Position numbers and translations under genes: made by a program. From positions 8,239 to 72,238 of the forward strand of contig CAZBLT010000008.1 of the NCBI GenBank assembly GCA_964492745.1: a stretch of DNA of 64,000 nucleotides. Reading direction: 5' to 3'. Below the pieces are notes generated by a model. The model did no database searches. It was not told the origin of the DNA and worked only from the letters and a program-made list of their open reading frames with translations. Positions 1 to 64,000 of this stretch are shown in pieces (positions within the stretch are counted from its first letter, which is position 1; every line of letters starts with the position of its first letter). The stretch comes from an uncultured Anaerolineaceae bacterium (lineage in GTDB: Bacteria > Chloroflexota > Anaerolineae > Anaerolineales > E44-bin32).

Positions 1-1
1 C

Positions 2-1207
2 ATCATTGGTGACGGCACCGGACCCGACATCTGGCGCGCCGCGGTGCGCGTGTTCGACGCCGCTGTTCAAAGGGCCTATGGCGGAAACCGTCGGATCGCC
101 TGGATGGAGGTCTTCGCTGGCCAGCGGGCCTATGATCGCTTGGGTGAATGGCTCCCCGACGAGACTGTGCGAGCCTTCCAGGAATTCCTGGTAGGGATCA
201 AGGGCCCCCTTACCACGCCTGTCGGTGGTGGCATCCGCTCGTTGAATGTCGCCCTGCGCAAAGCGCTGGACCTGTATGTCTGCCTGCGTCCTGTGCGCTA
301 CTTCGAGGGCGTCCCTTCCCCGGTGCACAACCCCCAAGATGTCGACATGGTAATCTTCCGGGAGAACACGGAGGACATCTACACAGGCATCGAATTCCCG
401 GCCGGCTCCGAGGCCAGCACTGCCTTCTGCGGCTGGCTGGCACAAAACTATCCGGAGGAATACGCCAAGATTCGCTTCCCGGAGACCTCCGGCTTCAGCA
501 TCAAGCCCGTCTCGCAGGAAGGCACCGAGCGGCTGGTGCGCGCCGCCATCCGTTGGGCGCTCGAGAATGGCCGCCGCTCGGTCACGCTCGTGCATAAGGG
601 CAATATCATGAAATACACCGAAGGGGCTTTCCGCAACTGGGGCTATGAGGTCGCCGAACAGGATTTCAAAGACCGCGTCTACACCTGGGCCCAATGGGCG
701 CGCACAAGGGCCGAGCGGGGCGAGGATGCAGCCAACACCGAACAGGCTCAGGCACTGGAGGACGGCGCGCTGCTCGTCAAGGATGCCATCGCCGACATCG
801 CCTTTCAGCAGGTTCTCACACGCCCCCGCGAGTTCGATGTGATCGCCACCATGAATCTCAACGGTGACTACCTCTCAGACGCCCTTGCAGCACAGGTGGG
901 CGGAATCGGCATCGCCCCCGGCGGCAACATCAACTACGAGACCGGTCACGCCGTCTTCGAGGCCACGCATGGCACCGCGCCAAAGTATGCGGATAAGGAC
1001 ATGGTGAACCCCGGTTCGGTGATCCTCAGCGGTGAGATGATGCTGCGCTATATGGGCTGGGGGGAGGCGGCCGATCGGATCATCCAGGGCATGAGCGGTG
1101 CCATTCGGGCCGGCACGTTGACCTACGACTTTCACCGCCTGATGGAAGGGGCCACCAAACTGAGCACCTCCGCGTTTGGCGACGCGGTCATTGCCCACAT
1201 GGCATGA
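2..1207 (+). CDS. icd: NADP-dependent isocitrate dehydrogenase, 5' end outside window
   Basis: Frame is open from nt 2 ([22 protein letters not shown]...) and continuous with track ORF 44-1207. IDH-type motifs [24 protein letters not shown] and [23 protein letters not shown]. Confidence 0.9.
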
Positions 1208-1923
1208 GCCGGGGCAGCGCTGCAAGTCCCTCTGAGCTACCCTTGCAGGCGCAGAGGCGCCGTGCCGCCGCGGTGCGCCGACGGCTGGACCGGGCCTTCG
1301 GCCAGCCCCCCTGGCGGCCGCACCTGGCCCCGCTGGATGAATTGGTCTCCACCATCCTCTCGCAAAACACCAACGACACCAACCGCGATCGGGCCTTCGA
1401 TTCCCTAAAGGCCCACTTCCCGAACTGGGAGGCTGTTCGCGATGCCGACCCAGCGCAGGTCGTCGAGGCCATTCAGGTCGCGGGTCTGGCCAATCAGAAG
1501 GGACCCCGCATTCAAGCCATCCTGCAGCAGATCAGCCGCGAACGCGGATCGCTGGACCTCGATTTCCTGGCTGCCTGGGAGCCGGATCAGGCCAGTGACT
1601 GGCTGATGCGGTTCAAGGGCGTCGGGCCCAAAACGGCCGCGATCGTGCTGCTCTTCTCGCTGGGGAAGCCCGCCTTTCCCGTCGACACCCACATTCACCG
1701 CATCAGCGGCCGGCTTGAAATTCGTCCCGACAAGATGAGCGCCGAGAAGGCCCACGACCACCTGGCGGCGCTCTTCCCGCCCGATAGCTATTACGCAGTG
1801 CACCTCAACCTCATCCGGCTGGGGCGGGAGATCTGCCATGCGCGCAACCCGGAGTGCCCCCGCTGTCCCCTGCGGCCTCTCTGTCCCTACCCCGCGCGCA
1901 GGCCTGTCGACTCGGAGGGTTAG
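1204..1923 (+). CDS. nth: endonuclease III-like HhH-GPD DNA glycosylase
   Basis: HhH-GPD signature ([23 protein letters not shown]) plus C-terminal Fe-S loop C-X6-C-X2-C-X5-C ([17 protein letters not shown]). ATG overlaps the icd stop (ATGA). Confidence 0.8.
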
Positions 1924-2012
1924 CACCGTGGGAGCGGCGGGCGCACCGATCTCCAGTTCGCTCCAGCCGTCCGCGGCGGCTTTGCCGCCATCGAGAATCT
2001 CGAGGGAGCCCT

Positions 2013-2627
2013 ATGCGTAGACGCCACCCCTTGCTCCTGTACCGTATGAGCATGGCACCCTACCCGGGCAAGTTCCTGGCTCTGGCCGCCCTCCTGCTGG
2101 GGTTGTGGTCGCTGCAACGCTTGGGATGGGCGCAGCCCCTCTCGCCCTTTTCGGAAACCTGGCTGGCAGCGGCCGGCGGTCTCTCGTTGGCCGGGTGGGC
2201 CTTCACCCGGCTGGCACCGCGACTGGCCTATGTCGAACCCCGGCCGGATCATCTTTGCCTGCGCGTGCCGCTCTACCGCCTGAATGTCTCCTACCGCCGG
2301 ATCCTGAGCTCACGCCCGATCGAGTTCTCGCGGCTCTTTCCCCCCGGTAGCCAGCCTCGCAGGCGCCGCCGCACCATCAAAGCCTACCAGGGCCACACCG
2401 CGTTGGCGGTGGACCTGAGCGGCTGGCCCCTGCCGCCATGGCTCCTGCGCCTTTTCCTCGGGCCGTTCACCCTGGCGCCCGACCGGCGGGGCCTGGTTCT
2501 GCTGGTCGAGGATTGGATGGGCCTGGGCAACCAGATCACGGATCGCATGGAAGCCTTCCGGGCCGCCCACACACCGCCCCGCAGGGGCTTGCGCAGCCCC
2601 GCCGCCGAGATCCTCGACCAGGACTAG
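2013..2627 (+). CDS. hypothetical membrane protein
   Basis: Track ORF 1854-2627 trimmed to the first ATG after the nth stop. Two hydrophobic helices (FLALAALLLGLW, AAAGGLSLAGWAF) followed by a soluble part. The last 19 codons lie inside the 90-bp repeat. Confidence 0.4.
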   Translation: MRRRHPLLLYRMSMAPYPGKFLALAALLLGLWSLQRLGWAQPLSPFSETWLAAAGGLSLAGWAFTRLAPRLAYVEPRPDHLCLRVPLYRLNVSYRRILSSRPIEFSRLFPPGSQPRRRRRTIKAYQGHTALAVDLSGWPLPPWLLRLFLGPFTLAPDRRGLVLLVEDWMGLGNQITDRMEAFRAAHTPPRRGLRSPAAEILDQD

Positions 2628-2654
2628 CCCTCTCATTGCCGGCTTTGACAGGCA
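2565..2654 (+). repeat. 90-bp dispersed repeat, copy A (83/90 identical to 18124-18213)
   Basis: Hand alignment of GCCCACACACCGCCCCGCA..GAGATCCTCGACCAGGACTAGCCC..CATTGCCGGCTTTGACAGGCA against 18124-18213 gives 7 mismatches and no gaps. Confidence 0.85.
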
Positions 2655-2752
2655 TGCTGCGGGACCATCTTTGACAGCGCTGAGGCGGGTCAAAACATAA
2701 TTACTGATGCATTTTCAATCTTCCGCTGCCCTTGACAGGCCTTCAATCCGCT

Positions 2753-3532
2753 CTAGATCCCTCCCCCCAGGCTTGCGGCGAGGTCGTAGAGTCGATCCGC
2801 AAGATCGCATATCACTTCTCGCATGCAGAGGCGCTCAACCCAAGAGCCTGGGGTGCCCGACTCGCCATAGTAGGCGCCGGCGATCTGGCCATATATCGCG
2901 CCTGTCGTGTCGGCGTCCTCACCCAGATTGACCGCCAGCAGCGCGCCGACAATCAGGCCGGCGAAGTAGCGGCAGGCATCCACAGCTTCGCGCGCGCCGT
3001 GCGTGGTGCGTGAACTCTCTGCGGCATAATGGATTGCCCTCTCCGGATCGCGGCAGTAGAAGAGCGGGATCGGTGCCAGCCGCATGAGAGAGCCGTTGCC
3101 CGCCGTGCGCTTGTCGGTTGGGCCGCTGAAAGGATCCCCGGTGTGTTCGTATATCCGCAGTGCGGCGCTCATCGTGCGGCCGATATCGAAGCACTCTCCG
3201 GTGGAACTCATAAAGCCTTCATGCCACCATTGGAGATAGCGATCCATCTGGTCTCGGGCGTCGAACCCGCCGTTCTCTACCAGGCTGGCTGCCAGGCAAA
3301 GAGCCACGGATGTGTCGTCGGTCCATTGGTCGGGCTCAAGCCCGAAGGGGCCACCGCCGACCATGTCGGTGATCGGCTCGAAGGTGCCGGGGCGCTGGAA
3401 CTCCAGGGCGGTGCCCAAGGCATCCCCGATCGCAAGTCCGAGGAGCGCGCCATGATATCGAGACCGAAGCTCTTCCATGGACCTTCTCCCCCGGTCCCTC
3501 TTCATCGAGGTTGCCGCGGGTATGCCCGACAA
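2753..3532 (-). CDS. ADP-ribosylglycohydrolase family protein
   Basis: ARH/DraG-type motifs [52 protein letters not shown]. Start uncertain; alternative ATGs at 3505 and 3478. Confidence 0.8.
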
Positions 3533-3565
3533 CCCAAAGCGCTAGCATTGTGGCTTCGTGTATGC

Positions 3566-4589
3566 CTATCCAACATCTCGAATCATGACCTTCTCCATCG
3601 CATCCAGAAAGCATAGCTGAACACTGGGCGATACCCCGAGCAGGGACCGAACCGCCTCCGCGTAGCGTTGCATTTGACGCCGATGCTTTTCAATAACCCT
3701 TATGAGGTCATTTTCATCCCGCAATTCATCGGCCTTGAAATCGATCAGCTTCCATTCGCTCGCATGGCGATAGAGGAGATCCATGACCCCTGAATCGAAC
3801 ACCCGGCCCGGGACAGGCCAGACATACGGCAACTCACGATAGCTTGCATCGGCCGCATCGATTTCTTCCTTGAGCGGGTGCTGCATGAAGCGCTCGAGCA
3901 GCCTGCGGGCCGCCTGGATTGCGGCTGCTCGCTGCACCGGCTGGACCATGCCTTCATTCAAGGCCACCGAATCATAGGAGGCGCTCGATGCCCTCCTGAC
4001 CCGGAAACAGCCTGCGCTCCAATGCTCGATGGACCATGAGGCCGATCACAGCAGCCGGTGGATGCACATGCTCCCCCGTCGCCCGCCAGTCGCGAGCGGG
4101 CTCTTCGTCCAGCTCTGCATCCAGCACCTCGACTGTCTCAGCTTCGATAGGCTTATAGAGGGGCTGCTCGTCCGAATGCGGCCACATCTTTTCAGGCACG
4201 CCCTCAGACGCCCGGCCAGCGTCCACCTTCTCGGGATCCATCCAGGCGGCGATCTCCACGCCCTCCCCGAGCGACAGGTGGTGCCAGCAGGCCGGCTCTC
4301 CTACCAGCTTCTCGATATCAAGATCGGCGGCCTCGGCGAGGGCCTTCATCCAACCCTCCGCCTTCACGCCCCTCGAGCCAACGGTGCAGTGCCCACTGAT
4401 GATCAGCTTCTCGCGCTCCCGGGTGGCGGCCACATAGAGCAGGCGATTCTCCTCCGCCTCGGACTGCCTCCCATCCAGCCAGCGCGCGAATCGATAGGCC
4501 AGGGGCATCGTCATCATCCCGGCTTCCAGATCGTTGAGCACCTTCAGCCGTTTCTGTTCCTTGCCGTTCAATGTCACCTGTTCTCTCAT
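3566..4589 (-). pseudogene. remnant of a UvrD/AddA-type helicase-nuclease (C-terminal part only, frameshifted) fused to a transposase-like N-terminal leader
   Basis: Two adjacent ORFs in different frames (3972-4589 and 3566-3967). The first carries helicase motif VI-like NRLLYVAATREREKLIISG. The second carries RecB/PD-(D/E)XK nuclease motifs (GVMDLLYRH..WKLIDFKAD, QMQRYAEAV). All ATPase domains are missing. The first ~27 aa (MREQVTLNGKEQKRLKVLNDLEAGMMT) resemble N-termini of IS481/ISNCY-type transposases, from memory. Confidence 0.65.
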
Positions 4590-4600
4590 GAGGTGACATT
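4570..4600. repeat. 10-bp perfect inverted repeat enclosing the start codon of the chimeric remnant ORF
   Basis: AATGTCACCT (4570-4579) and AGGTGACATT (4591-4600) are separated by 11 nt that contain the minus-strand ATG (4587-4589). Confidence 0.7.
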
Positions 4601-4661
4601 ATTACTGAACTAATAACCCCTGACATTTTTATTGGACTATAACAAAGTTCGAATTTGGTTC

Positions 4662-4689
4662 TTGACAAGTCGAAAATCCATGCTAGTCT
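4662..4689 (+). promoter_or_regulatory. sigma70-like promoter for the leader region
   Basis: TTGACA (4662-4667), 16-nt spacer, TAGTCT (4684-4689). Lies in an AT-richer intergenic stretch. Confidence 0.4.
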
Positions 4690-4709
4690 ATTTTGCAATA
4701 GGTAAGCCT

Positions 4710-4808
4710 ATGGGTTTCACTTTTTTCTCGCTGTTCATCTCCCTGATATCGCTTCTCATCCTTATTTTGGTCGAGAGGGCTTGCCCGATTGGGGTGATGG
4801 AGCGCTGA
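4710..4808 (+). CDS. candidate leader peptide 1 (32 aa, Ile/Leu/Val-rich)
   Basis: ATG 4710 is preceded by AGGT at 6-nt spacing. Translation is MGFTFFSLFISLISLLILILVERACPIGVMER, with stop TGA 4806-4808. Too short for the ORF track. Confidence 0.5.
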   Translation: MGFTFFSLFISLISLLILILVERACPIGVMER

Positions 4809-4827
4809 GCCTGTACGAGAAGCGCAG

Positions 4828-4858
4828 ACACCTCCCAATCGGGAGGTGTTTTTCGTTT
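4828..4858 (+). terminator. intrinsic terminator T1
   Basis: 9-bp stem ACACCTCCC/GGGAGGTGT, loop AATC, followed by TTTTCGTTT. Confidence 0.7.
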
Positions 4859-4876
4859 ATGCGTGAGGATCGAAGA

Positions 4877-5002
4877 ATGATGATGCCGCCGATTTCCAAG
4901 CTCACCCTGTTCATCCTGGTCCTTATCCTGCTGCCCATTTGCGGGCAGCTCCCGTCGGTTGGGCACGATCCGGGTTGGTCCGTGGAGATGAGCGGGGATT
5001 AG
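4877..5002 (+). CDS. candidate leader peptide 2 (41 aa; 47 aa if started at ATG 4859), Ile/Leu/Val-rich
   Basis: GAGGA (4865-4869) sits 7 nt before ATG 4877. Translation is MMMPPISKLTLFILVLILLPICGQLPSVGHDPGWSVEMSGD. Same frame as track ORF 4781-5002. Confidence 0.45.
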   Translation: MMMPPISKLTLFILVLILLPICGQLPSVGHDPGWSVEMSGD

Positions 5003-5027
5003 ACGGGATCAGATAGCGGGGAGTACC

Positions 5028-5062
5028 AGGAGCTGCCTCAACCTACGGAGGCAGCTCCTTTT
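5028..5062 (+). terminator. intrinsic terminator T2
   Basis: Perfect 12-bp stem AGGAGCTGCCTC/GAGGCAGCTCCT (5028-5039 / 5048-5059), 8-nt loop, then a TTTT run. Confidence 0.65.
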
Positions 5063-5089
5063 GAATCAACATCCTGTCATGGAGGTGAG

Positions 5090-5305
5090 ATGATGAAGAG
5101 ACGGAGACCGACCCCAGATGCTCGCACTTCGAATGCGGATACGGGCTTCGATGTTCGAGGTCCATGGGTCAACGCCTGGGATCCCAACTGGGAAAGAGTG
5201 TCGCCTACGGCCTCGGGAGACCAGCCATCAGGCGAGGATGTCTGCGCCCGGTCACCCGATCCGCAAGAAGCCGCGCAAGGCGAATACCGCGGGCAGGCCG
5301 CATGA
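5090..5305 (+). CDS. hypothetical 71-aa protein (doubtful)
   Basis: Strong GGAGGTGA (5081-5088) lies just before ATGATG (5090/5093). The protein is low-complexity with no recognisable family. The ORF lies between T2 and ilvD. Confidence 0.3.
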
Positions 5306-5412
5306 TTCATCCAGACTGCCCGCAGGATCAGAGGATCCCCGGCCCCCGCCCATTTGCTCGAGACAGCATCGGTCTGGATGGGCAGGCGATTGAACGGCCC
5401 CCAAGGCTCGCG

Positions 5413-7080
5413 ATGCGTTCCAATCAGATCAAACAGGGTTTCGAACGCGCACCTCACCGCGCGCTGCTCAAGGCGGTCGGCGTGGGCGACGCGGATATGC
5501 CAAAACCGTTCGTGGCGGTCGTCAACTCCTACGCGGATATTGTTCCGGGTCACGTCCATCTGCAGGCTTTCGCCGGGACCATCAAGGAGGCCCTCCGCCG
5601 GGCCGGCGCAGTCCCCTTTGAGTTCAACACCATCGCCGTGGACGACGGCATCGCCATGGGGCATCTGGGCATGAAGTTTTCCTTGCCCAGCCGTGAGCTG
5701 ATCGCCGACAGCGTCGAGACGATGATATCGGCCCACTGCTTCGACGCCATGATTTGCATCCCCAACTGCGACAAGATCGTCCCCGGGATGATCATGGCGG
5801 CGTTGCGCCTGAACATCCCAACCATCTTCGTTAGCGGCGGGCCGATGCCCGCAGGCACAACACCCGATGGGCGGGCTGTCGACCTGATCAGCGTCTTCGA
5901 GGGGGTGGGCGCACTGAAGGCGGGCAGGATTGACGAGCAGGATCTGAAGACTCTCGAGGACCACGCCTGCCCCTCCTGTGGATCTTGCAGCGGTCTGTTC
6001 ACCGCAAACAGCATGAATTGCCTCCTCGAGGCTCTGGGTCTGGCGCTGCCCTTCAACGGCAGCGCCCTCGCTCAATCGCAGGAGCGCATCGAGCTGGCTG
6101 AGGAGGCTGCCCAGCGGCTGATGGATCTTATCGACACCGACCTCACCCCGCGCCGCATCGTGACGATGGAGGCTATCGACGACGCTTTTGTCCTGGACCT
6201 GGCGATGGGCGGCAGCACGAACACCGTGCTCCACATGCTGGCGATCGCGCACGAGGCCCAAATCGATTACCCCCTAGAGAGGATCAATGGGCTGGCAAAG
6301 CGTGTGCCACAGCTCTGCAAGGTCAGCCCGGCCTCGCAATGGCACATGCAGGATGTGCACCGGGCGGGCGGGGTGCCGGCGATCTTGCGCCAACTCAGCC
6401 TCGAAGGGGAGCTACTACACCTGGATCGCCAGACGGTCAGCAGCAAGTCGCTTGGCGAGAGCATCGCCGACGCTGCCATCCGGGACCCCGACGTCATCCG
6501 GCCGCGCAGCGACCCGCATGAGGAGACCGGCGGGCTCGCGATTCTCTTTGGCAACCTCGCCCCCGAGGGCGCGGTGGTAAAGACCGGCGCTGTCGCCGCC
6601 TCGATGCAGCGGCATGCCGGGCCGGCACGCGTCTACGAAAGCCAGGAGCAGGCCATGCGGGGAATACTTGGCCGCGAGGTCAAGCCGGGAGAGGTGGTCG
6701 TCATCCGCTATGAAGGACCCGCTGGAGGGCCGGGTATGCAGGAGATGCTCGCACCGACGAGCGCCCTGGTTGGCATGGGCCTGGGTGAGCAGGTGGCGCT
6801 GATCACCGATGGACGTTTCTCGGGGGGAACGCGCGGCGCATGCATCGGTCACGTCAGCCCCGAGGCGGCGGTGCGCGGGCCGATCGCGGCAATCCGAACC
6901 GGCGACATCATTGAGATTGACCTGGAGGCACGCACCCTGAACCTACGGCTTCCAGAAGGCGTGATCCGGGCGCGCCTGCGGGCGCTGCCAGAGTTTGAAC
7001 CGCGCACTTCGAGCAGGTGGCTGCGGCGATATGCCCGCATGGTGGCGAGCGCCTCGGAAGGGGCTGTCCTGCGGGACTAA
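5413..7080 (+). CDS. ilvD: dihydroxy-acid dehydratase
   Basis: [23 protein letters not shown]... is a typical IlvD N-terminus. Motifs [12 protein letters not shown] and [16 protein letters not shown]. Track ORF 5164-7080 trimmed to ATG 5413. Confidence 0.95.
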
Positions 7081-7119
7081 TAGGATGGCGGCTGGAGCAG
7101 GGCGGCCAGGAGGAGTGAG

Positions 7120-8820
7120 ATGAGGATATCGGGAGCACAAGTGATCTGGGAAGTCCTGACCCGTGAAGGCGTGGAGGTCGTGTTTGGTTATCCAGGTGGT
7201 GCGATCCTGCCCACGTATGACGCCATGCTGGATTACCCTCTGCGGCACGTCCTCGCCCGGCACGAGCAGGGCGCGGCGCACATGGCCGACGGCTATGCGC
7301 GGGCGTCGGGCAGAGTCGGTGTCGCCATGGCCACCTCTGGCCCGGGCGCCACCAACCTGGTCACCGGCATTGCCACAGCGATGATGGATTCGTCCCCGAT
7401 CATCTGCATCACGGGGCAGGTTCCCGCCGCGGCCATCGGCAGCGATGCCTTCCAGGAGACGGATGTGACCGGCGTGACGCTGCCGATCACAAAGCATAAC
7501 TACCTCGTCACGCGCGGGGAGGAGATCGCGCCGGCCCTGCGCGAGGCATTCTACGTGGCCCGCACGGGCCGTCCGGGCCCCGTGCTGGTGGATATCACCA
7601 AGGACGCTCAGATGCAGACGGTGGACTTCGACTGGGATGACGGCCCCGTCCGGCTGCCGGGCTACCGGCCGGATCTGCGTGCCCGGCCGGAGGCGCTCGA
7701 TCGCGCCTTAGGACTGATCGAGAGCGCTGAGCGGCCGCTCATCCTGGCCGGACACGGGGTGATTATGTCGGGCGCGATGGACGAATTGCTCGAGTTCGTC
7801 GGCGTGACGCGTATCCCCGTCGCCGTGACGCTGCTCGGGATCGGGGCAATCCCCGCAAGCCACCCGCTGAACCTGGGGATGATGGGCATGCACGGCGAGG
7901 CGTGGGTCAATAAGGCCATCCAGGAGGCCGACCTCCTGCTGGCGTTCGGGATGCGCTTCGACGATCGCGTCACCGGAAATCTCGCGACCTACGCTCCTCA
8001 TGCCAGCAAGGTGCATGTTGACATCGATCCTTCCGAGATCGATAAGGTCGTTAAGGTCGATGTGGGCATTATCGGCGATCTAAAGCAGATCTTGCGGCAG
8101 TTTCTGCCGCGCCTGGACCCGAAACCCCGCGACGGGTGGCTGGCCCGCATCGAGGAGCTCAAGCGGGACTCCGCCGACCGCGATATCCAGAATTGGCCTG
8201 ATGATGGCCGGCTCTACGCCGCACACGTGATCCACGATATCTGGCGCCTCGCCCGGGGGCAGGCGACGATCGTGACCGACGTCGGCCAGCACCAGATGTG
8301 GCAGGCCCAGTACTACCGGCACGAGGAGCCCTACCGTCTGATCACTTCCGGCGGCCTGGGCACGATGGGTTTCGGGCTTCCGGCTGCCATAGGGGCTTGG
8401 TTCGCCCGGCCCGGGGAGCAGATATGGGCTATTGTGGGCGACGGCGGGTTCCAGATGACGGCTGCGGAACTGTCCACCTGCGTTCAGGAGAGCGTCAAGA
8501 TCAACGTCGCCGTCATCAACAACGGCTATTTGGGCATGGTGCGCCAATGGCAGGAGTTCTTCTACGAGCGCCGCTATGCCGCCACGCCGATCCGCAGCCC
8601 CGATTTCGTAAAGCTGGCCGAAGCGCATGGCCTGACTGGCCTGCGAGTCGAGAGCAGGGGCGATGTGGAGGCAGCCGTCAGGCGCGCACACCGGGAGCCG
8701 GGTGGCGTGGTGATTGATTTTCGCGTCGAGGGGGAAGACTGCGTCTATCCGATGGTGCCTGCGGGCGCCGACCTCGACACCATGATCCGTCGCCCCAAGC
8801 CCATTCCTGAACGTCACTGA
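7120..8820 (+). CDS. ilvB: acetolactate synthase large subunit
   Basis: ThDP enzyme motifs (GYPGGAILPTYDA, GGLGTMGFGLPAAIGA, GDGGFQM). AGGAGGAG lies upstream of the ATG. Confidence 0.95.
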   Translation: MRISGAQVIWEVLTREGVEVVFGYPGGAILPTYDAMLDYPLRHVLARHEQGAAHMADGYARASGRVGVAMATSGPGATNLVTGIATAMMDSSPIICITGQVPAAAIGSDAFQETDVTGVTLPITKHNYLVTRGEEIAPALREAFYVARTGRPGPVLVDITKDAQMQTVDFDWDDGPVRLPGYRPDLRARPEALDRALGLIESAERPLILAGHGVIMSGAMDELLEFVGVTRIPVAVTLLGIGAIPASHPLNLGMMGMHGEAWVNKAIQEADLLLAFGMRFDDRVTGNLATYAPHASKVHVDIDPSEIDKVVKVDVGIIGDLKQILRQFLPRLDPKPRDGWLARIEELKRDSADRDIQNWPDDGRLYAAHVIHDIWRLARGQATIVTDVGQHQMWQAQYYRHEEPYRLITSGGLGTMGFGLPAAIGAWFARPGEQIWAIVGDGGFQMTAAELSTCVQESVKINVAVINNGYLGMVRQWQEFFYERRYAATPIRSPDFVKLAEAHGLTGLRVESRGDVEAAVRRAHREPGGVVIDFRVEGEDCVYPMVPAGADLDTMIRRPKPIPERH

Positions 8821-8838
8821 GGCATAGGAGGCAGAGCC

Positions 8839-9402
8839 ATGACCAGCCGCCCATTTGCGGAGCCGAGCAAGCACACCCTTGTGGTCTACGTCGAAGACAA
8901 GCCCGGCGTTCTCAACCGGGTGGCCTCCCTCTTCCGGCGCCGGGCCTTCAACATCGATTCCCTCTCGGTGGGTCCCACAGAGCAGCCGGGGGTGTCCCGC
9001 ATGACGATCGTCGTGCAAGCCGATGACGCCACCGCCCGCCGGGTGGAGGCCAACCTATACAAGCTGGTCAACGTGCTCCGCGTGGAGGACGTGACCTTCC
9101 GCCCCGCGGTGATGCGCGATCTGGCCCTGATCAAGGTGCGAGCCGGTCGGGAGGCGCGCGCCCAGATCTTGCAGTTGTGCGAGGTTTTCCGGGCCAAGGC
9201 CCTGGACGTGGCGCCGGATACGCTGATCGTGGAGATCACCGGCACGGAGGATAAGATCGAGGGGCTGTTGGAAGTGCTCCGTCCATTTGGCATCGTCGAG
9301 ATGGCGCGCACGGGAAGGGTCGCCATGACGCGCGGGCCCCAGACAGTAACCCCGAACCCCGAGTTCGTCTCGGCACTCCTCCCAAATGAGGCAAGGGGCT
9401 GA
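8839..9402 (+). CDS. ilvN: acetolactate synthase small (regulatory) subunit
   Basis: ACT-domain N-terminus HTLVVYVEDKPGVLNRVASLFRRRAFNIDSLSVG. Sits immediately after ilvB. Confidence 0.9.
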   Translation: MTSRPFAEPSKHTLVVYVEDKPGVLNRVASLFRRRAFNIDSLSVGPTEQPGVSRMTIVVQADDATARRVEANLYKLVNVLRVEDVTFRPAVMRDLALIKVRAGREARAQILQLCEVFRAKALDVAPDTLIVEITGTEDKIEGLLEVLRPFGIVEMARTGRVAMTRGPQTVTPNPEFVSALLPNEARG

Positions 9403-9451
9403 GATCAACAGCATCCGATAGATGAGCGAATCCATAGGGGAGACGATACCC

Positions 9452-10486
9452 ATGGCTATTATGTACTACGAGCAAGATGCTGATCTGGAACTCATCCGCT
9501 CCAAGAGAGTGGCGGTCATCGGCTATGGCTCCCAGGGCCACGCGCAAGCGCTCAACCTGCAGGACAGCGGCGTGGAGGTGTGGGTGGGATTGCGGCCGGG
9601 CAGCCCGAGCCGCCAGCGGGCCCAGGATGCGGGTCTCTTGGTGGCTGAGATCCCTGCCGCGGCTGACTGGGCAGATGTGATCACCCTGCTCGTGCCCGAC
9701 ACGGCCCAGCCGGCCATCTATGCTGAACACATAGCCCCGGCCATGAAGCGCGGCAAGACGCTGATGTTCAGCCATGGCTTCAACATCCGTTTCGGGACCA
9801 TCCAGCCGCCCGCCGATGTGGACGTGAGCATGGTGGCGCCCAAGGCCCCCGGCCACCGGGTGCGCGAGACATTTCTGGACGGGGAGGGCACGCCTGCCCT
9901 GGTGGCCGTGCATCAGGATGCCAGCGGGCAGGCGCTGGCGCTGGCGCTCTCCTACAGCAAGGCGCTGGGGGCCACGCGCGCCGGGGTGATCGAGACCAGT
10001 TTTGCGGAGGAGACCGAGACCGATCTCTTCGGAGAACAGGCCGTGCTCTGCGGTGGGGTGAGCGCGCTGGTGGAAGCAGCTTTTGAGACCCTCGTGAAAG
10101 CCGGCTATCAGCCCGAGATCGCCTACTTCGAGTGCCTGCATGAACTCAAACTGATCGTCGATCTGATGTATCGCGGCGGCCTGAATTACATGCGCTATTC
10201 CGTTAGCGACACGGCTGAGCATGGCGATTACACGGGCGGCCCGCGGCTGATCACCGAGGAGACCATGGGTGAGATGCGGCAGATGCTCGCCGAAATTCAG
10301 GATGGCACCTATGCCCGCAAGTGGATCGAAGAGAATCGGAATGGCCGGCCATGGTTCAACGAGCAGCGGCGCAAGAAGCAAGAGTTGCTGATCGAACGAG
10401 TGGGAGCAAAACTGCGCAGCAAGATGCCGTTCCTCAACCCGGTCACGATCAGGCCCGGCGGCCAGCCCTCGGGGAGCGAAGGATGA
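9452..10486 (+). CDS. ilvC: ketol-acid reductoisomerase
   Basis: [36 protein letters not shown]. Track ORF trimmed to ATG 9452, which has AGGGGAG upstream. Confidence 0.95.
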
Positions 10487-12174
10487 GGGAGGCGAGTCTC
10501 AACCAGGTGTTCATCTTCGATACCACCCTGCGGGACGGTGAGCAATCGCCCGGCGCCTCGCTGACATCGACCGAGAAGCTGGAGGTTGCCCGCGGCCTGT
10601 CGAGATTGGGCGCCGACGTCATCGAAGCGGGGTTCCCCGCCTCTTCCCCGGACGAACTGCACGCTGTGCAGAAGATCGCCGAAGAGGTGGGCAATCGGCC
10701 TGCCGGTGCGCCGGAGGATTCACGGCTGCCGCCGGTGATCTGCGGCTTGGCGAGGGCCGTTGCCGAGGATATTGAGAAGGCCTGGGAGGCCGTGCGTGCA
10801 GCCGCCAGGCCCCGCATCCACACCTTCATCGCCACTTCGGACATCCACCTGAAACACAAGCTTCGCATGACCCGTGAGCAGGTGCTACAGCACGTCCACG
10901 ATATGGTGGCGTTCGCACGCGCTCTCTGCGAGGATGTCGAGTTCAGCGCAGAAGACGCCAGCCGCAGTGATATCCCCTTCCTATGTGCCGTCTTGGAGAC
11001 CGCGATCCACGCCGGCGCCACCACAGTAAACATCCCCGACACCGTCGGTTACGCCATGCCCGGCGAATTCGAGGCCCTGCTTCGTGAGATCCGGGCCAGC
11101 GTCGCAGGTATCGAGAAGGTTGTCCTGTCTGTGCATTGCCACGACGACCTCGGCCTGGCGACGGCAAACACGCTTGCCGGCATCCGGGCCGGCGCGCGCC
11201 AGGCGGAGGTCACCGTAAATGGCATCGGCGAGCGCGCCGGTAACACCTCCCTGGAGGAGGTGGTGATGGCCATCCACACGCGCCGCGATTTATTCGGCCT
11301 TTCCACCAGCGTCGATACGACCCAGATCAGCCGTGTGAGCAGATTGGTGAGCCACCACACTGGCATCGTTGTGCCGCCGAACAAGGCCATTGTGGGTGCG
11401 AACGCGTTCGCGCACGAGGCCGGAATCCACCAGGATGGGATGCTGAAGAACCATCAGACCTACGAGATCATGCGGCCGGAGTCGATCGGCCTGAGCCAGA
11501 GCCGTCTGGTGCTGGGGAAGCATTCAGGGCGCCATGGTTTCCAAACCCGCCTGCGAGACCTCGGCTACGAGCTGGGGGATGAGGAACTGCTGCGAGCGTT
11601 CGAGCGCTTCAAGGCTCTGGCTGATAAGAAGAAGATCATCACCGACGCCGATCTGGAGGCGCTGATCGCCGACGAGCTCTACCAGCCCGAAGAGGTCTTC
11701 GCCCTGGAGGGACTGCAGGTTGCCTGCGGGACGATGGGCATGCCAACGGCGACCATCAGGCTGCGTGGGCCAGAAGGCGCAGTGCGAGTGCACGCCGCCG
11801 TGGGAACTGGCCCGATCGACGCCGCCTTCAAGGCGATCGATGAGATCATCCGTGCCCCCAACCGGCTGCTGGAGTTCTCCGTGCACGCCGTGACCGAGGG
11901 CATCGACGCTCAAGGGGCCGTGACCGTGCGTATCCAGGACGCGCAGATGGAGGCGATCTCGGAAGGCCTGCCTGACGCCGGAGATCCGCGCACGTACACA
12001 GGTTACGGCGCCGATACGGACATCATCGTCGCCAGCGTGAAAGCTTTCCTGTCGGCGATGAACAAATTGCTAATCGCCAGAGCGGGCGCCCGGCGGCTGG
12101 AATGGTTCACAAACGGGATGCGATCGTCCGCGCCGCAGCCATTCGGCGAAAGCCAGGATAGGCCAGAAGCGTAG
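10483..12174 (+). CDS. leuA: 2-isopropylmalate synthase
   Basis: [19 protein letters not shown] and [16 protein letters not shown], plus a C-terminal LeuA regulatory domain. ATG 10483 overlaps the ilvC stop (ATGA). Confidence 0.9.
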
Positions 12175-12201
12175 GCCCGGCGTTCAGCAGCGAAGGTAAT
12201 C

Positions 12202-13617
12202 GTGGCCATGAGCAAGCCGAAGACCATGCTCACAAAGATCTGGGAGGCACACATCGTGGCAGAGGAGTCAGGGTGCCCTTCGATTCTCTACATTGACCTT
12301 CATCTGCTTCACGAGGTGACCTCCCCACAGGCCTTCTCCGGATTGCGCTCGCGCGGTATGGCCGTGCGCCGGCCGGAGAAGACCGTAGCGACGATGGACC
12401 ATTCCATCCCCACGGACGGCCGCCCCCGCAGCGCCCTTCCGGCGGAGGCCGCTGCACAGCTGCGGAGGCTGGAGGAGAATTGCCGGGATTTCGGCATCGA
12501 GCTCTACGGCTGGGATTCGCCCAAGCAAGGGATTGTTCACGTGATTGTCCCCGAGCTGGGTCTCACACAGCCGGGCATGACGATCGTCTGCGGTGATAGT
12601 CATACCTCGACCCACGGCGCATTCGGCGCACTGGCCTTCGGCATCGGAACGAGCGAGGTCGAACATGTGCTCGCAACCCAGTGCTTGCTTCAGTCCAAAC
12701 CCCATTCGTTTGAGGTCCGCATCGAGGGAAGGTTGCCCGCGGGAGTCACGGCCAAAGACGTCATCCTGGCCTTGATCGCCGAGATCGGCGTAGGGGGAGC
12801 AGAGGGGCACGTCTTCGAGTACACAGGATCGACGATCCGTGGGCTGGATATGGAAGCTCGCATGACGATCTGCAATATGTCCATCGAGGCCGGCGCACGC
12901 GCAGGGATGATCGCGCCAGATGACACCACGTTTGATTATTTGGCCGGACGCGAGCACGCCCCAAAAGGGGAGGCATGGGAGATGGCGCTGGAGGCCTGGC
13001 GGCGGCTGCCTGGCGATGAGGGCGCCGAACATGAGCGTTCTGTCACGCTGGACGCCTCCCAATTGGCGCCGATGATCACCTATGGAACCAACCCTGGCCT
13101 GGCGATGCCCATCACACAGTCCATCCCCGATCCCGCCAAGGTAGGCCAGCCGTCTCATCGCGCCGCCCTGACCAGCGCTCTGGACTATATGGGCTTGGCG
13201 CCAGGTCAGAAGCTGCTGGGCCACAAAGTCGACGTGGTCTTCATCGGCTCGTGCACCAACGGGCGCATCTCAGATCTGCGTCAAGCCGCCAGAGTCCTTC
13301 GAGACCGAAAAGTTGCGCCGGGCGTTCGGGCCCTGGTGGTCCCCGGCTCGCAGATCGTAATGCGGCAAGCGGAGGCAGAGGGGCTGGACCGTATCTTCCA
13401 GGAGTCCGGGGCGGAGTGGCGCCAGCCGGGGTGCTCAATGTGTATCGCTATGAACGGCGATAGCTTGCGGCCTGGCGAGTACGCTGTGAGCACTTCCAAT
13501 CGCAACTTCGAGGGCCGCCAGGGCAAGGGAGGGCGCACCTTTCTGGCCTCACCGCTCACCGCCGCCGCGGCCGCAGTCGCCGGCGAGATCACGGACGTCC
13601 GAAAGATGCTCAGCTAA
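12202..13617 (+). CDS. leuC: 3-isopropylmalate dehydratase large subunit
   Basis: Aconitase-family motifs ([44 protein letters not shown]). Start is GTG 12202 or ATG 12208. Confidence 0.95.
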
Positions 13618-13632
13618 TATGCGAAGATGTGA

Positions 13633-14241
13633 ATGCGAGTGACCCCGTTGAGAGCTTTCGACACGCTGACCTCTCGCCTCGTGCTTCTGCCCATCGATGA
13701 CGTGGACACGGATCAGATCATCCCGGCTCGCTTCCTGACTGCGCTTGAACGGGATGGCCTGGGAAAATACCTGTTCGCCGACTGGCGCTCGATGCCGGAT
13801 GGCTCGCCGAACCTCGAGTTCGTTCTCGACCGGCCGGAAGTCAAAGGGGCCAGTATCCTCCTTGCCGGGGCTAATTTCGGCTGTGGGTCCTCTCGCGAAC
13901 ACGCCGTCTGGGCGCTGATGGATTGGGGCGTGCGGGCGGTTGTGGCGATCTCCTTCGCCGATATCTTTCGCGGCAACGCCCTAAAGAACGGCCTGCTGAC
14001 CGTCGAGCTCGAGGCCGAGGCCCACACCGAATTGCTTCGCGTCGCTCGCAAAGATCCCTTAATCGAGTTGACAATCGATCTGCCTACGCAGGTCGTGATA
14101 CTGCCCAACGGACGCAAGTTTGGTTTCCCCATCGATCCCTTCGACAAGCGCTGCCTGCTGGAGGGTATCGATACGCTCGGGTATCTGCTCTCCTTCTCAG
14201 CGGAGATATCGGCCTATGAGAGGCGATGTGAACAGTCATGA
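13633..14241 (+). CDS. leuD: 3-isopropylmalate dehydratase small subunit
   Basis: DVDTDQIIPARFL and GANFGCGSSREHAVWAL. Confidence 0.9.
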   Translation: MRVTPLRAFDTLTSRLVLLPIDDVDTDQIIPARFLTALERDGLGKYLFADWRSMPDGSPNLEFVLDRPEVKGASILLAGANFGCGSSREHAVWALMDWGVRAVVAISFADIFRGNALKNGLLTVELEAEAHTELLRVARKDPLIELTIDLPTQVVILPNGRKFGFPIDPFDKRCLLEGIDTLGYLLSFSAEISAYERRCEQS

Positions 14242-15676
14242 GCTGATCCATATATATGACACGACGCTGCGGGACGGTGCGCAGCGTGAGGGCATCTCGT
14301 TCTCCTGCGAGGACAAACTCCGTGTGGCACGCTGCTTGGACAAGTTGGGCGTTGTCTTCATCGAGGGCGGGTGGCCGGGTTCGAACCCCAAGGACGCTGA
14401 GTTCTTCGAGCGTGCAAGGGCGATCCCATGGCGGGAGGCGACGATCGTCGCCTTCGGCTCTACCCGGCGTCCGAACATCCCGCCCGAGCAGGACGTCAAC
14501 CTGCTCGCTCTGCTGGATGCCGGGACGCAGGTGTGCACCCTGGTGGGGAAGAGTTCGCCGATGCACGTGCTTGAGGTGCTGCGCGCCACGCTGGACGAGA
14601 ACCTACGCATGATCGAGGACAGCGTGGGCTTTCTGCGATCTAAGGGTCGCAGGGTGATCTATGATGCAGAACACTTCTTCGATGGCTACAGGAGCGACCC
14701 TGACTATGCCATGGAAACGCTCAGCGCCGCGGCACGAGGTGGTGCGAAGACCATTGTGCTCTGTGATACGAACGGAGGCATGATGCCCTGGGAGATCCAT
14801 GCCATCGTGCGGGAGGTGAGCAAGAGGCTCGATCTGCCCCTCGGCATCCACGCTCACGACGACGCGGCGTGCGGCGTGGCCAACAGCCTCGCGGCGGTGC
14901 TGGCTGGGGCGGTTCAGGTGCAGGGTACGATCAATGGCTACGGCGAGCGCTGTGGGAATGCCAACCTGTGCGCAGTGATCCCCAGCCTGGAGTTGAAGCT
15001 TGGGTTCCGGGCCCTCCCGGAAGGCAGACTCAAGCGGCTGAGGCAAGTAGGGCGCTTTGTGGCGGAGATTGCCAACATCGCCCCCGATGAACACATGCCT
15101 TACGTGGGTAGCAGCGCCTTCTCCCATAAGGGCGGGCTCCACGTGGCCGCCATGCGCCGCAACGCGCATTCATATCAGCATGTTGATCCTGCCGCGGTTG
15201 GGAACGAGACGCGTGTCACCGTGAGTGAGCTCTCCGGCCGGGCGAACCTGCTCAGCAAGATCGAAGAATACGGGCTCGCTTCCATGGATGCCTACACCGC
15301 ATCGGAGATACTCCGCGAGCTCAAGGAGCTTGAGGCCAAGGGGTTCTCTTTTGAAGCCGCCGATGCTTCCGTTGCGATGATGATCCAGCGCCGGGCACCT
15401 TCCTATGAGCCACCCTTTGAGCTCATCGACTACGTCGTGATGGTCGAACACCGTCAGCGACGAGAGACCTTCGCCGAAGCAACGGTTAAGCTCTCTGTAA
15501 GGGGTGAGGTTCTGCACACTGCGGCCGAGGGCAACGGTCCCGTCCACGCGCTGGACGCCGCCTTGCGAAAGGCGTTATCGCCGATCTACCCGGCGATGCG
15601 CTCATTCCAACTTGTGGATTACAAGGTGCGTATCCTGGACGGCAGGCAGGGAACCGCCGCCATGACGAGGGTGTAA
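14216..15676 (+). CDS. cimA: (R)-citramalate synthase (LeuA family), ended prematurely by an in-frame TAA
   Basis: IHIYDTTLRDGAQREGISFSCEDKLRVARCLDKLGVVFIEGGWPGSNPKDAEFF is the CimA-type N-terminus. The ORF stops at TAA 15674-15676, but the same frame continues with a homologous C-terminus to 15805. Confidence 0.8.
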   Translation: MRGDVNSHELIHIYDTTLRDGAQREGISFSCEDKLRVARCLDKLGVVFIEGGWPGSNPKDAEFFERARAIPWREATIVAFGSTRRPNIPPEQDVNLLALLDAGTQVCTLVGKSSPMHVLEVLRATLDENLRMIEDSVGFLRSKGRRVIYDAEHFFDGYRSDPDYAMETLSAAARGGAKTIVLCDTNGGMMPWEIHAIVREVSKRLDLPLGIHAHDDAACGVANSLAAVLAGAVQVQGTINGYGERCGNANLCAVIPSLELKLGFRALPEGRLKRLRQVGRFVAEIANIAPDEHMPYVGSSAFSHKGGLHVAAMRRNAHSYQHVDPAAVGNETRVTVSELSGRANLLSKIEEYGLASMDAYTASEILRELKELEAKGFSFEAADASVAMMIQRRAPSYEPPFELIDYVVMVEHRQRRETFAEATVKLSVRGEVLHTAAEGNGPVHALDAALRKALSPIYPAMRSFQLVDYKVRILDGRQGTAAMTRV

Positions 15677-15805
15677 ATCGACACTCGCGATGGCCGCCGG
15701 CGCTGGAGCACGGTGGGGGCCTCCACCAATATCATCGAGGCCTCCTGGTTGGCATTGGCAGATAGCATCGAGTACGGACTAGTGATCGAATGCGGGCGCC
15801 TATAG
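15677..15805 (+). other. in-frame continuation of cimA after the TAA (42 codons, C-terminal regulatory domain end)
   Basis: Translation [42 protein letters not shown] is in the same frame as cimA. The motif NIIEASW..AL.DSIEY is typical of LeuA/CimA C-termini. Confidence 0.75.
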
Positions 15806-15897
15806 CGGAGCGCGCGGGTTACATAGATTGCCACTGCCGAGGGGCTGTCTCTTCCGTTTGATCGATTCCGCGCCTGTGCAATGGGAGTTTGGAGAAG

Positions 15898-16968
15898 ATG
15901 CGAGCAAAGATCGTGCTTTTACCCGGAGATGGGATCGGAGCGGAAGTCATTGCGGAGGCCCGCTCCGTGCTAGAGACCGTGGCACGGCTGCACGGACACA
16001 ATTTCTCCTTCGAGGAGCACCTCATTGGGGGCTGCGCGATCGAGGCGTGCGGAAGTCCGCTGCCGGAGGAGACCCTCGCCGCGTGCCGGGCGGGAGAGGC
16101 GGTCTTGCTGGGGGCCGTCGGCGGGCCGCAGTGGGAGGATCCTCAGGCGGCTATGAGGCCGGAGCAGGGTCTGCTTGTCCTGCGGCGTGAACTGGGACTG
16201 TTCGCGAACCTGCGGCCGGTACGATCCATCCCGGCGCTTGAGAACGCCTCTCCGCTGCGTGGGGAGAAAGTGCGGGGGGTGGATATCATGATCGTGCGGG
16301 AGCTCACGGGTGGCCTCTACTTCGGCCGATCCGGAACGACCAGGCTCGCGGGCGGCAGCCTGCGCGCCTTCGATACACTCGAGTACACTGAGGCGGAGGT
16401 GAGGCGTGCGGTGCGCTTGGCCTTCCGGTTGGCGATACGCCGGCGAGGTCTGGTGACCTCGGTGGATAAGGCCAACGTGCTCGAGTCATCGCGATTGTGG
16501 CGGCGTGTGACGGAGGATGTTGCGGCGGAGTATCCCCAGGTGAGGTTGGAGCATCAGTTGGTGGATTCGGCCGCCATGCGGCTGATGCAAGCGGCCGCCA
16601 CTTATGATGTGCTGGTGATGGGCAACCTTTTCGGCGACATCCTGAGTGATGAGGCCTCGGCCCTGGCAGGCTCGTTGGGCATGCTTCCGAGCGCCTCCAT
16701 TGGGGAGGGTTCTCTCGGGGTTTATGAGCCCGTTCACGGCTCCGCGCCCGACATCGCCGGGAGGGGCATCTCAAACCCTATCGGGGCGATTCTAAGCGCC
16801 GCCATGCTGCTGCGCCATTCGCTGGCGCTGGAGGCTGAGGCTGAGCAGGTCGAACGCGCCGTGGAGAAGGCCCTTGAGGCAGGCGCTCGCACCGCCGACC
16901 TAGGGGGTGAGAAGATCATCAGCACCCGGGAGATGGGCCAGGCTATCCGGGCGCAGCTGGCGCCGTGA
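15898..16968 (+). CDS. leuB: 3-isopropylmalate dehydrogenase
   Basis: MRAKIVLLPGDGIGAEV... and NLFGDILSDEASALAGSLGMLPSAS. The track start at 15889 is TTG; ATG 15898 is preferred. Confidence 0.95.
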   Translation: MRAKIVLLPGDGIGAEVIAEARSVLETVARLHGHNFSFEEHLIGGCAIEACGSPLPEETLAACRAGEAVLLGAVGGPQWEDPQAAMRPEQGLLVLRRELGLFANLRPVRSIPALENASPLRGEKVRGVDIMIVRELTGGLYFGRSGTTRLAGGSLRAFDTLEYTEAEVRRAVRLAFRLAIRRRGLVTSVDKANVLESSRLWRRVTEDVAAEYPQVRLEHQLVDSAAMRLMQAAATYDVLVMGNLFGDILSDEASALAGSLGMLPSASIGEGSLGVYEPVHGSAPDIAGRGISNPIGAILSAAMLLRHSLALEAEAEQVERAVEKALEAGARTADLGGEKIISTREMGQAIRAQLAP

Positions 16969-17047
16969 CGGCACACCACCTCATGTCGCAGAGGGCCGCC
17001 GGCCTTCACCTTGATTGGTCAGTCTGGATCCCTGCAAAGGAGTGATC

Positions 17048-17983
17048 ATGAAAACGCAAGAACCCGTGATTTGGATGGACGGCCGGTTGGTGCCGGCCAG
17101 CCATGCTTCGGTTCCCTTTTTGGCGCCCGCTCTGCACTACGGGCTGGCCGTGTTCGAGGGCATCCGTTGTTACGAGACGAATGACGGCCCTTCCGTTTTT
17201 CGTCTGAGGGAGCATCTCGAGCGCTTCTTGAAGTCAGCGCACATCCTGGGCTTGAGGGAAGTACCCTATGACCTGCAGGCGCTGCGGGAGGCGGTTCACA
17301 CGGTGATCCGCGCCAATCGCTTGCGGTCCTGCTACATACGGCCGCTGATGTACATGGCCAGGGGGTCGCTGGGCCTGAACCTCGATGAAATGCAGCCGTC
17401 GGTAGGTATCGCGGTGTGGGAATGGGGTGCCTTCTTGGGCAAGGAGGCCATCGAGAAGGGCGCGCGCATGATCGTGTCCTCCTTCACCCGGCATCATCCG
17501 AACGTCTCGATGACCAAGGCGAAGATCTCGGGCAACTATGTCAACTCTGTGCTGGCCAAGACCTTCGCCATCCGAGCGGGTTTTGAGGAGGCGGTGATGC
17601 TCGACCCCAATGGTTACGTCTCGGAGTGCACGGGGGAGAACATCTTCTTGGTACGGGAGGGCAAGATCTACACGCCGCCGCGCGCCAGCATCCTGGAGGG
17701 CATCACGCGCGATTCGATCATCACACTCGCTCAAGACCTTAAATACCCAGTTATTGAGGAGCAGATCACCCGTGACCAACTCTACGCCGCGGATGAGGTG
17801 TTCGTTTCGGGCACGGCCGCGGAGTGCGTTGGAATCCGCGAGATTGATCACCGCCTTATCGGCCAGGGGCGCATCGGCCCCATCACACGCGAGATGCAGC
17901 GGGCCTTCTTCGAGACCGTGCGGGGTGAAGGCCCGCGTTCGAAGGCCTGGCTCGATCCGGTGGCGGTTTCCTCTGCGGAGTAG
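17048..17983 (+). CDS. ilvE: branched-chain amino acid aminotransferase
   Basis: Fold-type IV aminotransferase (IWMDGRLVP, HYGLAVFEGIRCY, EGITRDS). AAAGGAG lies before ATG 17048. Confidence 0.9.
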   Translation: MKTQEPVIWMDGRLVPASHASVPFLAPALHYGLAVFEGIRCYETNDGPSVFRLREHLERFLKSAHILGLREVPYDLQALREAVHTVIRANRLRSCYIRPLMYMARGSLGLNLDEMQPSVGIAVWEWGAFLGKEAIEKGARMIVSSFTRHHPNVSMTKAKISGNYVNSVLAKTFAIRAGFEEAVMLDPNGYVSECTGENIFLVREGKIYTPPRASILEGITRDSIITLAQDLKYPVIEEQITRDQLYAADEVFVSGTAAECVGIREIDHRLIGQGRIGPITREMQRAFFETVRGEGPRSKAWLDPVAVSSAE

Positions 17984-18123
17984 CGCGCTTGGGAGCCGCC
18001 AGAACCTATTCCTCGCGGCCGCCCTTTTTGAAGTATGAGAACTTCCCGACCGGCATTCGCCTATGTCCCCAGAATACCTGCGAGGAAACGAGGATTCCGG
18101 GGTACCCGCACTATCACAACCAC

Positions 18124-18213
18124 GCCCACACACCGCCCCGCACCGGCCTGCGCAGCCCCGCCGCCGAGATTCTCGACCAGGACTAGCCCCTGCATTGCCG
18201 GCTTTGACAGGCA
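18124..18213 (+). repeat. 90-bp dispersed repeat, copy B
   Basis: See copy A. Lies in the ilvE / MBL-hydrolase intergenic region. Confidence 0.85.
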
Positions 18214-18233
18214 CCTTGGGCGGGCGCTATACT
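18204..18233 (+). promoter_or_regulatory. near-consensus sigma70-like promoter for the MBL-fold hydrolase gene
   Basis: TTGACA (18204-18209, inside repeat copy B), 18-nt spacer, TATACT (18228-18233). GGGAGGT (18261-18267) precedes ATG 18275. Confidence 0.55.
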
Positions 18234-18274
18234 TCGCGCAGGTTTTCGTCTCTTGTTGCAGGGAGGTCGTTGCG

Positions 18275-18958
18275 ATGGCATTTCGATTCACCTGGTACGG
18301 ACATGCGGCCCTTGGCCTGGAAATCGCCGGCGTCCACGTGCTTGTCGATCCCTTCCTGACCGACAACCCCTCGGCCAGCTTGCGCCCCGAGGAGGCCCAG
18401 GCGGATTTCATCCTGATCTCGCACGGCCACAGCGATCATGTGGGCGATGCGCAGCAAATCGCCAAGCGCACCGGTGCCAAGATCATCAGCAATTTCGAGA
18501 TCGCCTCCTGGTTCCAGGCTCAGGGCGTCGAGGCCCATGCACAGCATATCGGCGGCGGCTTCCACCACCCCTTCGGCTACCTCAAGCTCACTCAGGCCCT
18601 GCATGGCTCGGCCCTGCCGGATGGCTCCTATGGCGGCAACCCCGCCGGCTTTCTGCTCACCGTGCCCGACGGCGAGAAGATCTATATGGCCTGCGATACC
18701 GGCCTCTTCGGGGATATGTGCCTGATCGGCGAGGAGGGGATCGACCTGGCCGTGCTCCCCATCGGCGACAATTTCACCATGGGCCCGGAGGACGCTCTGC
18801 GAGCCGTAAAGCTCATCCAACCCAAGCATGTCATCCCGGTGCATTACAGCACCTGGGAGTTGATCGAGCAGGATCCCGAGGCGTGGGCGGCGCGCGTGCG
18901 GGCCGAGACTTCCGCCGAACCCCACGTCATTCGACCGGGCGAAAGCTTCAGCCTGTAG
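18275..18958 (+). CDS. UPF0173-type metal-dependent hydrolase (MBL fold)
   Basis: MAFRFTWYGHAALGLEIAGVHVLVDPFL..ILISHGHSDHVGD. Track ORF 18035-18958 trimmed to the SD-preceded ATG. Confidence 0.8.
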   Translation: MAFRFTWYGHAALGLEIAGVHVLVDPFLTDNPSASLRPEEAQADFILISHGHSDHVGDAQQIAKRTGAKIISNFEIASWFQAQGVEAHAQHIGGGFHHPFGYLKLTQALHGSALPDGSYGGNPAGFLLTVPDGEKIYMACDTGLFGDMCLIGEEGIDLAVLPIGDNFTMGPEDALRAVKLIQPKHVIPVHYSTWELIEQDPEAWAARVRAETSAEPHVIRPGESFSL

Positions 18959-18979
18959 TGCACCGGCTTTCACAGCCGG

Positions 18980-20509
18980 ATGTCCTATAGTCTGACCGCT
19001 AGGCGATTGATGCAGACAGCCCAAGACACGCCGGCCCCACTGCGCTGGTGGGACCACCTGGCGCTGAATATCTACGCCCTGGGCCTCAGCATCTCGGCCG
19101 GGGCCATCACGCCGGTTTTGCTCCCCTATCTGATCGCGCTCTTCGTCGCCCAAGAGCAGAAGAACTCTTATCTGGCCACCGTGCGGGTTGCAGGGCTGGC
19201 CGTGGCGATGCTCGTTCAACCACTGGCCGGGATGTTCAGCGACCGCAGCACCCACCCCTGGGGCCGGCGCAGGCCCTTCATTGCCGCCGGCACGCTTCTG
19301 GACCTGGTCTTCTTGCTGGTCATCGGGGCCTCGCCCCTGTTAGTGGGCTCGCCGCTCGATGACACCCTGCAAGCCCGGCTCGGATTCTCGAGCGCGTATG
19401 GCCTCCTGCTGCTGGGCATCATCCTGCTACAGGCCTCCTCCAACCTGGCACAAGGCGCTTTTCAGGGCTTGATGCCAGATCTCGTGCCTCCCCATCAACG
19501 GGGGTTCTCCTCGGGGGTGAAATCCGTCATGGAGTTGCTTCCCGCCGTGCTGGTGATCTTCATTGGCCCGCTTGTGGACGCCGGCCGGGTCTGGCTCACC
19601 GTGGGCATCATCGGCGGCTCCCTGACGCTGACGACGCTGATCACGCTGGCCGGCGTTCGGGAGCGGCCACTGACGGCTCCGCCGCGCGACGATGCCCGCA
19701 AGCAAGCACTCCGCCTGCTCGGGCTGACCTTCATCTTCGTGAGCGTCACCCAGGCCGGTGTCCGGCTGGTCCGCTTGAGCGGCCTGTCGCTCACGGCCCG
19801 GGCCTTCGATCTCGAACTCCAGGTGGGAATCATGGGACTGGCCGGCTTAGCCGCGATGGCAGGCGCCATCTTCGCCGGCGTATACCTGGGCGCCTGGGTG
19901 GGAATCGGCGAGCGCGCCCGCGAACAGCGGCCCTTCATCTGGTGGGTGATCAACCGGCTGCTCTTCCTGGCAGCCGTGGGATCCATCCAAGGTTTCGCCC
20001 AGTTCTACTTGGCGGATGTCCTGAAGGTTACAAACCCCGCCACCGCCACGACCATCCTTCTGGCAGTGGTGGCGCTCTTCCTTCTCCCCTCGGCGCTGGG
20101 CGGCGGCCGCCTAGCCGACCGCTATGGGCGCCGCCGGCTCGTCGGGGCTGCCGGGCTGGGAGCCTTTGCCGGCACGCTCCTGCTGCTCTCGGCGAGATCT
20201 TTCCCGTTGGTGGTCGTCAGTGGGTGCATCATCGGCCTCGCCACGGGGGTTTTCATGGCGACAAGCTGGGCCCTGGGAACCGAGCTCGCCCCGCCACGGG
20301 AAGCGGGACGATACCTCGGCATCTCCAACCTCGCCGGTGCCGGGGCAGGCATCGTGGGTGCCGGCATCGGTGGCCCAATGGCCGATTTCTTCAACCGTCT
20401 CAACCCAGGCCTTGGCTACCTAGTCATCTTCGCCATCTACGCTGCGCTTTTCCTACTCTCGGCCACCACGCTACGTTTCATCCCCGAAACCTGGCAGACC
20501 CCAACCTAG
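18980..20509 (+). CDS. MFS transporter
   Basis: About 12 predicted hydrophobic helices. Loop motif SDRSTHPWGRRRPF resembles MFS/GPH-type transporters. Confidence 0.75.
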   Translation: MSYSLTARRLMQTAQDTPAPLRWWDHLALNIYALGLSISAGAITPVLLPYLIALFVAQEQKNSYLATVRVAGLAVAMLVQPLAGMFSDRSTHPWGRRRPFIAAGTLLDLVFLLVIGASPLLVGSPLDDTLQARLGFSSAYGLLLLGIILLQASSNLAQGAFQGLMPDLVPPHQRGFSSGVKSVMELLPAVLVIFIGPLVDAGRVWLTVGIIGGSLTLTTLITLAGVRERPLTAPPRDDARKQALRLLGLTFIFVSVTQAGVRLVRLSGLSLTARAFDLELQVGIMGLAGLAAMAGAIFAGVYLGAWVGIGERAREQRPFIWWVINRLLFLAAVGSIQGFAQFYLADVLKVTNPATATTILLAVVALFLLPSALGGGRLADRYGRRRLVGAAGLGAFAGTLLLLSARSFPLVVVSGCIIGLATGVFMATSWALGTELAPPREAGRYLGISNLAGAGAGIVGAGIGGPMADFFNRLNPGLGYLVIFAIYAALFLLSATTLRFIPETWQTPT

Positions 20510-20601
20510 GCGGCGGCCCCACCCGCCAAGGAGGGTTTGGGAACCATCAAAGCCGTTGTACAATCAACATAGCGGCAGGCAAAGCGGCAAGGAGCAGTCC
20601 C

Positions 20602-20859
20602 ATGGCTGAAGGCGTGCGCATTGGAGAGGTGATTCACTTCTATAACAGGATCCAGGTCGCCGTACTCAGGCTCTCGGAGCCCATCAAGCTGGGGGATAAG
20701 CTGCACTTCCTCGGGGCACACACGGATTTCCTTCAGGAAATCCGCTCGATGCAGATCGAGCATCAGCCCATCGAGGAGGCGGAGGCCGGCAGCGAGGTGG
20801 CCGTCAAAGTGGACCAGCGCGTCCGCCGCGGCGATTCGGTCTTCCTCCTGTCTGAGTAG
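20602..20859 (+). CDS. small EF-Tu-domain-2-like beta-barrel protein (translation elongation factor-like)
   Basis: 85 aa, MAEGVRIGEVIHFYNRIQVAVLRLSEPIKLGDKLHF..GSEVAVKVDQRVRRGDSVFL. AAGGAG lies before ATG 20602. The upstream part of track ORF 19942-20859 overlaps the MFS gene and was discarded. Confidence 0.55.
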   Translation: MAEGVRIGEVIHFYNRIQVAVLRLSEPIKLGDKLHFLGAHTDFLQEIRSMQIEHQPIEEAEAGSEVAVKVDQRVRRGDSVFLLSE

Positions 20860-20903
20860 GCGGCCGCCGGCCAGCCGATCCCCGAACCAAGACGCCGGCG
20901 CCC

Positions 20904-22151
20904 TCAGCCCAGCGGCAGCGCCAGCGTAAACGTGGCGCCAGCGCCCGGGCCTTCGCTCTCGACCCACACCCGCCCTCCATGTGCCTCGGCGATGGCCTTG
21001 ACGATCGCCAGGCCCAGGCCCATGCCGCCATGCCGGCGGGTGAGGTGGTCCTCCACCTGATAGAAGAGATCGAACACTGTGTCGAGTTGGTCTGGTGGGA
21101 TGCCGATGCCGTTATCTCCCACCCGTAGCCAGGCCTCACGGCCATGCGGCTCAAGAACCAGCCATAGCTTGCCGCCCTCCGGCGTGAACCGCACGGCATT
21201 GTTGAGCAGGTTCGTCAACGCTACTTCCAGCTTGGGGCGGTCGGCCATCGCCCGAATGGGTTCCTCGGGGAGTCGCAGCTCCAGCTTCTGCCCCTTGGCT
21301 TTCGCCAATCCCGCGACCTGATCATAGGCCGCTTGTGCGATTGGCTGCAGCGGTTGGAGCGCTATCGCCACCTCGGCCGAACCCGCCTCCAGCATGTTCA
21401 TGGAGGTCATGTCCTCCACCAACTCTCGCATCCGCTCTGCAGAGTTGAGGACCGCCTCGGCATACTCACCTACGCGCTCATCCGACATGTCCTTTAGCAG
21501 GGCCGCGTTGCCCAGAATGAGGCCCAGCGGCGTGCGAAGTTCATGCGAGGCTATGGCGATGAAATCGCTCTTGAGTTTCTCGAGCTTGCCAAGCTCCTCA
21601 TAGGCCCGGTTCAAGGCCTCCAGTTGGCGGGCGTTGTAGATCGCCACGGCGGCCAGCGAGGCGATATTGGTCAGAGTCTGCAGATCGGCCTCATCGAAGA
21701 CGCCCACTCGCTTGTTGGCCGCTTCCAGCACGCCGGTGACCCTGTCACGAATGCGCAGCGGAACCCCGATCAGCGAGCGCACTTCGAACCGCAGGCTTTC
21801 CTCGATCTCCTGAAAGGCGCGCATGCCCGGCTCCAGGCCATTCAGGATCAGAGGCCGGTCCTCACGCAGGATGGTCCCGGCGATGCTGCCTTCTTTGAGA
21901 ACGGGCACGCGGTCAAGTTCATCCGGCTCAATGTCCGTGGCCGCGGCAATCATCAGGTCCTGGCTGTGCTCGTCCACAAGCAACAGCGAAGCCGATTCGC
22001 TATCCAACAGGTCCGCGGCTGAATGCACGATGAACTGGAGTAGGCGGTCCAGGTCGAGGGTCGAGTTGAGGGTAACGCTGATCTCCACCAGCCGTGAGAG
22101 CCGCACTACCATCTGCCGCAGAAGCTGGATTTCTTGCCTGTCCGCACCCAT
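20904..22151 (-). CDS. GAF-domain sensor histidine kinase (cytoplasmic, no adjacent response regulator)
   Basis: GAF region followed by an H-box (IAIASHELRTPLGLI) and an HATPase_c domain (NLLNNAVRFTPEGG, GDNGIGIP, GGMGLGLAIV). Confidence 0.85.
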   Translation of the reverse strand: MGADRQEIQLLRQMVVRLSRLVEISVTLNSTLDLDRLLQFIVHSAADLLDSESASLLLVDEHSQDLMIAAATDIEPDELDRVPVLKEGSIAGTILREDRPLILNGLEPGMRAFQEIEESLRFEVRSLIGVPLRIRDRVTGVLEAANKRVGVFDEADLQTLTNIASLAAVAIYNARQLEALNRAYEELGKLEKLKSDFIAIASHELRTPLGLILGNAALLKDMSDERVGEYAEAVLNSAERMRELVEDMTSMNMLEAGSAEVAIALQPLQPIAQAAYDQVAGLAKAKGQKLELRLPEEPIRAMADRPKLEVALTNLLNNAVRFTPEGGKLWLVLEPHGREAWLRVGDNGIGIPPDQLDTVFDLFYQVEDHLTRRHGGMGLGLAIVKAIAEAHGGRVWVESEGPGAGATFTLALPLG

Positions 22152-22195
22152 CGCAAATCAAGTGTATGCCATGCCGGGGGGAATGTCCACAATCA

Positions 22196-22224
22196 TTGTC
22201 CGGCGCCTCCGTCCGTTGTATACT
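22196..22224 (+). promoter_or_regulatory. sigma70-like promoter upstream of dnaN
   Basis: TTGTCC (22196-22201), 17-nt spacer, TATACT (22219-22224). Confidence 0.4.
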
Positions 22225-22269
22225 TCAGAACCTGGATGCCACGATACCCAACCGAAGGAAAGCTCCCTC

Positions 22270-23403
22270 ATGAAGGTCTCCTGCCTGCAAGAGAATTTGT
22301 CCCGCGGTTTGAGCACCGTTGCGCGAGCGGTCGCCCCGCGCAGCACGCTTCCCGTGCTCAGCAATATCCTGCTCTCCACCGACAGCGGCCGGCTGCGCCT
22401 TTCTGCCACCAACCTGGAGTTGGGAATCAGCTGCTGGATCGGTGCCAAGATCGAAGAAGAAGGCTCCACGACGGTGCCGGCCCGCACATTCGTGGACCTG
22501 GTCAACACCCTGCCCAACGACACCGTCAGCATGGCCCTGACCATCCGCAACCAGACCCTGAATGTCCGCTGTGGCGCCTTTAATAATGACATCAAATGCA
22601 TTGACGCTCAGGAATTTCCGCCTCTACCGCCTGCGGAGCTGGAGGATGGCCTGACGCTTCCGGTGGACGAACTCAAATCGATGATCCACCAGGTGAGCTT
22701 CGCCGCCTCGACCGATGATGCCAGGCCGGTGCTCACCGGCGTGCTCTTCGAAATCGAGGGCGACCAGATGACCCTCGCAGCCGCCGATGGCTTCCGCCTT
22801 TCCGTGCGGACGGCTCAACTGGCCTCCCCGCAGGCTATGCCGATTCGCGCCATCATCCCCGCCCGTGCGCTCACCGAGCTCGCCCGTGTGCTCGACGGCG
22901 AGGAGGACATGGTGCATATGCTTCTCCCACCTAACCGCGGCCAGGTCATCTTCCGGGCCAAAGACGTGGAAGTGGTCTCCCAGCTCATCGACGGCACTTT
23001 CCCGGACTACCGCGGCATCATCCCCACCAACTATGCCACTCGCAGCATCCTTCCGACCAGCGCCTTCCTCAAGGCCTGCAAAGCGGCCGATATCTTCGCC
23101 CGCGAAGCCGCCCATTCGGCCCGGCTGCGTATCACACCTGGCGGAGAGCTGGAGCCCGGAACGGTCGAGGTCTCGGCAACGGCTGCCGAAACCGGTTCGA
23201 ATGAGACCATCGTCGATGCCACCGTGGAAGGCGAGCCGATCGAAATCGCTTTCAACGTGCGCTTCCTGGTGGATGTTCTCAGCGTCATTGATACCCCCAA
23301 CGTGGCCTTGGAGACGACCTCCCCCTCCTCCCCCGGGGTTGTGCGCCCGGTGGGCCGGGAGGACTTCCTTCACGTGATCATGCCCATGCACCTCGGGCGT
23401 TGA
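22270..23403 (+). CDS. dnaN: DNA polymerase III beta sliding clamp
   Basis: MKVSCLQENLSRGLSTVARAVAPRSTLPVLSNILL, three-domain length (377 aa), C-terminal VIMPMHL. Track ORF trimmed to ATG 22270. Confidence 0.9.
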   Translation: MKVSCLQENLSRGLSTVARAVAPRSTLPVLSNILLSTDSGRLRLSATNLELGISCWIGAKIEEEGSTTVPARTFVDLVNTLPNDTVSMALTIRNQTLNVRCGAFNNDIKCIDAQEFPPLPPAELEDGLTLPVDELKSMIHQVSFAASTDDARPVLTGVLFEIEGDQMTLAAADGFRLSVRTAQLASPQAMPIRAIIPARALTELARVLDGEEDMVHMLLPPNRGQVIFRAKDVEVVSQLIDGTFPDYRGIIPTNYATRSILPTSAFLKACKAADIFAREAAHSARLRITPGGELEPGTVEVSATAAETGSNETIVDATVEGEPIEIAFNVRFLVDVLSVIDTPNVALETTSPSSPGVVRPVGREDFLHVIMPMHLGR

Positions 23404-23481
23404 TCTGCTTCTCGCAAGACCCCCTGAGGCTGACGCCAGGAAGGCCTTGGACCAACCGCCGCCCAGTTTCCTTTCCCTGAT

Positions 23482-25794
23482 ATGTCGATCGATCCCTCCG
23501 CGTTTCCAAAGGTTCTGACGCTTTATCTGGCCCTCAGCCAGTATCCCATCCTGGCGCCGGAGATCCGGGCTCGTATGCGGCAGGAGATCTTCGAGCGCGG
23601 CGTCATCTCACCCGAGGCCTTCGAAGCCGAAGTGCGGGAGAAGGCGATCCATTCCCGGCGCCTGGAGGGGCTCGGCGGCCCCGAGAGCGAGGAGCCACCC
23701 GGCGTCTGGCGGCAACGCACGGGGATCGTACGCGATAATCTCACCGACTTCTACTTCGCCTACAACCTGCCCTATGAGCGCTTCGAGCAGATCTTGAAGG
23801 AGGTGCTCTCCCGCCGCGGGCACCCGGAGGAGGTCTTTCCCAGCATCCACCCCGAACTGGCGCCCTGGGATATGCTCTTCGCCCATGGTGAGGCCTACGA
23901 GGCCCTGCCACCCGCCAAACGGAAGCCCGCCGAACACCACCTGAAGGAAATCAAGGTCGTCTTGATCAAGGCCATGATCAGCGACCATCTACCCTATCTT
24001 GGCATAGCCAAGGAGTGGTTCGATATCGCCGATCTGAAAGCCATCCGAGACCGCCGTATCGGCCGGGGAAAGATCGGCGGCAAGGCGGCCGGGCTTATGC
24101 TCGCCGAATGCATCCTGCGCAAATCTGCCGATCCCGACCTGTTCGCCAAGCTACGTTTCCCCCAATCCTGGTTCCTGGGCGCTGACGTCTTCTACCAATT
24201 TTTGCAATTGAACCGGCTGCTCCATTACGCCAACCAAAAGTACAAGCCTGAGAACGAGATCCGGGCCGAATTTCCCTCCATTCTGGGGGACTTCTCTCGC
24301 GGCGCCTTCCCAGATGAAATCATGGAATCGTTGCGCCACCTTCTGGAGAGTGCGGGCGATTCGCCCCTGATCGTGCGCTCCTCCAGCCTGCTGGAGGATT
24401 CCTATGGAACTTCCTTCGCCGGCAAGTACGACAGTTTCTTTTGCCCGAATCAAGGGTCGCCCGAGCAGAACCTCGCCGATCTGGCGCAGGCCATCAAGCG
24501 CATCTACGCCAGCGTCTACCACCCTGACGTCATCCTGTACCGGCGCAAGGTGGGCTTGATCGACTACGACGAACGTATGGCCATCCTCATCCAGGATATA
24601 CAGGGCCGGCGTGTGGGTTCATACTTCCTGCCCGATGCCGCCGGGGTGGCGTTCTCCCACAACCCCTTCCGCTGGAGCCCTCGCATCGATCGACAAGAGG
24701 GCTTTCTGAGGATGGTCTATGGCCTAGGCACGCGCGCCGTGGAACGCTCCGGGCAGGACTACACCCGGCTCGTCGCCTTGAGCCATCCGGGATTGCGTCC
24801 CGAGGCCACGGGCTCCGAGATCCATCGTTATTCGCAGCGCTCGGTGGACCTAATCGATCTGGAAACTAACACCTTCAAGACCCTGCCGGCAAGCGCCGTG
24901 CTCGGGCCAGGAACCCCCGGGTTGCGGGCAATCGTCCAGAGATTCGAGCAGAACGAGGTGCAGGAGCTTGTGAGCGTGCCGCCGAATCTGTCGGGGGAGA
25001 ACCTGGTCATCACCTTCGACGGGCTGCTTCGGCGCACAAGCTTCCCAGAAAACATGCAACGGTTGCTGCAGACGCTCGAAGAGGCCTATGCCGGGCCAGT
25101 CGACACCGAATTTGTGGCCTTGCTCCATGAAGAAAAGGCTGGGTCGACGCAGGTCACCATTCACCTATTGCAATGCCGACCCCAGAGCCAATTGCATCTC
25201 AAGCTGGCCACATTGCCGGAGAACATTCCCGCCGAGCGGCGCATCTTCTACACACGCTGGATGGTTCCGGAGGGGACCGTCTCCGGTATACGCTACGTCA
25301 TCTATATCTCACCCGAAGCCTACAAAGCCTTGGATACGCTCTCGGAGCGCAGTCAACTGGCACAGCTGGTGGGCAGGCTCAACCGGCGGCTCGAAGGACA
25401 AACCTTTATCCTTGTGGGGCCGGGCCGCTGGGGGTCGCGCAACCCGGAGGCTGGCTTGCCCGTGGGCTACGGCGACATCCACAATGCCAGCGCCCTCATC
25501 GAACTGGTTGATGTCGGCGAAGGTCTGGCTCCCTCGCATGGCACCCACTTCTTCCAGGACCTCGTCGAGTCCCAGATTTACCCCCTGGCCCTGGACCTCT
25601 CCGACCCGGCCACGGAGTTCAAGCGCGAGTTCTTCGAAAAGGGCGGGAATGTCCTGGCCGATCTTCTGCCACAGGAAGCGGCTTGGGACACGGTTGTGCG
25701 CGTGATGGATATTCACTCAGCCACGGAGGGCCGCCTGATGGATCTGGTCATGGACGGCGAAGCCGGGGAGGCGCTCGCCTATCTGACCGCCTGA
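23482..25794 (+). CDS. PEP/pyruvate-binding (PPDK_N-like) domain protein
   Basis: GGKAAGLMLA and IVRSSSLLEDSYGTSFAGKYDS resemble the nucleotide-binding domain of PEP synthase / pyruvate phosphate dikinase. No phosphohistidine swivel domain was recognised. Confidence 0.7.
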   Translation: MSIDPSAFPKVLTLYLALSQYPILAPEIRARMRQEIFERGVISPEAFEAEVREKAIHSRRLEGLGGPESEEPPGVWRQRTGIVRDNLTDFYFAYNLPYERFEQILKEVLSRRGHPEEVFPSIHPELAPWDMLFAHGEAYEALPPAKRKPAEHHLKEIKVVLIKAMISDHLPYLGIAKEWFDIADLKAIRDRRIGRGKIGGKAAGLMLAECILRKSADPDLFAKLRFPQSWFLGADVFYQFLQLNRLLHYANQKYKPENEIRAEFPSILGDFSRGAFPDEIMESLRHLLESAGDSPLIVRSSSLLEDSYGTSFAGKYDSFFCPNQGSPEQNLADLAQAIKRIYASVYHPDVILYRRKVGLIDYDERMAILIQDIQGRRVGSYFLPDAAGVAFSHNPFRWSPRIDRQEGFLRMVYGLGTRAVERSGQDYTRLVALSHPGLRPEATGSEIHRYSQRSVDLIDLETNTFKTLPASAVLGPGTPGLRAIVQRFEQNEVQELVSVPPNLSGENLVITFDGLLRRTSFPENMQRLLQTLEEAYAGPVDTEFVALLHEEKAGSTQVTIHLLQCRPQSQLHLKLATLPENIPAERRIFYTRWMVPEGTVSGIRYVIYISPEAYKALDTLSERSQLAQLVGRLNRRLEGQTFILVGPGRWGSRNPEAGLPVGYGDIHNASALIELVDVGEGLAPSHGTHFFQDLVESQIYPLALDLSDPATEFKREFFEKGGNVLADLLPQEAAWDTVVRVMDIHSATEGRLMDLVMDGEAGEALAYLTA

Positions 25795-25806
25795 TCGGCT
25801 GGCGCG

Positions 25807-26490
25807 CTATAGACTCCACCAGCCTCGCGAGCCGGATTCCTCCGACCAGGCGTGATTGCCAATGAGCGGGACAAATGCGACCGGAGCCATCTTTTCGCGC
25901 GTCATGCCTTCTTCGGTGCGCCGCCAGCGCTCCAAGATCTGACCCATACGTCCCCCCACCGGGATCACCAGCCGCCCCCCGATGTCTAGCTGCTCCTCGA
26001 GAGGTGAGGGCACGCGCGGAGCCGCAGCCGTCACGATGATCGCCTGGTAAGGCGCATGTTCTGGATAGCCGGCTGAGCCATCGGTCTGGATGACCTCCAC
26101 GTTGTCGTAGCCCAATTGCTCGAGCGTCTTGCGGGCCCGCTCCGCCAGTGCGCCAATTCGTTCGAGCGTGTAGACCTTCTTGGCCAGGCGCGAGAGGATC
26201 GCGGCCTGATAGCCCGAGCCGGTCCCGATCTCCAGAACCACCTCCTGGCCCTGTAGCTCCAGAAGCTCGGTCATCAGTGCCACGATATAGGGTTGCGAGA
26301 TCGTCTGCCGCTCACCGATGGGAAGGGGCGCATCGACGTAGGCCACATGGCGCTGCTCGGGCGGTACAAAGAGATGGCGGGGCACGGCCCGCATGACCTC
26401 CAAAACGCGCGGATCGCGTATGCCGCGCCCGGCGAGCTGCAAATCGACCATGCGCTCGCGCTTTTCGCGATATTCTTCTTCTTGGCCCAT
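25807..26490 (-). CDS. pcm: protein-L-isoaspartate O-methyltransferase
   Basis: TISQPYIVALMTELL and VLEIGTGSGYQAAIL. Confidence 0.9.
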   Translation of the reverse strand: MGQEEEYREKRERMVDLQLAGRGIRDPRVLEVMRAVPRHLFVPPEQRHVAYVDAPLPIGERQTISQPYIVALMTELLELQGQEVVLEIGTGSGYQAAILSRLAKKVYTLERIGALAERARKTLEQLGYDNVEVIQTDGSAGYPEHAPYQAIIVTAAAPRVPSPLEEQLDIGGRLVIPVGGRMGQILERWRRTEEGMTREKMAPVAFVPLIGNHAWSEESGSRGWWSL

Positions 26491-26578
26491 CGTACCTGCA
26501 TTATACGTCCACCCCCGCCCATTTTACGCAACCAGGGCTGCCCTTTTGCGACAGCCCCAGTTTGAAGGCCTCCCGTTC

Positions 26579-27223
26579 TTATCCTCGAGCAACGCGCTGC
26601 TCTCGCCAGATATCCCCCTCATTATGGTAACCGGCCTTCTCCCAGAAGCCCGGCTTATCTTCCTTCAAGAACTCTAAGCCCCGCAACCACTTGCCGCCTT
26701 TCCAGAGATAGATGTCTTTGAGGTCCTTACGCCCCGGTATGGCCCCCACCACACCTCGCAGCGGAAAGCCATGCTCCGGCGTAAGGGGATCCCCATTGAA
26801 ATGGGTAGCCAGCAAGAAGTTGTCCGCAAGCGCCACGGATATGGGTGTGTTCGTGGTGTAGCCGTATTCGCAGTGCTGAACCACAAATGCTGCCTCGGGC
26901 CTCGGCCGCACGATTCCTGCCTCTACAAGTTGCTTCAGCGAGACTCCCTCCCAGGTGGTATCAAACTTGCTCCACCTGGTGACACAATGGATGTCCATCA
27001 CCACCTGGGTCCTGGGCAGACGCTGGAATTCATCCCACGTCCACCGCAGTTCCTCCTCAACCTCTCCCCAGATGCGGAAATCCCACGTCTCAGGGTCGAA
27101 TGGCGGGATGGGCCCGTAGTGTAAAACCGGAAACTTCAGCGTCAGCGATTGCCCTGGTGGCAAACGCCCTTCCTTTTGCATCCGGCGCTCGTAGGCTCGG
27201 CGTCCACCGCTCTCGTTGGCCAT
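26579..27223 (-). CDS. sulfite-oxidase-like molybdopterin-binding oxidoreductase domain protein
   Basis: LPPGQSLTLKFPVLHYGPIP, DIHCVTRWS, GFPLRGVV. Track ORF trimmed to ATG 27223, which has GGAGAGG upstream. Confidence 0.7.
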   Translation of the reverse strand: MANESGGRRAYERRMQKEGRLPPGQSLTLKFPVLHYGPIPPFDPETWDFRIWGEVEEELRWTWDEFQRLPRTQVVMDIHCVTRWSKFDTTWEGVSLKQLVEAGIVRPRPEAAFVVQHCEYGYTTNTPISVALADNFLLATHFNGDPLTPEHGFPLRGVVGAIPGRKDLKDIYLWKGGKWLRGLEFLKEDKPGFWEKAGYHNEGDIWREQRVARG

Positions 27224-27345
27224 CTCATCCTCTCCAACGCTGCGGGGCATTATACCCGCTGCATGGATGGCTAAGATCGGGAACCGCGGGCGTGTCCCGG
27301 ACGTCTGAAGGTCAAAGGCTCGAAGGTCCGCAAGGAGGATCGACC

Positions 27346-28824
27346 ATGAAAAGCTTGCGCTCACGTATCGCGATGGCCACGCTAGCGCTCTCAACGCTCG
27401 CGGCGGCCTGCAATTGGTTTGCCGAGACCCCCGCGCCTGTCTCGGCCACGTTGCCCGCTGAGGCCGCCGAAACCAGCCTCGCACTGACGGTCTACAATCA
27501 GGGCAGCGCGCTTGTGCGCGACCGGCGCCGCTTCACCTTCCAGGAGGGCTTTAACGAGATCGCCTTCTCGGACGTCGCCGCCTCGATTGATCCCACCAGT
27601 GTGCTATTCAAGTCACTAAGCGACGGCCATGGGTTGGCAGTCCTGGAACAGAACTATGAGTATGACCTGGTGAACACTTCCGCTCTCTACGAGAAATACC
27701 TGGGCGAGAGGATCTCCGTGATCACCGAGGACGGCAGCCAATACGACGGGACGCTCCTGAGCGTTCAAGGGGGCATCATCTTGCAGGGTGAGAGCGGCGA
27801 GGTGAAAGTCATCAGCGGAAACGTCCAGGAAGTCTCCTTCCCAGAGCTGCCAGACGGGTTGATCACTAAGCCCACGCTGGTTTGGCATCTGCTCGCCGAC
27901 CGGGGAGGGCCCCAAGATGTGGAAATCACCTACCTCACCGGGGGACTCTCCTGGCAATCGGATTATGTGGTGCTCCTAGCCAGCGACGAGAAATCGCTGG
28001 ATCTGGATGGCTGGGTCACGCTTAGCAATACCAGCGGCACCTCCTATCAAGACGCCCAACTGAAGCTTATCGCCGGCGACCTGCAACGACTGCCCGAGCC
28101 AGGCTTCGGGGGGGACGTGATGGCCTTCGAAGAAATGGAGCGCGCCGCGATTGCGCCGGTGGAGCAGCGCGAGTTCTTCGAGTATCACCTCTATGAAGTG
28201 CCCCGGCCGGTCTCGGTGAAGGACAACGAGACCAAGCAGATCGAGTTCGTCTCGGTCGACGGGGTCCCATCCGAGAAGTTCTTCGTCTATGACGGTCTTC
28301 AATGTCGGAATAATTACTGGTACTGCAATGTCTACGGTTACCCGCAGACCGATCCTTCCTACGGCGTGGCCTCCAACCCGAAGGTCATGGTGATGCTCGA
28401 GTTCGACACCGATGAGGTAGACGCCGACCTGCCGCGCGGCAGGGTGCGGGTCTACCAGGAGGACGTCGACGGAGCCGCCCTGCTCATCGGCGAGGATAAT
28501 ATCGATCACACGCCCAAGGGCGAATCCTTGCGCCTCTACATCGGCGACGCCTTCGACATCGTCGGGGAGCGCGTGCAGACCGATTTCCGTCGCCCCAGCG
28601 AGAAGCGCCTCGAGGAGGAGTTTGAGATCACGCTGCGCAACCACAAGGACGAGAGTGTGGAGGTGCGGGTTGTGGAGCATCTCTTCCGCTGGAGCGAGTG
28701 GAAGATCCTGCATGCCAGCGAGGATTACACGCAATTGGACTCCTCCACCATCGAATTTCGGGTCCGCATCCCGGCCAACGGCGAGACCACGCTCAGCTAT
28801 GGCGTGCGCTACTTCTGGCCCTAG
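27346..28824 (+). CDS. DUF4139-like lipoprotein
   Basis: Lipoprotein signal MKSLRSRIAMATLALSTLAAAC. LTVYNQGSALVRDRRRFTFQEGFNEIAFSDVAASIDPTSV is typical of DUF4139 proteins, from memory. AAGGAGG lies before ATG 27346. Confidence 0.6.
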   Translation: MKSLRSRIAMATLALSTLAAACNWFAETPAPVSATLPAEAAETSLALTVYNQGSALVRDRRRFTFQEGFNEIAFSDVAASIDPTSVLFKSLSDGHGLAVLEQNYEYDLVNTSALYEKYLGERISVITEDGSQYDGTLLSVQGGIILQGESGEVKVISGNVQEVSFPELPDGLITKPTLVWHLLADRGGPQDVEITYLTGGLSWQSDYVVLLASDEKSLDLDGWVTLSNTSGTSYQDAQLKLIAGDLQRLPEPGFGGDVMAFEEMERAAIAPVEQREFFEYHLYEVPRPVSVKDNETKQIEFVSVDGVPSEKFFVYDGLQCRNNYWYCNVYGYPQTDPSYGVASNPKVMVMLEFDTDEVDADLPRGRVRVYQEDVDGAALLIGEDNIDHTPKGESLRLYIGDAFDIVGERVQTDFRRPSEKRLEEEFEITLRNHKDESVEVRVVEHLFRWSEWKILHASEDYTQLDSSTIEFRVRIPANGETTLSYGVRYFWP

Positions 28825-28844
28825 ACTCTGATTTGGACGCGCAG

Positions 28845-28876
28845 GGCGGGCTGCCTGAAGCAGGCAGCCCGCCTTT
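28845..28876 (+). terminator. terminator-like hairpin after the DUF4139 gene
   Basis: 13-bp stem GGCGGGCTGCCTG/CAGGCAGCCCGCC, loop AAG, then only TTT. Confidence 0.5.
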
Positions 28877-28921
28877 CGCGTGCATCGCAGCGGGGCTTGA
28901 GCCCCCAAGACACTCCTGCGC

Positions 28922-29815
28922 TCAGCGCACCCGCACCGCGCCAATCCCCAGATCGACGGACACCTCAATGTGAGACGGGGCAGCATCATAGCCGGGCGAG
29001 ACGAAGACCTCATCTCGCGCCTCAAAATCTGCCGGCAAGTCGACCGGGCCGATGCCGGTATCTGCCCGCAAGCGCACGCCCACGCCCTCGGGGATTCTCA
29101 GGCGGATATCGCCGATGCCGCCATCAACCTGCAGACGCGCTCCATCCACGCTGGGAAGCCAGATCGTCGTCTCTCCCAGGCCATTGTGCACTTCGGCTTG
29201 ATGAATGTTGAGCTGCCGCAGGTCGACCTCGAGCCGTCCGGTCCCTAGTTCCAGGCTCAGCTCCACCGGAATCGCGCCGCTTAGCCCAAGATCCCAGGAA
29301 GGGCCGAGGCCAGAACCCAGGATGGAAAGCGACTCCCACCCCCGGCCATCCAGCCTCACCTCCAGGCGTCTAACCCCCTGGACTGAACGCTCAGCCTCGA
29401 TTGCACACGGCGGATGACACCTGCCTTCGATCAGATCCCGGTTTCCTTCCGTGAGACCCCCCAGCCGCACCCAGCCCAACTCCGGCCGCAAATAGACCGT
29501 CGCCTCCTCGGCGCCTTCGAGCGGGACCTCAACCTCTTGTCCTGCGATGGGGCTTGAGGGAGGTGATCCGATCAGCATCAGGCTTCCTGCTACGAGCGCT
29601 GCGACCAGCACCACCGTCAAAAGGGCACCCCAGGCCGATCTCCGCCCCAGGGCCAGATCCAGGCCTGCGGCGATTAGCAGCACAGGCCAAAGCCGCGCCG
29701 CCAACTGCCAGAGGCTGATGTGCACCCAGCCCATGTTGTGGAGGAGAAAGTAAATTCCCAGGCCAATGAGCAACAACGGGCCTAACACACCCGACCTTGA
29801 TCTTGTTTGGGACAT
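28922..29815 (-). CDS. LiaF-like membrane protein (N-terminal TM region plus DUF4097/toastrack-like C-domain)
   Basis: GPLLLIGLGIYFLL..LWPVLLIAAGLDLAL is a TM repeat followed by a beta-rich C-domain. Starts 4 nt after the PspC gene. Confidence 0.5.
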   Translation of the reverse strand: MSQTRSRSGVLGPLLLIGLGIYFLLHNMGWVHISLWQLAARLWPVLLIAAGLDLALGRRSAWGALLTVVLVAALVAGSLMLIGSPPSSPIAGQEVEVPLEGAEEATVYLRPELGWVRLGGLTEGNRDLIEGRCHPPCAIEAERSVQGVRRLEVRLDGRGWESLSILGSGLGPSWDLGLSGAIPVELSLELGTGRLEVDLRQLNIHQAEVHNGLGETTIWLPSVDGARLQVDGGIGDIRLRIPEGVGVRLRADTGIGPVDLPADFEARDEVFVSPGYDAAPSHIEVSVDLGIGAVRVR

Positions 29816-29819
29816 AAGC

Positions 29820-30287
29820 CTAGCCTCCTCGCGCCTGGCGGAGCAACAAAGCCACCCCGGCGACGATCAGCAGGAGAGGCCACAACAGGTTCAACCGAAA
29901 CCACGCTAACCAGCTCAAGTTCAGACGTTCAAGCAGGAGCAGAGAGCCGATCACTACCAGGCCTCCGCCCACGATCCAAGCCACTCGTTCGTCTCGCGCC
30001 GAAACTCCTTCACGAATCTCTTTGCTCATCGTGCGGGCCCTCTCGGCGATCTCCTCCGCGCCTTCCTGAATGGTCTCTTCCATCCGCCCCGGCCGCTCGG
30101 ACCCCTCCACCGGGATCAGCAACCAGAGCAGAAGGTATAGCATCACGCCGATCCCCTCGCCGAAGGTGAGCAAGACAAAGAAGAGCCTCACCAGCATGGG
30201 ATCGATGCCCAGGTATTCACCCAGCCCGCCGCAGACGCCGCCGAGCATGCGATCGCTGCGGCTTCGCACCAGTCTCTTCCCTTGCAT
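29820..30287 (-). CDS. PspC domain protein
   Basis: LVRSRSDRMLGGVCGGLGEYLGIDPMLVRLFFVLL is the PspC signature. Confidence 0.8.
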   Translation of the reverse strand: MQGKRLVRSRSDRMLGGVCGGLGEYLGIDPMLVRLFFVLLTFGEGIGVMLYLLLWLLIPVEGSERPGRMEETIQEGAEEIAERARTMSKEIREGVSARDERVAWIVGGGLVVIGSLLLLERLNLSWLAWFRLNLLWPLLLIVAGVALLLRQARGG

Positions 30288-30408
30288 ACGGTCCTCCTCG
30301 AGAAGGCGCCCTAGCGCTGCACTTCATCTGCTATACGCCGTCATGGTCCTTCCGGTTTCATGCAATGGTTCGCTTTACATAATTATTGATACAGCTCGGA
30401 AGAAGTGT

Positions 30409-31305
30409 TTATTTCAAGGGTTCGCGGAAGTCGTAGATGCCATCCTGCAACCCCCAAACACGGCCGCACCCTCGGCATTCCTGCACCTTCCCGGAAGCCT
30501 CCAGATCGAGCGAGCCACAGACCGGGCAGCGCCAGATGGATCCTTCACGTGGCGCAACCCGCTCGCCCACGGCCCGTGCGCGTATGAATATGCTCGGCGT
30601 GAGTTGCCAAAGCCCGCCCGTCCACTGCGCCAGCGCGTCCAAACCCACCAACATCCCCAGCGGCACCCTGCGCTTCAGCCAGTCCAGCCGGAAGTGTGAG
30701 ACCGTCAATTGACGCTCAAGGTCGAAGCCGGCCTCCAGCAGCCAGCGCTGTATCTGCCGCGGGTGGAAGTTGAAATTCATATCGACGATCTCAACCGTCT
30801 CCCCTACGAAGGGATTCCAAGACTGGCGCCGCAACACCCAGCGCAAGATCGCCTTAAGATGACGCTTGCTGGCGAATTCGAGGATGAAGTCCCCGCCTGG
30901 AGTGAGAGCCTCCCGCACCTGGCGGAGCGCTCGCTGGGGATCCACCAAATGGTGCAGGGTGCGGATCATGGTTGCCGCGTCGAACGAAGAGGGCGCGAAG
31001 GGCAACCGATAGGCATCCCCAGCTACATAGACGTAGCGCTCGTCCAGCCCCAGCCGCGCCTGCGCCTTCTCGAGTTGCGTCCGAGAGTAATCCAGCAGAA
31101 CGATTTGCTCAAAGCCGTGATAGCGGGGGGTATTGCGACCGGCGCCGGCCCCCACTTCGAGCAATCTCGTCCCCTTGCGAGGCAGGAGCCGTTTGAGCGC
31201 GATGGCCTCGACGCGATCCTCATACTCGCGCCCGCCCTGCTCCCAGAAACTCTCCTGGTAACTGGATCCTTCGTAGTCGCAAATCGGTGGCTGTGCTTCG
31301 CTCAT
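30409..31305 (-). CDS. class I SAM-dependent methyltransferase with C-terminal zinc ribbon
   Basis: LLEVGAGAGRNT (motif I) and C-terminal CPVCGS..CRGCG. Confidence 0.75.
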   Translation of the reverse strand: MSEAQPPICDYEGSSYQESFWEQGGREYEDRVEAIALKRLLPRKGTRLLEVGAGAGRNTPRYHGFEQIVLLDYSRTQLEKAQARLGLDERYVYVAGDAYRLPFAPSSFDAATMIRTLHHLVDPQRALRQVREALTPGGDFILEFASKRHLKAILRWVLRRQSWNPFVGETVEIVDMNFNFHPRQIQRWLLEAGFDLERQLTVSHFRLDWLKRRVPLGMLVGLDALAQWTGGLWQLTPSIFIRARAVGERVAPREGSIWRCPVCGSLDLEASGKVQECRGCGRVWGLQDGIYDFREPLK

Positions 31306-31320
31306 CCCGCTTCACCATGG

Positions 31321-31345
31321 AAAGCCGGCCACCTCTGTGGCCGGC
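31321..31345 (-). terminator. terminator-like hairpin between the Zn-ribbon membrane gene and the methyltransferase gene
   Basis: On the minus strand: GCCGGCCAC AGAG GTGGCCGGC followed by TTT. Only 16 nt upstream of the methyltransferase ATG. Confidence 0.35.
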
Positions 31346-31387
31346 GGCGTTTGGCCCTTCTCATTGTACCCCGCGCACCCCGCCGCG

Positions 31388-32176
31388 TCACGTCCCCGCA
31401 GGGGGCTCCTGCTCGAAGCGAGATTCCTCCAGCAGCCGCCGCAAATCGGTTTCCCCCGGAGCAGGCATTTCTTCCCCCTCCGCCTGCAGGGCGCGATAGC
31501 GGGCCTCGGCCTCCTGCAGCCTCTGCCGGCTTGCGCGCGGGACGATCGACCACCGTCCACAATGCGGACAGCGCGAGAGCTTGCCGACCACCAGATTAGG
31601 CGCCCAGAACGGCCGGTCGAAGGGCAAGCCGCAGCGCGGGCATACTGCCCCGCCCGACAACCCATAGCGGCCGAGAACGAAATCACCTCGATCCCTCGCG
31701 AGAGCCCGCGTGATCAGCCATGCCGCCACGCTCAGGCCACCCACAGCCGCCAGCAAGATCCCCATCAATCGCGCTCCAGCCCGCCAGGCCTCCTCCGCGC
31801 TTAAGAAGTTGACCCGGATGGTTTGCGAGCGCAGCGTAAGCCCATCCTGCGTGTCCCCTTCGGCCCATATCTCATGGAGGCCGGTTTCGTACTCGCCCGT
31901 GCTGAAACGGAATTCAAATGGGGCCTCGGCGGCCGTCCCCATCATCTGCCCGTCCATGTAATAATTCACACGCAGCAATGGCACGGGTGCCTCCACCCGC
32001 AGGGTGAAGGCACCCTGGATCTCGCCCACGCCCCCGTAGCCAAAGCGCCGCTTCAGCCGTAGCTCGAGCCCGCCCTCCTCCTGTGCCGCTGCCTGCGGCG
32101 TCAGAGCCAGCATCAAGGGTGCCAGCAACAGCAAGGCCGCCAGCCTCGGGCCTAGGGTGTTTTTCTTCCCAGTCAT
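31388..32176 (-). CDS. secreted/membrane protein with one TM helix and a C-terminal double CxxC zinc ribbon
   Basis: Signal-like LAALLLLAPLMLALTPQAAAQ, a beta-rich domain, TM LMGILLAAVGGLSVAAWLI, then CPRCG..CPHCG. ATG 32176 overlaps the permease stop (ATGA). Confidence 0.55.
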   Translation of the reverse strand: MTGKKNTLGPRLAALLLLAPLMLALTPQAAAQEEGGLELRLKRRFGYGGVGEIQGAFTLRVEAPVPLLRVNYYMDGQMMGTAAEAPFEFRFSTGEYETGLHEIWAEGDTQDGLTLRSQTIRVNFLSAEEAWRAGARLMGILLAAVGGLSVAAWLITRALARDRGDFVLGRYGLSGGAVCPRCGLPFDRPFWAPNLVVGKLSRCPHCGRWSIVPRASRQRLQEAEARYRALQAEGEEMPAPGETDLRRLLEESRFEQEPPAGT

Positions 32177-32976
32177 TTCCACCTCGTCAGAATCGTTTCG
32201 CGCTGGAAAAGCTGGACGGCCAGCACCATCAGCACCGCATCCAGCAGCCCCACTCCCAGCGCCATCCAGAGCACCAGGGTTTGATCGACGAGAATAAGGC
32301 CAGAGATCTGCCCGAAGAACAAGCCCAGCAGCGGGAGAACCATCAGCATCGTGATTTGCTCCGCGGCGCGTGGCTCGTTGACCCTCGATGAGACCATCAC
32401 AGCCACGCATACAGCCGCCACGGCAAGCAAGGGTCCCACGACGAAGATGGCCACCAGCCATAGAGCGTCGAGCAGACGGACCAGGATCCCCGGCGCGCCG
32501 ATCGACGCCCCCGCCACGAAAACGCCGAATGCCAGCCAGGTGGCGCCAATTGCCGGCAGCGCCGCTGCGGCCGATTTCCCCACCAGCAGCTCCCAGGTCC
32601 TTATGGGCGTCGCCAGCAGGGGCTCCAGCGTGCGGGTGGTCTTCTCGCCCACGATGCTATAGGAAGCGATCGTCACCGGAATCGCCAGCGGCAGGAGCAT
32701 GAATAACAGCATGAACTGGCTCACCAGGAAGTACTGGGCGCAAGCCTCGCTGCCCAAGCCCTCGCAGAGGCGGGCAAACTGGGGTGGCATGTCCGTCTGA
32801 GCCAGACCCGCCAGGTCGCCTGAGCCCTGCATGGTGAACAGGATGACAAGCGGGATGGCCGTCAGCATCAGCGGCATGAAGACCACCGTGAAGAGCACAA
32901 AGCGATGCTTGAATACCTCACGCCATTCCTTCGCGATGATGACCCGGATCTTTCGCACGACGCACCTCACCTTCAA
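32173..32976 (-). CDS. ABC-2 type transporter permease
   Basis: Six hydrophobic helices. Directly follows the ATPase gene. Confidence 0.75.
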   Translation of the reverse strand: MKVRCVVRKIRVIIAKEWREVFKHRFVLFTVVFMPLMLTAIPLVILFTMQGSGDLAGLAQTDMPPQFARLCEGLGSEACAQYFLVSQFMLLFMLLPLAIPVTIASYSIVGEKTTRTLEPLLATPIRTWELLVGKSAAAALPAIGATWLAFGVFVAGASIGAPGILVRLLDALWLVAIFVVGPLLAVAAVCVAVMVSSRVNEPRAAEQITMLMVLPLLGLFFGQISGLILVDQTLVLWMALGVGLLDAVLMVLAVQLFQRETILTRWK

Positions 32977-32981
32977 AGCCC

Positions 32982-33902
32982 TCAGGCCTCGGTTTGCTGC
33001 GGCTTGAGCAGGCGCAGATACACATCCTCCAGCGTCCGCCGGAGTTCGCCCACGAACTGGATGTCGGCCCCGGCCGCCACCAGTGCTCGGATCAGCGCCG
33101 GGTTCTCCCGCTCAGGGTCTTCAAGCGAGATCACCAGCTTGTTATCGACTGCCTCCACCCCTTGAACGCCCGGGTGGCGCTCGATGGCCTGGATGAAGGC
33201 CGGCTGCATGGTACGCAAATGAAACACTACCCTACGGCCATACAGGCGCTTCCGCAGCCCGGCCGGCGTATCGAGCGCCAGCATGCGGTTGTTGAAGACC
33301 GCGATGCGGTCACACAACCTATCGGCCTCGTCCAGGTTGTGGGTGCAGATGAAGATCGTGCGGCCTTCCTGCTTGAGCTCCGCGATGAAGGAACGGACGA
33401 GGCGCGCCATTTCCGGGTCCAAGCCGCTCGTGGGCTCGTCCAGGAATAGCACTTTGGGCTGATGCAGGAGCGCGCGGGCGATCGCTAGCTTCTGGCGCAT
33501 GCCTTTGGAAAGCGTGGCCGCCGGCTCGGATCGCCGCTCCCACAGGCCCAGCATGCGCAGGTAGCGCTCCACCTGGCCGACCACATCCTCCACTTCGTAC
33601 AGTTCGGCGAAGAAGGCAAGGTTGCGCTCGGCGCTTAGGCGATCATAAAGGCCGGGAGACTCGGTGAGGATGCCTACCTCACGCCGGATGGCCTCATCCT
33701 CACGTCCCAATTCATGGCCAGCCACCCTGGCCCAACCCCCGCTCGGCCGGATCAGGCCACCCAACATGCGGATGGTGGTGGTCTTGCCGGCCCCGTTAGG
33801 ACCCAGGAAGCCGAAAATCTCCCCTTCACCCACCGAAAGATCAAGCGACTCGACCGCCACGACCTCCCCGAATCTACGGCTCAGTCCTTTGGTCTCAATC
33901 AC
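32982..33902 (-). CDS. ABC transporter ATP-binding protein
   Basis: Walker A GPNGAGKTT, signature LSKGMRQK, Walker B LFLDEPTSGLD. Confidence 0.9.
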   Translation of the reverse strand: MIETKGLSRRFGEVVAVESLDLSVGEGEIFGFLGPNGAGKTTTIRMLGGLIRPSGGWARVAGHELGREDEAIRREVGILTESPGLYDRLSAERNLAFFAELYEVEDVVGQVERYLRMLGLWERRSEPAATLSKGMRQKLAIARALLHQPKVLFLDEPTSGLDPEMARLVRSFIAELKQEGRTIFICTHNLDEADRLCDRIAVFNNRMLALDTPAGLRKRLYGRRVVFHLRTMQPAFIQAIERHPGVQGVEAVDNKLVISLEDPERENPALIRALVAAGADIQFVGELRRTLEDVYLRLLKPQQTEA

Positions 33903-33922
33903 GTTTTACCCTCCGCATCGGA

Positions 33923-34771
33923 TTATTCCGCCAGGAAGCGGCTATCCTCCAGATCCGCCTGCTCCGGCACCTCCGTCTCCGTTTCCATCTCAGGCGGCGC
34001 AGGCAAGGGGCTCGGACCACTCTCTGGAACCAGCGGCGCCAGACGGCGGCGAATAGACAGGATGATCCCCAGGCTCACCAACGCCATCAGCATGACGATC
34101 CCTTCGGCCGGCAAGACGCCCCAGCGGCGAGAGGCATAGACCGCCAGCGCATCCAGCAAAGCATGCCAGCCAATTGCCGCAGCCAGCCAGACAGGCCTGC
34201 GCTCGCGAATCGCCAGCAATACTAAGAGGGCGGCGCTCAGATGCAGGGTCATGGCGCCGACCCGTTCGAGCGCACCCATGAGCGCCATACCGGGGGGCAT
34301 GTTCCAGTAGGCCTTCAGTTGCTCCTGCGCCAGGGCCAATTGCTCCGGCGGGACGAGTTGCGCCAGATAGCCCCTGCGCAAGGCCATCGCCTGCAGGAAT
34401 CCATAGAGCGCCAGCAAGCCGATGAGGATGGCCTCCGCACCCCCATGTCCGGCGCCGAAGAGCAGTCCTTGCCTCCAGTCGCGCGCCTTGCGAGCCCAGA
34501 ACGCCAGAGCCAGGTAACGCGCCAGGCCCTCGAAGGCGCCTGCCGAAAGCCCCAGCAGCGCTGCTCCCAACACTAGGGCACTGCCCTCCCCAAACCCCAG
34601 GGAAGCCAGGATGGGATTCAAGACCCAGGCGTTGAAGGGCAGATGGAGCACTTGGGAAGCGATGAACGAAACCGCCCCGACACCAAACAGACCCCAATCC
34701 AACCCGAATCGGCGCGTGAGGTAGATCGCCAACCCAAGGGGCAGGAGGATCATGAGCAGGGCGTTGAGCAA
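33923..34771 (-). CDS. YhfC-like intramembrane metalloprotease family protein
   Basis: Polytopic membrane protein with FGAGHGGAEAILIG. Assigned to the YhfC/DUF2324 family from memory. Confidence 0.5.
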   Translation of the reverse strand: MLNALLMILLPLGLAIYLTRRFGLDWGLFGVGAVSFIASQVLHLPFNAWVLNPILASLGFGEGSALVLGAALLGLSAGAFEGLARYLALAFWARKARDWRQGLLFGAGHGGAEAILIGLLALYGFLQAMALRRGYLAQLVPPEQLALAQEQLKAYWNMPPGMALMGALERVGAMTLHLSAALLVLLAIRERRPVWLAAAIGWHALLDALAVYASRRWGVLPAEGIVMLMALVSLGIILSIRRRLAPLVPESGPSPLPAPPEMETETEVPEQADLEDSRFLAE

Positions 34772-34866
34772 GTGAAAGAAGGCTAGCGCTCGATCCGTCT
34801 CCTTACGGCCAGAGCGCTCCTGACGTTCGGTCCCAGCCAGGCGCGCTCATCGCTTGCGGCGCGCAT

Positions 34867-34880
34867 GTTTCACGTGAAAC
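34867..34880. promoter_or_regulatory. perfect 14-bp palindrome GTTTCACGTGAAAC
   Basis: Self-complementary. Lies in the 121-nt gap between the DUF4177 gene and the YhfC-like gene. Confidence 0.4.
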
Positions 34881-34892
34881 CGCGGCTCGATT

Positions 34893-35129
34893 CTATCGCA
34901 TTCCCCAACTCTCGGCCCAGCTCGGCCGACGGCGGACGCTCGCTTGCTCGGTTTCGCCTTCCCCCCGCCGGAGCACGACGAAGAGTCGCTGGCTGTTACT
35001 AAGCCCCAGTACCTGCTCCAGGCGCCAGCCATCCTCGGCGGCGCGGTTCAGGAGCGCCTCCAGCTCTTCCGGCTTAGGGCTGCGCAGGCCACCCCCCAGC
35101 ACCTCGACCCGATATTCCAGCACCGACAT
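34893..35129 (-). CDS. DUF4177-like small protein
   Basis: MSVLEYRVEVLGGG..ELEALLNRAAEDGWRLEQV. Starts 3 nt after the SPFH gene. Confidence 0.5.
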   Translation of the reverse strand: MSVLEYRVEVLGGGLRSPKPEELEALLNRAAEDGWRLEQVLGLSNSQRLFVVLRRGEGETEQASVRRRPSWAESWGMR

Positions 35130-35132
35130 CGC

Positions 35133-36095
35133 CTACTCCCCTTCCGGCGCCGGTGGTGTGCCGGCAACCGCAGCCAGCGAGGTCATGCCCGTAAGACCCC
35201 CCAGATTCATCGTATCCACGGCGCTTGACGGGACGATCACCAGCGCGCCCTTATCCTTTAGCCCCTCAAAGAGCATGTTCATCGCCCGCAGGTGCAGGGC
35301 CGTCGGGTTCTCTTTGTAGGCCTCCGAGGCGTTGGCAAAGGACTGGGCGATCTGCTTCTCGGACTCGCCCAGGATGACCCGCGCCTGGCGCTCGCGCTCG
35401 GCCTGGGCTTGCCGACTCATGACATCCTCCAGTTCCTGCGGGATGACGATGTCACGGATTTCGACCGACTGCACCGTCACGCCCCAGGGCGTGGTTCGCT
35501 CGTCGATGATCTTCTGCAGATCTTTATCCATGCGGGCCCGTCCCACCAGGATATCCGCCAGATCCATCTGCCCGATCACCTCCCGTAGGGCAGTCTGGGC
35601 CGCCCAAGCAATTGCCACGCGATAATCCTCCACCTCCAGCGCCGCCTTCTCCGCATCCCAAACCAGCCAGAAGAGCACCGCGTCGACATCCACCGGCACG
35701 GTATCCTTGGTCAGCGTCTTCTCGGCCCGGAAGGGTGTCACCATCACGCGATGGTCGATCCATACAGGAATGCGGTCCACGATGGGGATCATCCAGAAAA
35801 CGCCGGGACCCCGCAGGCCGATGAAGCGGCCGAAACGCAGAACCACTGCCTTCTCCCATTGATCGGCGACCTTGAGGGCGAACAGGAGGTAGAGGCCCAG
35901 CAGGTTTATGCCGGTCACAACCCCCGCAATCCATCCTGAACGCATGTCCCGGGCAAACATGAACCAGCCTGCGGCGATTGAGACCAGCATCAGCACCAGC
36001 CAGAGCACCAGGGCGATGCCCGCAATCCGGATTGTCCCCCTTTCCGGCAGTCCATTTTTCTCTAAGAGTTCGCGCTGCTTGCTTGTTGCACTCAT
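35133..36095 (-). CDS. SPFH/Band 7 (stomatin-like) membrane protein
   Basis: QWEKAVVLRFGRFIGLRGPGVFWMIPIVD and TLTKDTVPVDVDAVLFW, followed by a coiled-coil AQAERERQARV. Confidence 0.85.
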   Translation of the reverse strand: MSATSKQRELLEKNGLPERGTIRIAGIALVLWLVLMLVSIAAGWFMFARDMRSGWIAGVVTGINLLGLYLLFALKVADQWEKAVVLRFGRFIGLRGPGVFWMIPIVDRIPVWIDHRVMVTPFRAEKTLTKDTVPVDVDAVLFWLVWDAEKAALEVEDYRVAIAWAAQTALREVIGQMDLADILVGRARMDKDLQKIIDERTTPWGVTVQSVEIRDIVIPQELEDVMSRQAQAERERQARVILGESEKQIAQSFANASEAYKENPTALHLRAMNMLFEGLKDKGALVIVPSSAVDTMNLGGLTGMTSLAAVAGTPPAPEGE

Positions 36096-36135
36096 GGGAT
36101 CCTCCCCAGCTTGAGATTCCAGCCTGTCGGCTGGT

Positions 36136-36546
36136 CTAGTTCACTTCCCCCGGTGGGCGCCCCTCCGCCCGCCAGCGATCTATGAAAGCCTCGGTCTTGG
36201 CCTGAACTTCGTCTGGAACGAAACCCATGCGAGCCGCGTCGGCCAGGAAGCTGCGCACCAACCCTTCGAGCGCCGCCTCGCGCAGACGCTCAGCCCGCTC
36301 CGGGGGCAGGGGCTCCAACACGAAGGTCCCCCGCCCCTGTTGGGTGGAAATCACACCCGCCTCGTCCAAGATGCGATATGCCCGCGCCACGGTGTTGAAG
36401 TTCACCCGCAACTCCGCCGCCAGCTGCCGCACGGTGGGGAGCTGGTCGCCTGGCTTGAGCACGCCTGTCGCCACCAGGTGTTTCACCCGGTCGACCAACT
36501 GCACATAGATGGGCACGTGGCTGCGGAAATCCAGGTCGGCAAACAT
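36136..36546 (-). CDS. GntR family (YtrA-like, short) transcriptional regulator
   Basis: VPIYVQLVDRVKHLVATGVLKPGDQLPTVRQLAAELRVNFNTVARAYRILDEAGVISTQQGRGTFV. 136 aa with no large effector domain. Confidence 0.85.
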   Translation of the reverse strand: MFADLDFRSHVPIYVQLVDRVKHLVATGVLKPGDQLPTVRQLAAELRVNFNTVARAYRILDEAGVISTQQGRGTFVLEPLPPERAERLREAALEGLVRSFLADAARMGFVPDEVQAKTEAFIDRWRAEGRPPGEVN

Positions 36547-36551
36547 GCAAT

Positions 36552-36600
36552 TTTGTACCTATTGTCTCATTGTATCTTTGTATTATTGTACTAATTGTAG
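36552..36600. repeat. six phased direct repeats [A/T]TTGT[A/C], 8-9 bp period
   Basis: TTGT starts at 36553, 36562, 36570, 36578, 36586 and 36595 (spacings 9,8,8,8,9). Confidence 0.8.
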
Positions 36601-36622
36601 CATCGCAAGTCCGGCCTGTCAA
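36594..36622 (-). promoter_or_regulatory. near-consensus promoter of the GntR-led operon
   Basis: Minus strand: TTGACA (36622-36617), 17-nt spacer, TACAAT (36599-36594). The -10 element is the sixth TTGTA repeat. Confidence 0.55.
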
Positions 36623-36680
36623 GCCCTTCTCATTGCCCGCTGGCGCTATGCAGCCCACATCCTACCGGCCCTGGCGCTCG

Positions 36681-36689
36681 TGGTAGAAT
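36681..36689 (+). promoter_or_regulatory. extended -10 element upstream of pdxS
   Basis: TGGTAGAAT (TG-n-TAGAAT) lies about 40 nt before ATG 36730. Confidence 0.4.
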
Positions 36690-36729
36690 CAATATGAAAG
36701 AGGATACATTCCCGTCTGGGGAGGCTCAT

Positions 36730-37617
36730 ATGTCCAAAGAAGTCGGCACCTTCACGGTCAAGAAGGGTCTGGCGCAAATGCTCAAGGGCGGCGTCATCAT
36801 GGACGTCGTCAACGCCGAACATGCCCGCATTGCCGAGGAGGCCGGAGCCGTGGCCGTGATGGCCCTGGAGCGCGTGCCCGCCGATATCCGTACCCAAGGC
36901 GGCGTGGCCCGCATGAGCGATCCCGCTCTGATCCAGGAGATCATGGAGGCAGTGTCCATCCCGGTCATGGCCAAGTGCCGCATCGGCCATTTTGTCGAGG
37001 CCCAGATCTTGGAAGCGCTCGGGGTGGATTACATCGACGAGTCGGAAGTACTCACCCCGGCCGACGAGGAGCACCACATCAACAAGCACGGCTTCAAGGT
37101 GCCCTTCGTCTGCGGCTGCCGCAACCTGGGCGAAGCCCTGCGCCGGATCGGCGAAGGCGCCGCCATGATCCGCACCAAGGGCGAGGCCGGCACGGGCGAT
37201 GTGGTAGAAGCCGTGCGACACGCCCGGGCGGTACTGGGCGAGATCCGCCGCCTTCAAGGCATGCCCGAAGACGAATTGATGAGTTACGCCAAATCCATCG
37301 GCGCGCCCTTCGATCTGGTGAAAGAGACCCGCGAGCTCGGCCGCCTGCCGGTGGTCAACTTCGCCGCCGGCGGCATCGCCACGCCAGCCGACGCGGCCAT
37401 GATGATGCAATTGGGCATGGACGGGGTCTTCGTCGGATCAGGCATCTTCAAATCCGGCGACCCGCCCCGCCGCGCCAAGGCCATCGTAGAGGCGGTCACC
37501 CACTACAACGACCCCCAGATCCTGGCCGAGATCAGCAAGGGGCTGGGCGAGCCGATGGTGGGCATCGGCGTATCCGAATTGCCCCAGGCCGAGCGCCTGG
37601 CCGTCCGCGGCTGGTAG
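36730..37617 (+). CDS. pdxS: pyridoxal 5'-phosphate synthase, lyase subunit
   Basis: [48 protein letters not shown] lies before ATG 36730. Confidence 0.95.
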
Positions 37618-37634
37618 CCCCCGACCCGCAAACC

Positions 37635-38150
37635 ATGCCTCATCCGGATGAGCGCACCCAAATGCGTCGGCGCGATCTCGCCATAGGGGATGATGCCGAG
37701 ATCAAGCGCATCCTCGAGAAGGCCCCCTATGGCTTCTTGGCCACCAGTCACGAGGGGCAACCTTTCTTGCGGCCCTGTCTCTTCTGGTATGATCCCGCCT
37801 CACGCCGCATCTACATGCACGGCGCCCGCCGGGGCCGCACGCCCAGCAATCTAGCATCCAACCCACGCGTCTGTTACGGCGTGGCGAGCATGGGCCGATT
37901 GCTTCCTGCCGACGAGGCCATCGAGTTCAGCGTAGAATATGAGAGCGTCATCGCGTTTGGCACCGCCCGCCTCGTAACCGATGCGGAGGAAGGCCGACGT
38001 GCACTCGAGGGGCTGATGCAGAAATACTTCCCGGATCATCGTCCGGGATCGGATTATCGTCCCATCACCCCATCCGAGCTCGATCAAACCGCGGTTTACG
38101 CCATCGAGGTGGAAAGTTGGAGCGGCAAGCGCAACCCGGCCCTGGGCTAA
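37635..38150 (+). CDS. pyridoxamine 5'-phosphate oxidase family (split-barrel flavin-binding) protein
   Basis: C-terminal part of track ORF 36975-38150: [34 protein letters not shown]. The upstream 220 aa of that ORF overlap pdxS out of frame and were discarded. Confidence 0.65.
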
Positions 38151-38722
38151 CCGTCGGCGTGCTTGCTCTTCAAGGTGGGTTCGCCGAGCACGCGGCCATG
38201 CTCCTCAGCCTTGGCGCCGCGGTGCGCGAGGTTCGACTGCCCGCCGACCTTCAGGGCCTGGACGCCTTGATCATCCCTGGCGGCGAATCGACCACCATCG
38301 GCAAGCTGGCGAGCGAATTCGACTTGATCGAACCCCTGCGCGAGTTCGGCCGCGCGCATCCCATATGGGGCACCTGCGCCGGGGCCATCTTCCTCTCGAG
38401 CGATGCTCGCCGGGAGCAGCCCTTGCTGGGCCTGATGGATATCACCGTGGAGCGAAACGCCTTCGGACGCCAGGTGAACAGCTTTGAGGCCGATTTGCCC
38501 GTGCCCACCCTCGAGGAGCCCGACCATCCTTTCCCGGGCGTATTCATCCGGGCACCATGGATCGAGCGCGTCGGACCTGGGGTGGAAGTGATTGCACGAT
38601 TGCCCGAGGAGGAGCGCATCGTGGCCGCCCGCCAAGGACACTTGCTTGCCACCGCCTTCCACCCGGAGCTCACCCCCGACCCGCGCTTCCACCGATACTT
38701 CTTGGGTCTTGTGGATCCCTAG
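38117..38722 (+). CDS. pdxT: pyridoxal 5'-phosphate synthase, glutaminase subunit
   Basis: [31 protein letters not shown]. The track start is TTG 38117, overlapping the previous gene; GTG 38159 is an alternative. Confidence 0.9.
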
Positions 38723-39700
38723 ATGAGCGTGATTCGAGCCGTTGACTGGCGTGACCTGGGGCTCCTGGCCCGTGTCCGGCATCGCGGGCTCTGTCTCGAT
38801 TCCCAATTGGCCTTTACTCGCGGCGCCAACGCGCTCCAGAACGCCCTGCTGGACCCCTTCAATCCCCAACACAGCATCAGCACGCTGGTTGCCCGCGGCG
38901 GCATGTCAGCCGGCGGCTCTGCCATCGCTCAGCTCCTCTTGCTTGAGAATCATCCCCTGGCGCGCCTGGCCTTCTTTGGACCGCCCGAGGCACTTGAGCT
39001 GCCGCTGGGATTCGAGATGCTGGAAGCCTTGGAGCGATTCGCCGGGGAACATGGCGCCCAGTCGCTCATCGCCGAGGTGGACGAACAGGCCCCTGCCTTC
39101 GAGAGCCTGCGGGCCGCCGGCTTCGCCATTTACGCTCGCCAAAAGCTTTGGCGCCTCGACCGCTCCAGCGCCCACCAGCCAGCGCCGAACACGCCGGCAT
39201 GGAGACACCCCTCCCCACAGGACCATCTCGCCATTCAAGGGCTTTTCCGCAACCTGGTTCCGGCACTGGTACAACAGGTGGAGCCGCCGCCCGGCAAGGA
39301 GGGGCAAGGCTTGGTCCATTGGGCCGAGGGCGAGTTGTTGGCCTTTCTGGATGTCCACCGTGGTCCGGCTGGAACCTGGATCCTTCCCTATATCCACCCG
39401 GCGGTCGAATCGCGGGAGGAGTTGATCGCCGGCGCACTCGCTGGACTCTCCCCTAGCCCCTCAAGGCCCCTGTACCTCTGCGTGCGATCCTATCAGGGCG
39501 GACTCGCAGCGGCATTGGAGGCCTTGGGCTTCCAGCCCTATCTTGATCAGGCTGTGATGGTTAAACGGCTGACCGCCCGCCTCCGTGAGGCTGCTCTGCG
39601 GCCCCTTCCGGCGATGGAGGGAACCCAGCCGGAAGCCAGCGTTCCAATCACCTATAATTGCGTCAGACATTCCGCGGTTAGCCAAAAACGAGGCTCATGA
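38723..39700 (+). CDS. hypothetical protein, possibly GNAT-fold
   Basis: GAQSLIAEVDEQAPAFESLRAAGFAIYARQKLW looks like a GNAT core. ATG directly abuts the pdxT stop. Confidence 0.4.
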   Translation: MSVIRAVDWRDLGLLARVRHRGLCLDSQLAFTRGANALQNALLDPFNPQHSISTLVARGGMSAGGSAIAQLLLLENHPLARLAFFGPPEALELPLGFEMLEALERFAGEHGAQSLIAEVDEQAPAFESLRAAGFAIYARQKLWRLDRSSAHQPAPNTPAWRHPSPQDHLAIQGLFRNLVPALVQQVEPPPGKEGQGLVHWAEGELLAFLDVHRGPAGTWILPYIHPAVESREELIAGALAGLSPSPSRPLYLCVRSYQGGLAAALEALGFQPYLDQAVMVKRLTARLREAALRPLPAMEGTQPEASVPITYNCVRHSAVSQKRGS

Positions 39701-41292
39701 GCCAGCAACGTATCACCGACAATCTGGACGACCTGCTGGGGGTCTTGCCCCCCAAGATCACTCGCGCCCTGCGCGCCATCAATCGTCCGGAGGACTTGCT
39801 GGAGGTGATCCTCGACCTGGGGCGGGTGCCCACGGCGCGCTATGTCGACCAAGAGGTCAACCTCAGCGAGGATGAAGTCACCGCCGACGACATCGACTAC
39901 GTGGTCACCCGCATCGGCGAGTTCGACGCCGACAACCGCGCCGGCATCCCGCGCACATTGCACCGCATTGCCGCCATCCGCAACCGCCATGGCGATATCG
40001 TCGGGTTGACATGCAGGGTGGGCCGGGCGGTGTTCGGCACCATCGATATCATCGAGGACTTCATCACCGGCGGAAGCAGCGTCCTGCTCCTGGGCCGTCC
40101 CGGTGTGGGCAAGACTACCATGCTGCGTGAGGCGGCGCGCATCCTGGCCGAGACCAAGCGGGTGGTGATCGTGGACACTTCAAACGAGATCGCCGGCGAT
40201 GGCGACGTGCCTCACCCCGCCATCGGGCGCGCCCGCCGCATGCAGGTGCGGGAGCCGGCCTTCCAGCATGAAGTGATGATAGAGGCCGTCGAAAACCACA
40301 ACCCCGAGGTGATTGTGATCGATGAGATCGGCCGGGAATTGGAGGCCGTCGCGGCCCGAACCATCGCCGAGCGAGGCGTCCAACTGATCGGCACCGCCCA
40401 TGGCAACACCCTCGAGAATCTGCTGCTCAACCCCACGCTCTCCGACCTGATCGGCGGGATCGAATCCGTCACCCTATCCGACGAAGAAGCCCGCCGCAGG
40501 GGAACCCAGAAGACCGTGCTCGAGCGCCGCGCGGCGCCCACTTTCGATGTGCTGATCGAAATCCAGGATCGCGAGCGCCTGGCGGTGCACCGCGATGTGG
40601 CCGCCTCCGTCGACGCTCTGCTGCGCGGCCGCCCGCTGCCGCCTGAGCTGCGCTATCGCGACGCCGAAGGCAAGATCCACATCGAATCCGCACCCGCCCC
40701 GGCCGCCTTTGGCCAACGAGGCGACTTCGGTTATCGGCGGCAAGCCGCACTGCCCACGGCCACCATGGATGCAGCCGAGGAACTTCCCTACTCGCCCACG
40801 CCGCCGCATCTTCCAGCGACGCCTTTGGCCCCCATCCGTATCCATCCCTATGGCGTGGCCAAGAACCGTCTGCGCCAAGCGGCCAAGCGGCTTGGAGTTC
40901 CGGCCGTGCTAGTCGACTCGATCGGCGACGCCGAGGTACTGGTGACTCTGCGATCGTATTATCGCAAACAGCCGCGCGCATTGCGGGAGGCCGAAAACCG
41001 CCGCATGCCGATGTACGTCTTGCGCTCGAACACCGTGAAGCAAATGGAAGGCTTCCTGTCCGAGCTTTTCAACCTCCAGGCAGCCCGGCCCGAAGACCCG
41101 GATCTTGTCCAGGCCCTGGACGAGGCCCAGCGCGCCATCCAGCAGGTGCTCAACGGTGCCCGCTCGATCGACCTTGCGCCAGCCTCCTCCTACATCCGTC
41201 GTCTGCAGCACCAGATGGCCCGCCAGGCCAACCTGGTCTCTCATTCCTATGGAAAGGAACCTCGCCGCCGGGTGAGGATCTACCGCAATTGA
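39697..41292 (+). CDS. Ycf45/SpoIIIAA-like AAA ATPase with C-terminal R3H-type region
   Basis: LLLGRPGVGKTTMLRE (Walker A), VIVIDEIG (Walker B), LIGTAHGN. ATGA overlap with the upstream gene. Confidence 0.7.
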   Translation: MSQQRITDNLDDLLGVLPPKITRALRAINRPEDLLEVILDLGRVPTARYVDQEVNLSEDEVTADDIDYVVTRIGEFDADNRAGIPRTLHRIAAIRNRHGDIVGLTCRVGRAVFGTIDIIEDFITGGSSVLLLGRPGVGKTTMLREAARILAETKRVVIVDTSNEIAGDGDVPHPAIGRARRMQVREPAFQHEVMIEAVENHNPEVIVIDEIGRELEAVAARTIAERGVQLIGTAHGNTLENLLLNPTLSDLIGGIESVTLSDEEARRRGTQKTVLERRAAPTFDVLIEIQDRERLAVHRDVAASVDALLRGRPLPPELRYRDAEGKIHIESAPAPAAFGQRGDFGYRRQAALPTATMDAAEELPYSPTPPHLPATPLAPIRIHPYGVAKNRLRQAAKRLGVPAVLVDSIGDAEVLVTLRSYYRKQPRALREAENRRMPMYVLRSNTVKQMEGFLSELFNLQAARPEDPDLVQALDEAQRAIQQVLNGARSIDLAPASSYIRRLQHQMARQANLVSHSYGKEPRRRVRIYRN

Positions 41293-41927
41293 GCCTCTTC
41301 ATAACTCTCGAAGGCCCCGAAGGCGGGGGAAAATCCAGCCAGGCCGCCGAGTTGGCGGACCACTTACGCGCGCTCGGGTTGCCGGTTGAACTCACACGTG
41401 AGCCTGGCGGCACACCCATCGGCGACCAGATTCGCGGTGTCCTCACCCATCTGGAAAATACCCAAATGGACGCCCGCACCGAGTTCTTGCTTTTCAGCGC
41501 TTCACGCGCCCAGCTTGTCGCCCAGGTCATCCGCCCCAGCCTGGAGGCAGGCAAGATCGTCATCTCCGACCGCTTCTTCGATTCATCCCTGGCCTACCAG
41601 GGCTACGGCCAGGGGCTCGATTTGGAGACTCTACGGGCGATCACATCCTTTGCAACCGGCGACTTGGTGCCCGATCTGACGCTGCTGCTGGATCTTCCGG
41701 TGGAACAGGGCCTCCAGCGACGTAGGCAGGGCGGCCATTGGAATCGCCTGGACGCATTCGATCTCGAGTTTCACCGGCGTGTACGCGAAGGGTACCTGAC
41801 GCTGGCCGCTGCCGATCCAGCCCGCTGGCAGATCGTGGATGCCAGCCGTCCCTTCGACCAAGTCCTGGCGGATTTGCGCGCCGCCGTGGATGCCAGGCTC
41901 ACCCAGGCCGGGCTTCTGGCGCTCTGA
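41289..41927 (+). CDS. tmk: thymidylate kinase
   Basis: LFITLEGPEGGGKSSQ and LTREPGGTPIG. TTG start overlaps the upstream stop. Confidence 0.9.
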   Translation: MSLFITLEGPEGGGKSSQAAELADHLRALGLPVELTREPGGTPIGDQIRGVLTHLENTQMDARTEFLLFSASRAQLVAQVIRPSLEAGKIVISDRFFDSSLAYQGYGQGLDLETLRAITSFATGDLVPDLTLLLDLPVEQGLQRRRQGGHWNRLDAFDLEFHRRVREGYLTLAAADPARWQIVDASRPFDQVLADLRAAVDARLTQAGLLAL

Positions 41928-41964
41928 TCATCCCCCCAGAATTCCCGAAAGCTGGCGCCTCGGG

Positions 41965-42339
41965 CTAGAATTCCTCATCCATGCCGAGCTCAGGCATGGA
42001 CTGTTCGATCTCTTCCGGCGATTCCCCCGCTTCCAGCCGGCCGACCACTTCATCGAACTCCGGGGGCATATCCTCGCCTAATTCCTCGCCCATCTTGCGC
42101 ATCATGCGCGCCATGCTGCGTGGATCCGACTCGTCGAAATCGCCCCAGGCATCGGGATCGGCCAGGGATTCGAGGCGCGCTTCCTCCGAGCGGGCGAAGC
42201 GCACACGATGGATCAGGCGGCGCATCTCGCCGCTGCCGCAGTGGGGGCAATGCACAGTCTTCTTACCATACTCTTCGTAGCTCAAGTAGATGGAGGCGCG
42301 TCGTCCACAATCATCGCAACGGTAGTCGTACGTCGGCAT
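41965..42339 (-). CDS. FmdB-family zinc ribbon protein
   Basis: MPTYDYRCDDCG....CPHCGS. Confidence 0.8.
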   Translation of the reverse strand: MPTYDYRCDDCGRRASIYLSYEEYGKKTVHCPHCGSGEMRRLIHRVRFARSEEARLESLADPDAWGDFDESDPRSMARMMRKMGEELGEDMPPEFDEVVGRLEAGESPEEIEQSMPELGMDEEF

Positions 42340-42391
42340 TTCAACCTCCCGTAAAAGCGATTATACTGACCGCACGCGGAGGCTTCAACCC

Positions 42392-43009
42392 ATGCATGAA
42401 GACCTGCTGAAGCGCCAGCAACAACCCCTTCTGATTGTCATTTCGGGGCCCTCGGGTGTGGGCAAAGATACGGTGGTCAGGCGCATGAAGGAGCGCGGAC
42501 TGCCCTTCCACTTCGTCGTCACGGCCACAACCCGGCCGCAGCGCGATGGCGAAGTCGACGGCCTGGATTACATCTTCGTCAGCCGCGAGCAGTTCGCGGA
42601 GATGATCGAGCGAGACGAGTTGCTGGAATATGCCATCGTATATGACGATTACAAGGGGATCCCGAAGGCGCAAGTCCGCCGGGCCCTCGCCAGCGGTCAG
42701 GATGTGCTGATGCGGCTCGACGTCCAGGGCGCCGAGACCATCCGCAAGATCTGCCCCGATGCCCTGCTGATCTTCCTCTCGACCCGTACCGAGGAGGAGC
42801 TCATTCGCCGGCTTGAGCGCCGCCAGACGGAAGCCCCCGAGGACCTAAAGTTGCGCATCGCCACAGCCCGCAAGGAACTGCGGCGGGTCGACCTCTTCGA
42901 CTACTACGTCGTGAACGCCGAAGGCGAGCTCGACCATACCGTGGATACCATCATGGCCATCATCCAGGCCGAGCATCACCGGGTAAGCCCCCGCCAAGTT
43001 CGATTGTGA
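42392..43009 (+). CDS. gmk: guanylate kinase
   Basis: LIVISGPSGVGKDTVV, TTRPQRDGEVDGLDYIFVS. Confidence 0.9.
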   Translation: MHEDLLKRQQQPLLIVISGPSGVGKDTVVRRMKERGLPFHFVVTATTRPQRDGEVDGLDYIFVSREQFAEMIERDELLEYAIVYDDYKGIPKAQVRRALASGQDVLMRLDVQGAETIRKICPDALLIFLSTRTEEELIRRLERRQTEAPEDLKLRIATARKELRRVDLFDYYVVNAEGELDHTVDTIMAIIQAEHHRVSPRQVRL

Positions 43010-43773
43010 GCGGCGCCAACATGAACGCCAGTGCGCCGCCCCCTGACCTCCAGCCTGCCCCCCAGCGTCCCTCCTTCCGCGACCGGTTCCCGGGCACCTT
43101 CGGACTGGTCCTAGTCACCTGCCTGGTCTTCCTGGGCCAGTGGCTCTCTCAGCAGTTCCTGGGAGTGGATTGGTTGCTTCAACTCGGAGCCAAGGCTAGG
43201 GCGCCCATGTCGCAGGGGCAATGGTGGCGCTTCCTGACTCCGGTATTCTTGCACATCGGCCTGCCGCACCTGTTTATCAACATGTACTCCCTCTTCGCCA
43301 TCGGTCCCGCAGTCGAGCGCTTTTTCGGCACAACCCGCTTCCTGGCGACCTACATCTTGAGCGGCCTGGCCGGCGTCATCGCCAGCCTGGCCTTCAGCCC
43401 ATACGCCTCCGCTGGCGCCTCCGGTGCCATCTTCGGCCTGCTGGGATCCCTGGGATCCTTTCTCTACTTGCACCGCGCCCTCTTCGGACGCCTGGGCCAG
43501 ATTCAGTTGCGTCAAATCCTCTTCGTGGCCTTGCTGAACCTGGCGCTTGGCCTGATGCCTGGCATCGACAACTGGGGACACCTGGGCGGCCTGCTGAGCG
43601 GCGCTTGCCTGAGCTACCTGCTAGGGCCACGCTATCAGGTGCACTGGAACGAATTGGGCTCACCTCGCCTCTCGGATGCGCGGCCGTGGCACAAGAGCCG
43701 CCTTCAATACCTTCTCGCAGCCGCCGTGCTGGGGGTGCTGGCGATGGCTTCCCTCTTCAGCCCCTTCGCGTAA
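43006..43773 (+). CDS. rhomboid family intramembrane serine protease
   Basis: GASGAIFGLLG (catalytic Ser) and HLGGLLSG (catalytic His). Confidence 0.85.
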   Translation: MSGANMNASAPPPDLQPAPQRPSFRDRFPGTFGLVLVTCLVFLGQWLSQQFLGVDWLLQLGAKARAPMSQGQWWRFLTPVFLHIGLPHLFINMYSLFAIGPAVERFFGTTRFLATYILSGLAGVIASLAFSPYASAGASGAIFGLLGSLGSFLYLHRALFGRLGQIQLRQILFVALLNLALGLMPGIDNWGHLGGLLSGACLSYLLGPRYQVHWNELGSPRLSDARPWHKSRLQYLLAAAVLGVLAMASLFSPFA

Positions 43774-43846
43774 CACAATCCCGCTGGACACAGACATCCC
43801 TCTCATGGCCGGTGCCTAGCTACTTTTCCGACTTCTTGGCTCGTCA

Positions 43847-43876
43847 TTGACATGCTTCTGTCCCTACGCTTATAAT
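43847..43876 (+). promoter_or_regulatory. consensus sigma70-like promoter of the FNR-type reductase gene
   Basis: TTGACA (43847-43852), 18-nt spacer, TATAAT (43871-43876). Confidence 0.6.
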
Positions 43877-43931
43877 CCCGCCCGCCAAATCGCCCTTTGT
43901 GCACCCGACACAGAAGGAGTTCCTGTTCGCA

Positions 43932-44981
43932 ATGAGCAAGACCGAACCCGAGGTCTTCGATATCACCTTCATCGGGGCCGGTCCAACCGGCCTTTTCGGT
44001 GCCTTCTACGCAGGCTTGCGCGAACTGCGCGTAAAAATCATCGACGCCCTGCCCCAGCCTGGCGGCCAGCTCACAACCCTCTACCCCGAGAAGATAATTT
44101 ACGACACCCCCGGCTTCCCGTCGATACGCGCCAAGGACCTGGTGGCCAACCTGGTCGAGCAAACCATGCAGTGGAACCCCGCCATGGCTCTCGGTGAGCG
44201 CGCCGAGAACCTGCGCCCTGAGCCGTTTCCCGGTAGGGAGGCGGACGAAACCTGTTGGCTGATCGAAACCGACCGCGCCCGGCATTACAGCCGGACGGTC
44301 GTGATTGCGGCCGGGATTGGAGCCTTTGAGCCGCGCAGGCTGCCTAATGAGAGCGTCGCCCGGTTTGAGGGCAAGGGGGTCGAGTACCTCGTGCAGGATG
44401 TCAACGCCTACGCTGGAAAGCGGGTGCTGATTGTGGGAGGCGGCGATAGCGCCGTCGATTGGGCTCTGGCGCTCGAGCCCAGCGCCGCGCGCGTGACCCT
44501 CATCCACCGGCGGGAAGGCTTCCGGGCGCATGATTCCTCCATCAGCGCACTCAACGCCTCGGCCGTGGACGTCCGCATCTTCCATGAGATCCGCGAGCTC
44601 CAGGGAGAAGGGCACGTGCAACGCGCCGTGATCTTCGATAACCGCACCCAGGAAGAGGACACCCTGGAGGTCGACGCGGTCTTCCTGGCCCTGGGGTTCA
44701 AGGCCGACCTCGGACCCATCCGTGAATGGGGGTTGGAGACCATCGGCCGCCGCTACGTGCGAGTTAATAGCCGGATGGAGACCAACCTGCGGGGCGTATT
44801 CGCCGCTGGAGATGTGGCCCTGCAGGAGGATCTGGATCCACTCAATCTGATCGTCATAGGTTATGGGCAAGTGACGGTGGCTGTGAACTACGCCTACACG
44901 CGGATCAAGCCGGGTGGAAAGGTCTTCCCTGGTCACTCGAGCGAGAAGTCAGAGCAGGAAACAGATTGGCTCCCCGGCTAG
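43932..44981 (+). CDS. ferredoxin-NADP+ reductase, thioredoxin-reductase-like type
   Basis: FDITFIGAGPTGLFGAFYAG, GGQLTTLYPEKIIYD, VGGGDSAVDWAL. GAAGGAG lies before ATG 43932. Confidence 0.8.
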   Translation: MSKTEPEVFDITFIGAGPTGLFGAFYAGLRELRVKIIDALPQPGGQLTTLYPEKIIYDTPGFPSIRAKDLVANLVEQTMQWNPAMALGERAENLRPEPFPGREADETCWLIETDRARHYSRTVVIAAGIGAFEPRRLPNESVARFEGKGVEYLVQDVNAYAGKRVLIVGGGDSAVDWALALEPSAARVTLIHRREGFRAHDSSISALNASAVDVRIFHEIRELQGEGHVQRAVIFDNRTQEEDTLEVDAVFLALGFKADLGPIREWGLETIGRRYVRVNSRMETNLRGVFAAGDVALQEDLDPLNLIVIGYGQVTVAVNYAYTRIKPGGKVFPGHSSEKSEQETDWLPG

Positions 44982-44997
44982 CACTGCCCCCTCTTCT

Positions 44998-45513
44998 TCA
45001 AGACGCCAAGGATCTATCTTCCTGCGCGGGTGGCTCATTCGGGGAAGGTGACTCCCCTGCCAGGGGCTTCTCTGGCATAGATTCGGAAGGGCTGTGTCGT
45101 GGCCAATACAAGATCAATCCCAGCAAGCTTAGCATCACGCCTATTGCCAGGCCGATCACCTGCACCGGGCCGAAGGTGATATCGGGGAGCCTTTGGGCTC
45201 CCAACCCGATGAAATCCGCCAGCGAGGCCGCCGCGGCGACCACGTATCCTGTGGCAATCAATCGCACCCCGATATCCGCTCGCAAAGAGGTGGGCTTGCC
45301 ATTGCGGATGACCCGCACGGTGGCATAGGCTGCCACCAGCAGGATCGCCAGCCCCGCCAACCAGGTGCCGATCTGCACAAACCCAATCACTGGGCTTCGA
45401 TCCATTCCAATCAAATCGGGCTCGACCCCGATCACGAAGATCAGCAAACCCAGAAGCACTGCGGTCATCCAGCGCCGGGCGCGTCGCACTTGGTGAGGCA
45501 GAAGTGGGGTCAT
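44998..45513 (-). CDS. hypothetical membrane protein
   Basis: Four hydrophobic helices. ATG 45513 overlaps the dipeptidase stop (ATGA). Confidence 0.5.
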   Translation of the reverse strand: MTPLLPHQVRRARRWMTAVLLGLLIFVIGVEPDLIGMDRSPVIGFVQIGTWLAGLAILLVAAYATVRVIRNGKPTSLRADIGVRLIATGYVVAAAASLADFIGLGAQRLPDITFGPVQVIGLAIGVMLSLLGLILYWPRHSPSESMPEKPLAGESPSPNEPPAQEDRSLAS

Positions 45514-46607
45514 GCAATCTCCGTTTCGGGCAGGGCCCTGCGCAGCACGCGCAGCCAATTCCCACCCAGAATCTTCTCGATGTCTTCTGAAGTGTATCCC
45601 ATCGGCTCCAAAGCCTCGCCAATTGTCCGCAGGTCAGCCACGCTGTCAAGCCCCAGTGGCACCTCATTCAGGCCGAAGCCGCCATCAAAGTCACTGCCGA
45701 TGCCAATATGGTTCGCGTTTCCCAGCCGCTGGCAAACATAATCGATGGCCCGGGCCACGTCCCCAAGCCCCACAGCCTCGCGCCCTTGATCGGGGGCCCA
45801 TCCATCTTTCAAGAAGGGATTCCACAGCGCCAAGCCCATCACGCTGTCCCTCTCGGCGAGCCGATCGAGGGTCAGGCCAGTGATATGCCGTTCCGGCTCG
45901 GAGGCGTTCGGCACGCGCGCCAACGGGCTGGTGTGCGAAACGATCACCTCCTCTTGGTAGCGGTCGATGGCTTCCAGGGCGCCCTGCTCGGTCAGATGGC
46001 TCAGGTCCAAGATCATGCCTAGCGCATCCATCTCTCGCAGCAGTTCTCGCCCGAGGCCTGTCAATGGGCCGGGCTCTCCCGTCCCGCCGGCATATGCGGT
46101 GGCGGCCCAGGCCGGCCCCAATATACGCACGCCCTCGCGATACCACACTTCGGCCTGCGCCGGTTCGAGCAAGGCATCCGCGCCCTCCATGAGCAAGATC
46201 CAGCCAATACGCGGCTCTGCCACCTCCCCCAATTCCCATTCCTCCAGCACCGATTCAAGTGCCCCCCTGGTGGTGATTTGCGCAAACTTGTCGGGATTGG
46301 CCTCCAGCCAGCGGCGATAGACTTCCAGGTTGGCGCGGTAGAGCTGAACGGCTTCGGTTTGATCCGCATAGCACTGCGTATCCCAAGGACCCTCTTGCCA
46401 TCGCGAGGGCGCCGCAAATAGACTGGTGAACACTACCCCCACGCGGCCACGAATCCATTCGGGCCATCCGATCAGCGTATGGCCGTTCCAATCCGGCACC
46501 GAAGTCTCCGCCTCCCTCCGGCGAATCCCTTCGACGGAAAGCACAATATCCCGCCCGAAAGTGAGGGCGTTCCAGGCCAGGTCTTCATGGGCATCTACGA
46601 CAATCAT
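45510..46607 (-). CDS. membrane dipeptidase (peptidase M19 family)
   Basis: MIVVDAHEDLAWN, VIVSHTSP, IGIGSDFDGG. Confidence 0.75.
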   Translation of the reverse strand: MIVVDAHEDLAWNALTFGRDIVLSVEGIRRREAETSVPDWNGHTLIGWPEWIRGRVGVVFTSLFAAPSRWQEGPWDTQCYADQTEAVQLYRANLEVYRRWLEANPDKFAQITTRGALESVLEEWELGEVAEPRIGWILLMEGADALLEPAQAEVWYREGVRILGPAWAATAYAGGTGEPGPLTGLGRELLREMDALGMILDLSHLTEQGALEAIDRYQEEVIVSHTSPLARVPNASEPERHITGLTLDRLAERDSVMGLALWNPFLKDGWAPDQGREAVGLGDVARAIDYVCQRLGNANHIGIGSDFDGGFGLNEVPLGLDSVADLRTIGEALEPMGYTSEDIEKILGGNWLRVLRRALPETEIA

Positions 46608-47608
46608 GGGGCCTTCAGCGCAACCACCAGCTGGCGCCAGAAGTCATCGCGCTCCCCGGGGCGAAAGGGGATGTAGGGCGCGATGCGATCCGCCAGCCCG
46701 GCGTATCGGGCTTCGATCGCTTGAGCGAGTTCTGCCGCAGGCGCTACCACCGCAAAGGTTTCGAGCATCTCGTCCGTGATCTCGGAAGCCATCTCGGCCC
46801 AACGGCCCTGGCGCGCCAGCGCCGAGAGCGTTTCGGCGGTCTCCTCCCAGCCGTGCAGCGCCATCACGCGCCGGTATGAGGGCGTGGAGGCGTAGAACGC
46901 GATCTGTTCCCGGGCAAACGCGGCCTCTTCCTCGCGGGTGACCAGAAAGACGGACACTGCAAGGGAGATCTCTCCCGGATCGCGGCCGGCTCGGCGGGCG
47001 CCCGCCTCGATGTTGGGCCGCACAATCTCTCGCAGATATCGCTCGGAGTGAAACGGGTGACCGTGGAGACCATCTGCGACCTCGCCGGCCAAGCGGCAAA
47101 GCCCGGGATTGACGCCCGCGAGATAAATGGGGATCCGGGGGTGATCTATCGGACCAGGATTAAAGAAGGGGCTCATGAGTGAGAGCCGATAGTACTCGCC
47201 ACGGACCTCCAGCGGCTCACCTTCTTGCCAGGTTCTCCAGAAGGCCCGCAAGGCGTTCACGAACTCGCGCAGCTTCCCAGCCGGTGATTGCGGCCAGGGC
47301 ATTCCGAAGCGGCGTTCGATATGGGCCTGAACCTGCGTCCCCAGGCCCAGGATAAATCGTCCACCCGTGAGCTGCGCCAGGTCCCAGGCTGTGTAGGCCA
47401 CCGTGGCTGGGCTGCGGCCGAATGCGATGGCCACGGCCGTGCCGAGTTGCAAACGGGAGGTGTGCTCAGCCGCCAGAGCCAGTGAGAGGAATGGGTCGTG
47501 CTGGGTCTCGCTGCTCCAGAGCGCATCGAAACCCGTGGCTTCTGCCGCCTTGGCCAATGCAGGCACCTGTGCGAGGGGGAGAGGCGGCAGCGTGGCGTCA
47601 ATCTTCAT
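46604..47608 (-). CDS. luciferase-like (LLM class) probable F420-dependent oxidoreductase
   Basis: MKIDATLP..AEATGFDALWSSETQHDPF, GRFILGLGTQV. Track ORF trimmed to ATG 47608. Confidence 0.65.
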   Translation of the reverse strand: MKIDATLPPLPLAQVPALAKAAEATGFDALWSSETQHDPFLSLALAAEHTSRLQLGTAVAIAFGRSPATVAYTAWDLAQLTGGRFILGLGTQVQAHIERRFGMPWPQSPAGKLREFVNALRAFWRTWQEGEPLEVRGEYYRLSLMSPFFNPGPIDHPRIPIYLAGVNPGLCRLAGEVADGLHGHPFHSERYLREIVRPNIEAGARRAGRDPGEISLAVSVFLVTREEEAAFAREQIAFYASTPSYRRVMALHGWEETAETLSALARQGRWAEMASEITDEMLETFAVVAPAAELAQAIEARYAGLADRIAPYIPFRPGERDDFWRQLVVALKAP

Positions 47609-48071
47609 CGTCGCCGGCCTCCTTACGGTTCGCAGGGTCACCTGGCACGAGCCCTTTATGCCTGGCCAGGATTTGCCGCCAGGCCTCGGGGATCGGCACG
47701 GATTGCCCTCGCCGGTAATCATAGGCCACCAGCACCGTTCTGCCACGGGCGTACTCTTCACCGCTGGCCTGCTCCCGCAGAGAGTAGCTCACTTCGAAAC
47801 TCTTGCGGCCGAGACGGCTGACCCGCACCCCGACCTCGACCACCTGGCCATACCGAAAGGCCTTCCTGTATGTGCAGGACTGCTCGGCCAGAATGATCCC
47901 GATCGCATCGAAATCCTCCCCCGACCATAGCCCCAGCGCCTGGAGGTACTTCGCCCTGGCTTGTTCCATGTAGGTGAAGTAGGTCGCGCTGTTGACATGG
48001 CGTTGCGCATCCACGTCGCGATAGCGCACCTCGATGGGGTGGAAGAATTGAAAGCCCAGATCCGAAACCAT
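47598..48071 (-). CDS. acyl-CoA thioesterase (4HBT/YbgC-like hotdog fold)
   Basis: IEVRYRDVDAQRHVNSATYFTYMEQAR. Confidence 0.75.
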   Translation of the reverse strand: MVSDLGFQFFHPIEVRYRDVDAQRHVNSATYFTYMEQARAKYLQALGLWSGEDFDAIGIILAEQSCTYRKAFRYGQVVEVGVRVSRLGRKSFEVSYSLREQASGEEYARGRTVLVAYDYRRGQSVPIPEAWRQILARHKGLVPGDPANRKEAGDDED

Positions 48072-48112
48072 ACTGCCCTCGCGATGAAACGTGCCGGAGC
48101 GTGAGAGCCGCT

Positions 48113-48565
48113 CTAGAGGATACCCCTGAGCAGCGGGCGCCACCAGGGGATGGCGACCAGGATCATCAGCAGCGCCAGAGTGTATCCCAGGGCAGTCCAG
48201 CGATGTTTCACGCGGTCCTCGCCGGCTTTCTTGGCCCGGGCGCCGGTGATGTGCACTACGACTAGCCCGATCAACATGAGCGGCATGTGCTGGGCCAACA
48301 AGAAACGAATCTCAGGGGTCTGCATGGCGCCTGCCAGATTCACAAACCCCACGCGGACAGGCGGGCTCGCGAAGGCCAGGATCACACCAAGAAGGGCCTG
48401 GATATCCAAGCTCAGGGAGAGCATGAACCCTGCCTGCGCATCGGCATCCTCCCACCCTCGCTTCCCAAGCCAACAACGGTAGGCTCGCCAAAGGGCCCAA
48501 ACGGCGGCCAGCAGCACCAACCAGCGGAAGATATTGTGAGCAATGACGGTGACGGTGTACAACAT
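48113..48565 (-). CDS. hypothetical membrane protein
   Basis: Four hydrophobic helices. GGAGGAGG lies upstream of ATG 48565 (track ORF trimmed by 21 codons). Confidence 0.5.
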   Translation of the reverse strand: MLYTVTVIAHNIFRWLVLLAAVWALWRAYRCWLGKRGWEDADAQAGFMLSLSLDIQALLGVILAFASPPVRVGFVNLAGAMQTPEIRFLLAQHMPLMLIGLVVVHITGARAKKAGEDRVKHRWTALGYTLALLMILVAIPWWRPLLRGIL

Positions 48566-48730
48566 AGAGGTAGTCCCTCCTCCGTTTCCATCACGCCCTG
48601 CGGGCGAGCCCATGGGCACAAGTTCCAAAGACGACCGCCAAGATTATACGCGCTGGGAGCCTTGTCGACAGGCAGTAGCATGCGAAGCGCCCCGGACCGA
48701 AGTACCGGGGCGCCCGATGTCTGCACTTCG

Positions 48731-49687
48731 TCAAGCTTGCATAGTCTCGGTCTTGCCGTAGAGCCTGCGGTGCACTACGCTCAAGGCACGCACCTGCTGC
48801 TCGGCGTGGTAGGAGGATCGCACCAGCGGCCCGCTCTCCACCCAGCGGAAACCGAGTCCGAGGCCGTAGTCCTTCAAGGCTTCGAATTCCTCGGGGCGAT
48901 AATAGCGATCGATCGGCAGGTGCTTGCGGGTGGGTTGCAGGTATTGCCCAATGGTGAGAATATCCACACCCCAGGACCGCAAGTCGCGCATGACCGCCTG
49001 CACTTCTTCGAATGTTTCGCCAAGCCCGACCATGATGCCCGACTTGGTTAGCACATCCGGATCGAGTTTCTTTGCATGGGTGAGCGTGGCCTGAGCCCAT
49101 TCATAGCGGTCTTGGGGCTGGACCCTCTTGAAGAGCCGCGGCACGGTCTCCACGTTGTGATTCAGGATCTCCGGCCGGGCGTCCATCACGATCTTCAGAG
49201 CCTGCTCGGATCCTTTGAAATCCGGGATGAGCACTTCGACCGAGCAGCCCGGTTGCAGTTCGCGAATGCGGCGAATGACCATGGCGAAAATCGGCGCGCC
49301 GCCATCCGGGCGCTCGTCTCGGTTCACGCTAGTGATGACCGCGTGGCGCAGGTTCATGCGCTGCACGGCTCGCGCCACGCGCTCGGGCTCGAGCCAGTCC
49401 AGCGGCGCCGGGCGGCCGGTGGCGATATCACAGAAACCGCAGGAGCGGGTGCAAATCTCGCCCATCATGAGGAAGGTGGCTGTCCCCGATCCCCAGCACT
49501 CACCCATGTTAGGGCAACGGGCTTCCTCACACACGGTGTGCAGGGCCTTGCTGCGCATCATAGTGCGGAGCCATTCCACCTTCTCCCCAGAGGGTGCCCG
49601 CACCTTGATCCACTCCGGTCTCCGCAGTGGCCGGCTGGCTTCAGTGATTCTTTGCATCCGGCTGGATGGTTCTTGACGAGAGTCCAA
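48731..49687 (-). CDS. lipA: lipoyl synthase
   Basis: [12 protein letters not shown] plus the radical SAM motif CTRSCGFC. Confidence 0.92.
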
Positions 49688-49907
49688 GCGGGCCTCCTTT
49701 CAGGCCCATTCTACCGCGAATTACCGAACTCCTTGCCCAGTCACGCTGGATGCAGCCGCGGGTGGCGGGATACCGCAGGGAGCCACGGGCCGACATGATT
49801 AGTTACAGATTTCACAAATGACCTTTGTCCCTTGCGGCAAGATGGACCTGGGGGTATCGTTAGTTTGTCTGACAATTTGCCGTAGTCTGCTCTGAGGAGT
49901 TTCCTCT

Positions 49908-50753
49908 ATGAATCAAGAATTGCGTATCGACGCCTTGCTCCCGCCCGAAATGGCGAGGCGGGCCGAGTACATCGGGGTCGGCAAGGCCGAGGCCCCCGCG
50001 CTGCGCACCTTCGTGCTCGCGGTCCTCGCCGGCGCCTTCATCGCCCTGGGCGCGATCTTCGCCACCACCGTCGCGGCCGGAACGACCGCGGCGCTGCCCT
50101 TCGGTGTTGCCAAACTGCTGATCGGGCTTGTGTTCTGCCTGGGCCTGATCCTGGTCATCGTGGGTGGCGCCGAGCTCTTCACCGGCAACAATCTCATCGT
50201 CATGGCCTGGGCCAGCCGCAAGGTCACTACGACCGGCCTGCTCCGGAATTGGGCGATCGTCTATGCGGGCAACTTCGTCGGCGCTGTGGGCACCGCCGTG
50301 CTGCTCTTCCTGAGCCGGCAATACACGTTCGGTGGCGGCGCAATCGGAAGCACGGCCTTGGCCATCGCCAACGGCAAGGTTTCCCTGGACTGGCTCCAGG
50401 CGCTGATGCTGGGCGTGCTGTGCAACATCCTGGTCTGCCTCGCAGTGTGGCTCACCTTCAGCGCCCGCAGTACGATCGACAAGATCGCGGCGATCATCTT
50501 TCCGATCAGCGCCTTCGTCGCCGCTGGATTTGAACACAGCGTGGCCAACATGTACTTCATTCCCATCGGCCTGCTGATTAAGCAATTCGACACAGCCTTC
50601 ACGGCAGCGTCAGGCCTTGACCTTACGATGCTTACTTGGGGCCGCTTCCTGGCCGGGAACCTGCTCCCGGTCACCCTGGGCAACATCATCGGCGGCTCTG
50701 TCTTCGTCGCCGCGGTCTATTGGTCCGTTTTTCTCCGCCAAAACAATTCTTAA
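49908..50753 (+). CDS. formate/nitrite transporter family protein
   Basis: FNT-type sequence (GAELFTGN, FEHSVANMYFIP). Confidence 0.85.
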   Translation: MNQELRIDALLPPEMARRAEYIGVGKAEAPALRTFVLAVLAGAFIALGAIFATTVAAGTTAALPFGVAKLLIGLVFCLGLILVIVGGAELFTGNNLIVMAWASRKVTTTGLLRNWAIVYAGNFVGAVGTAVLLFLSRQYTFGGGAIGSTALAIANGKVSLDWLQALMLGVLCNILVCLAVWLTFSARSTIDKIAAIIFPISAFVAAGFEHSVANMYFIPIGLLIKQFDTAFTAASGLDLTMLTWGRFLAGNLLPVTLGNIIGGSVFVAAVYWSVFLRQNNS

Positions 50754-50776
50754 GAACTCAGAGAGGGATAATTGCC

Positions 50777-51007
50777 ATGAAGGCCTATATTTTGATCGAA
50801 ATCCGAACGGGTGAGATCGAGAAGGTGGTCGAGCATCTTCGCCGGGTGGAGGGCGTGCAAGAGGCACACATGACCTTCGGCCCCTACGACGCTATCGCCC
50901 TGGTCGAAGCCGAGAATGTGCGTAGCCTGGGCAAGATCATGGCCAACCGCATTCAACCCATCCCCGGTGTTCTGGAGACGCTCACTTGCCTCGCCGTCGA
51001 CGGCTAG
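50777..51007 (+). CDS. Lrp/AsnC ligand-binding-domain small protein
   Basis: 76 aa, MKAYILIEIRTGEIEKVVEHLRRVEGVQEAHMTFGPYDAIALVE. GAGAGGGA lies before ATG 50777. Confidence 0.6.
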   Translation: MKAYILIEIRTGEIEKVVEHLRRVEGVQEAHMTFGPYDAIALVEAENVRSLGKIMANRIQPIPGVLETLTCLAVDG

Positions 51008-51044
51008 AGTCATACTCGCTTCTTCTCCTATCCATCTAGGGCAG

Positions 51045-51075
51045 GACCGGGGCGCACGCGGCGTGCGCCCCGGTC
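51045..51075. other. 31-nt GC-rich palindrome (stable hairpin, no U-tract)
   Basis: GACCGGGGCGCACGC g GCGTGCGCCCCGGTC, 38 nt after the Lrp-like gene stop. Confidence 0.6.
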
Positions 51076-51211
51076 GCATCCCGCCGCCACGGCCGCGCAG
51101 GATTTGGCGTATCCTTATCGGACTTCCCGTGTTTTCCTCATAGGCGCCCGGTCCACCTAGGGGAGAGCCCCTGGGCGTCGACGCCGTCCGGGCTCTCATT
51201 GTGGAGGCTTC

Positions 51212-51382
51212 ATGCGCCTCAGTCCCCCCACCAAGGCGGTCTTCTCGCTTTCCATGTTGCTTGCCATCCTCTCACTCGCAGGACAGTTCGCCAGCCTGCC
51301 GATCGTGAGCGGCTACGCATACCCGCTCATGCTAGCTGCCTATCTTCTGCTCTTTCTGGGAAGCGTCTTCCGGGGTATCTAA
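51212..51382 (+). CDS. small (56 aa) two-helix membrane protein, hypothetical
   Basis: GGAGG lies 5 nt before ATG 51212. Translation is MRLSPPTKAVFSLSMLLAILSLAGQFASLPIVSGYAYPLMLAAYLLLFLGSVFRGI. Below the ORF track length cut-off. Confidence 0.4.
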   Translation: MRLSPPTKAVFSLSMLLAILSLAGQFASLPIVSGYAYPLMLAAYLLLFLGSVFRGI

Positions 51383-51471
51383 ACCGCGCGCTCTCGCAAG
51401 CGCGCTCCGCCCACGCCCCAACGGCCAGGTCTCAACCGCAGTCTCAGCCTAATCCTGCCTGCTGCCAGGGT

Positions 51472-54036
51472 TCAGGCCTTGCCCGGATCTTGCCCGGATG
51501 GCGTGATGAGCGCCCGCAGCAATTGAACGGTGAGAACCTTCACCTCGCCCCCGCCCGGCCCCACGGGGCCTACACAAGCCGGGCAACCATCCTCGCAGCG
51601 ACAGGTCAGGACGAGCTCGAGAGCGCCCTGGATCAATTCATCATGCAGACTGTAAAGCCGTTCCGCAAGCCCCAGCCCTTCCGGCACGCGGTCGAAAAGA
51701 GTGATAGTCGGGCTCTTGGTTTCCCGATCGCGCACGGCCGTCAGGGAGCCCAGGTCCCTGGGGTCGCACATCAGGAAGAGCGGCGCTATGTTATTTAGAG
51801 CATACGCCAGCCCACCTAAGGCGCTGCGCTTGGCCCGCGCCGACTCAGCCCGCATATGACAGGCCGGGCAGAGGGTGATCAGATTCTCCAATTGATTGGC
51901 TTCCCGATCCTTGCGATTCTCACCTGGCACGTAGCCGAAGGTCCGGAACGGCTGGATATGATGGACGTGGTGCGCTTTGCCAGCCCGCTCGGGCGCGCCG
52001 CATTGCCGGCAGCGGTAGCCATCCCGGGCCCTCGCCGCCTCTCGCGCCATCTCCCAGCTCGGTCCATAGTCTTGGGGAGGCAGCAGAACACCCGCACGCT
52101 CGAGCCGCTCCACCTCGTCCGGCGCGATCCAGATCCAGTACGCGGAGGTCTCGAATACGCGCGGCGGCAAGTCAATCGGGCCATAACCGAGGGTTTCGTG
52201 GGTGTAGCGCTTCACCTTCCGGAAGGAGGTTGCCTCGGCTGTGATTTGGGCCCAGCCATGCGCGCGCCGCAGCGGGCGGCTTTCGTCGGCATCATAGACC
52301 TCCAGAATCTCCATATCCACGCTCTCGGACGCGTCGGTGTAGTAATCCACCTCTGCGGCTCTCACCTCCGCCAGCGCAGCCTCCCAATCCAACCGCTCCA
52401 CCAAATAGGTACGGCCCTCGTGGATATAGACCGCACCCTCATGCAACATGAGTGGGGCGGTGGCACGGTCCACCTCGCCGATGACGACCGGCTCGCCAGC
52501 CCCCACATCCTGGATGACGATAACGTCATCGCTGCTGGCGCGCAGGGAAGCCCTCTCGGCGGGATAGGCATCTGCCACCCAGTGATAGCTCCCATTCGAG
52601 CGGTGCAATTCCCCTTCCTCGGCCAGGAACGCCAACAGGTCCCCCAGCCTCTCGACCGCGCCGAAATCCTCGCCTTCCTCGAAGGGAAGTTCAAAGGTCG
52701 CACAACACAAATGGCGAAGGAGGATCGCCAGGTTGTTTGGATTAATCAGCCCCATTTCGGGCGAGCGCTCGAACAGGTAGGCAGGGTGGGTGGCCACGAA
52801 TTGGTCCAGCGGTGCGGCGGAGGCCACTAGCACAGCCACCGATACATCGGCGCGCCGTCCCGCGCGCCCCGCCTGTTGCCAAAGGCTGGCGATCGTGCCG
52901 GGATAGCCAGCCACGATGGCCGCCCCGAGCTGACCGATGTCCACCCCCAACTCGAGCGCGTTGGTCGCCACCACGCCCAGCACGTCTCCGCCGCGCAGGC
53001 CGCGCTCGATCTCGCGACGCTCGAGCGGCAGGTAGCCACCCCGATAGCCGCGGATTTTCGCCGGATCCCCGCCAGCCTGCTGGAACGCATCCCTCAAGTA
53101 TCCCAGCAGCACCTCCGTCGTCATGCGGGCACGCGCGAAGACCACCGTCTGCACCCCCGCCTCGAGGAATCGCTCTGCCAGGCGGGTGGCCTCCAGCGTG
53201 TACGCCCGTCGAATGCCGAGCTTCGGCTCGACCACGGGTGGGTTGTAGATCAGCACATGCTTCTCCGCCCTGGGAGAACCATCCAAATCTCGCGAGATCA
53301 GATGGACTGATGCCTGGATCAGGTTCTCGGCCAGTTCTTTGGGGTTGGCGATGGTCGCCGAGGTGAGGATGAAACCAGGATCCGAGCCGTAGAAGCGGCA
53401 CAGGCGGCGGAGCCTGCGCAGCACATTGGCGACGTTAGAGCCGAAGACGCCGCGGTAGGTATGGAGCTCGTCGATTATCACCCAGCGCAGGTTCTCCAGC
53501 AGGTGTGCCCAGCGAGGATGATGGGGCAGGATGGCCATATGGAGCATATCGGGGTTGGTGATGAGCAGCCGGGCTTCCTCGCGGACTGCTGCGCGGCGGG
53601 CGGCGGGCGTATCCCCGTCATATGTCCGCACTGGGACAGCATCCGCGGCCTCCAGCAGGTCCAGGAACTCCGCCAAGCCGGCCGCCTGATCCTGGGAGAG
53701 CGCCTTGGTGGGGAAGAGATAGAGCGCCCGCGCCTCGGAGTCCGACAGCATGGACTGCAAGACCGGAAGATTGTAGCAGAGCGTCTTGCCGGATGCGGTC
53801 CCCGTCACCACGACGACGTTCTCGCCCGCCAGCGCGGCCTCGACCGCCGCGGCCTGATGCGTGTAGAGCGGGAAGGTTCCTGCCCGTTCCAGGGCAAGCG
53901 ACAGACGCGGGTCAAGACCCTCTGGGGTTTCCCCAAAGCGGGCCGGCCGCGACGGGATACGCTCCCAGGCCGAGACGTTCTGCATGAAGCCCGCGTCCAG
54001 GCGCAGCCGCTCGAGGACCTCTTCGACGCTCATCAC
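51472..54036 (-). CDS. DEAD/DEAH-box helicase with C-terminal DUF1998 (MrfA/YprA-like) region and an embedded HNH motif
   Basis: Helicase motifs GTASGKT (I), DELH (II), SAT (III), QQAGRAGRR (VI). C-terminal Cys cluster CRCEDGCPAC. HNH-like segment RDGYRCRQCG..HHVHHI..NLITLCPACH at 51844-52026. Start is GTG 54036 or ATG 54033. Confidence 0.8.
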   Translation of the reverse strand: MMSVEEVLERLRLDAGFMQNVSAWERIPSRPARFGETPEGLDPRLSLALERAGTFPLYTHQAAAVEAALAGENVVVVTGTASGKTLCYNLPVLQSMLSDSEARALYLFPTKALSQDQAAGLAEFLDLLEAADAVPVRTYDGDTPAARRAAVREEARLLITNPDMLHMAILPHHPRWAHLLENLRWVIIDELHTYRGVFGSNVANVLRRLRRLCRFYGSDPGFILTSATIANPKELAENLIQASVHLISRDLDGSPRAEKHVLIYNPPVVEPKLGIRRAYTLEATRLAERFLEAGVQTVVFARARMTTEVLLGYLRDAFQQAGGDPAKIRGYRGGYLPLERREIERGLRGGDVLGVVATNALELGVDIGQLGAAIVAGYPGTIASLWQQAGRAGRRADVSVAVLVASAAPLDQFVATHPAYLFERSPEMGLINPNNLAILLRHLCCATFELPFEEGEDFGAVERLGDLLAFLAEEGELHRSNGSYHWVADAYPAERASLRASSDDVIVIQDVGAGEPVVIGEVDRATAPLMLHEGAVYIHEGRTYLVERLDWEAALAEVRAAEVDYYTDASESVDMEILEVYDADESRPLRRAHGWAQITAEATSFRKVKRYTHETLGYGPIDLPPRVFETSAYWIWIAPDEVERLERAGVLLPPQDYGPSWEMAREAARARDGYRCRQCGAPERAGKAHHVHHIQPFRTFGYVPGENRKDREANQLENLITLCPACHMRAESARAKRSALGGLAYALNNIAPLFLMCDPRDLGSLTAVRDRETKSPTITLFDRVPEGLGLAERLYSLHDELIQGALELVLTCRCEDGCPACVGPVGPGGGEVKVLTVQLLRALITPSGQDPGKA

Positions 54037-54148
54037 ACCGCATTATACCGGCGCGCAGGCAGTGCGCTGCTGGCGCGGCCCAGCGCGTGTTGCGCCCGAA
54101 TCCACCGATATGATGCACTGGGCAAATCGTGGGGAAAAGCCCGGGAGT

Positions 54149-54937
54149 CTAGCCGAGGGTCAGGCTCACAGGGCAATGATCCGAGCCCATGACGTCTGCG
54201 TGAATCCCAGCCTCGAGCAACCGCGGGCGCATGTCAGGGGTGATGAAGAAGTAGTCGATGCGCCAGCCGATATTCCGCTCGCGGGCGCCACCCCAATTGG
54301 CCCACCAACTATAGGCGCCCTCCCGGTCGGGGTTGAGCTCGCGAAAGGCATCCAAATAGCCGCGTTCAAGCACCTCATCGATCCAGGCTCTCTCCTGCGG
54401 CAGGAACCCGGTGGTGTTCTGGTTTTGCGCCGGACGGGCGAGATCGATCTCGCGATGCGCGGTGTTCACATCGCCACAGATAATGACCGGGCGTCCCTGC
54501 GAGCGCAACCCCTCGGCCCGCTCCAGGAGAGCGCGCTTGTAGGCCATCTTGAAGGGAACCCGGCTGTGGTCCCGTGAACCGTTGGGGAAGTAAGCCGTTA
54601 AGAGCACAAAGTCACCATAATCAGCCTGAATCGTGCGCCCTTCGCGATCGAAGATCTCATCTCCCAGGCCCAGGATCACCTTCGATGGCTCCCGGCGTGT
54701 TAGCAAGGCCACGCCGCTATAGCCCTTGCGCTCGGCGGGAGCCCAATGGGCTTGATAACCCTGGGGCTCTTGAAGATCCTTGGGGAGTTGCTCGGGCAGG
54801 GCCCGCACTTCTTGCAGACAGAGAATGTCAGGCCGCTCAGCTGCGAGCCAATCCATGAAACCCTTACGGTAGGCCGCCCGCAGGCCGTTTACATTCCAGG
54901 AGAACAGCCTGAGCGCGCCCCGATTCTCCGCCGTCAT
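54149..54937 (-). CDS. xthA: exodeoxyribonuclease III
   Basis: LRLFSWNVNGLRA, ILCLQE, GDVNTAHREID, SDHCPV. Confidence 0.88.
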   Translation of the reverse strand: MTAENRGALRLFSWNVNGLRAAYRKGFMDWLAAERPDILCLQEVRALPEQLPKDLQEPQGYQAHWAPAERKGYSGVALLTRREPSKVILGLGDEIFDREGRTIQADYGDFVLLTAYFPNGSRDHSRVPFKMAYKRALLERAEGLRSQGRPVIICGDVNTAHREIDLARPAQNQNTTGFLPQERAWIDEVLERGYLDAFRELNPDREGAYSWWANWGGARERNIGWRIDYFFITPDMRPRLLEAGIHADVMGSDHCPVSLTLG

Positions 54938-54947
54938 CCCTTCTCCC

Positions 54948-55181
54948 TCACCCAGCCTTCAGTTGGTAATACTGGCTGATGTGATCCGCCTCCGCACAAG
55001 CCTGCTTGGCCGGGCATCGCTGGCAGAGATCGGCCCGAACCTGTTCGATCCGACCCAATCGCATCAGCGTTTCCAGCATGCCTTCGACGGCGGAGGGCGG
55101 CCTGCCGAGCGCCGCGGCGATCTCATCCACGCCCATGGGATGCCTGGATTCTTCTAGCAGCTTCAGCGCTTCTCCCAGCAT
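54948..55181 (-). CDS. feoC: FeoC-like winged-helix protein
   Basis: 77 aa with a wHTH (MGVDEIAAALGRPPSAVEGMLETLMRLGRI) and C-terminal Cys residues. Starts 11 nt after feoB. Track ORF trimmed to ATG 55181. Confidence 0.55.
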   Translation of the reverse strand: MLGEALKLLEESRHPMGVDEIAAALGRPPSAVEGMLETLMRLGRIEQVRADLCQRCPAKQACAEADHISQYYQLKAG

Positions 55182-55192
55182 TGCAATAGATC

Positions 55193-57400
55193 CTAGCCCA
55201 AGCCGAGCAGGCGGCCGATCTGGTATACGCCGACAGCCATGACCCACGCCAGGACCAATTGATAGGCGGCCGAGAAGAGCGCCCACTTGCCGCCAAACTC
55301 GCTCCGAAATGCGGCCAGGGTAGCCACGCAAGGGACATAGAGGAGAACGTACACAAGGAAGGCAAAGGCCGATAAAGGCGCGAATTCGCGCGCCAAGGCC
55401 TCTCCTAACGCAGGACTTGCCACGGCCTGTTCACCGCTTGGGAAGAGAGACAGACCCGGCGTCAATACGTCCAAAAGGCGTTTTCCCGCCTCCAGCGTAG
55501 CGGTCAAGAAACCCGATCCGATCTGCGCCAAGTCATGGCCGATATCCACGTGATCGGGGACGGCTATCTCGCCTCCGCCGCCGAGGTAGATCTGAGACAT
55601 GGTTGATACGACCACCTCCTTGGCGATCAGACCCGTCACTAGTGAACCTGCCGCCTCCCACTGGCCAAAGCCCGCAGGCCGGAAGATCGGCGCGATCGTC
55701 TTGCTCACACTTCCGAACCAGCTTTTCTCCAGGCTCTGTGCACCCCAGGGCATATTGAGCAGAAACCAGATGCCTACGGAAGCCGCCAAGATCACCGTGC
55801 CGGCCTGGCGCAAGAAACGTCCAACCCGCTGAGAAACATGAACCCACAGACCTTGAGGCGTGGGCAACCGATAGGGAGGCAACTCCATGACAAAATGCGG
55901 GGCCTCCTCCGTTCGGAACAGGACGGCTCTAAAAAGAAGTCCGACGATCGCGGCCATTGCCACCCCCAGGGCATAGAGCGACCAAATGACCAGGTTGGCC
56001 CGCGCGCCGAAGAACGCCATACTAATAACGACATACACCGGCAAACGCGCCGAGCAAGACATGAGCGGCACAAGCAACGCGGTGAGAATGCGATCACGTC
56101 GCCGCGTGAGCATCCGGGTGGCGTAGATAGCCGGCACGGCGCATCCAAACCCAAGGACGAGAGGCACAAAACTCTTCCCGCTCAATCCCAGGAAAGACAT
56201 CAGGCGATTCATCACGAAGGCCGCTCGAGCCAGGTAGCCGCTGTCCTCCAAGAACCCGATAAACGCAAAGAGAACAATCAGTCCCGGGACGAAGACAAGC
56301 ACGCCGCCAGCGCCGGCGATCACCCCCTTGACAACAATGCTCATGAGCCAATCTGGGGCGCCCAAAGCATGCAGCCCAGCCAGACTCCAGCGCGCAATGG
56401 GTCCTCCGAAGAGGTTATCGACCCAATCGAGATACGGCGCCGAGACTTCCACAATCAACTGAAAGACCAGATACATCATAATAAGAAAGATGGGGATGCC
56501 GAGAAGAGGGTGGGTGAGCACACGATCAATGCCCTCCGATTTCGTCGCCGGCATTTCCCTCGGGCGAATAAGCGTCGGCTTAACGACCTTGCTTACGAAA
56601 GTGTAGCGGCGGTCTGCGACGGCAATAGAGGTCCCCTCCGGAAAGTGAGCATCGAGCCGCTCATGCGCCGCCTGGAGGCGGCGCAGCAACTCTTGCGCAT
56701 GTGGCTCGCGTTTCAGATTGGCGAGAAGATCAGGTTCCCCTTCAAGAAGCTTCAGAGCCAGCCAGCGCGGTTCAAATTTCCGCGACAGCTCTGGATCCTC
56801 GGCGATTTGCGCCACTAGGCCAGCAATTTCCTCTTCGATTTCAGGACCATAGTCAATGACGAAGGGTTTGCTATGATCGTCCTCCCGCTCAAGGGATTCC
56901 GCCACCTCGAGAATGGCCGCTTTCAGATCCTCCAGGCCTTCCCGGCGCGTGGCGGTCATCCCTATGATAGGGATGCCCCCGAGCTGCGCCGAGAGCATGT
57001 CGCGATCAATGCGAAGGCCCAGAGAGTGGGCCACATCACTCATGTTCAGCGCCACGATCGTAGGCAATCCCATCTCCAGGATCTGAGCCACGAGGTACAA
57101 ATTGCGTTCCAAGTTTGAAGCGTCCACGACCACCACGACCAGATCGGGATCCCCCGACCGGAGATAGTCGCGCGCGATGAGCTCCTCTTCTGAGTAGGCC
57201 GTGAGACTATAGGTCCCGGGAAGGTCAACGACATCCATTTCCCAACCATCGCAACGCAGGTGTCCGCGTTTCGACTCGACCGTCTTTCCAGGCCAATTTC
57301 CTACATGCTGGTGGGAGCCAGTCAGCGCGTTGAAGAGTGTCGATTTCCCTGCGTTGGGGTTACCCGCCAAAGCCAAGGTCAGCTTACGAGTTTCCGCCAT
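55193..57400 (-). CDS. feoB: ferrous iron transporter B
   Basis: N-terminal G domain LALAGNPNAGKSTLFNALTG and DLPGTYSL, followed by a polytopic membrane domain. GAGGAGG lies before ATG 57400. Confidence 0.93.
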   Translation of the reverse strand: MAETRKLTLALAGNPNAGKSTLFNALTGSHQHVGNWPGKTVESKRGHLRCDGWEMDVVDLPGTYSLTAYSEEELIARDYLRSGDPDLVVVVVDASNLERNLYLVAQILEMGLPTIVALNMSDVAHSLGLRIDRDMLSAQLGGIPIIGMTATRREGLEDLKAAILEVAESLEREDDHSKPFVIDYGPEIEEEIAGLVAQIAEDPELSRKFEPRWLALKLLEGEPDLLANLKREPHAQELLRRLQAAHERLDAHFPEGTSIAVADRRYTFVSKVVKPTLIRPREMPATKSEGIDRVLTHPLLGIPIFLIMMYLVFQLIVEVSAPYLDWVDNLFGGPIARWSLAGLHALGAPDWLMSIVVKGVIAGAGGVLVFVPGLIVLFAFIGFLEDSGYLARAAFVMNRLMSFLGLSGKSFVPLVLGFGCAVPAIYATRMLTRRRDRILTALLVPLMSCSARLPVYVVISMAFFGARANLVIWSLYALGVAMAAIVGLLFRAVLFRTEEAPHFVMELPPYRLPTPQGLWVHVSQRVGRFLRQAGTVILAASVGIWFLLNMPWGAQSLEKSWFGSVSKTIAPIFRPAGFGQWEAAGSLVTGLIAKEVVVSTMSQIYLGGGGEIAVPDHVDIGHDLAQIGSGFLTATLEAGKRLLDVLTPGLSLFPSGEQAVASPALGEALAREFAPLSAFAFLVYVLLYVPCVATLAAFRSEFGGKWALFSAAYQLVLAWVMAVGVYQIGRLLGLG

Positions 57401-57776
57401 GCCCCTCCTCATCCGGTGGGCGATGCCTGCCCGATTTCCACCAGCCCCGGCCAAGGCCCCTCAGGCCCGTGCTCCAGGGCCTTCCCCCTCTGCGGCCCCA
57501 CCCGGTCCGCCGTCGATGCCTCCTGCGAGGGCAGGGACGATGCATTCGAACCCGCATGCAGGCTGCGGTCTCACGATCTACAGCCAGACGCGTGCCCCGC
57601 ACCTGAATCAGAATGGGTTGACCCGGGGCGGCTCGCAAGACGCGGATAGGTATGCCTGGTGTCAGGCCCAGCTCGGCCAGACGATGGGCCCGTCGGCCGC
57701 TGCTCTCGAAGCCTCGCAAGATCACCACGTCGCCTTCGGCGGCCGCGCTAAGGAGAAATTCCTTGGCCCCGTTCAT
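57384..57776 (-). CDS. feoA: FeoA domain protein with an Arg/Gly-rich C-terminal extension
   Basis: FeoA-type SH3-like core (GDVVILRGFESSGRRAHRLAELGLTPGIPIRVLR..PILIQVRGTRLAV). ATG 57776 overlaps the dtxR stop (ATGA). The ~50-aa tail is of uncertain reality. Confidence 0.7.
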   Translation of the reverse strand: MNGAKEFLLSAAAEGDVVILRGFESSGRRAHRLAELGLTPGIPIRVLRAAPGQPILIQVRGTRLAVDRETAACMRVRMHRPCPRRRHRRRTGWGRRGGRPWSTGLRGLGRGWWKSGRHRPPDEEGHGGNS

Positions 57777-58456
57777 GCAGACTCCTCGGTCAAGCACACC
57801 CTGACGTGACTCGCCGTGCTGTGGTGCAGATGCCGCCGCTCCCCGCCGATTCGCAACGTCTGCATCCCGCCTTGCTGGCCCGGGTCGGTCAGAATGAACG
57901 CCTGGCCTGGCATGAGCCCGATCGCCTCGATCTCCGCAAGGACTTCCGCGCTCTCTGGGTAGATTCGCCGCACCACGGCCCTGGATCCGGCTGGTAGCGA
58001 GGCCAAGTCGACATCTTCAGATTTCGCGGTAACGCCCGCCTCGGAGGGAATCGGATTGCCATGCGGACACCGCTCCGGCTGGCCTAGCCGCCGGGCAAGA
58101 TGCTCTGTCAAGATCGAGGCAGAGATGTGTTCCAATTGGCAGGCAAGGTCATGCGCTTGAGACCATGGCACACCTAGTTCGTCCACCAGGAAACGTTCCC
58201 ATAACCGGTGGCGCCGCACGACCAGGTTGACCCTCTGTTTGCCGATTTCCGTGAGCCGCACACCCTTGTAGGGCCGATGAATGAGCATCCCCATGTCCTG
58301 TAGGCGGCCCACTTTCTCGCTCGCGGAAACGGTAGAGATCCCCAGCGATTGAGCCAGGCCCGTCACCGGCACGAACTGTCGCCCTACCGCCAGCTCGCGG
58401 ATCGCCTTGAGATACATCTCCGTGTTCTCAGCCTGAAGCCCGCGCTGGACTTCCAT
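57773..58456 (-). CDS. DtxR/MntR-family metal-dependent regulator with C-terminal FeoA/SH3-like domain
   Basis: MYLKAIRELA, wHTH TGLAQSLGISTVSASEKVGRLQDMGMLI, metal-site region RRHRLWERFL..AHDLACQLEH. Confidence 0.85.
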   Translation of the reverse strand: MEVQRGLQAENTEMYLKAIRELAVGRQFVPVTGLAQSLGISTVSASEKVGRLQDMGMLIHRPYKGVRLTEIGKQRVNLVVRRHRLWERFLVDELGVPWSQAHDLACQLEHISASILTEHLARRLGQPERCPHGNPIPSEAGVTAKSEDVDLASLPAGSRAVVRRIYPESAEVLAEIEAIGLMPGQAFILTDPGQQGGMQTLRIGGERRHLHHSTASHVRVCLTEESA

Positions 58457-58474
58457 CGGCCTGTCCTTTCGATT

Positions 58475-58505
58475 TGTATAGATCGCTAAAGTTAGGGTGT
58501 CCTAA
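58475..58505 (-). promoter_or_regulatory. candidate promoter plus operator of the dtxR-feo operon
   Basis: Minus strand: AGGACA (58503-58498), 17 nt, TATACA (58480-58475). The 5-4-5 inverted repeat TTAGG GTGT CCTAA (58492-58505) covers the -35 element. Confidence 0.4.
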
Positions 58506-58534
58506 TATTAATCCAAATTCCTAGGATTATTCAT

Positions 58535-58548
58535 ATGACAGTTGTCAT
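58535..58548. promoter_or_regulatory. 6-2-6 inverted repeat ATGACA GT TGTCAT
   Basis: Seen directly, about 80 nt upstream of the dtxR ATG. Confidence 0.35.
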
Positions 58549-58656
58549 GCTTTGGGCGGCGATTACTCCCCAAGACACATAGTTGCCCCCTATGTGGCGA
58601 GGAGTCTCTTCTTGGCGGGAAATCTGCAATCCCGCGAACTTGCGGTCGAAACTTGG

Positions 58657-59829
58657 CTAGTTCGAAGGGGAGGTCCCGTGCGGGGGCTGGCTCAGATTCC
58701 GCGGCTCGGCGGCCGGCTCCACATCGAAGCCATCACGCCCATGGAACTCGAGGAAGTTGACGATCCCGGGCTTGAGCCAGAATTGGGCCGTATAGGCGCG
58801 GCCGGCAAAGTTGATTTGGATCTCATACGGGCCGGATGGAAGATCGCTGATGACGAAATTTTCATGGTAATGATCGTCCGGATGGATGGTGTCCTCGCGG
58901 GCGTAGGTCCAAACATCCCAGCGCTTGCCGGTCTCCAGCGAACGAATTTGGATGAGATACTCCTGTAGCGGACGTCCGAAGGTATTCTCCACCCGCCCCG
59001 CCAGAACACCCCAGCCCTCCGGCGGAACCATCCACAACTCCGGGTTGCGGGTATCGAAGTAGCGGTTGCCTCCGAGCCGGACCTCAAAGTGCAGGTGAGA
59101 CCCACTGGCATGGCCGGTCTCTCCGACCTCGCCGATCACTTCGCCTTTCTTCACGCGCTGGCCGGGCCAGACAATGGCGGAGGCCAGATGCGCGTAGACC
59201 GTATACAGCTCCTGCCCCTGATAGCCGAAATCATGCCGGATGGCGATTGCCAAGCCATAGGGATCGGTGAAGTCCTCCCAACCACGATACAACCCGTACC
59301 CCACCCAAACCACTTCCCCCTCGCCGGCAGCAATGACAGGCGCGCCGCGCGAGGCCCCCATATCCACCCCTGTATGGATCTTTTCGGTCCCTAACAGCGT
59401 GCTCCCATAGCGGTAGCGCGGGTTGGGCCAATTTACCTCACCCGAAGGAATAGGACGGCCGAAGTAGAAATGGTCGTAGGGTTGAATCGCCCAGGGAGCA
59501 GGGTAGGGCGGGGGCCGCCAATCCAGATCAGGCGTCGGTTCAGGCGTGGGCAAGATCACGGGGCGTGGCGCGGCCGGCATGATGGCCTCGCGCCGGGTTC
59601 CGCCCTCGGTCTGCTTCCCCGGTGCTTCCAAGGTAGGAGAGGGCTGGGCGAGGGTCGGGCTGGCCATAGCCTGTGCGGGTGTTCCTGGCGCGGCTTCCAT
59701 GATCGACGGCGCGCAGGCGCCGAGAAGGGCGGCTGCAGCCACAACCAACATCCACTGCCGACACCCTGCTCCCCGCATGGACTCTCCAATCCGTCCTGAC
59801 GTCTGGCTCATGTTCCCATCATCATACAT
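58657..59829 (-). CDS. M23 family metallopeptidase (lipoprotein-like signal)
   Basis: HTGVDMGA and GHASGSHLHFEV are M23 motifs. N-terminal AAAALLGAC lipobox. Start uncertain. Confidence 0.8.
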   Translation of the reverse strand: MYDDGNMSQTSGRIGESMRGAGCRQWMLVVAAAALLGACAPSIMEAAPGTPAQAMASPTLAQPSPTLEAPGKQTEGGTRREAIMPAAPRPVILPTPEPTPDLDWRPPPYPAPWAIQPYDHFYFGRPIPSGEVNWPNPRYRYGSTLLGTEKIHTGVDMGASRGAPVIAAGEGEVVWVGYGLYRGWEDFTDPYGLAIAIRHDFGYQGQELYTVYAHLASAIVWPGQRVKKGEVIGEVGETGHASGSHLHFEVRLGGNRYFDTRNPELWMVPPEGWGVLAGRVENTFGRPLQEYLIQIRSLETGKRWDVWTYAREDTIHPDDHYHENFVISDLPSGPYEIQINFAGRAYTAQFWLKPGIVNFLEFHGRDGFDVEPAAEPRNLSQPPHGTSPSN

Positions 59830-59859
59830 CCGGGACAGGGCCCCAATGGGAATCCCTCC

Positions 59860-60170
59860 CTATCTCGAGGCCTGTTGCTCCCCAACGTGGGGGCTTGCAA
59901 GATGGGTGCCAAGGCCATCTTGGGGCAAAAAGCCGATTACGCGCTGGCTATGAAACGAAATCAGGGGAGATTGTATGAGGATATTCGCCATCTATTCAAG
60001 GTGGACCGTGAAGATGGATTCAAGGGCTCTCCCTTTGATCATGCCCGGACGGTGAATGGGAGAAGCTTGGCAGCATCGCCGTGGTGAAAGCCACCCGCAA
60101 GATCGGAGAGAAAGAAACGTCAAAGAGGCGCTATGGATTCGGATTACCTGCTCAAAGTGATCCTTTTATG
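59860..60170 (+). mobile_element. decayed ISAs1-family transposase fragment (pseudogene, internal deletions and frame changes)
   Basis: Track ORF 59875-60087 contains GACKMGAKAILGQKADYALAMKRNQGRLYEDI (compare DAMGCQ..IA..I...ADY.LA.K.NQ). Other frames give EKLGSIAVVKATRKIGEKETSKRRY and the C-terminal-like MDSDYLLKVIL. Family assignment is from memory. Confidence 0.6.
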
Positions 60171-60200
60171 AAAACGCGATTGCCCTGGCTGTACATCCCG

Positions 60201-60230
60201 TTGACAAGAATGTAAGGGACGTGCTAATAT
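60201..60230 (+). promoter_or_regulatory. sigma70-like promoter of the wHTH regulator gene
   Basis: TTGACA (60201-60206), 18-nt spacer, TAATAT (60225-60230). Confidence 0.5.
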
Positions 60231-60262
60231 ATTTTCGGTTTTTTCGGCAAGGTGGGATCCCT

Positions 60263-60970
60263 GTGAAATCACTCACCCGGCGCCAGCAAGAATTCCTAGA
60301 GAAGCTTCTTGATCTCTACAGCGAGGAGAGCGAACCGATTCACTATTCCACGATTGCCGAGCACTTGAGTGTGGGGAGGGTGACTGCCTACGAAATGCTG
60401 CGTCTGCTGGAGGATCGGGGGTTAGCCCAGGCCGAATACTATCGTCCTGAGGGAGTCAGCGGCCCCGGGCGCTCCTCCGTGGTCTTTCGACCTACGCCCC
60501 TCGCTGCCAAGGCTATCGCCGATCTGGCTGGGGGTGAGTGGGACGAGAAGGAATGGGAGCAAGCCAAAGCCCGAGTCCTCGAGAAATTGCGTACAGGTAG
60601 GGCGATTGGGTACGAAGCGTTGCTTGAGGAGTTGCTTGCGCGACTTCCCGAGCGGCGCTCTCCGGTCGTCTATGTGACTGAGATGATCGCGGCAGTTATT
60701 CTTGGACTGTACTCTTTGAAAGAGGAGGTCGAGGCACAGGGCGTTGCAAGTCTCCTGCACGAAATCGGTCTTCCAGGAGAAATCGGATTGAGTGCTCTGG
60801 GAGGGCTGAGCGCAGGCCTTTCGTTAGTGGAGCGCATCAATCGCAGAATGGCGAATGTATTTCTTGCACAGGCGAGGAAGTTCCAGAAGTTGCTTTTGGA
60901 GCTCAACGCCGAGAATCGCCGCCGTTTGGCCGAGTTTGCACGGGAGGTTCTGGAGATCGTCGGGATATAG
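60263..60970 (+). CDS. winged-helix transcriptional regulator with unknown C-terminal domain
   Basis: LTRRQQEFLEKLLDLY..IHYSTIAEHLSVGRVTAYEMLRLLEDRGL. The track start 60221 lies inside the promoter, so GTG 60263 with AAGGTGGG upstream is preferred. Confidence 0.6.
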   Translation: MKSLTRRQQEFLEKLLDLYSEESEPIHYSTIAEHLSVGRVTAYEMLRLLEDRGLAQAEYYRPEGVSGPGRSSVVFRPTPLAAKAIADLAGGEWDEKEWEQAKARVLEKLRTGRAIGYEALLEELLARLPERRSPVVYVTEMIAAVILGLYSLKEEVEAQGVASLLHEIGLPGEIGLSALGGLSAGLSLVERINRRMANVFLAQARKFQKLLLELNAENRRRLAEFAREVLEIVGI

Positions 60971-61014
60971 CTTTTTTTGCCGAATATTTTCGTTTTATTC
61001 ACAGGAGGAGCGGA

Positions 61015-61863
61015 ATGACGAATGTTGCGATACTCACCGACAGCTCGGCCTATCTGCCGCCCAGTCTTATTGAGGAATATGACATCAAGGTGATCCCACT
61101 TGTGCTTGTGTGGGGAAGCGAGTGGTTGCTCGACGGAGTGGATATCACGCCAGATGAATTCCACCGGCGCTTGAGTGAAGACCCAACCCTACCAACGACC
61201 ACGCAACCTAACCCCGAGGACTTTCTTCGCATCTTTGACCAATTATCCAAATCATGTGATGGGATTGTCGTTCCCCTCATCTCCTCTGAATTGAGTGGCA
61301 CGGTCGATTCAGCGAAGGCCGCCGCGTCTGAGTTCGACCGCGTTCCGGTAAGCGTTGTGGACAGCCGTTCCACGACGATGGGATTGGGGTTCGCGGCCTT
61401 GGGCGCTGCTCGCGCGGCAGCCGCGGGATTATCGCTTGATGAAGTTGAACGAGCAGCCAGGACGGCTGCTTCAAGCGCCAAGGTAATGTTTGTCGTCGAC
61501 ACCCTCGAGTACCTGCACAGGGGCGGCAGGATCGGCGGCGCGTCACGGTGGCTGGGCACGGCGCTCAGCATCAAGCCTATCTTGCACCTGAACGAGGGTC
61601 GGGTCGACGCGCTGGAACAGGTGCGCACCAAGAAGAAGGCTGTCAGCCGCATGCTCGATCTGGCGGCTGAGCATGCGAGCGAACACCAGGTACGGGCAGC
61701 TGTCATCCATGCAGGTGCGCCTGATGAGGCGGACGCGTTGGCATCTACAGTGGAAAGGCTCTTCGATTGCCTTGAACTCTATGTCACCGACCTTAGCCCA
61801 GTTATCGCCAATCATACCGGCCCGGGAACCCTCGGGTTGACGCTGTGCATCGATGAGGCCTAG
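61015..61863 (+). CDS. DegV family fatty-acid-binding protein
   Basis: VAILTDSSAYLP..IKVIPL, TTTQPNPEDF, LSGT, VVDTLEYLHRGGRIG. AGGAGGAG lies before the ATG. Confidence 0.85.
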   Translation: MTNVAILTDSSAYLPPSLIEEYDIKVIPLVLVWGSEWLLDGVDITPDEFHRRLSEDPTLPTTTQPNPEDFLRIFDQLSKSCDGIVVPLISSELSGTVDSAKAAASEFDRVPVSVVDSRSTTMGLGFAALGAARAAAAGLSLDEVERAARTAASSAKVMFVVDTLEYLHRGGRIGGASRWLGTALSIKPILHLNEGRVDALEQVRTKKKAVSRMLDLAAEHASEHQVRAAVIHAGAPDEADALASTVERLFDCLELYVTDLSPVIANHTGPGTLGLTLCIDEA

Positions 61864-62092
61864 GTGTGTTCCCTATGATTGCGTTGGAGGGCACCTCTTG
61901 GCTCAGTGTGATCCTGGACCTCTGGTTGCATTGGGGATATAGCCGATGGCGGATGCGCCGCGCACAGGGGACGGAACATAGGGATAGGCATATGGAGTGC
62001 AATGGGAAAAGGCCGTCTTCAAGCCGGCGAATGTTCCCTGCGATATCTCTGAGATCATCGGGCTATGAAGTGCCCGATAAGGAGGTGTACTC

Positions 62093-62395
62093 ATGCGCAA
62101 GTGGTTTGAAACAGGGCTGCTGATGAGCCTCGGGGCATTGTCCCTGACGCGCGAAAAGGCCGAGGCCTTGGTAGAGGAGATCGTCGGCCGTGGCGAAGCG
62201 CGCCGCGAGGAAGCCCATGAACTGGTTGACCGGTTGATGAGAAGGGGAGAGGAGGAGCGAAAGGCCTTGCGCAAGCTGATTCGCGACGAAACGAAGGGCG
62301 TTCTGAAAGAGCTCGACCTTGCCAGACGCAGCGACGTCGCGTCGCTCAGCAGGAAGCTCGACGCGTTGATCAAAGAGCTGAGTCAAGAAAGCTGA
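62093..62395 (+). CDS. phasin-like (COG3937-type) small coiled-coil protein
   Basis: MRKWFETGLLMSLGALSLTREKAEALVEEIVGRGE..., C-terminal LARRSDVASLSRKLDALIKEL. AAGGAGGT lies before the ATG. Confidence 0.5.
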   Translation: MRKWFETGLLMSLGALSLTREKAEALVEEIVGRGEARREEAHELVDRLMRRGEEERKALRKLIRDETKGVLKELDLARRSDVASLSRKLDALIKELSQES

Positions 62396-63081
62396 TAGAG
62401 ACGAAAGAACCCGGCGTGCGACTCGTTGCTTCGCTCTTCTTCTCGCCATGCGGTCATTTTTGTGTGGGGCATATTCGCCAGCGCTCTGGCCGCGCACCTA
62501 TGATACGAATTCGTCGAATGTGGGTGGCCCTATTACGGTGGAAGCTCGCGGTTTCCATGAACGAGCGCATACAAATAATGGACCGCATCCTTACAGATTT
62601 CAGTTTGCGAGAGCGAATGAGCGGGGATGCCGGAGAGCAGGTTGAGCGACACAGCCCTCTGTGCATGGCATCTCGATACGAGGCTGTCTATCGAGTGGTG
62701 AGTGACCGGACCTTGCGCCGTCCATGGCCAGGCGCGCCTTCAATAGAAAGCAGCGAGAAGCAGCGAGCCATCCTGGAATCGGAACCCGAGCCGCTTGCCA
62801 GCGGCATGTGCACAATTTCCGGGAGGCGGCTCAATTCGTCGGTCGATGGTCTCTCTCGCGCCTAGCTGATGCTGGTCATATAGGACCCTGCCGGAAAGAG
62901 ATGCAAACGAGAGGGCTGATTGGACCTTTCAGGTGACGCCGGGCGTTGTGAGTAAATCGCGCGAGCCATTTCGAGAGGCGGAAAGCCCGTGGGACGAAAT
63001 GAAACAAGGAATACAGCGGATAGTATTCAAGGACAACGGATATTCCACCACCCTTGAAGCGGACGCACATGAAGGGAACAC

Positions 63082-64000
63082 ATGGACAGGGGACGTTTTG
63101 CTGAAGAGGCCCTGGTGCATGCATGGCCGATATTTGCCCAGATCGCGCCTTTGCGGAGTGCGGCGGTCCGAGCTGGAGAAGCCTACATCCATCTGGCGCA
63201 AAAGAGACCGCATAGCAAGGAACATTATCCGCCCGGCGTGCTGGAGGATCGTGCTTGCATGGGGCAGGCCATTCTCCACACCGCAGAGAGGCTATTGGCC
63301 TACGACCCCGCTCCGGCTGTTCGGCGAGCCGCGTTTCGCATCCTGGTTCAGAGGATTCTCTTCGAGGGCGTGGATAGGCGCGCCGCGGAGCGTTTCCGGA
63401 CTACAAGGGGGACATACCCGCCCGGTTTTCTAACGATCAGCCCTGGCAAAGCCTGCAATCTGCAATGCATTGGCTGCTACGCAGACGCAGGTCCCAACTC
63501 GGAGAAGCTGGATTGGCTCACATTTGACCGCGTTCTCGAAGAGGCCGAAGCGTTGTGGGGTGTCCCCTTTATCGTGATCAGCGGAGGAGAACCCCTGGCC
63601 TACCGCTCCGAGGGAAAGGGCATCCTAGATGCTGCCGAGAAGCACCATGATGTCTTTTTCTTGATGTATACGAACGGCACGCTGATTGACGATCGTGTGG
63701 CTGCCCGGATGGCGGAGATCGGCAACCTGACACCTGCGCTCTCAGTTGAGGGTTGGCGGGAGCGCACTGACGCGCGCCGCGGCGCGGGCGTATTCGACAA
63801 AGTAGTGGCCGCCATGGGGCGGCTGCGCGCCGCAGGCGCTCCCTTTGGCGTTTCGCTTACCGCCACACGGGAGAACGCCGAGGAGATCCTTTCAGACGAT
63901 TTCATCGACTTCTTCTTTGAGGAGCAGGGCGCGTTATACGGCTGGATCTTCCACTACATGCCCATTGGTCGGCGCTTCACCCTCGACCTGATGCCTACAC
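63082..64000 (+). CDS. radical SAM protein with ~120-aa N-terminal extension (3' end outside window)
   Basis: Not in the ORF track because it is open at the window end. Frame 1 is open from TGA 63070-63072. ATG 63082 is preceded by GAAGGGA. CX3CX2C = CNLQCIGC (63454-63477). Also GGEP, FFLMYTNGTLI, VEGWRERTDARRGAGVF, FHYMPIGR. Confidence 0.8.
   Translation, partial: MDRGRFAEEALVHAWPIFAQIAPLRSAAVRAGEAYIHLAQKRPHSKEHYPPGVLEDRACMGQAILHTAERLLAYDPAPAVRRAAFRILVQRILFEGVDRRAAERFRTTRGTYPPGFLTISPGKACNLQCIGCYADAGPNSEKLDWLTFDRVLEEAEALWGVPFIVISGGEPLAYRSEGKGILDAAEKHHDVFFLMYTNGTLIDDRVAARMAEIGNLTPALSVEGWRERTDARRGAGVFDKVVAAMGRLRAAGAPFGVSLTATRENAEEILSDDFIDFFFEEQGALYGWIFHYMPIGRRFTLDLMPT

Follow-up and report, generated by a model that had tools for sequence, protein, structure and literature searches.

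Positions 4662 to 4858 of the window (the whole 64-kb stretch of DNA analyzed here, from an Anaerolineae-like genome) very probably constitute a ribosome-mediated leader-peptide transcription attenuator, which would tie expression of the following ilv-leu gene cluster to the availability of tRNAs charged with Ile, Leu, and Val. The sequence elements of this design are present and conserved, their association with ilv and leu genes is exclusive, and the helices formed by regions 2 and 3 (2:3, antiterminator) and by regions 3 and 4 (3:4, terminator) covary. A first-pass annotation of the same DNA had proposed ribosome-mediated attenuation responsive to branched-chain amino acids (BCAA), and the comparative evidence, with compensatory changes across relatives, favors that proposal as the probable mechanism.

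The gene cluster behind the leader comprises ten genes encoding the Ile/Leu/Val pathway (Table 1). The first-pass annotation had named the next plus-strand genes as ilvD through ilvE, and NCBIfam equivalog matches bear this out; we placed the ilvD start near 5413 because the profile aligns only from residue 83-84 onward in an ORF that opens at 5164. On the other side of the leader, an ADP-ribosylglycohydrolase and a UvrD_C-like fragment occupy the minus strand at 2753 to 4589. The earlier statement that no plus-strand gene lies within 2 kb upstream holds approximately: the last plus-strand gene that matches a family ends at 1923, and an unmatched ORF ends at 2627. A tRNA scan of the window found none.

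The promoter elements, the Shine-Dalgarno sequence, and the 32-residue leader ORF could all be read directly where the first-pass annotation had placed them (Table 1). The proposed -10 hexamer agrees with TATAAT at 3 of 6 positions, and a simple promoter scan was therefore silent on 4662 to 4689. We nevertheless retained this promoter because the -35 hexamer and the TGn of the extended -10 are conserved, the latter in both the related locus L001 (TGCTAACAT; IlvD 81% identical to that of the window) and the L096 group (TGCTAATGT). From its position, transcription is predicted to start near 4696. Most of the related leaders have a sigma-70-like promoter scoring 9 to 12 of 12, the -10 of which ends 19 to 42 nt before the leader ATG. 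The short, putatively translatable ORF at 4710 to 4808 lies downstream of the promoter and ahead of the first structural gene. Ile, Leu, and Val make up 13 of its 32 residues and 9 of the 10 in the run LISLLILILV (4743 to 4772); the regulatory codons, at 4731 to 4772, are a cluster for the very amino acids made by the cluster that follows. Somewhat more minor codons (ATT, ATA, CTT, and TTG) occur here than in the operon genes, on very small counts. The frame and stop of the ORF are retained in L001, L113, and the L096 group. In L001, the length is also the same and the changes are synonymous or exchange I, L, and V for one another, while L113, near-identical to the window, has a single F-to-Y change.

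Table 1. Features of the leader region and of the gene cluster behind it, in window positions
Feature	Position	Strand	Remarks
-35 hexamer TTGACA	4662..4667	+	Read in the sequence; identical in L001 and L113; TTGACT in the L096 group
Extended -10, TGC + TAGTCT	4681..4689	+	Hexamer at 4684-4689; 16-nt spacer from -35
Weak Shine-Dalgarno AGGT	4700..4703	+	6 nt before ATG 4710; AATAGGTA kept in L001
Leader ORF 1, 32 aa, MGFTFFSLFISLISLLILILVERACPIGVMER	4710..4808	+	Read and translated; stop TGA 4806-4808
Region 1, anti-antiterminator 5' half (CAUC-U-CCCU-GAU-AUCG)	4736..4751	+	Pairs with 4786-4799 in minimum-energy folds
Inner hairpin P1 from the Ile/Leu/Val codons (CUUCUC ... GAGAGG)	4752..4778	+	Seen in folds
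Region 2 (CGAUUGGGGUGAUG)	4786..4799	+	Partner either region 1 or region 3
Antiterminator upper stem GCGCU/AGCGC	4802..4825	+	Arms 4802-4806 and 4821-4825; overlaps the stop codon
Region 3, terminator 5' arm + loop AAUC	4826..4840	+	4833-4840 pair with region 2
Region 4, terminator 3' arm GGGAGGUGU(UU), U-tract UUUUCGUUU	4841..4858	+	11 pairs; identical in L001
Attenuator 2, tandem, same design	4863..5062	+	Conserved in L001 and the L096 group
Attenuator 2 Shine-Dalgarno GAGGA	4863..4867	+	
Attenuator 2 leader ORF MMMPPISKLTLFILVLILLPICGQLPSVGHDPGWSVEMSGD	4877..5002	+	
Attenuator 2 hairpin GCUGCCC/GGGCAGC	4930..4949	+	
Attenuator 2 region 2 GGUUGGGCA	4957..4965	+	
Attenuator 2 terminator	5028..5059	+	U-tract to 5062
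Conserved 71-aa ORF, motif G-P-W-x-N-A-W-x-P-x-W-E	5090..5305	+	Shine-Dalgarno GGAGGUGAG; same leader
ilvD-ilvB-ilvN-ilvC-leuA-leuC-leuD-cimA-leuB-ilvE, ten genes	5413..17983	+	NCBIfam equivalog matches

The leader has an intrinsic terminator ahead of the first structural gene, and this terminator is not the end of any gene. Its hairpin, ACACCTCCC/GGGAGGTGT (4828-4836/4841-4849; loop AATC), is followed by TTTTCGTTT and begins 19 nt after the stop codon, as the first-pass annotation had described; the hairpin scan lengthened the stem from 9 to 11 pairs (4826 to 4851). The fold has an energy of -18.3 kcal/mol (z = -5.5), and none of 200 shuffles was as good. Among the 10 weak terminator-like candidates in the window, only this hairpin and its twin at 5028 to 5059 had 11 pairs. 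The competing pairing was also there to be read: ATTGGGG (4788-4794) is complementary to TCCCAAT (4833-4839), and GCGCT (4802-4806) to AGCGC (4821-4825). In the resulting antiterminator, which excludes the terminator, 4787-4794 pair with 4833-4840 and the GCGCU/AGCGC stem is added on top. A comparison of the two energies, which had been suggested earlier, gave -18.9 kcal/mol for the composite antiterminator (4783-4840) versus the -18.3 kcal/mol of the terminator.

Two further structures were absent from the first-pass annotation, namely, an anti-antiterminator that joins region 1 (4736-4751) to region 2 (4786-4799) and an inner hairpin, P1, which the Ile/Leu/Val codons themselves form. The 1:2 helix encloses P1 and overlaps the regulatory codons; its segment (4734-4801) folds at -23.3 kcal/mol with z = -1.6, which for the window alone does not reach the conventional threshold against shuffles. 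The composite antiterminator in the window sequence alone was likewise not significant (z = -1.3; 20 of 200 shuffles as good), and the simple 2:3 duplex, at -11.9 kcal/mol, was matched by 195 of 200 shuffles and is among the weakest in the family. The terminator is the one structure that stands out statistically in the window by itself; support for the alternative pairings comes from the relatives. Full-length folds with a "ribosome mask" kept the terminator, which persists because it is thermodynamically available; such folds do not capture co-transcriptional order and were set aside as uninformative.

In the family alignment, 96% of cells in the terminator helix were paired, with compensatory changes in 8 of 10 pairs. 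Run on the MAFFT alignment of full-length leaders (A2), RNAalifold recovered the terminator and no other helix because the upstream part of this alignment is one column out of register in several rows. The antiterminator was therefore tested on an alignment anchored by hand with the linker removed (A3) and by alignment-free duplex energies. In A3, 85% of the antiterminator cells were paired, compared with 30 to 56% when slid, and compensatory changes occurred in 6 of 10 pairs. The covariation score was 0.219 versus 0.126 ± 0.016 for shuffles, none of 500 reaching 0.219, a significance that is inflated by kinship; in general, the related sequences are not independent, so that shuffle-based statistics overstate significance. 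By the alignment-free measure, 2:3 duplexes within a locus averaged -20.9 kcal/mol, whereas cross-locus duplexes averaged -15.9 ± 0.6 kcal/mol (0 of 5,000 permutations).

Region 2 aligns with a family-wide motif, GGUUGGGCAG, which occurs in codon phases 0, 1, and 2 at 14, 10, and 3 loci, respectively, and which in L004 lies 3' of the stop codon. Its retention in all three phases places the constraint on the RNA rather than on the peptide. An equivalent 1:2 helix around a hairpin of Ile/Leu/Val codons was found in 25 of 27 leaders and also in the L096 group, where both strands differ in sequence from those of the window. A hairpin at the P1 position is present in nearly all relatives, with differing arms (GGUUCUC/GAGAACC, GGUCC/GGACC, CGUAAU/AUUACG, and CUCGUCC/GGACGAG). 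Between the window and L001, the segment from 4650 to 5062 is far more conserved than the sequence that follows, and the substitutions preserve the ORFs; the GCGCU/AGCGC stem is identical, with 6 of its 14 loop bases changed.

The roughly 560 nt from the first terminator to ilvD, on which the first-pass annotation was silent, hold another attenuator as well as a small ORF that is conserved (Table 1). Attenuator 2 corresponds to the single attenuator found 17 to 90 nt before ilvD in most Anaerolineae. Attenuator 1 might accordingly be a decaying duplicate, with the operon regulated by attenuator 2 alone; one attenuator suffices in most relatives, and attenuator 1 has a 2:3 duplex that is among the weakest of the family and not significant by itself. 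We consider this improbable, since nearly every base in the helices of attenuator 1 is the same in L001 as in the window, and the L096 group keeps the full architecture with different sequences (antiterminator, -21.6 kcal/mol; terminator, -17.1 kcal/mol). Once the upper stem is counted, moreover, the antiterminator of the window equals its terminator in energy. Doubled leaders also recur elsewhere, L004 having a tandem attenuator pair and Herpetosiphon a second leader-like ORF.

In the 71-residue ORF at 5090 to 5305, the sole invariant part is a Trp/Pro motif, G-x-W-x-N-x-W-x-P-x-W-E. The ORF had no Pfam match, and a protein database search with it returned one near-identical copy and nothing further. 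The contig from which that copy comes (L081) shares 99% identity with the window and has no attenuator 1. The tandem layout and this conserved Trp-rich ORF before ilvD are the unusual parts of the leader. Taken together, they might form an undescribed three-layer leader, in which two tandem attenuators of one Chloroflexota/Gemmatimonadota RNA family, with the codon hairpin nested in the 1:2 helix, are followed by a third upstream ORF (uORF) whose Trp/Pro motif could be a regulatory nascent peptide (acting by ribosome arrest or by translational coupling to ilvD) and not a protein. We regard this fuller reading as a tentative one with a low chance of being right.

At gathering thresholds, Rfam 15 had no match in the whole window or in 9 related loci. 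A permissive scan of 4560 to 5460 gave Phe_leader as its best match, which scored 29.1 bits (cut-off, 55) and was driven by the terminator, so that the leader falls outside the Rfam amino acid leader families (Leu_leader, His_leader, Thr_leader, Trp_leader, Phe_leader, and others). Matches to miRNA, snoRNA, and lncRNA families in the same scan were obvious chance hits. A T-box leader was rejected, RF00230 giving no match at E values up to 10 in 4560 to 5460 and none at gathering level in the related loci. These results bear on the reading in which some protein, tRNA, or small molecule runs the switch (a T-box, a riboswitch, or a TRAP- or PyrR-like factor) and the ORF is fortuitous. Alternative terminator and antiterminator structures do exist and covary, as such a switch would need, and translation is not intrinsically required by switches of this kind. 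Yet a start codon, a run of I/L/V codons, and a stop beside region 2 have been kept in about 30 diverged loci, no Rfam family passes its gathering threshold in the window or in those 9 loci, and beyond the helices no conserved core resembling a ligand pocket is visible, which makes this reading very improbable beside leader-peptide attenuation. A literature search whose reach stopped short of the 2010 survey by Lopatovskaya et al. found no such attenuators described in Chloroflexi/Chloroflexota; together with the Rfam result, this agrees with the first-pass remark that the mechanism was uncharacterized in this phylum.

Dozens of genomes, some related and some distant, have this arrangement of ORF, terminator, and antiterminator before ilvD, ilvB, or cimA. 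We surveyed 80 ilvD loci (1.34 Mb counting both strands) for a small ORF with at least 8 I/L/V in 10 residues followed by a terminator. The 96 kb upstream of ilvD held 30 such combinations and the other ∼1.25 Mb held none; on both strands of the window the combination occurred twice, as attenuators 1 and 2. Carriers belong to the Anaerolineae, Herpetosiphon, other Chloroflexales, and the Gemmatimonadaceae, and a metagenome scan placed the attenuator upstream of ilvB-ilvN and of cimA as well. Relatives have both the conserved small I/L/V-rich ORF and the hairpin upstream of ilvD or ilvB that the first-pass annotation had proposed to look for, with compensatory changes in the helices. The 14-residue peptide cores, which are windows chosen for high I/L/V content, are 82% I/L/V and 7% A/F/M/W/G/C/Y, M occurring once and W, Y, and C being absent; all three of I, L, and V are present in 28 of 29 cores. 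Outside the run, the leader peptides are variable and otherwise unconserved. That the ORF encodes a stable hydrophobic membrane peptide or type I toxin, the hairpin being its own terminator and ilvD nearby by accident, is the least probable reading and a highly improbable one: the peptide is hydrophobic and about one membrane helix long, with a strong terminator directly 3', but we found neither a conserved peptide nor a locus independent of the operon, the conserved 3' motif occurs in three reading frames, and region 2 covaries with the terminator arm.

From this anatomy and the established attenuation model we infer the following mechanism for attenuator 1. A sigma-70-type promoter (TTGACA, 16 nt, TGC-TAGTCT) would initiate RNA near 4696, and the 32-codon ORF would be translated while RNA polymerase transcribes the leader. 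When BCAA are plentiful, the ribosome would reach the UGA at 4806-4808 and mask approximately 4791 to 4818, a stretch that takes in the GCGCU stem and the greater part of region 2; otherwise, region 2 may re-pair with region 1 behind the ribosome. By either route, region 3 would be free for region 4, and the 11-pair hairpin with its U-tract would terminate transcription near 4855. When Ile, Leu, or Val is scarce, a ribosome stalled within 4731 to 4772 would melt P1 and block the 1:2 helix, so that free region 2 could capture the emerging region 3 (GAUUGGGG/UCCCAAUC plus GCGCU/AGCGC, -18.9 kcal/mol), exclude the terminator, and let polymerase read on. If the ORF were not translated, the 1:2 and 3:4 helices would both form and transcription would end. 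Read-through RNA would then meet the second attenuator, of the same design (4863 to 5062), and with two attenuators in series the two decisions would multiply. The geometry of stop codon and stall site set out in the first-pass annotation is sound.

The closest likeness in design is to the enterobacterial attenuators of ilvGMEDA (ilvL), ilvBN (ivbL), and leu (leuL). These likewise have a short leader ORF with mixed Ile/Leu/Val codons (ilvL, too, has 32), mutually exclusive 1:2, 2:3, and 3:4 pairings with an intrinsic terminator before the first gene, and a stop codon placed for a terminating ribosome to mask region 2. In contrast, the window has no detectable sequence or profile similarity to them, the hosts here belong to the Chloroflexota and Gemmatimonadota, an inner hairpin made of the regulatory codons sits within the 1:2 helix, two attenuators stand in series, and a single unit would control a fused ilv-leu-cimA-ilvE cluster. 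In Firmicutes, ilv-leu attenuation is layered with T-box control. T-box ilv-leu leaders likewise sense tRNA charging and choose between terminator and antiterminator before branched-chain genes, but they bind uncharged tRNA directly and need no translation, and the window has no T-box match. Leader-peptide attenuation precedes an ilvD-led ilv-leu operon, as in the window, in Staphylococcus aureus (the ilv-leu attenuator peptide) and Listeria (Rli60), with sequences that differ from ours, and in Firmicutes it is also layered with CodY (PMC5794164, PMC5864092). The actinobacterial ilvBNC leader, or ilvB-II motif, of Corynebacterium and Mycobacterium was predicted by comparative genomics and later tested (PMC1262725, PMC10272879, PMC11857589). 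It too has a BCAA-codon-rich uORF, attenuating ilvB in a high-GC Gram-positive lineage; its sequence and peptide differ from those of the window, no tandem arrangement has been reported for it, and the first gene in most of our loci is ilvD. The ilvB-OMG and ilvB RNA motifs, candidates from the Breaker laboratory, have been re-read as uORF attenuators (PMC10272879); they are likewise conserved RNAs before ilvB, with a uORF in which codons for branched-chain amino acids (and Thr) abound, and attenuation is proposed for them. None of the ilvB-OMG, ilvB-II, and ilvB motifs appeared in the Rfam scan of 4560 to 5460 at E values up to 10, their inclusion in Rfam 15 being unconfirmed. In the two ilvB-OMG sequences from the supplement of PMC10272879, each ∼210 nt, no long I/L/V run was seen, and by eye these two examples look different from the window.

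The conserved, covarying Ile/Leu/Val attenuator family is now placed in the Chloroflexota (Anaerolineae, Herpetosiphon, and other Chloroflexales) and the Gemmatimonadota, and it would account for small ORFs and "orphan" terminators otherwise unexplained. Textbook knowledge of leader-peptide attenuation comes mainly from Proteobacteria, Actinobacteria, and Firmicutes. To our knowledge, almost nothing has been learned about gene regulation in the Chloroflexota and Gemmatimonadota. The family is a concrete candidate for Rfam and for genome annotation, and Herpetosiphon aurantiacus DSM 785 is a cultivable carrier, with its leader ORF at 3466 to 3558 of locus L057 (CP000875.1). Another of the loci, L013, belongs to a metagenome bin of Anaerolinea, a genus with cultivable strains. 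The tandem arrangement offers a natural case of how serial attenuators sharpen a response, and the conserved Trp-rich ORF (5090 to 5305) is a further lead. Since the mechanism requires transcription-translation coupling and intrinsic termination, both would be implied to operate in these phyla.

The leader upstream of the ilv-leu genes (attenuator 1, 4662-4858) has the anatomy of a classical four-segment attenuator, in which pairing of regions 1 and 2 gives an anti-antiterminator (1:2), 2 and 3 an antiterminator (2:3), and 3 and 4 a terminator (3:4). The promoter, AGGT, reading frame, stop codon, hairpin, and complementary segments (ATTGGGG/TCCCAAT and GCGCT/AGCGC) described in the first-pass annotation were all found where it had placed them, so the leader observation is confirmed, and the terminator scan lengthened the claimed hairpin stem. 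Our promoter scan missed the promoter because only 3 of the 6 bases in its -10 hexamer agree with the consensus. The genes 5' of the leader (2753-4589) are on the minus strand, and the hairpin therefore ends no conventional gene. G+C content is 49.7% in the leader region and 62.6% in the window.

The cluster said to follow the leader bears out as ten genes ending at 17983: ilvD, ilvB, ilvN, ilvC, leuA, leuC, leuD, cimA, leuB, and ilvE. The long ilvD frame opens at 5164; ilvD family profiles match from residue 83-84, first at Met 5413, and the N-terminal extension is not conserved in the related locus L001. The ilvD start is therefore likely 5413, about 560 nt past the attenuator 1 terminator, with the true start uncertain. 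The nearest IlvD relatives are from Anaerolineae metagenome bins (identity at most 81%). The cimA-leuB gap is 212 nt (15677-15888), and the other gaps in this tightly packed cluster are 15-46 nt. A second gene of the isocitrate/isopropylmalate dehydrogenase family (Pfam Iso_dh; 44-1207, plus strand) lies upstream, outside the cluster, with about 3.5 kb between it and the leader.

Features of the tandem leader and of related loci (window coordinates unless a locus is named)
Feature	Position	Strand	Details
-35 hexamer	4662-4667	+	TTGACA, read from sequence
-10 hexamer	4684-4689	+	TAGTCT; 16-nt spacer after -35; preceding TGC, extended -10
Shine-Dalgarno, attenuator 1	4700-4703	+	AGGT, 6 nt upstream of ATG 4710
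Leader ORF 1	4710-4808	+	32 codons, MGFTFFSLFISLISLLILILVERACPIGVMER; 13 Ile/Leu/Val residues
Ile/Leu/Val run	4743-4772		LISLLILILV
Stop of leader ORF 1	4806-4808	+	UGA; hairpin begins 19 nt after
Terminator, attenuator 1	4826-4851	+	ACACCTCCC-AATC-GGGAGGTGT, then TTTTCGTTT; 11-pair stem (terminator scan)
Terminator (3:4), folded	4826-4856		-18.3 kcal/mol; z = -5.5; shuffles as good 0/200
1:2 helix with inner hairpin P1	4734-4801		-23.3 kcal/mol; z = -1.6; shuffles as good 12/200
Composite antiterminator (2:3)	4783-4840		-18.9 kcal/mol; z = -1.3; shuffles as good 20/200
Attenuator 2	4863-5062	+	Ile/Leu/Val leader-peptide type, directly after attenuator 1
Shine-Dalgarno, attenuator 2	4863-4867	+	GAGGA
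Leader ORF 2	4877-5002	+	MMMPPISKLTLFILVLILLPICGQLPSVGHDPGWSVEMSGD
Terminator, attenuator 2	5028-5059	+	12 pairs, then UUUU
71-codon ORF	5090-5305	+	good/strong Shine-Dalgarno; between attenuator 2 terminator and ilvD
Region of second leader-like ORF and hairpin, Herpetosiphon aurantiacus DSM 785	L057:3652-3830		MRNLLTLLVTMITPRPQFIILQPIPIWSCRVGRRLR; Shine-Dalgarno GGAGGA; between first attenuator and ilvD
Terminator type with leader ORF	L083:5641-5770		CCUCCCAAUCGGGAGG; ORF MFGGLVVVLLIGVLLIRSRTRLGGQCSG; upstream of ilvB-ilvN
Terminator type	L095 (oriented) 891-1055		CCUCCCAAUCGGGAGG; upstream of cimA

In most Anaerolineae a lone attenuator sits immediately 5' of ilvD, and attenuator 2 corresponds to it. 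An Ile/Leu/Val-rich small ORF followed by a terminator occurred in the window, on either strand, at attenuators 1 and 2 only. Scanning the 64-kb window on both strands gave ten weak terminator-like candidates, with stems of at least 11 pairs only in the two attenuator hairpins; canonical intrinsic terminators are thus very rare, which suggests other means of transcription termination for most of the genes here. The serial pair is shared with L001, L004, and the L096 group (IlvD 76-78% identical to that of the window). Herpetosiphon probably also has one, as it carries another leader-like ORF (MRNLLTLLVTMITPRPQFIILQPIPIW...) plus a U-tract hairpin; in L057, and likewise in L055, L061, and L062, a long hairpin and then UUUCGUU come after that ORF. 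Tandem attenuators thus seem to extend to Chloroflexia, here in an organism that can be cultured.

Folding energies were scored against 200 shuffles per structure, using the window sequence only. In the 1:2 helix of attenuator 1, 4736-4751 pairs with 4786-4799 and encloses P1, whose arms (CUUCUC/GAGAGG) are Ile/Leu/Val codons; the composite antiterminator is formed by GAUUGGGG/UCCCAAUC together with GCGCU/AGCGC. The alternative structure claimed in the first-pass annotation is present and equals the terminator in energy, but taken alone it is within chance for a pair of G-rich and C-rich segments, and the bare 2:3 duplex (-11.9 kcal/mol) had no advantage over shuffles. The case depends on comparison with relatives.

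In L001 (IlvD 81% identical), 4650-5062 is far more conserved than the sequence after it. The -35 box, TGn, and AGGT are kept. Both leader ORFs retain their frame, length, and stop, and their substitutions either are synonymous or exchange one of I, L, and V for another. The attenuator 1 terminator is identical, that of attenuator 2 differs by one loop base, and the GCGCU/AGCGC stem persists though 6 of 14 bases of the intervening loop differ. In the full-length alignment of 27 leaders, 96% of terminator helix cells are paired (slid controls, 39-64%), with compensatory changes in 8 of 10 pairs. In a second alignment, anchored by hand, in which region 2 was joined to the terminator with A6 in place of the variable linker, 85% of antiterminator cells are paired (slid, 30-56%), compensatory changes affect 6 of 10 pairs, and the covariation score is 0.219 versus 0.126 ± 0.016 (equaled by 0 of 500 shuffles). 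Regions 2 and 3 read GGUUGGG/CCCAACC in most loci, UUUGGG/CCCAAA in L002, L003, L008, and L047, GUUCGGG/CCCGAAC in L017, GGUUGAG/CUCAACC in L007 and the L096 group, and GGGAGGGGCU/AGCCCCUCCC in Herpetosiphon. An alignment-free test compared the best leader duplex with its own terminator arm and with arms exchanged between loci: own-arm duplexes averaged -20.9 kcal/mol versus -15.9 ± 0.6 (0 of 5,000 permutations as good).

The constraint on region 2 is on RNA, not peptide: its motif falls in all three codon phases (phase 0 in 14 loci, 1 in 10, and 2 in 3) and in L004 lies past the leader stop codon. Minimum-energy folds from ORF to region 2 gave a 1:2-type fold in 25 of 27 leaders, region 2 pairing with upstream I/L/V codons around an inner hairpin of further such codons. 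In attenuator 1 of the L096 group, region 1 CAGCCUGGUCC pairs with region 2 GGAUUGGGUUG and the P1 arms are GCUCGUCCUUAU and GAGGACGAGU, sequences that differ from those of the window (antiterminator, -21.6 kcal/mol; terminator, -17.1 kcal/mol). The 14-residue peptide cores are 82% I/L/V and 7% A/F/M/W/G/C/Y, with I, L, and V all present in 28 of 29, a composition that is indicative only since the cores were picked for high I/L/V content.

In 80 loci around ilvD relatives, the 96 kb immediately 5' of ilvD contained 30 small ORFs with at least 8 I/L/V in 10 residues and a terminator within 80 nt; the other ~1.25 Mb, both strands included, contained none. Carriers are nearly all Anaerolineae loci, Herpetosiphon (H. 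aurantiacus DSM 785, a complete genome, among them), several Gemmatimonadaceae, and other Chloroflexales. A metagenome scan seeded with the attenuator 1 terminator type recovered further instances upstream of ilvD, ilvB-ilvN, and cimA, so the family is not bound to ilvD. The same scan also turned up L113, whose leader is nearly identical to that of the window, with a single F-to-Y change. At the cimA instance, the sole ORF found (MNRSMKDRWTHSNTIIGIISSISISITGYMEIMAVGGK) is Ile/Ser-rich and fell outside the I/L/V filter. Most leaders have a sigma-70-like site scoring 9-12 of 12 (perfect in three), its -10 ending 19-42 nt before the ATG; the small ORF therefore comes first on the transcript.

With ORF, terminator, and covarying antiterminator shared by relatives, these comparisons support the earlier reading of attenuation responsive to branched-chain amino acids. 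A ribosome stalled within 4731-4772 would sit on region 1 or between regions 1 and 2 and melt P1; no 1:2 helix would form, region 2 would be free as region 3 is transcribed, and the antiterminator would pre-empt the terminator. A ribosome at UGA 4806-4808 would, by the standard footprint, cover about 4791-4818, taking in the whole upper antiterminator stem and half of the lower one, and leaving 3:4 to form. Without translation, 1:2 and 3:4 would both form. Attenuator 2 would then make the same decision again; there, 35-45 nt separate region 2 from the stop codon after it, so that 1:2 re-forming behind the ribosome, not masking, would have to occupy region 2. Stop-to-region-2 distances point to the same re-formation in most single-attenuator relatives. 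We consider it very probable that attenuator 1 works essentially in this way.

The 71-codon ORF beyond attenuator 2 keeps its position in five lineages (relatives L001, L004, L096, and L103). Invariance is limited to G-x-W-x-N-x-W-x-P-x-W-E and, further on, the residue pair Ala-Ser, the rest being free; it had no Pfam match, and the protein database held no distant homologues. At its stop, the sequence ATGA (5302-5305) also contains an ATG in frame with the long ilvD frame, and a gene caller put the ilvD start there on contig L081, which is 99% identical to the window. The ORF may encode a small protein or a regulatory nascent peptide, or may serve as a coupling device.

The leader belongs to no curated RNA family in Rfam 15: at gathering thresholds there was no match in the window or nine related loci, the best permissive match (Phe_leader, 29.1 bits against a cut-off of 55) was terminator driven, and the window had no T-box. 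In its predicted working it resembles the enterobacterial ilvGMEDA, ilvBN, and leu leaders and the ilvBNC leaders of Corynebacterium and Mycobacterium (PMC1262725, PMC10272879, PMC11857589). It differs from textbook attenuators in the phyla concerned, the nesting of the regulatory-codon hairpin within the 1:2 helix, the two attenuators in series, and a regulated unit of ten genes. Among published motifs, the closest are the Breaker laboratory's ilvB-OMG and ilvB candidates, which have been reinterpreted as uORF attenuators (PMC10272879) and, judged by inspection of sequences from that paper, look different. For Chloroflexi, the RegPrecise RNA survey was confined to Rfam families then available (PMC3766115). 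As the first-pass annotation had supposed, full-text searches yielded no description of leader peptides or attenuation in Chloroflexi/Chloroflexota; the survey of Lopatovskaya et al. (2010), outside that scope, may list candidates. The mechanism itself is unsurprising, and the leader is a solid finding that helps annotation and the understanding of regulation in poorly studied phyla.

What the first reader, a model, noticed from the sequence alone, without database searches (positions are those of the whole stretch)
4859..5062. Second tandem leader-like ILV-rich ORF with its own terminator and a perfect 9-bp anti-terminator option
What the sequence shows: ORF 4877-5002 (or from ATG 4859) translates to MMMPPISKLTLFILVLILLPICGQLPSVGHDPGWSVEMSGD. 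The run LTLFILVLILLPI (4901-4939) has 10 of 13 residues Ile/Leu/Val. Twenty-five nt after the stop lies a perfect 12-bp hairpin (5028-5039/5048-5059) followed by TTTT. GGCAGCTCC (4944-4952), directly after the ILV run, is identical to the core of the terminator right arm and perfectly complementary to GGAGCTGCC (5029-5037) in the left arm. That makes it a candidate anti-terminator. GCTGCCC (4930-4936) can also pair with GGGCAGC (4943-4949), giving a 1:2-type hairpin. The only GGAGG available to ATG 4859 (4842-4846) is buried in the right arm of terminator 1, so translation from 4859 would depend on how attenuator 1 folds. ATG 4877 has its own GAGGA. Both peptides end their hydrophobic run with a Cys/Pro/Ile/Gly cluster (ACPIG versus LPICG), which hints at duplication. 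Two attenuators in series in front of one BCAA cluster would be unusual. The stop codon is about 50 nt downstream of the proposed region 2, so the geometry is less classical than in attenuator 1.
Basis: partly seen in the sequence, partly recalled or inferred. Interest (0 to 1): 0.65.

Follow-up and report, generated by a model that had tools for sequence, protein, structure and literature searches.

The report
Second BCAA leader-peptide attenuator in tandem
A short Ile/Leu/Val-rich reading frame with its own terminator hairpin, placed behind a first such unit in front of a branched-chain amino-acid operon of an Anaerolineae bacterium, is very probably a second ribosome-sensing transcription attenuator in series: a textbook kind of switch, but from an undescribed family and in an uncommon doubled arrangement.

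Summary
The window is from an uncultured Anaerolineae (Chloroflexota) bacterium. The region heads an ilvD-ilvBNC-leuA-leuCD-cimA-leuB operon. Upstream of ilvD, 48 related loci carry one unit of the same design: an ILV-rich short ORF, a hairpin inside the ILV run, an ORF segment complementary to the terminator's left arm, and an intrinsic terminator. The complementary segment and the left arm covary. A covariance model built only from other organisms finds exactly two hits in the 64-kb window: unit 1 (4743-4858) and unit 2 (4913-5066). Two units in series also occur in L002, L005 and L085, so 4 of 49 loci are tandem. In L002, ORF2, its frame, its stop position and the hairpin are kept. ATG 4859 and the Cys are not kept, so the start is about 4877 and the lipoprotein idea fails. 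A second antiterminator, the one conserved across the family (4957-4975), lies just downstream. The function is inferred, since no RNA data exist for this organism. Verdict: a new variant of classical attenuation, of moderate interest.

The parts
4662..4689 (+). Promoter-like site for the whole leader: TTGACA (4662-4667), 16-nt spacer, TAGTCT (4684-4689). Inferred.
   Evidence: Read from the sequence. TTGACA-N16-18-TAxxxT lies at the same place in L002 and L005. The consensus scan did not call it.
4710..4808 (+). Leader ORF1, MGFTFFSLFISLISLLILILVERACPIGVMER (unit 1).
   Evidence: Called as a 32-aa gene on the identical Logan contig.
4826..4856 (+). Terminator 1: 10-11 bp stem, AATC loop, U-tract.
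   Evidence: Terminator scan. Covariance-model hit 4743-4858, 28.6 bits, E=2.9e-6.
4865..4869 (+). SD-like GAGGA, 8 nt upstream of ATG 4877.
   Evidence: All four second units (window, L002, L005, L085) have an SD-like 4-mer at -18..-4.
4877..5002 (+). Leader ORF2 (41 codons, three ATGs at the start). ILV-rich run at 4901-4939.
   Evidence: called as a 41-aa gene; conserved in L002 with the same frame and stop position.
4930..4949 (+). P1 hairpin GCUGCCC/GGGCAGC. Its 5' arm is made of the last ILV-run codons.
   Evidence: Predicted at -14.9 kcal/mol. It sits at the alignment position of the family P1 hairpin, whose arms covary. L002 keeps it with one G-U pair.
4939..4952 (+). It overlaps the 3' arm of P1.
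   Evidence: Duplex -21.8 kcal/mol with explicit pairs. It forms in the MFE when a ribosome is placed at A-sites 4919 or 4925. P=0.0016 by shuffling.
4957..4975 (+). Antiterminator option B (GGUUGGGCA...). It pairs with 5025-5043. It is the homologue of the family-wide antiterminator.
   Evidence: Duplex -21.9 kcal/mol. The same segment in L002 gives -26.7. The family helix covaries.
5028..5062 (+). Terminator 2: perfect 12-bp stem, 8-nt loop, short U-tract UUU(U)G.
   Evidence: Hairpin -24.7 kcal/mol. The stem is identical in L002 and there is no stem variant in strain-level metagenome contigs, whereas the loop varies. Covariance-model hit 4913-5066, 26.7 bits, E=8.8e-6.
5090..5305 (+). ORF3: a conserved 71-aa ORF of unknown function (motif GPWxNAWxPxWE) with GGAGG 3 nt upstream of its ATG. 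It lies between terminator 2 and ilvD.
   Evidence: Found only in the window, L002 and L005, all of which are tandem loci. No Pfam or NCBIfam match. One 96% homologue.
5413..16968 (+). Regulated operon: ilvD (5413-7080), ilvB, ilvN, ilvC, leuA, leuC, leuD, cimA, leuB.
   Evidence: NCBIfam matches above curated cut-offs.

Best explanation
Unit 2 is ORF2 (4877-5002) plus hairpin 5028-5059. I read it as a second ribosome-mediated (leader-peptide) transcription attenuator. It acts in series with unit 1 on one transcript that starts near 4697 and continues into ORF3 and the BCAA operon.

Proposed steps, all inferred:
1. RNA polymerase that has read through terminator 1 transcribes ORF2. A ribosome loads at GAGGA/ATG 4877.
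2. When charged Ile, Leu and Val tRNAs are plentiful, the ribosome runs through the ILV codons to the stop at 5000. P1 (4930-4949) re-forms behind it and locks up segment A. Segment B is covered by the ribosome or held in a local hairpin. The left arm 5028-5039 therefore pairs with 5048-5059, and transcription ends at the short U-tract.
3. When a BCAA is scarce, the ribosome stalls in 4901-4939 and melts the 5' arm of P1. Segment A and/or B is left free to pair with the left arm as it emerges. The terminator cannot form and transcription continues.

Because both units must be passed, read-through probabilities multiply. This would give lower basal expression and a steeper response.
For: Family evidence:
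- 48 other loci in Chloroflexota and some Gemmatimonadota carry an ILV-rich short ORF plus terminator just upstream of ilvD.
- A covariance model built from 35 such units, none from the window, L002 or L005, hits the 64-kb window only at unit 1 and unit 2 (E=2.9e-6 and 8.8e-6).
- Alternative pairing is supported by covariation. Each leader's 3' part binds its own terminator left arm at a mean of -21.3 kcal/mol, against -16.2 for permuted partners (z=-10.6, 0 of 20,000 permutations).
- On a structure-blind MAFFT alignment the antiterminator helix is 79% paired. Its covariation score is 0.303 against 0.161 for shuffles (0/500). Slid controls pair at most 58%.
- The terminator helix is 93% paired, covariation 0.560 against 0.239.
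- Left-arm column 158 (C or U) changes together with both its right-arm partner and its antiterminator partner.
- The residues after the ILV run switch between EN/ES, KD and GQ in step with complementary Val-Leu codons. This points to selection on RNA pairing, not on the peptide.

Unit 2 itself:
- L002 keeps the ORF, the frame, the stop-to-hairpin distance (25 nt) and an identical stem. Its differences in A and P1 are G-U compatible.
- Segments A and B (about -22 kcal/mol each) are comparable to the terminator (-24.7).
- Constrained folds with a ribosome on the ILV codons yield A or B paired with the left arm.
- The stop-to-terminator distance of 25 nt equals the family median. B starts 17 nt after the run, against a family median of 13.

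Tandem units recur in L002, L005 and L085.
Against: - There are no transcript data. No RNA run holds this region, so termination at 5062, translation of ORF2 and the response to BCAA are all unshown.
- The U-tract of terminator 2 is short (UUUUG), and the consensus scan did not call it.
- The stop codon lies 24-47 nt beyond the antiterminator segments. Occlusion by a terminating ribosome is therefore less direct than in the trp leader, and the model leans on P1 and a local hairpin that are only predicted.
- The register of the antiterminator helix used was chosen after looking at the alignment.
- There is a precedent for caution. In Streptomyces coelicolor, an ilvB leader that looked like a classical attenuator did not respond to mutation of its ILV codons (as reported in PMC1262725).
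Confidence: 0.78

Rival explanations
1. Unit 2 is a decaying duplicate of an attenuator. It still looks like one but contributes little regulation, because its terminator has weakened. Unit 1 does the work.
For: The U-tract is only UUUUG in the window and the terminator scan does not call it. Unit 2 scores far below single-copy family members on the covariance model (26.7 bits against 70-111 bits). 45 of 49 loci manage with one unit.
Against: The stem is a perfect 12 bp. It is identical in L002 at 81% IlvD identity and invariant in strain variants, while the loop and spacer change. ORF2's frame, ILV run, stop position and both antiterminator segments are retained in L002. The two-unit-plus-ORF3 layout is also present in L005 at 72% IlvD identity. 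Unit 1 scores no better than unit 2 (28.6 bits).
Confidence: 0.1
2. ORF2 encodes a functional small hydrophobic (membrane or lipoprotein-like) peptide, and hairpin 2 is simply the terminator of that small gene.
For: The peptide has a hydrophobic stretch of about 13 residues. Gene callers annotated it as a 41-aa gene. LLPIC loosely resembles a lipobox.
Against: The Cys is Arg in L002. LPIC violates the lipobox consensus L-[ASTVI]-[GAS]-C (own knowledge). There is no Pfam or NCBIfam match. Across the family only ILV richness is kept. The flanking residues flip charge (E/K/G) in step with RNA pairing, and the C-terminal codons covary with the terminator. The hydrophobic run is almost purely I/L/V, as in BCAA leaders. 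A terminator placed 350 nt upstream of ilvD within a single operon leader makes little sense as a plain gene end.
Confidence: 0.04
3. The ORF2 and hairpin 2 module regulates by another route, for example Rho-dependent termination, mRNA stability or control of ORF3 translation. Hairpin 2 would then be a processing or stability element rather than an intrinsic terminator.
For: The U-tract is short. ORF3 with a strong GGAGG begins 28 nt after the hairpin. The tandem attenuators of Salmonella mgtCBR lack intrinsic terminators (PMC3641672).
Against: Family members have canonical terminators with 5-9 U. L002 has UUUUU. The covarying alternative pairing targets exactly the terminator's left arm, which is the signature of terminator/antiterminator switching.
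Confidence: 0.06

Closest known systems
Classical leader-peptide attenuators of BCAA operons in Enterobacteria (ilvGMEDA ilvL, ilvBN ivbL, leu leuL). Own knowledge; the related Rfam leader families were searched.
   Same: A short ORF with a run of Ile/Leu/Val codons, mutually exclusive antiterminator and terminator hairpins, an intrinsic terminator, and a position in front of BCAA biosynthesis genes. Even the peptide tail resembles ilvL (…VVIIIPPCGAALGRGKA against …LILLPICGQLPSVGH), probably because GC-rich pairing segments are being translated.
   Different: There is no sequence or model similarity. The Rfam scan at E<=1 gave nothing on unit 2 and only a sub-threshold Phe_leader hit (29 bits against a gathering score of 55) on unit 1. 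The phylum is different (Chloroflexota). The antiterminator lies inside the ORF, well upstream of the stop. There are two units in series.
Actinobacterial ilvB leaders: Corynebacterium ilvBNC three-hairpin attenuator and ilvB-II uORF (PMC11857589, PMC10272879); Streptomyces and Mycobacterium candidates (PMC1262725).
   Same: An ILV-codon uORF upstream of ilv genes with a terminator hairpin, in a non-proteobacterial phylum. Most were predicted by comparative genomics.
   Different: They are single units in front of ilvB, not ilvD. They are unrelated in sequence. In S. coelicolor, mutating the ILV codons had no effect, which warns that resemblance is not proof.
Tandem attenuators of the Salmonella mgtCBR leader (mgtM and mgtP; PMC3641672).
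   Same: Two short translated ORFs in one leader, each controlling its own alternative stem-loops and acting independently on transcription into the coding region.
   Different: The mgtCBR ORFs sense different signals (ATP and proline) and lack intrinsic terminators. Here both ORFs are ILV-rich and each has its own hairpin-plus-U terminator.
Tandem T-boxes and tandem riboswitches of the same specificity, such as two or three T-boxes before Firmicute trp or thr genes and tandem TPP or glycine aptamers. Own knowledge; the tandem metE riboswitches are mentioned.
   Same: Serial terminators that respond to the same metabolite, with multiplicative read-through and a sharper response.
   Different: Those elements sense uncharged tRNA or ligands directly through RNA. 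Here the sensor is a translating ribosome.

Membership tests
Chloroflexota ilvD-leader attenuator family (defined here; not in Rfam 15) | Match to a covariance model built from family members of other organisms | tested here: met
   Model R1 was built from 35 units, none from the window, L002 or L005. Hit at 4913-5066, 26.7 bits, E=8.8e-6. It is one of only two hits in 64 kb on both strands.
Chloroflexota ilvD-leader attenuator family (defined here; not in Rfam 15) | Short ORF with a dense Ile/Leu/Val run, upstream of ilvD on the same strand | tested here: met
   10 of 13 ILV residues at 4901-4939, and ilvD at 5413. ORF2 sits further upstream of ilvD than single-copy members do (its stop is 411 nt before the ilvD start, against roughly 70-140 nt), because ORF3 intervenes.
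Chloroflexota ilvD-leader attenuator family (defined here; not in Rfam 15) | P1 hairpin whose 5' arm is made of ILV-run codons and whose 3' arm directly follows the run | tested here: met
   GCUGCCC/GGGCAGC at 4930-4949, all 7 pairs formed, at the aligned P1 position.
Chloroflexota ilvD-leader attenuator family (defined here; not in Rfam 15) | ORF segment (GGUUGGGC type) complementary to the terminator's left arm and loop | tested here: met
   Segment B, 4957-4975, pairs with 5025-5043 (16 bp, -21.9 kcal/mol). In the alignment-free test, the cognate pairing ranks 3rd of 50.
Chloroflexota ilvD-leader attenuator family (defined here; not in Rfam 15) | GC-rich hairpin with a CCCAACC-type apex followed by a U-tract, 16-44 nt after the stop | tested here: met
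   12-bp stem with CUCAACCUACG apex, 25 nt after the stop, which equals the family median. The U-tract is only UUUUG, shorter than usual.
Classical ribosome-mediated (leader-peptide) transcription attenuator | Mutually exclusive antiterminator and terminator structures, selected by ribosome position on the regulatory codons | tested here: inconclusive
   Complementarity, covariation and constrained folds agree with the model. Ribosome-dependent switching itself cannot be shown in silico.
Classical ribosome-mediated (leader-peptide) transcription attenuator | The leader ORF is translated | not testable with these tools
   The only support is an SD-like GAGGA 8 nt upstream and a conserved frame and stop in L002. 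No RNA or ribosome-profiling data exist.
Classical ribosome-mediated (leader-peptide) transcription attenuator | Termination at the attenuator is relieved by starvation for the cognate amino acid | not testable with these tools
   The organism is uncultured and no RNA run holds the region.
Rfam amino-acid leader families (Leu, Thr, His, Trp, Phe leaders and others) | Score at or above the family gathering threshold | tested here: not met
   cmscan at E<=1 over 3500-13000 gave no hit on unit 2. Unit 1 gave Phe_leader at 29.1 bits against a gathering score of 55.
Bacterial lipoprotein signal peptide | Conserved lipobox L-[ASTVI]-[GAS]-C with an invariant Cys | tested here: not met
   LPIC has Pro at -2 and Ile at -1. 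The Cys is Arg in L002. No Cys is conserved across the family.

The most novel reading that the evidence does not exclude
The doubled attenuator is a selected device and not a leftover. Two ribosome-sensing ILV attenuators in series would form a multiplicative, ultrasensitive gate on a nine-gene BCAA superoperon. Unit 2 carries two stacked antiterminators (A and B), so that stalling at early or at late ILV codons is read differently. The conserved ORF3 (GPWxNAWxPxWE), found only in three of the four tandem loci, would be a new small protein tied to this control.
Probability: 0.2. Interest if true: 0.6.

Novelty: new variant of a known kind. Interest (0 to 1): 0.42.

Why it matters
Leader-peptide attenuation is textbook biology, but it has been documented mostly in Proteobacteria, Actinobacteria and Firmicutes. 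This work gives a covariation-supported family of about 50 ILV attenuators in front of ilvD in Chloroflexota, with look-alikes in Gemmatimonadota. The family is absent from Rfam 15, and I found no paper describing it.

A minority of these loci, the window among them, carry two complete ILV-sensing units in series. The one tandem leader-ORF attenuator I found in the literature (mgtCBR) senses two different signals and lacks intrinsic terminators. If the tandem units are functional, they offer a natural test of how serial ribosome-dependent terminators shape dynamic range and sensitivity.

The finding also improves annotation of uncultured Anaerolineae. The 32- and 41-aa 'genes' called here are regulatory leaders, not proteins.

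Tried and rejected
- Rfam scan at a permissive threshold: no known family on unit 2.
- RNA-seq search for the window region: none found. DNA metagenome contigs gave only about 1% strain variation. No stem changes were seen, so there was no compensatory evidence at that scale.
- Herpetosiphon-like metatranscriptome contigs show only that the leader and ilvD are co-transcribed. They do not show termination.
- Lipoprotein or membrane-peptide reading: rejected.
- ATG 4859 as the start: rejected as not conserved.
- Orthology of window units 1 and 2 with L005 units 1 and 2 by pairwise identity: too diverged to decide. Shared ORF3 and similar T1 apexes are the only hints.
- A third ILV-rich cluster at 36561: turned out to be an AT-rich GntR/pdxS intergenic region, not a leader.
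- ORF3 function: no Pfam or NCBIfam match, and only one near-identical homologue.
- Literature searches for Chloroflexi attenuators: nothing relevant.
- The P1 hairpin could not be put into the covariance model, because its 5' arm shifts by whole codons between members. It was tested without an alignment instead.

Full report
OBSERVATION.
- ORF2 runs from ATG 4877 (three consecutive ATGs; an in-frame ATG at 4859) to TAG 5000-5002. It encodes MMMPPISKLTLFILVLILLPICGQLPSVGHDPGWSVEMSGD, with 10 of 13 Ile/Leu/Val residues in 4901-4939.
- GAGGA lies at 4865-4869.
- Twenty-five nt after the stop is a perfect 12-bp hairpin (5028-5039/5048-5059, 8-nt loop) followed by UUUG.
- GGCAGCTCC (4944-4952) is the exact complement of GGAGCTGCC (5029-5037).
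- GCTGCCC (4930-4936) pairs with GGGCAGC (4943-4949).

These features are rare. On both strands of the 64-kb window there are only three perfect hairpins of at least 10 bp. In six frames there are only three clusters with at least 10/13 ILV: ORF1, ORF2 and an unrelated AT-rich intergenic stretch. A perfect complement of 9 nt or more to the left arm arose in 0.16% of dinucleotide-preserving shuffles of 4877-5022. One weakness is the short U-tract. The consensus terminator scan called terminator 1 but not hairpin 2.

CONTEXT. The genes downstream are ilvD (true start 5413), ilvB, ilvN, ilvC, leuA, leuC, leuD, cimA and leuB, all above NCBIfam cut-offs. The closest relatives of IlvD are MAGs of Anaerolineae/Chloroflexota. 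An identical contig comes from a Logan assembly in which both small ORFs were called as genes. DNA runs that hold the region are marine-sediment and hydrothermal-vent metagenomes. No RNA run holds it. A TTGACA-N16-TAGTCT promoter-like site at 4662-4689 is conserved in L002 and L005. Nothing promoter-like lies between the two units, so unit 2 is reached only by read-through of terminator 1.

A FAMILY OF ILV LEADERS IN FRONT OF ilvD. Scanning 160 ilvD loci from genomes and metagenomes showed that most Anaerolineae and Chloroflexia loci, and some Gemmatimonadaceae loci, carry an ILV-rich short ORF followed within 16-44 nt by a GC-rich hairpin plus U-tract. Members share four elements:
1. The ILV run.
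2. A hairpin P1. Its 5' arm is made of Val-Leu codons of the run, and its 3' arm directly follows the run.
3. A GGUUGGGC-type segment, a median of 13 nt after the run, that is complementary to the terminator's left arm and apex.
4. The terminator.

Three tests support alternative pairing.
- Without any alignment, each leader's 3' part binds its own left arm at a mean of -21.3 kcal/mol, against -16.2 for permuted partners (z=-10.6, 0 of 20,000).
- On a structure-blind MAFFT alignment the antiterminator helix is 79.4% paired, with covariation 0.303 against 0.161 for shuffles (0/500). Slid controls pair at most 57.7%. The register was chosen after inspecting the alignment.
- The terminator helix is 92.8% paired, with covariation 0.560 against 0.239.

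Left-arm column 158 (C or U) changes together with both its right-arm partner (G or A) and its antiterminator partner (G or A). That is the signature of two mutually exclusive helices.

P1 covaries too. All 7 pairs form in 65% of cognate arm pairs, against 20% of non-cognate pairs. The two residues after the run switch between Glu-Asn/Ser, Lys-Asp and Gly-Gln in step with the complementary codons. Selection therefore acts on RNA pairing and ILV content, not on the peptide sequence.

IS UNIT 2 A MEMBER? A covariance model built from 35 units, none from the window, L002 or L005, finds exactly two matches in the whole window. They are 4743-4858 (28.6 bits, E=2.9e-6) and 4913-5066 (26.7 bits, E=8.8e-6). 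Unit 2 has every family element:
- P1 at 4930-4949 (-14.9 kcal/mol).
- The family-type antiterminator B at 4957-4975, pairing with 5025-5043 (16 bp, -21.9 kcal/mol).
- The terminator (-24.7 kcal/mol), 25 nt after the stop, which is the family median.

The ORF therefore contains two consecutive segments that can each sequester the whole left arm.

In the closest relative, L002 (IlvD 81% identical), ORF2 is kept in frame with the same stop position (MFGPASHISILALLILVLIELPIRGRLPSVGHVPVRSWENSGD). The hairpin stem is identical and the loop differs by one base. The U-tract is UUUUU. The two substitutions inside A give G-U pairs, and B is stronger (-26.7) than A (-17.5). ATG 4859 is ATT there, and the Cys is Arg. 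Strain-level variants in metagenomes change a synonymous Ile codon, one Pro to Leu, the spacer and the loop, but not the stem.

MECHANISM (inferred). Constrained folding of the nascent RNA gives different outcomes with ribosome position.
- With a ribosome footprint on ILV codons (A-site 4919 or 4925), segment A pairs with the left arm.
- With the A-site at 4913 or 4937, segment B pairs with the left arm.
- Without a ribosome, the full-length RNA forms P1, a local hairpin over B, and the terminator.

The likely logic is classical attenuation. Stalling in 4901-4939 opens P1 and frees A and/or B, which blocks the terminator. Unimpeded translation to 5000 lets P1 re-form and the terminator fold. 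Since both units lie on one transcript, read-through probabilities should multiply. Neither peptide is specialised for one BCAA: ORF1 has 6 Leu, 5 Ile and 2 Val, and ORF2 has 7 Leu, 4 Ile and 3 Val.

HOW UNUSUAL IS THE TANDEM? With the model, 48 other loci have a full-length hit upstream of ilvD. Two hits occur only in L002, L005 and L085, so 4 of 49 loci including the window are tandem. The window, L002 and L005 also share a conserved ORF3 between terminator 2 and ilvD. L085 lacks ORF3, and its second unit ends 31 nt before ilvD. All four second units have an SD-like motif. Pairwise identities are too low to prove that the window and L005 units are orthologous.

COMPARISON WITH KNOWN SYSTEMS. 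The module works like the enterobacterial ilv and leu leaders and the actinobacterial ilvB leaders, but it matches no Rfam family. I found no paper describing attenuators in Chloroflexota. The tandem leader-ORF attenuators of Salmonella mgtCBR sense two different signals and lack intrinsic terminators. Serial sensors of one signal are known for T-boxes and riboswitches (own knowledge). One caution applies: an ilvB leader of S. coelicolor that looked like a classical attenuator did not behave as one when its ILV codons were mutated.

VERDICT. The element is a new variant (two same-signal units in series) of a known mechanism, in a family not yet catalogued. Function remains inferred. Confidence is about 0.78 and interest is moderate.

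Noticed in passing
window 5090-5305 (+); L002 473-676; L005 about 2754-2955: A conserved small ORF3 (71 aa in the window) with the motif GPWxNAWxPxWE and a GGAGG just upstream. It lies between terminator 2 and ilvD. Differences between the window and L002 are largely at third codon positions, so it looks coding. It occurs only in three tandem-leader loci. No Pfam or NCBIfam match, and one 96% homologue in 5.8 billion proteins.
   Followed up: partly
L043, L057, L060, L065, L073, L078, L079, L120 (upstream of ilvD): Gemmatimonadaceae/Gemmatimonadota MAGs also carry ILV-rich leader ORFs (for example MILSSLVLLTLVVLSVSLTELIGMRGGSAA) before ilvD. Some have terminators and match the Chloroflexota model weakly (L060 41 bits, L073 39 bits). 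The family, or a convergent twin, therefore spans two phyla.
   Followed up: partly
window 4710-4808 and 4736-4856: ORF1 starts with four Phe in nine residues (MGFTFFSLF), and unit 1 gives a sub-threshold Rfam Phe_leader hit (29 bits against a gathering score of 55). The Phe residues are not conserved in L002 (two Phe), so this is probably incidental.
   Followed up: partly
window 36545-36612: An AT-rich intergenic region between a divergent short GntR-family regulator (36136-36546, minus strand) and a PdxS-like gene (36694-37617). It contains about five TTGTA(C/T) repeats and is possibly the regulator's operator. It showed up as a false ILV-rich frame.
   Followed up: no
window 28845-28873 and 51045-51075: The only other perfect hairpins of at least 10 bp in the window. 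One has a 13-bp stem between convergent ORFs (27100-28824 plus strand, 28922-29815 minus strand), with TTTCGC after it, and is likely a bidirectional terminator. The other is a 14-bp palindrome in an intergenic gap without a T-run.
   Followed up: no
L083 621-717: A partial second match to the attenuator model (model positions 53-143, 22.8 bits, E=3e-4) about 400 nt upstream of the full unit at 1115-1256. It may be a degenerate extra unit or an attenuator of an upstream gene.
   Followed up: no
L058 2454-3400 (Herpetosiphon aurantiacus region) in RNA runs X23-X26: Metatranscriptome contigs of Herpetosiphon-like organisms begin 12 nt upstream of the leader ATG (2454) or inside the leader (2497) and continue through the terminator into ilvD. 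The leader is therefore part of the ilvD mRNA there. Contig data cannot show attenuation.
   Followed up: partly
window 14120-15676: A citramalate synthase gene (cimA) sits between leuD and leuB. The operon thus encodes the threonine-independent route to isoleucine alongside the ilv and leu genes, all behind the two ILV attenuators.
   Followed up: no
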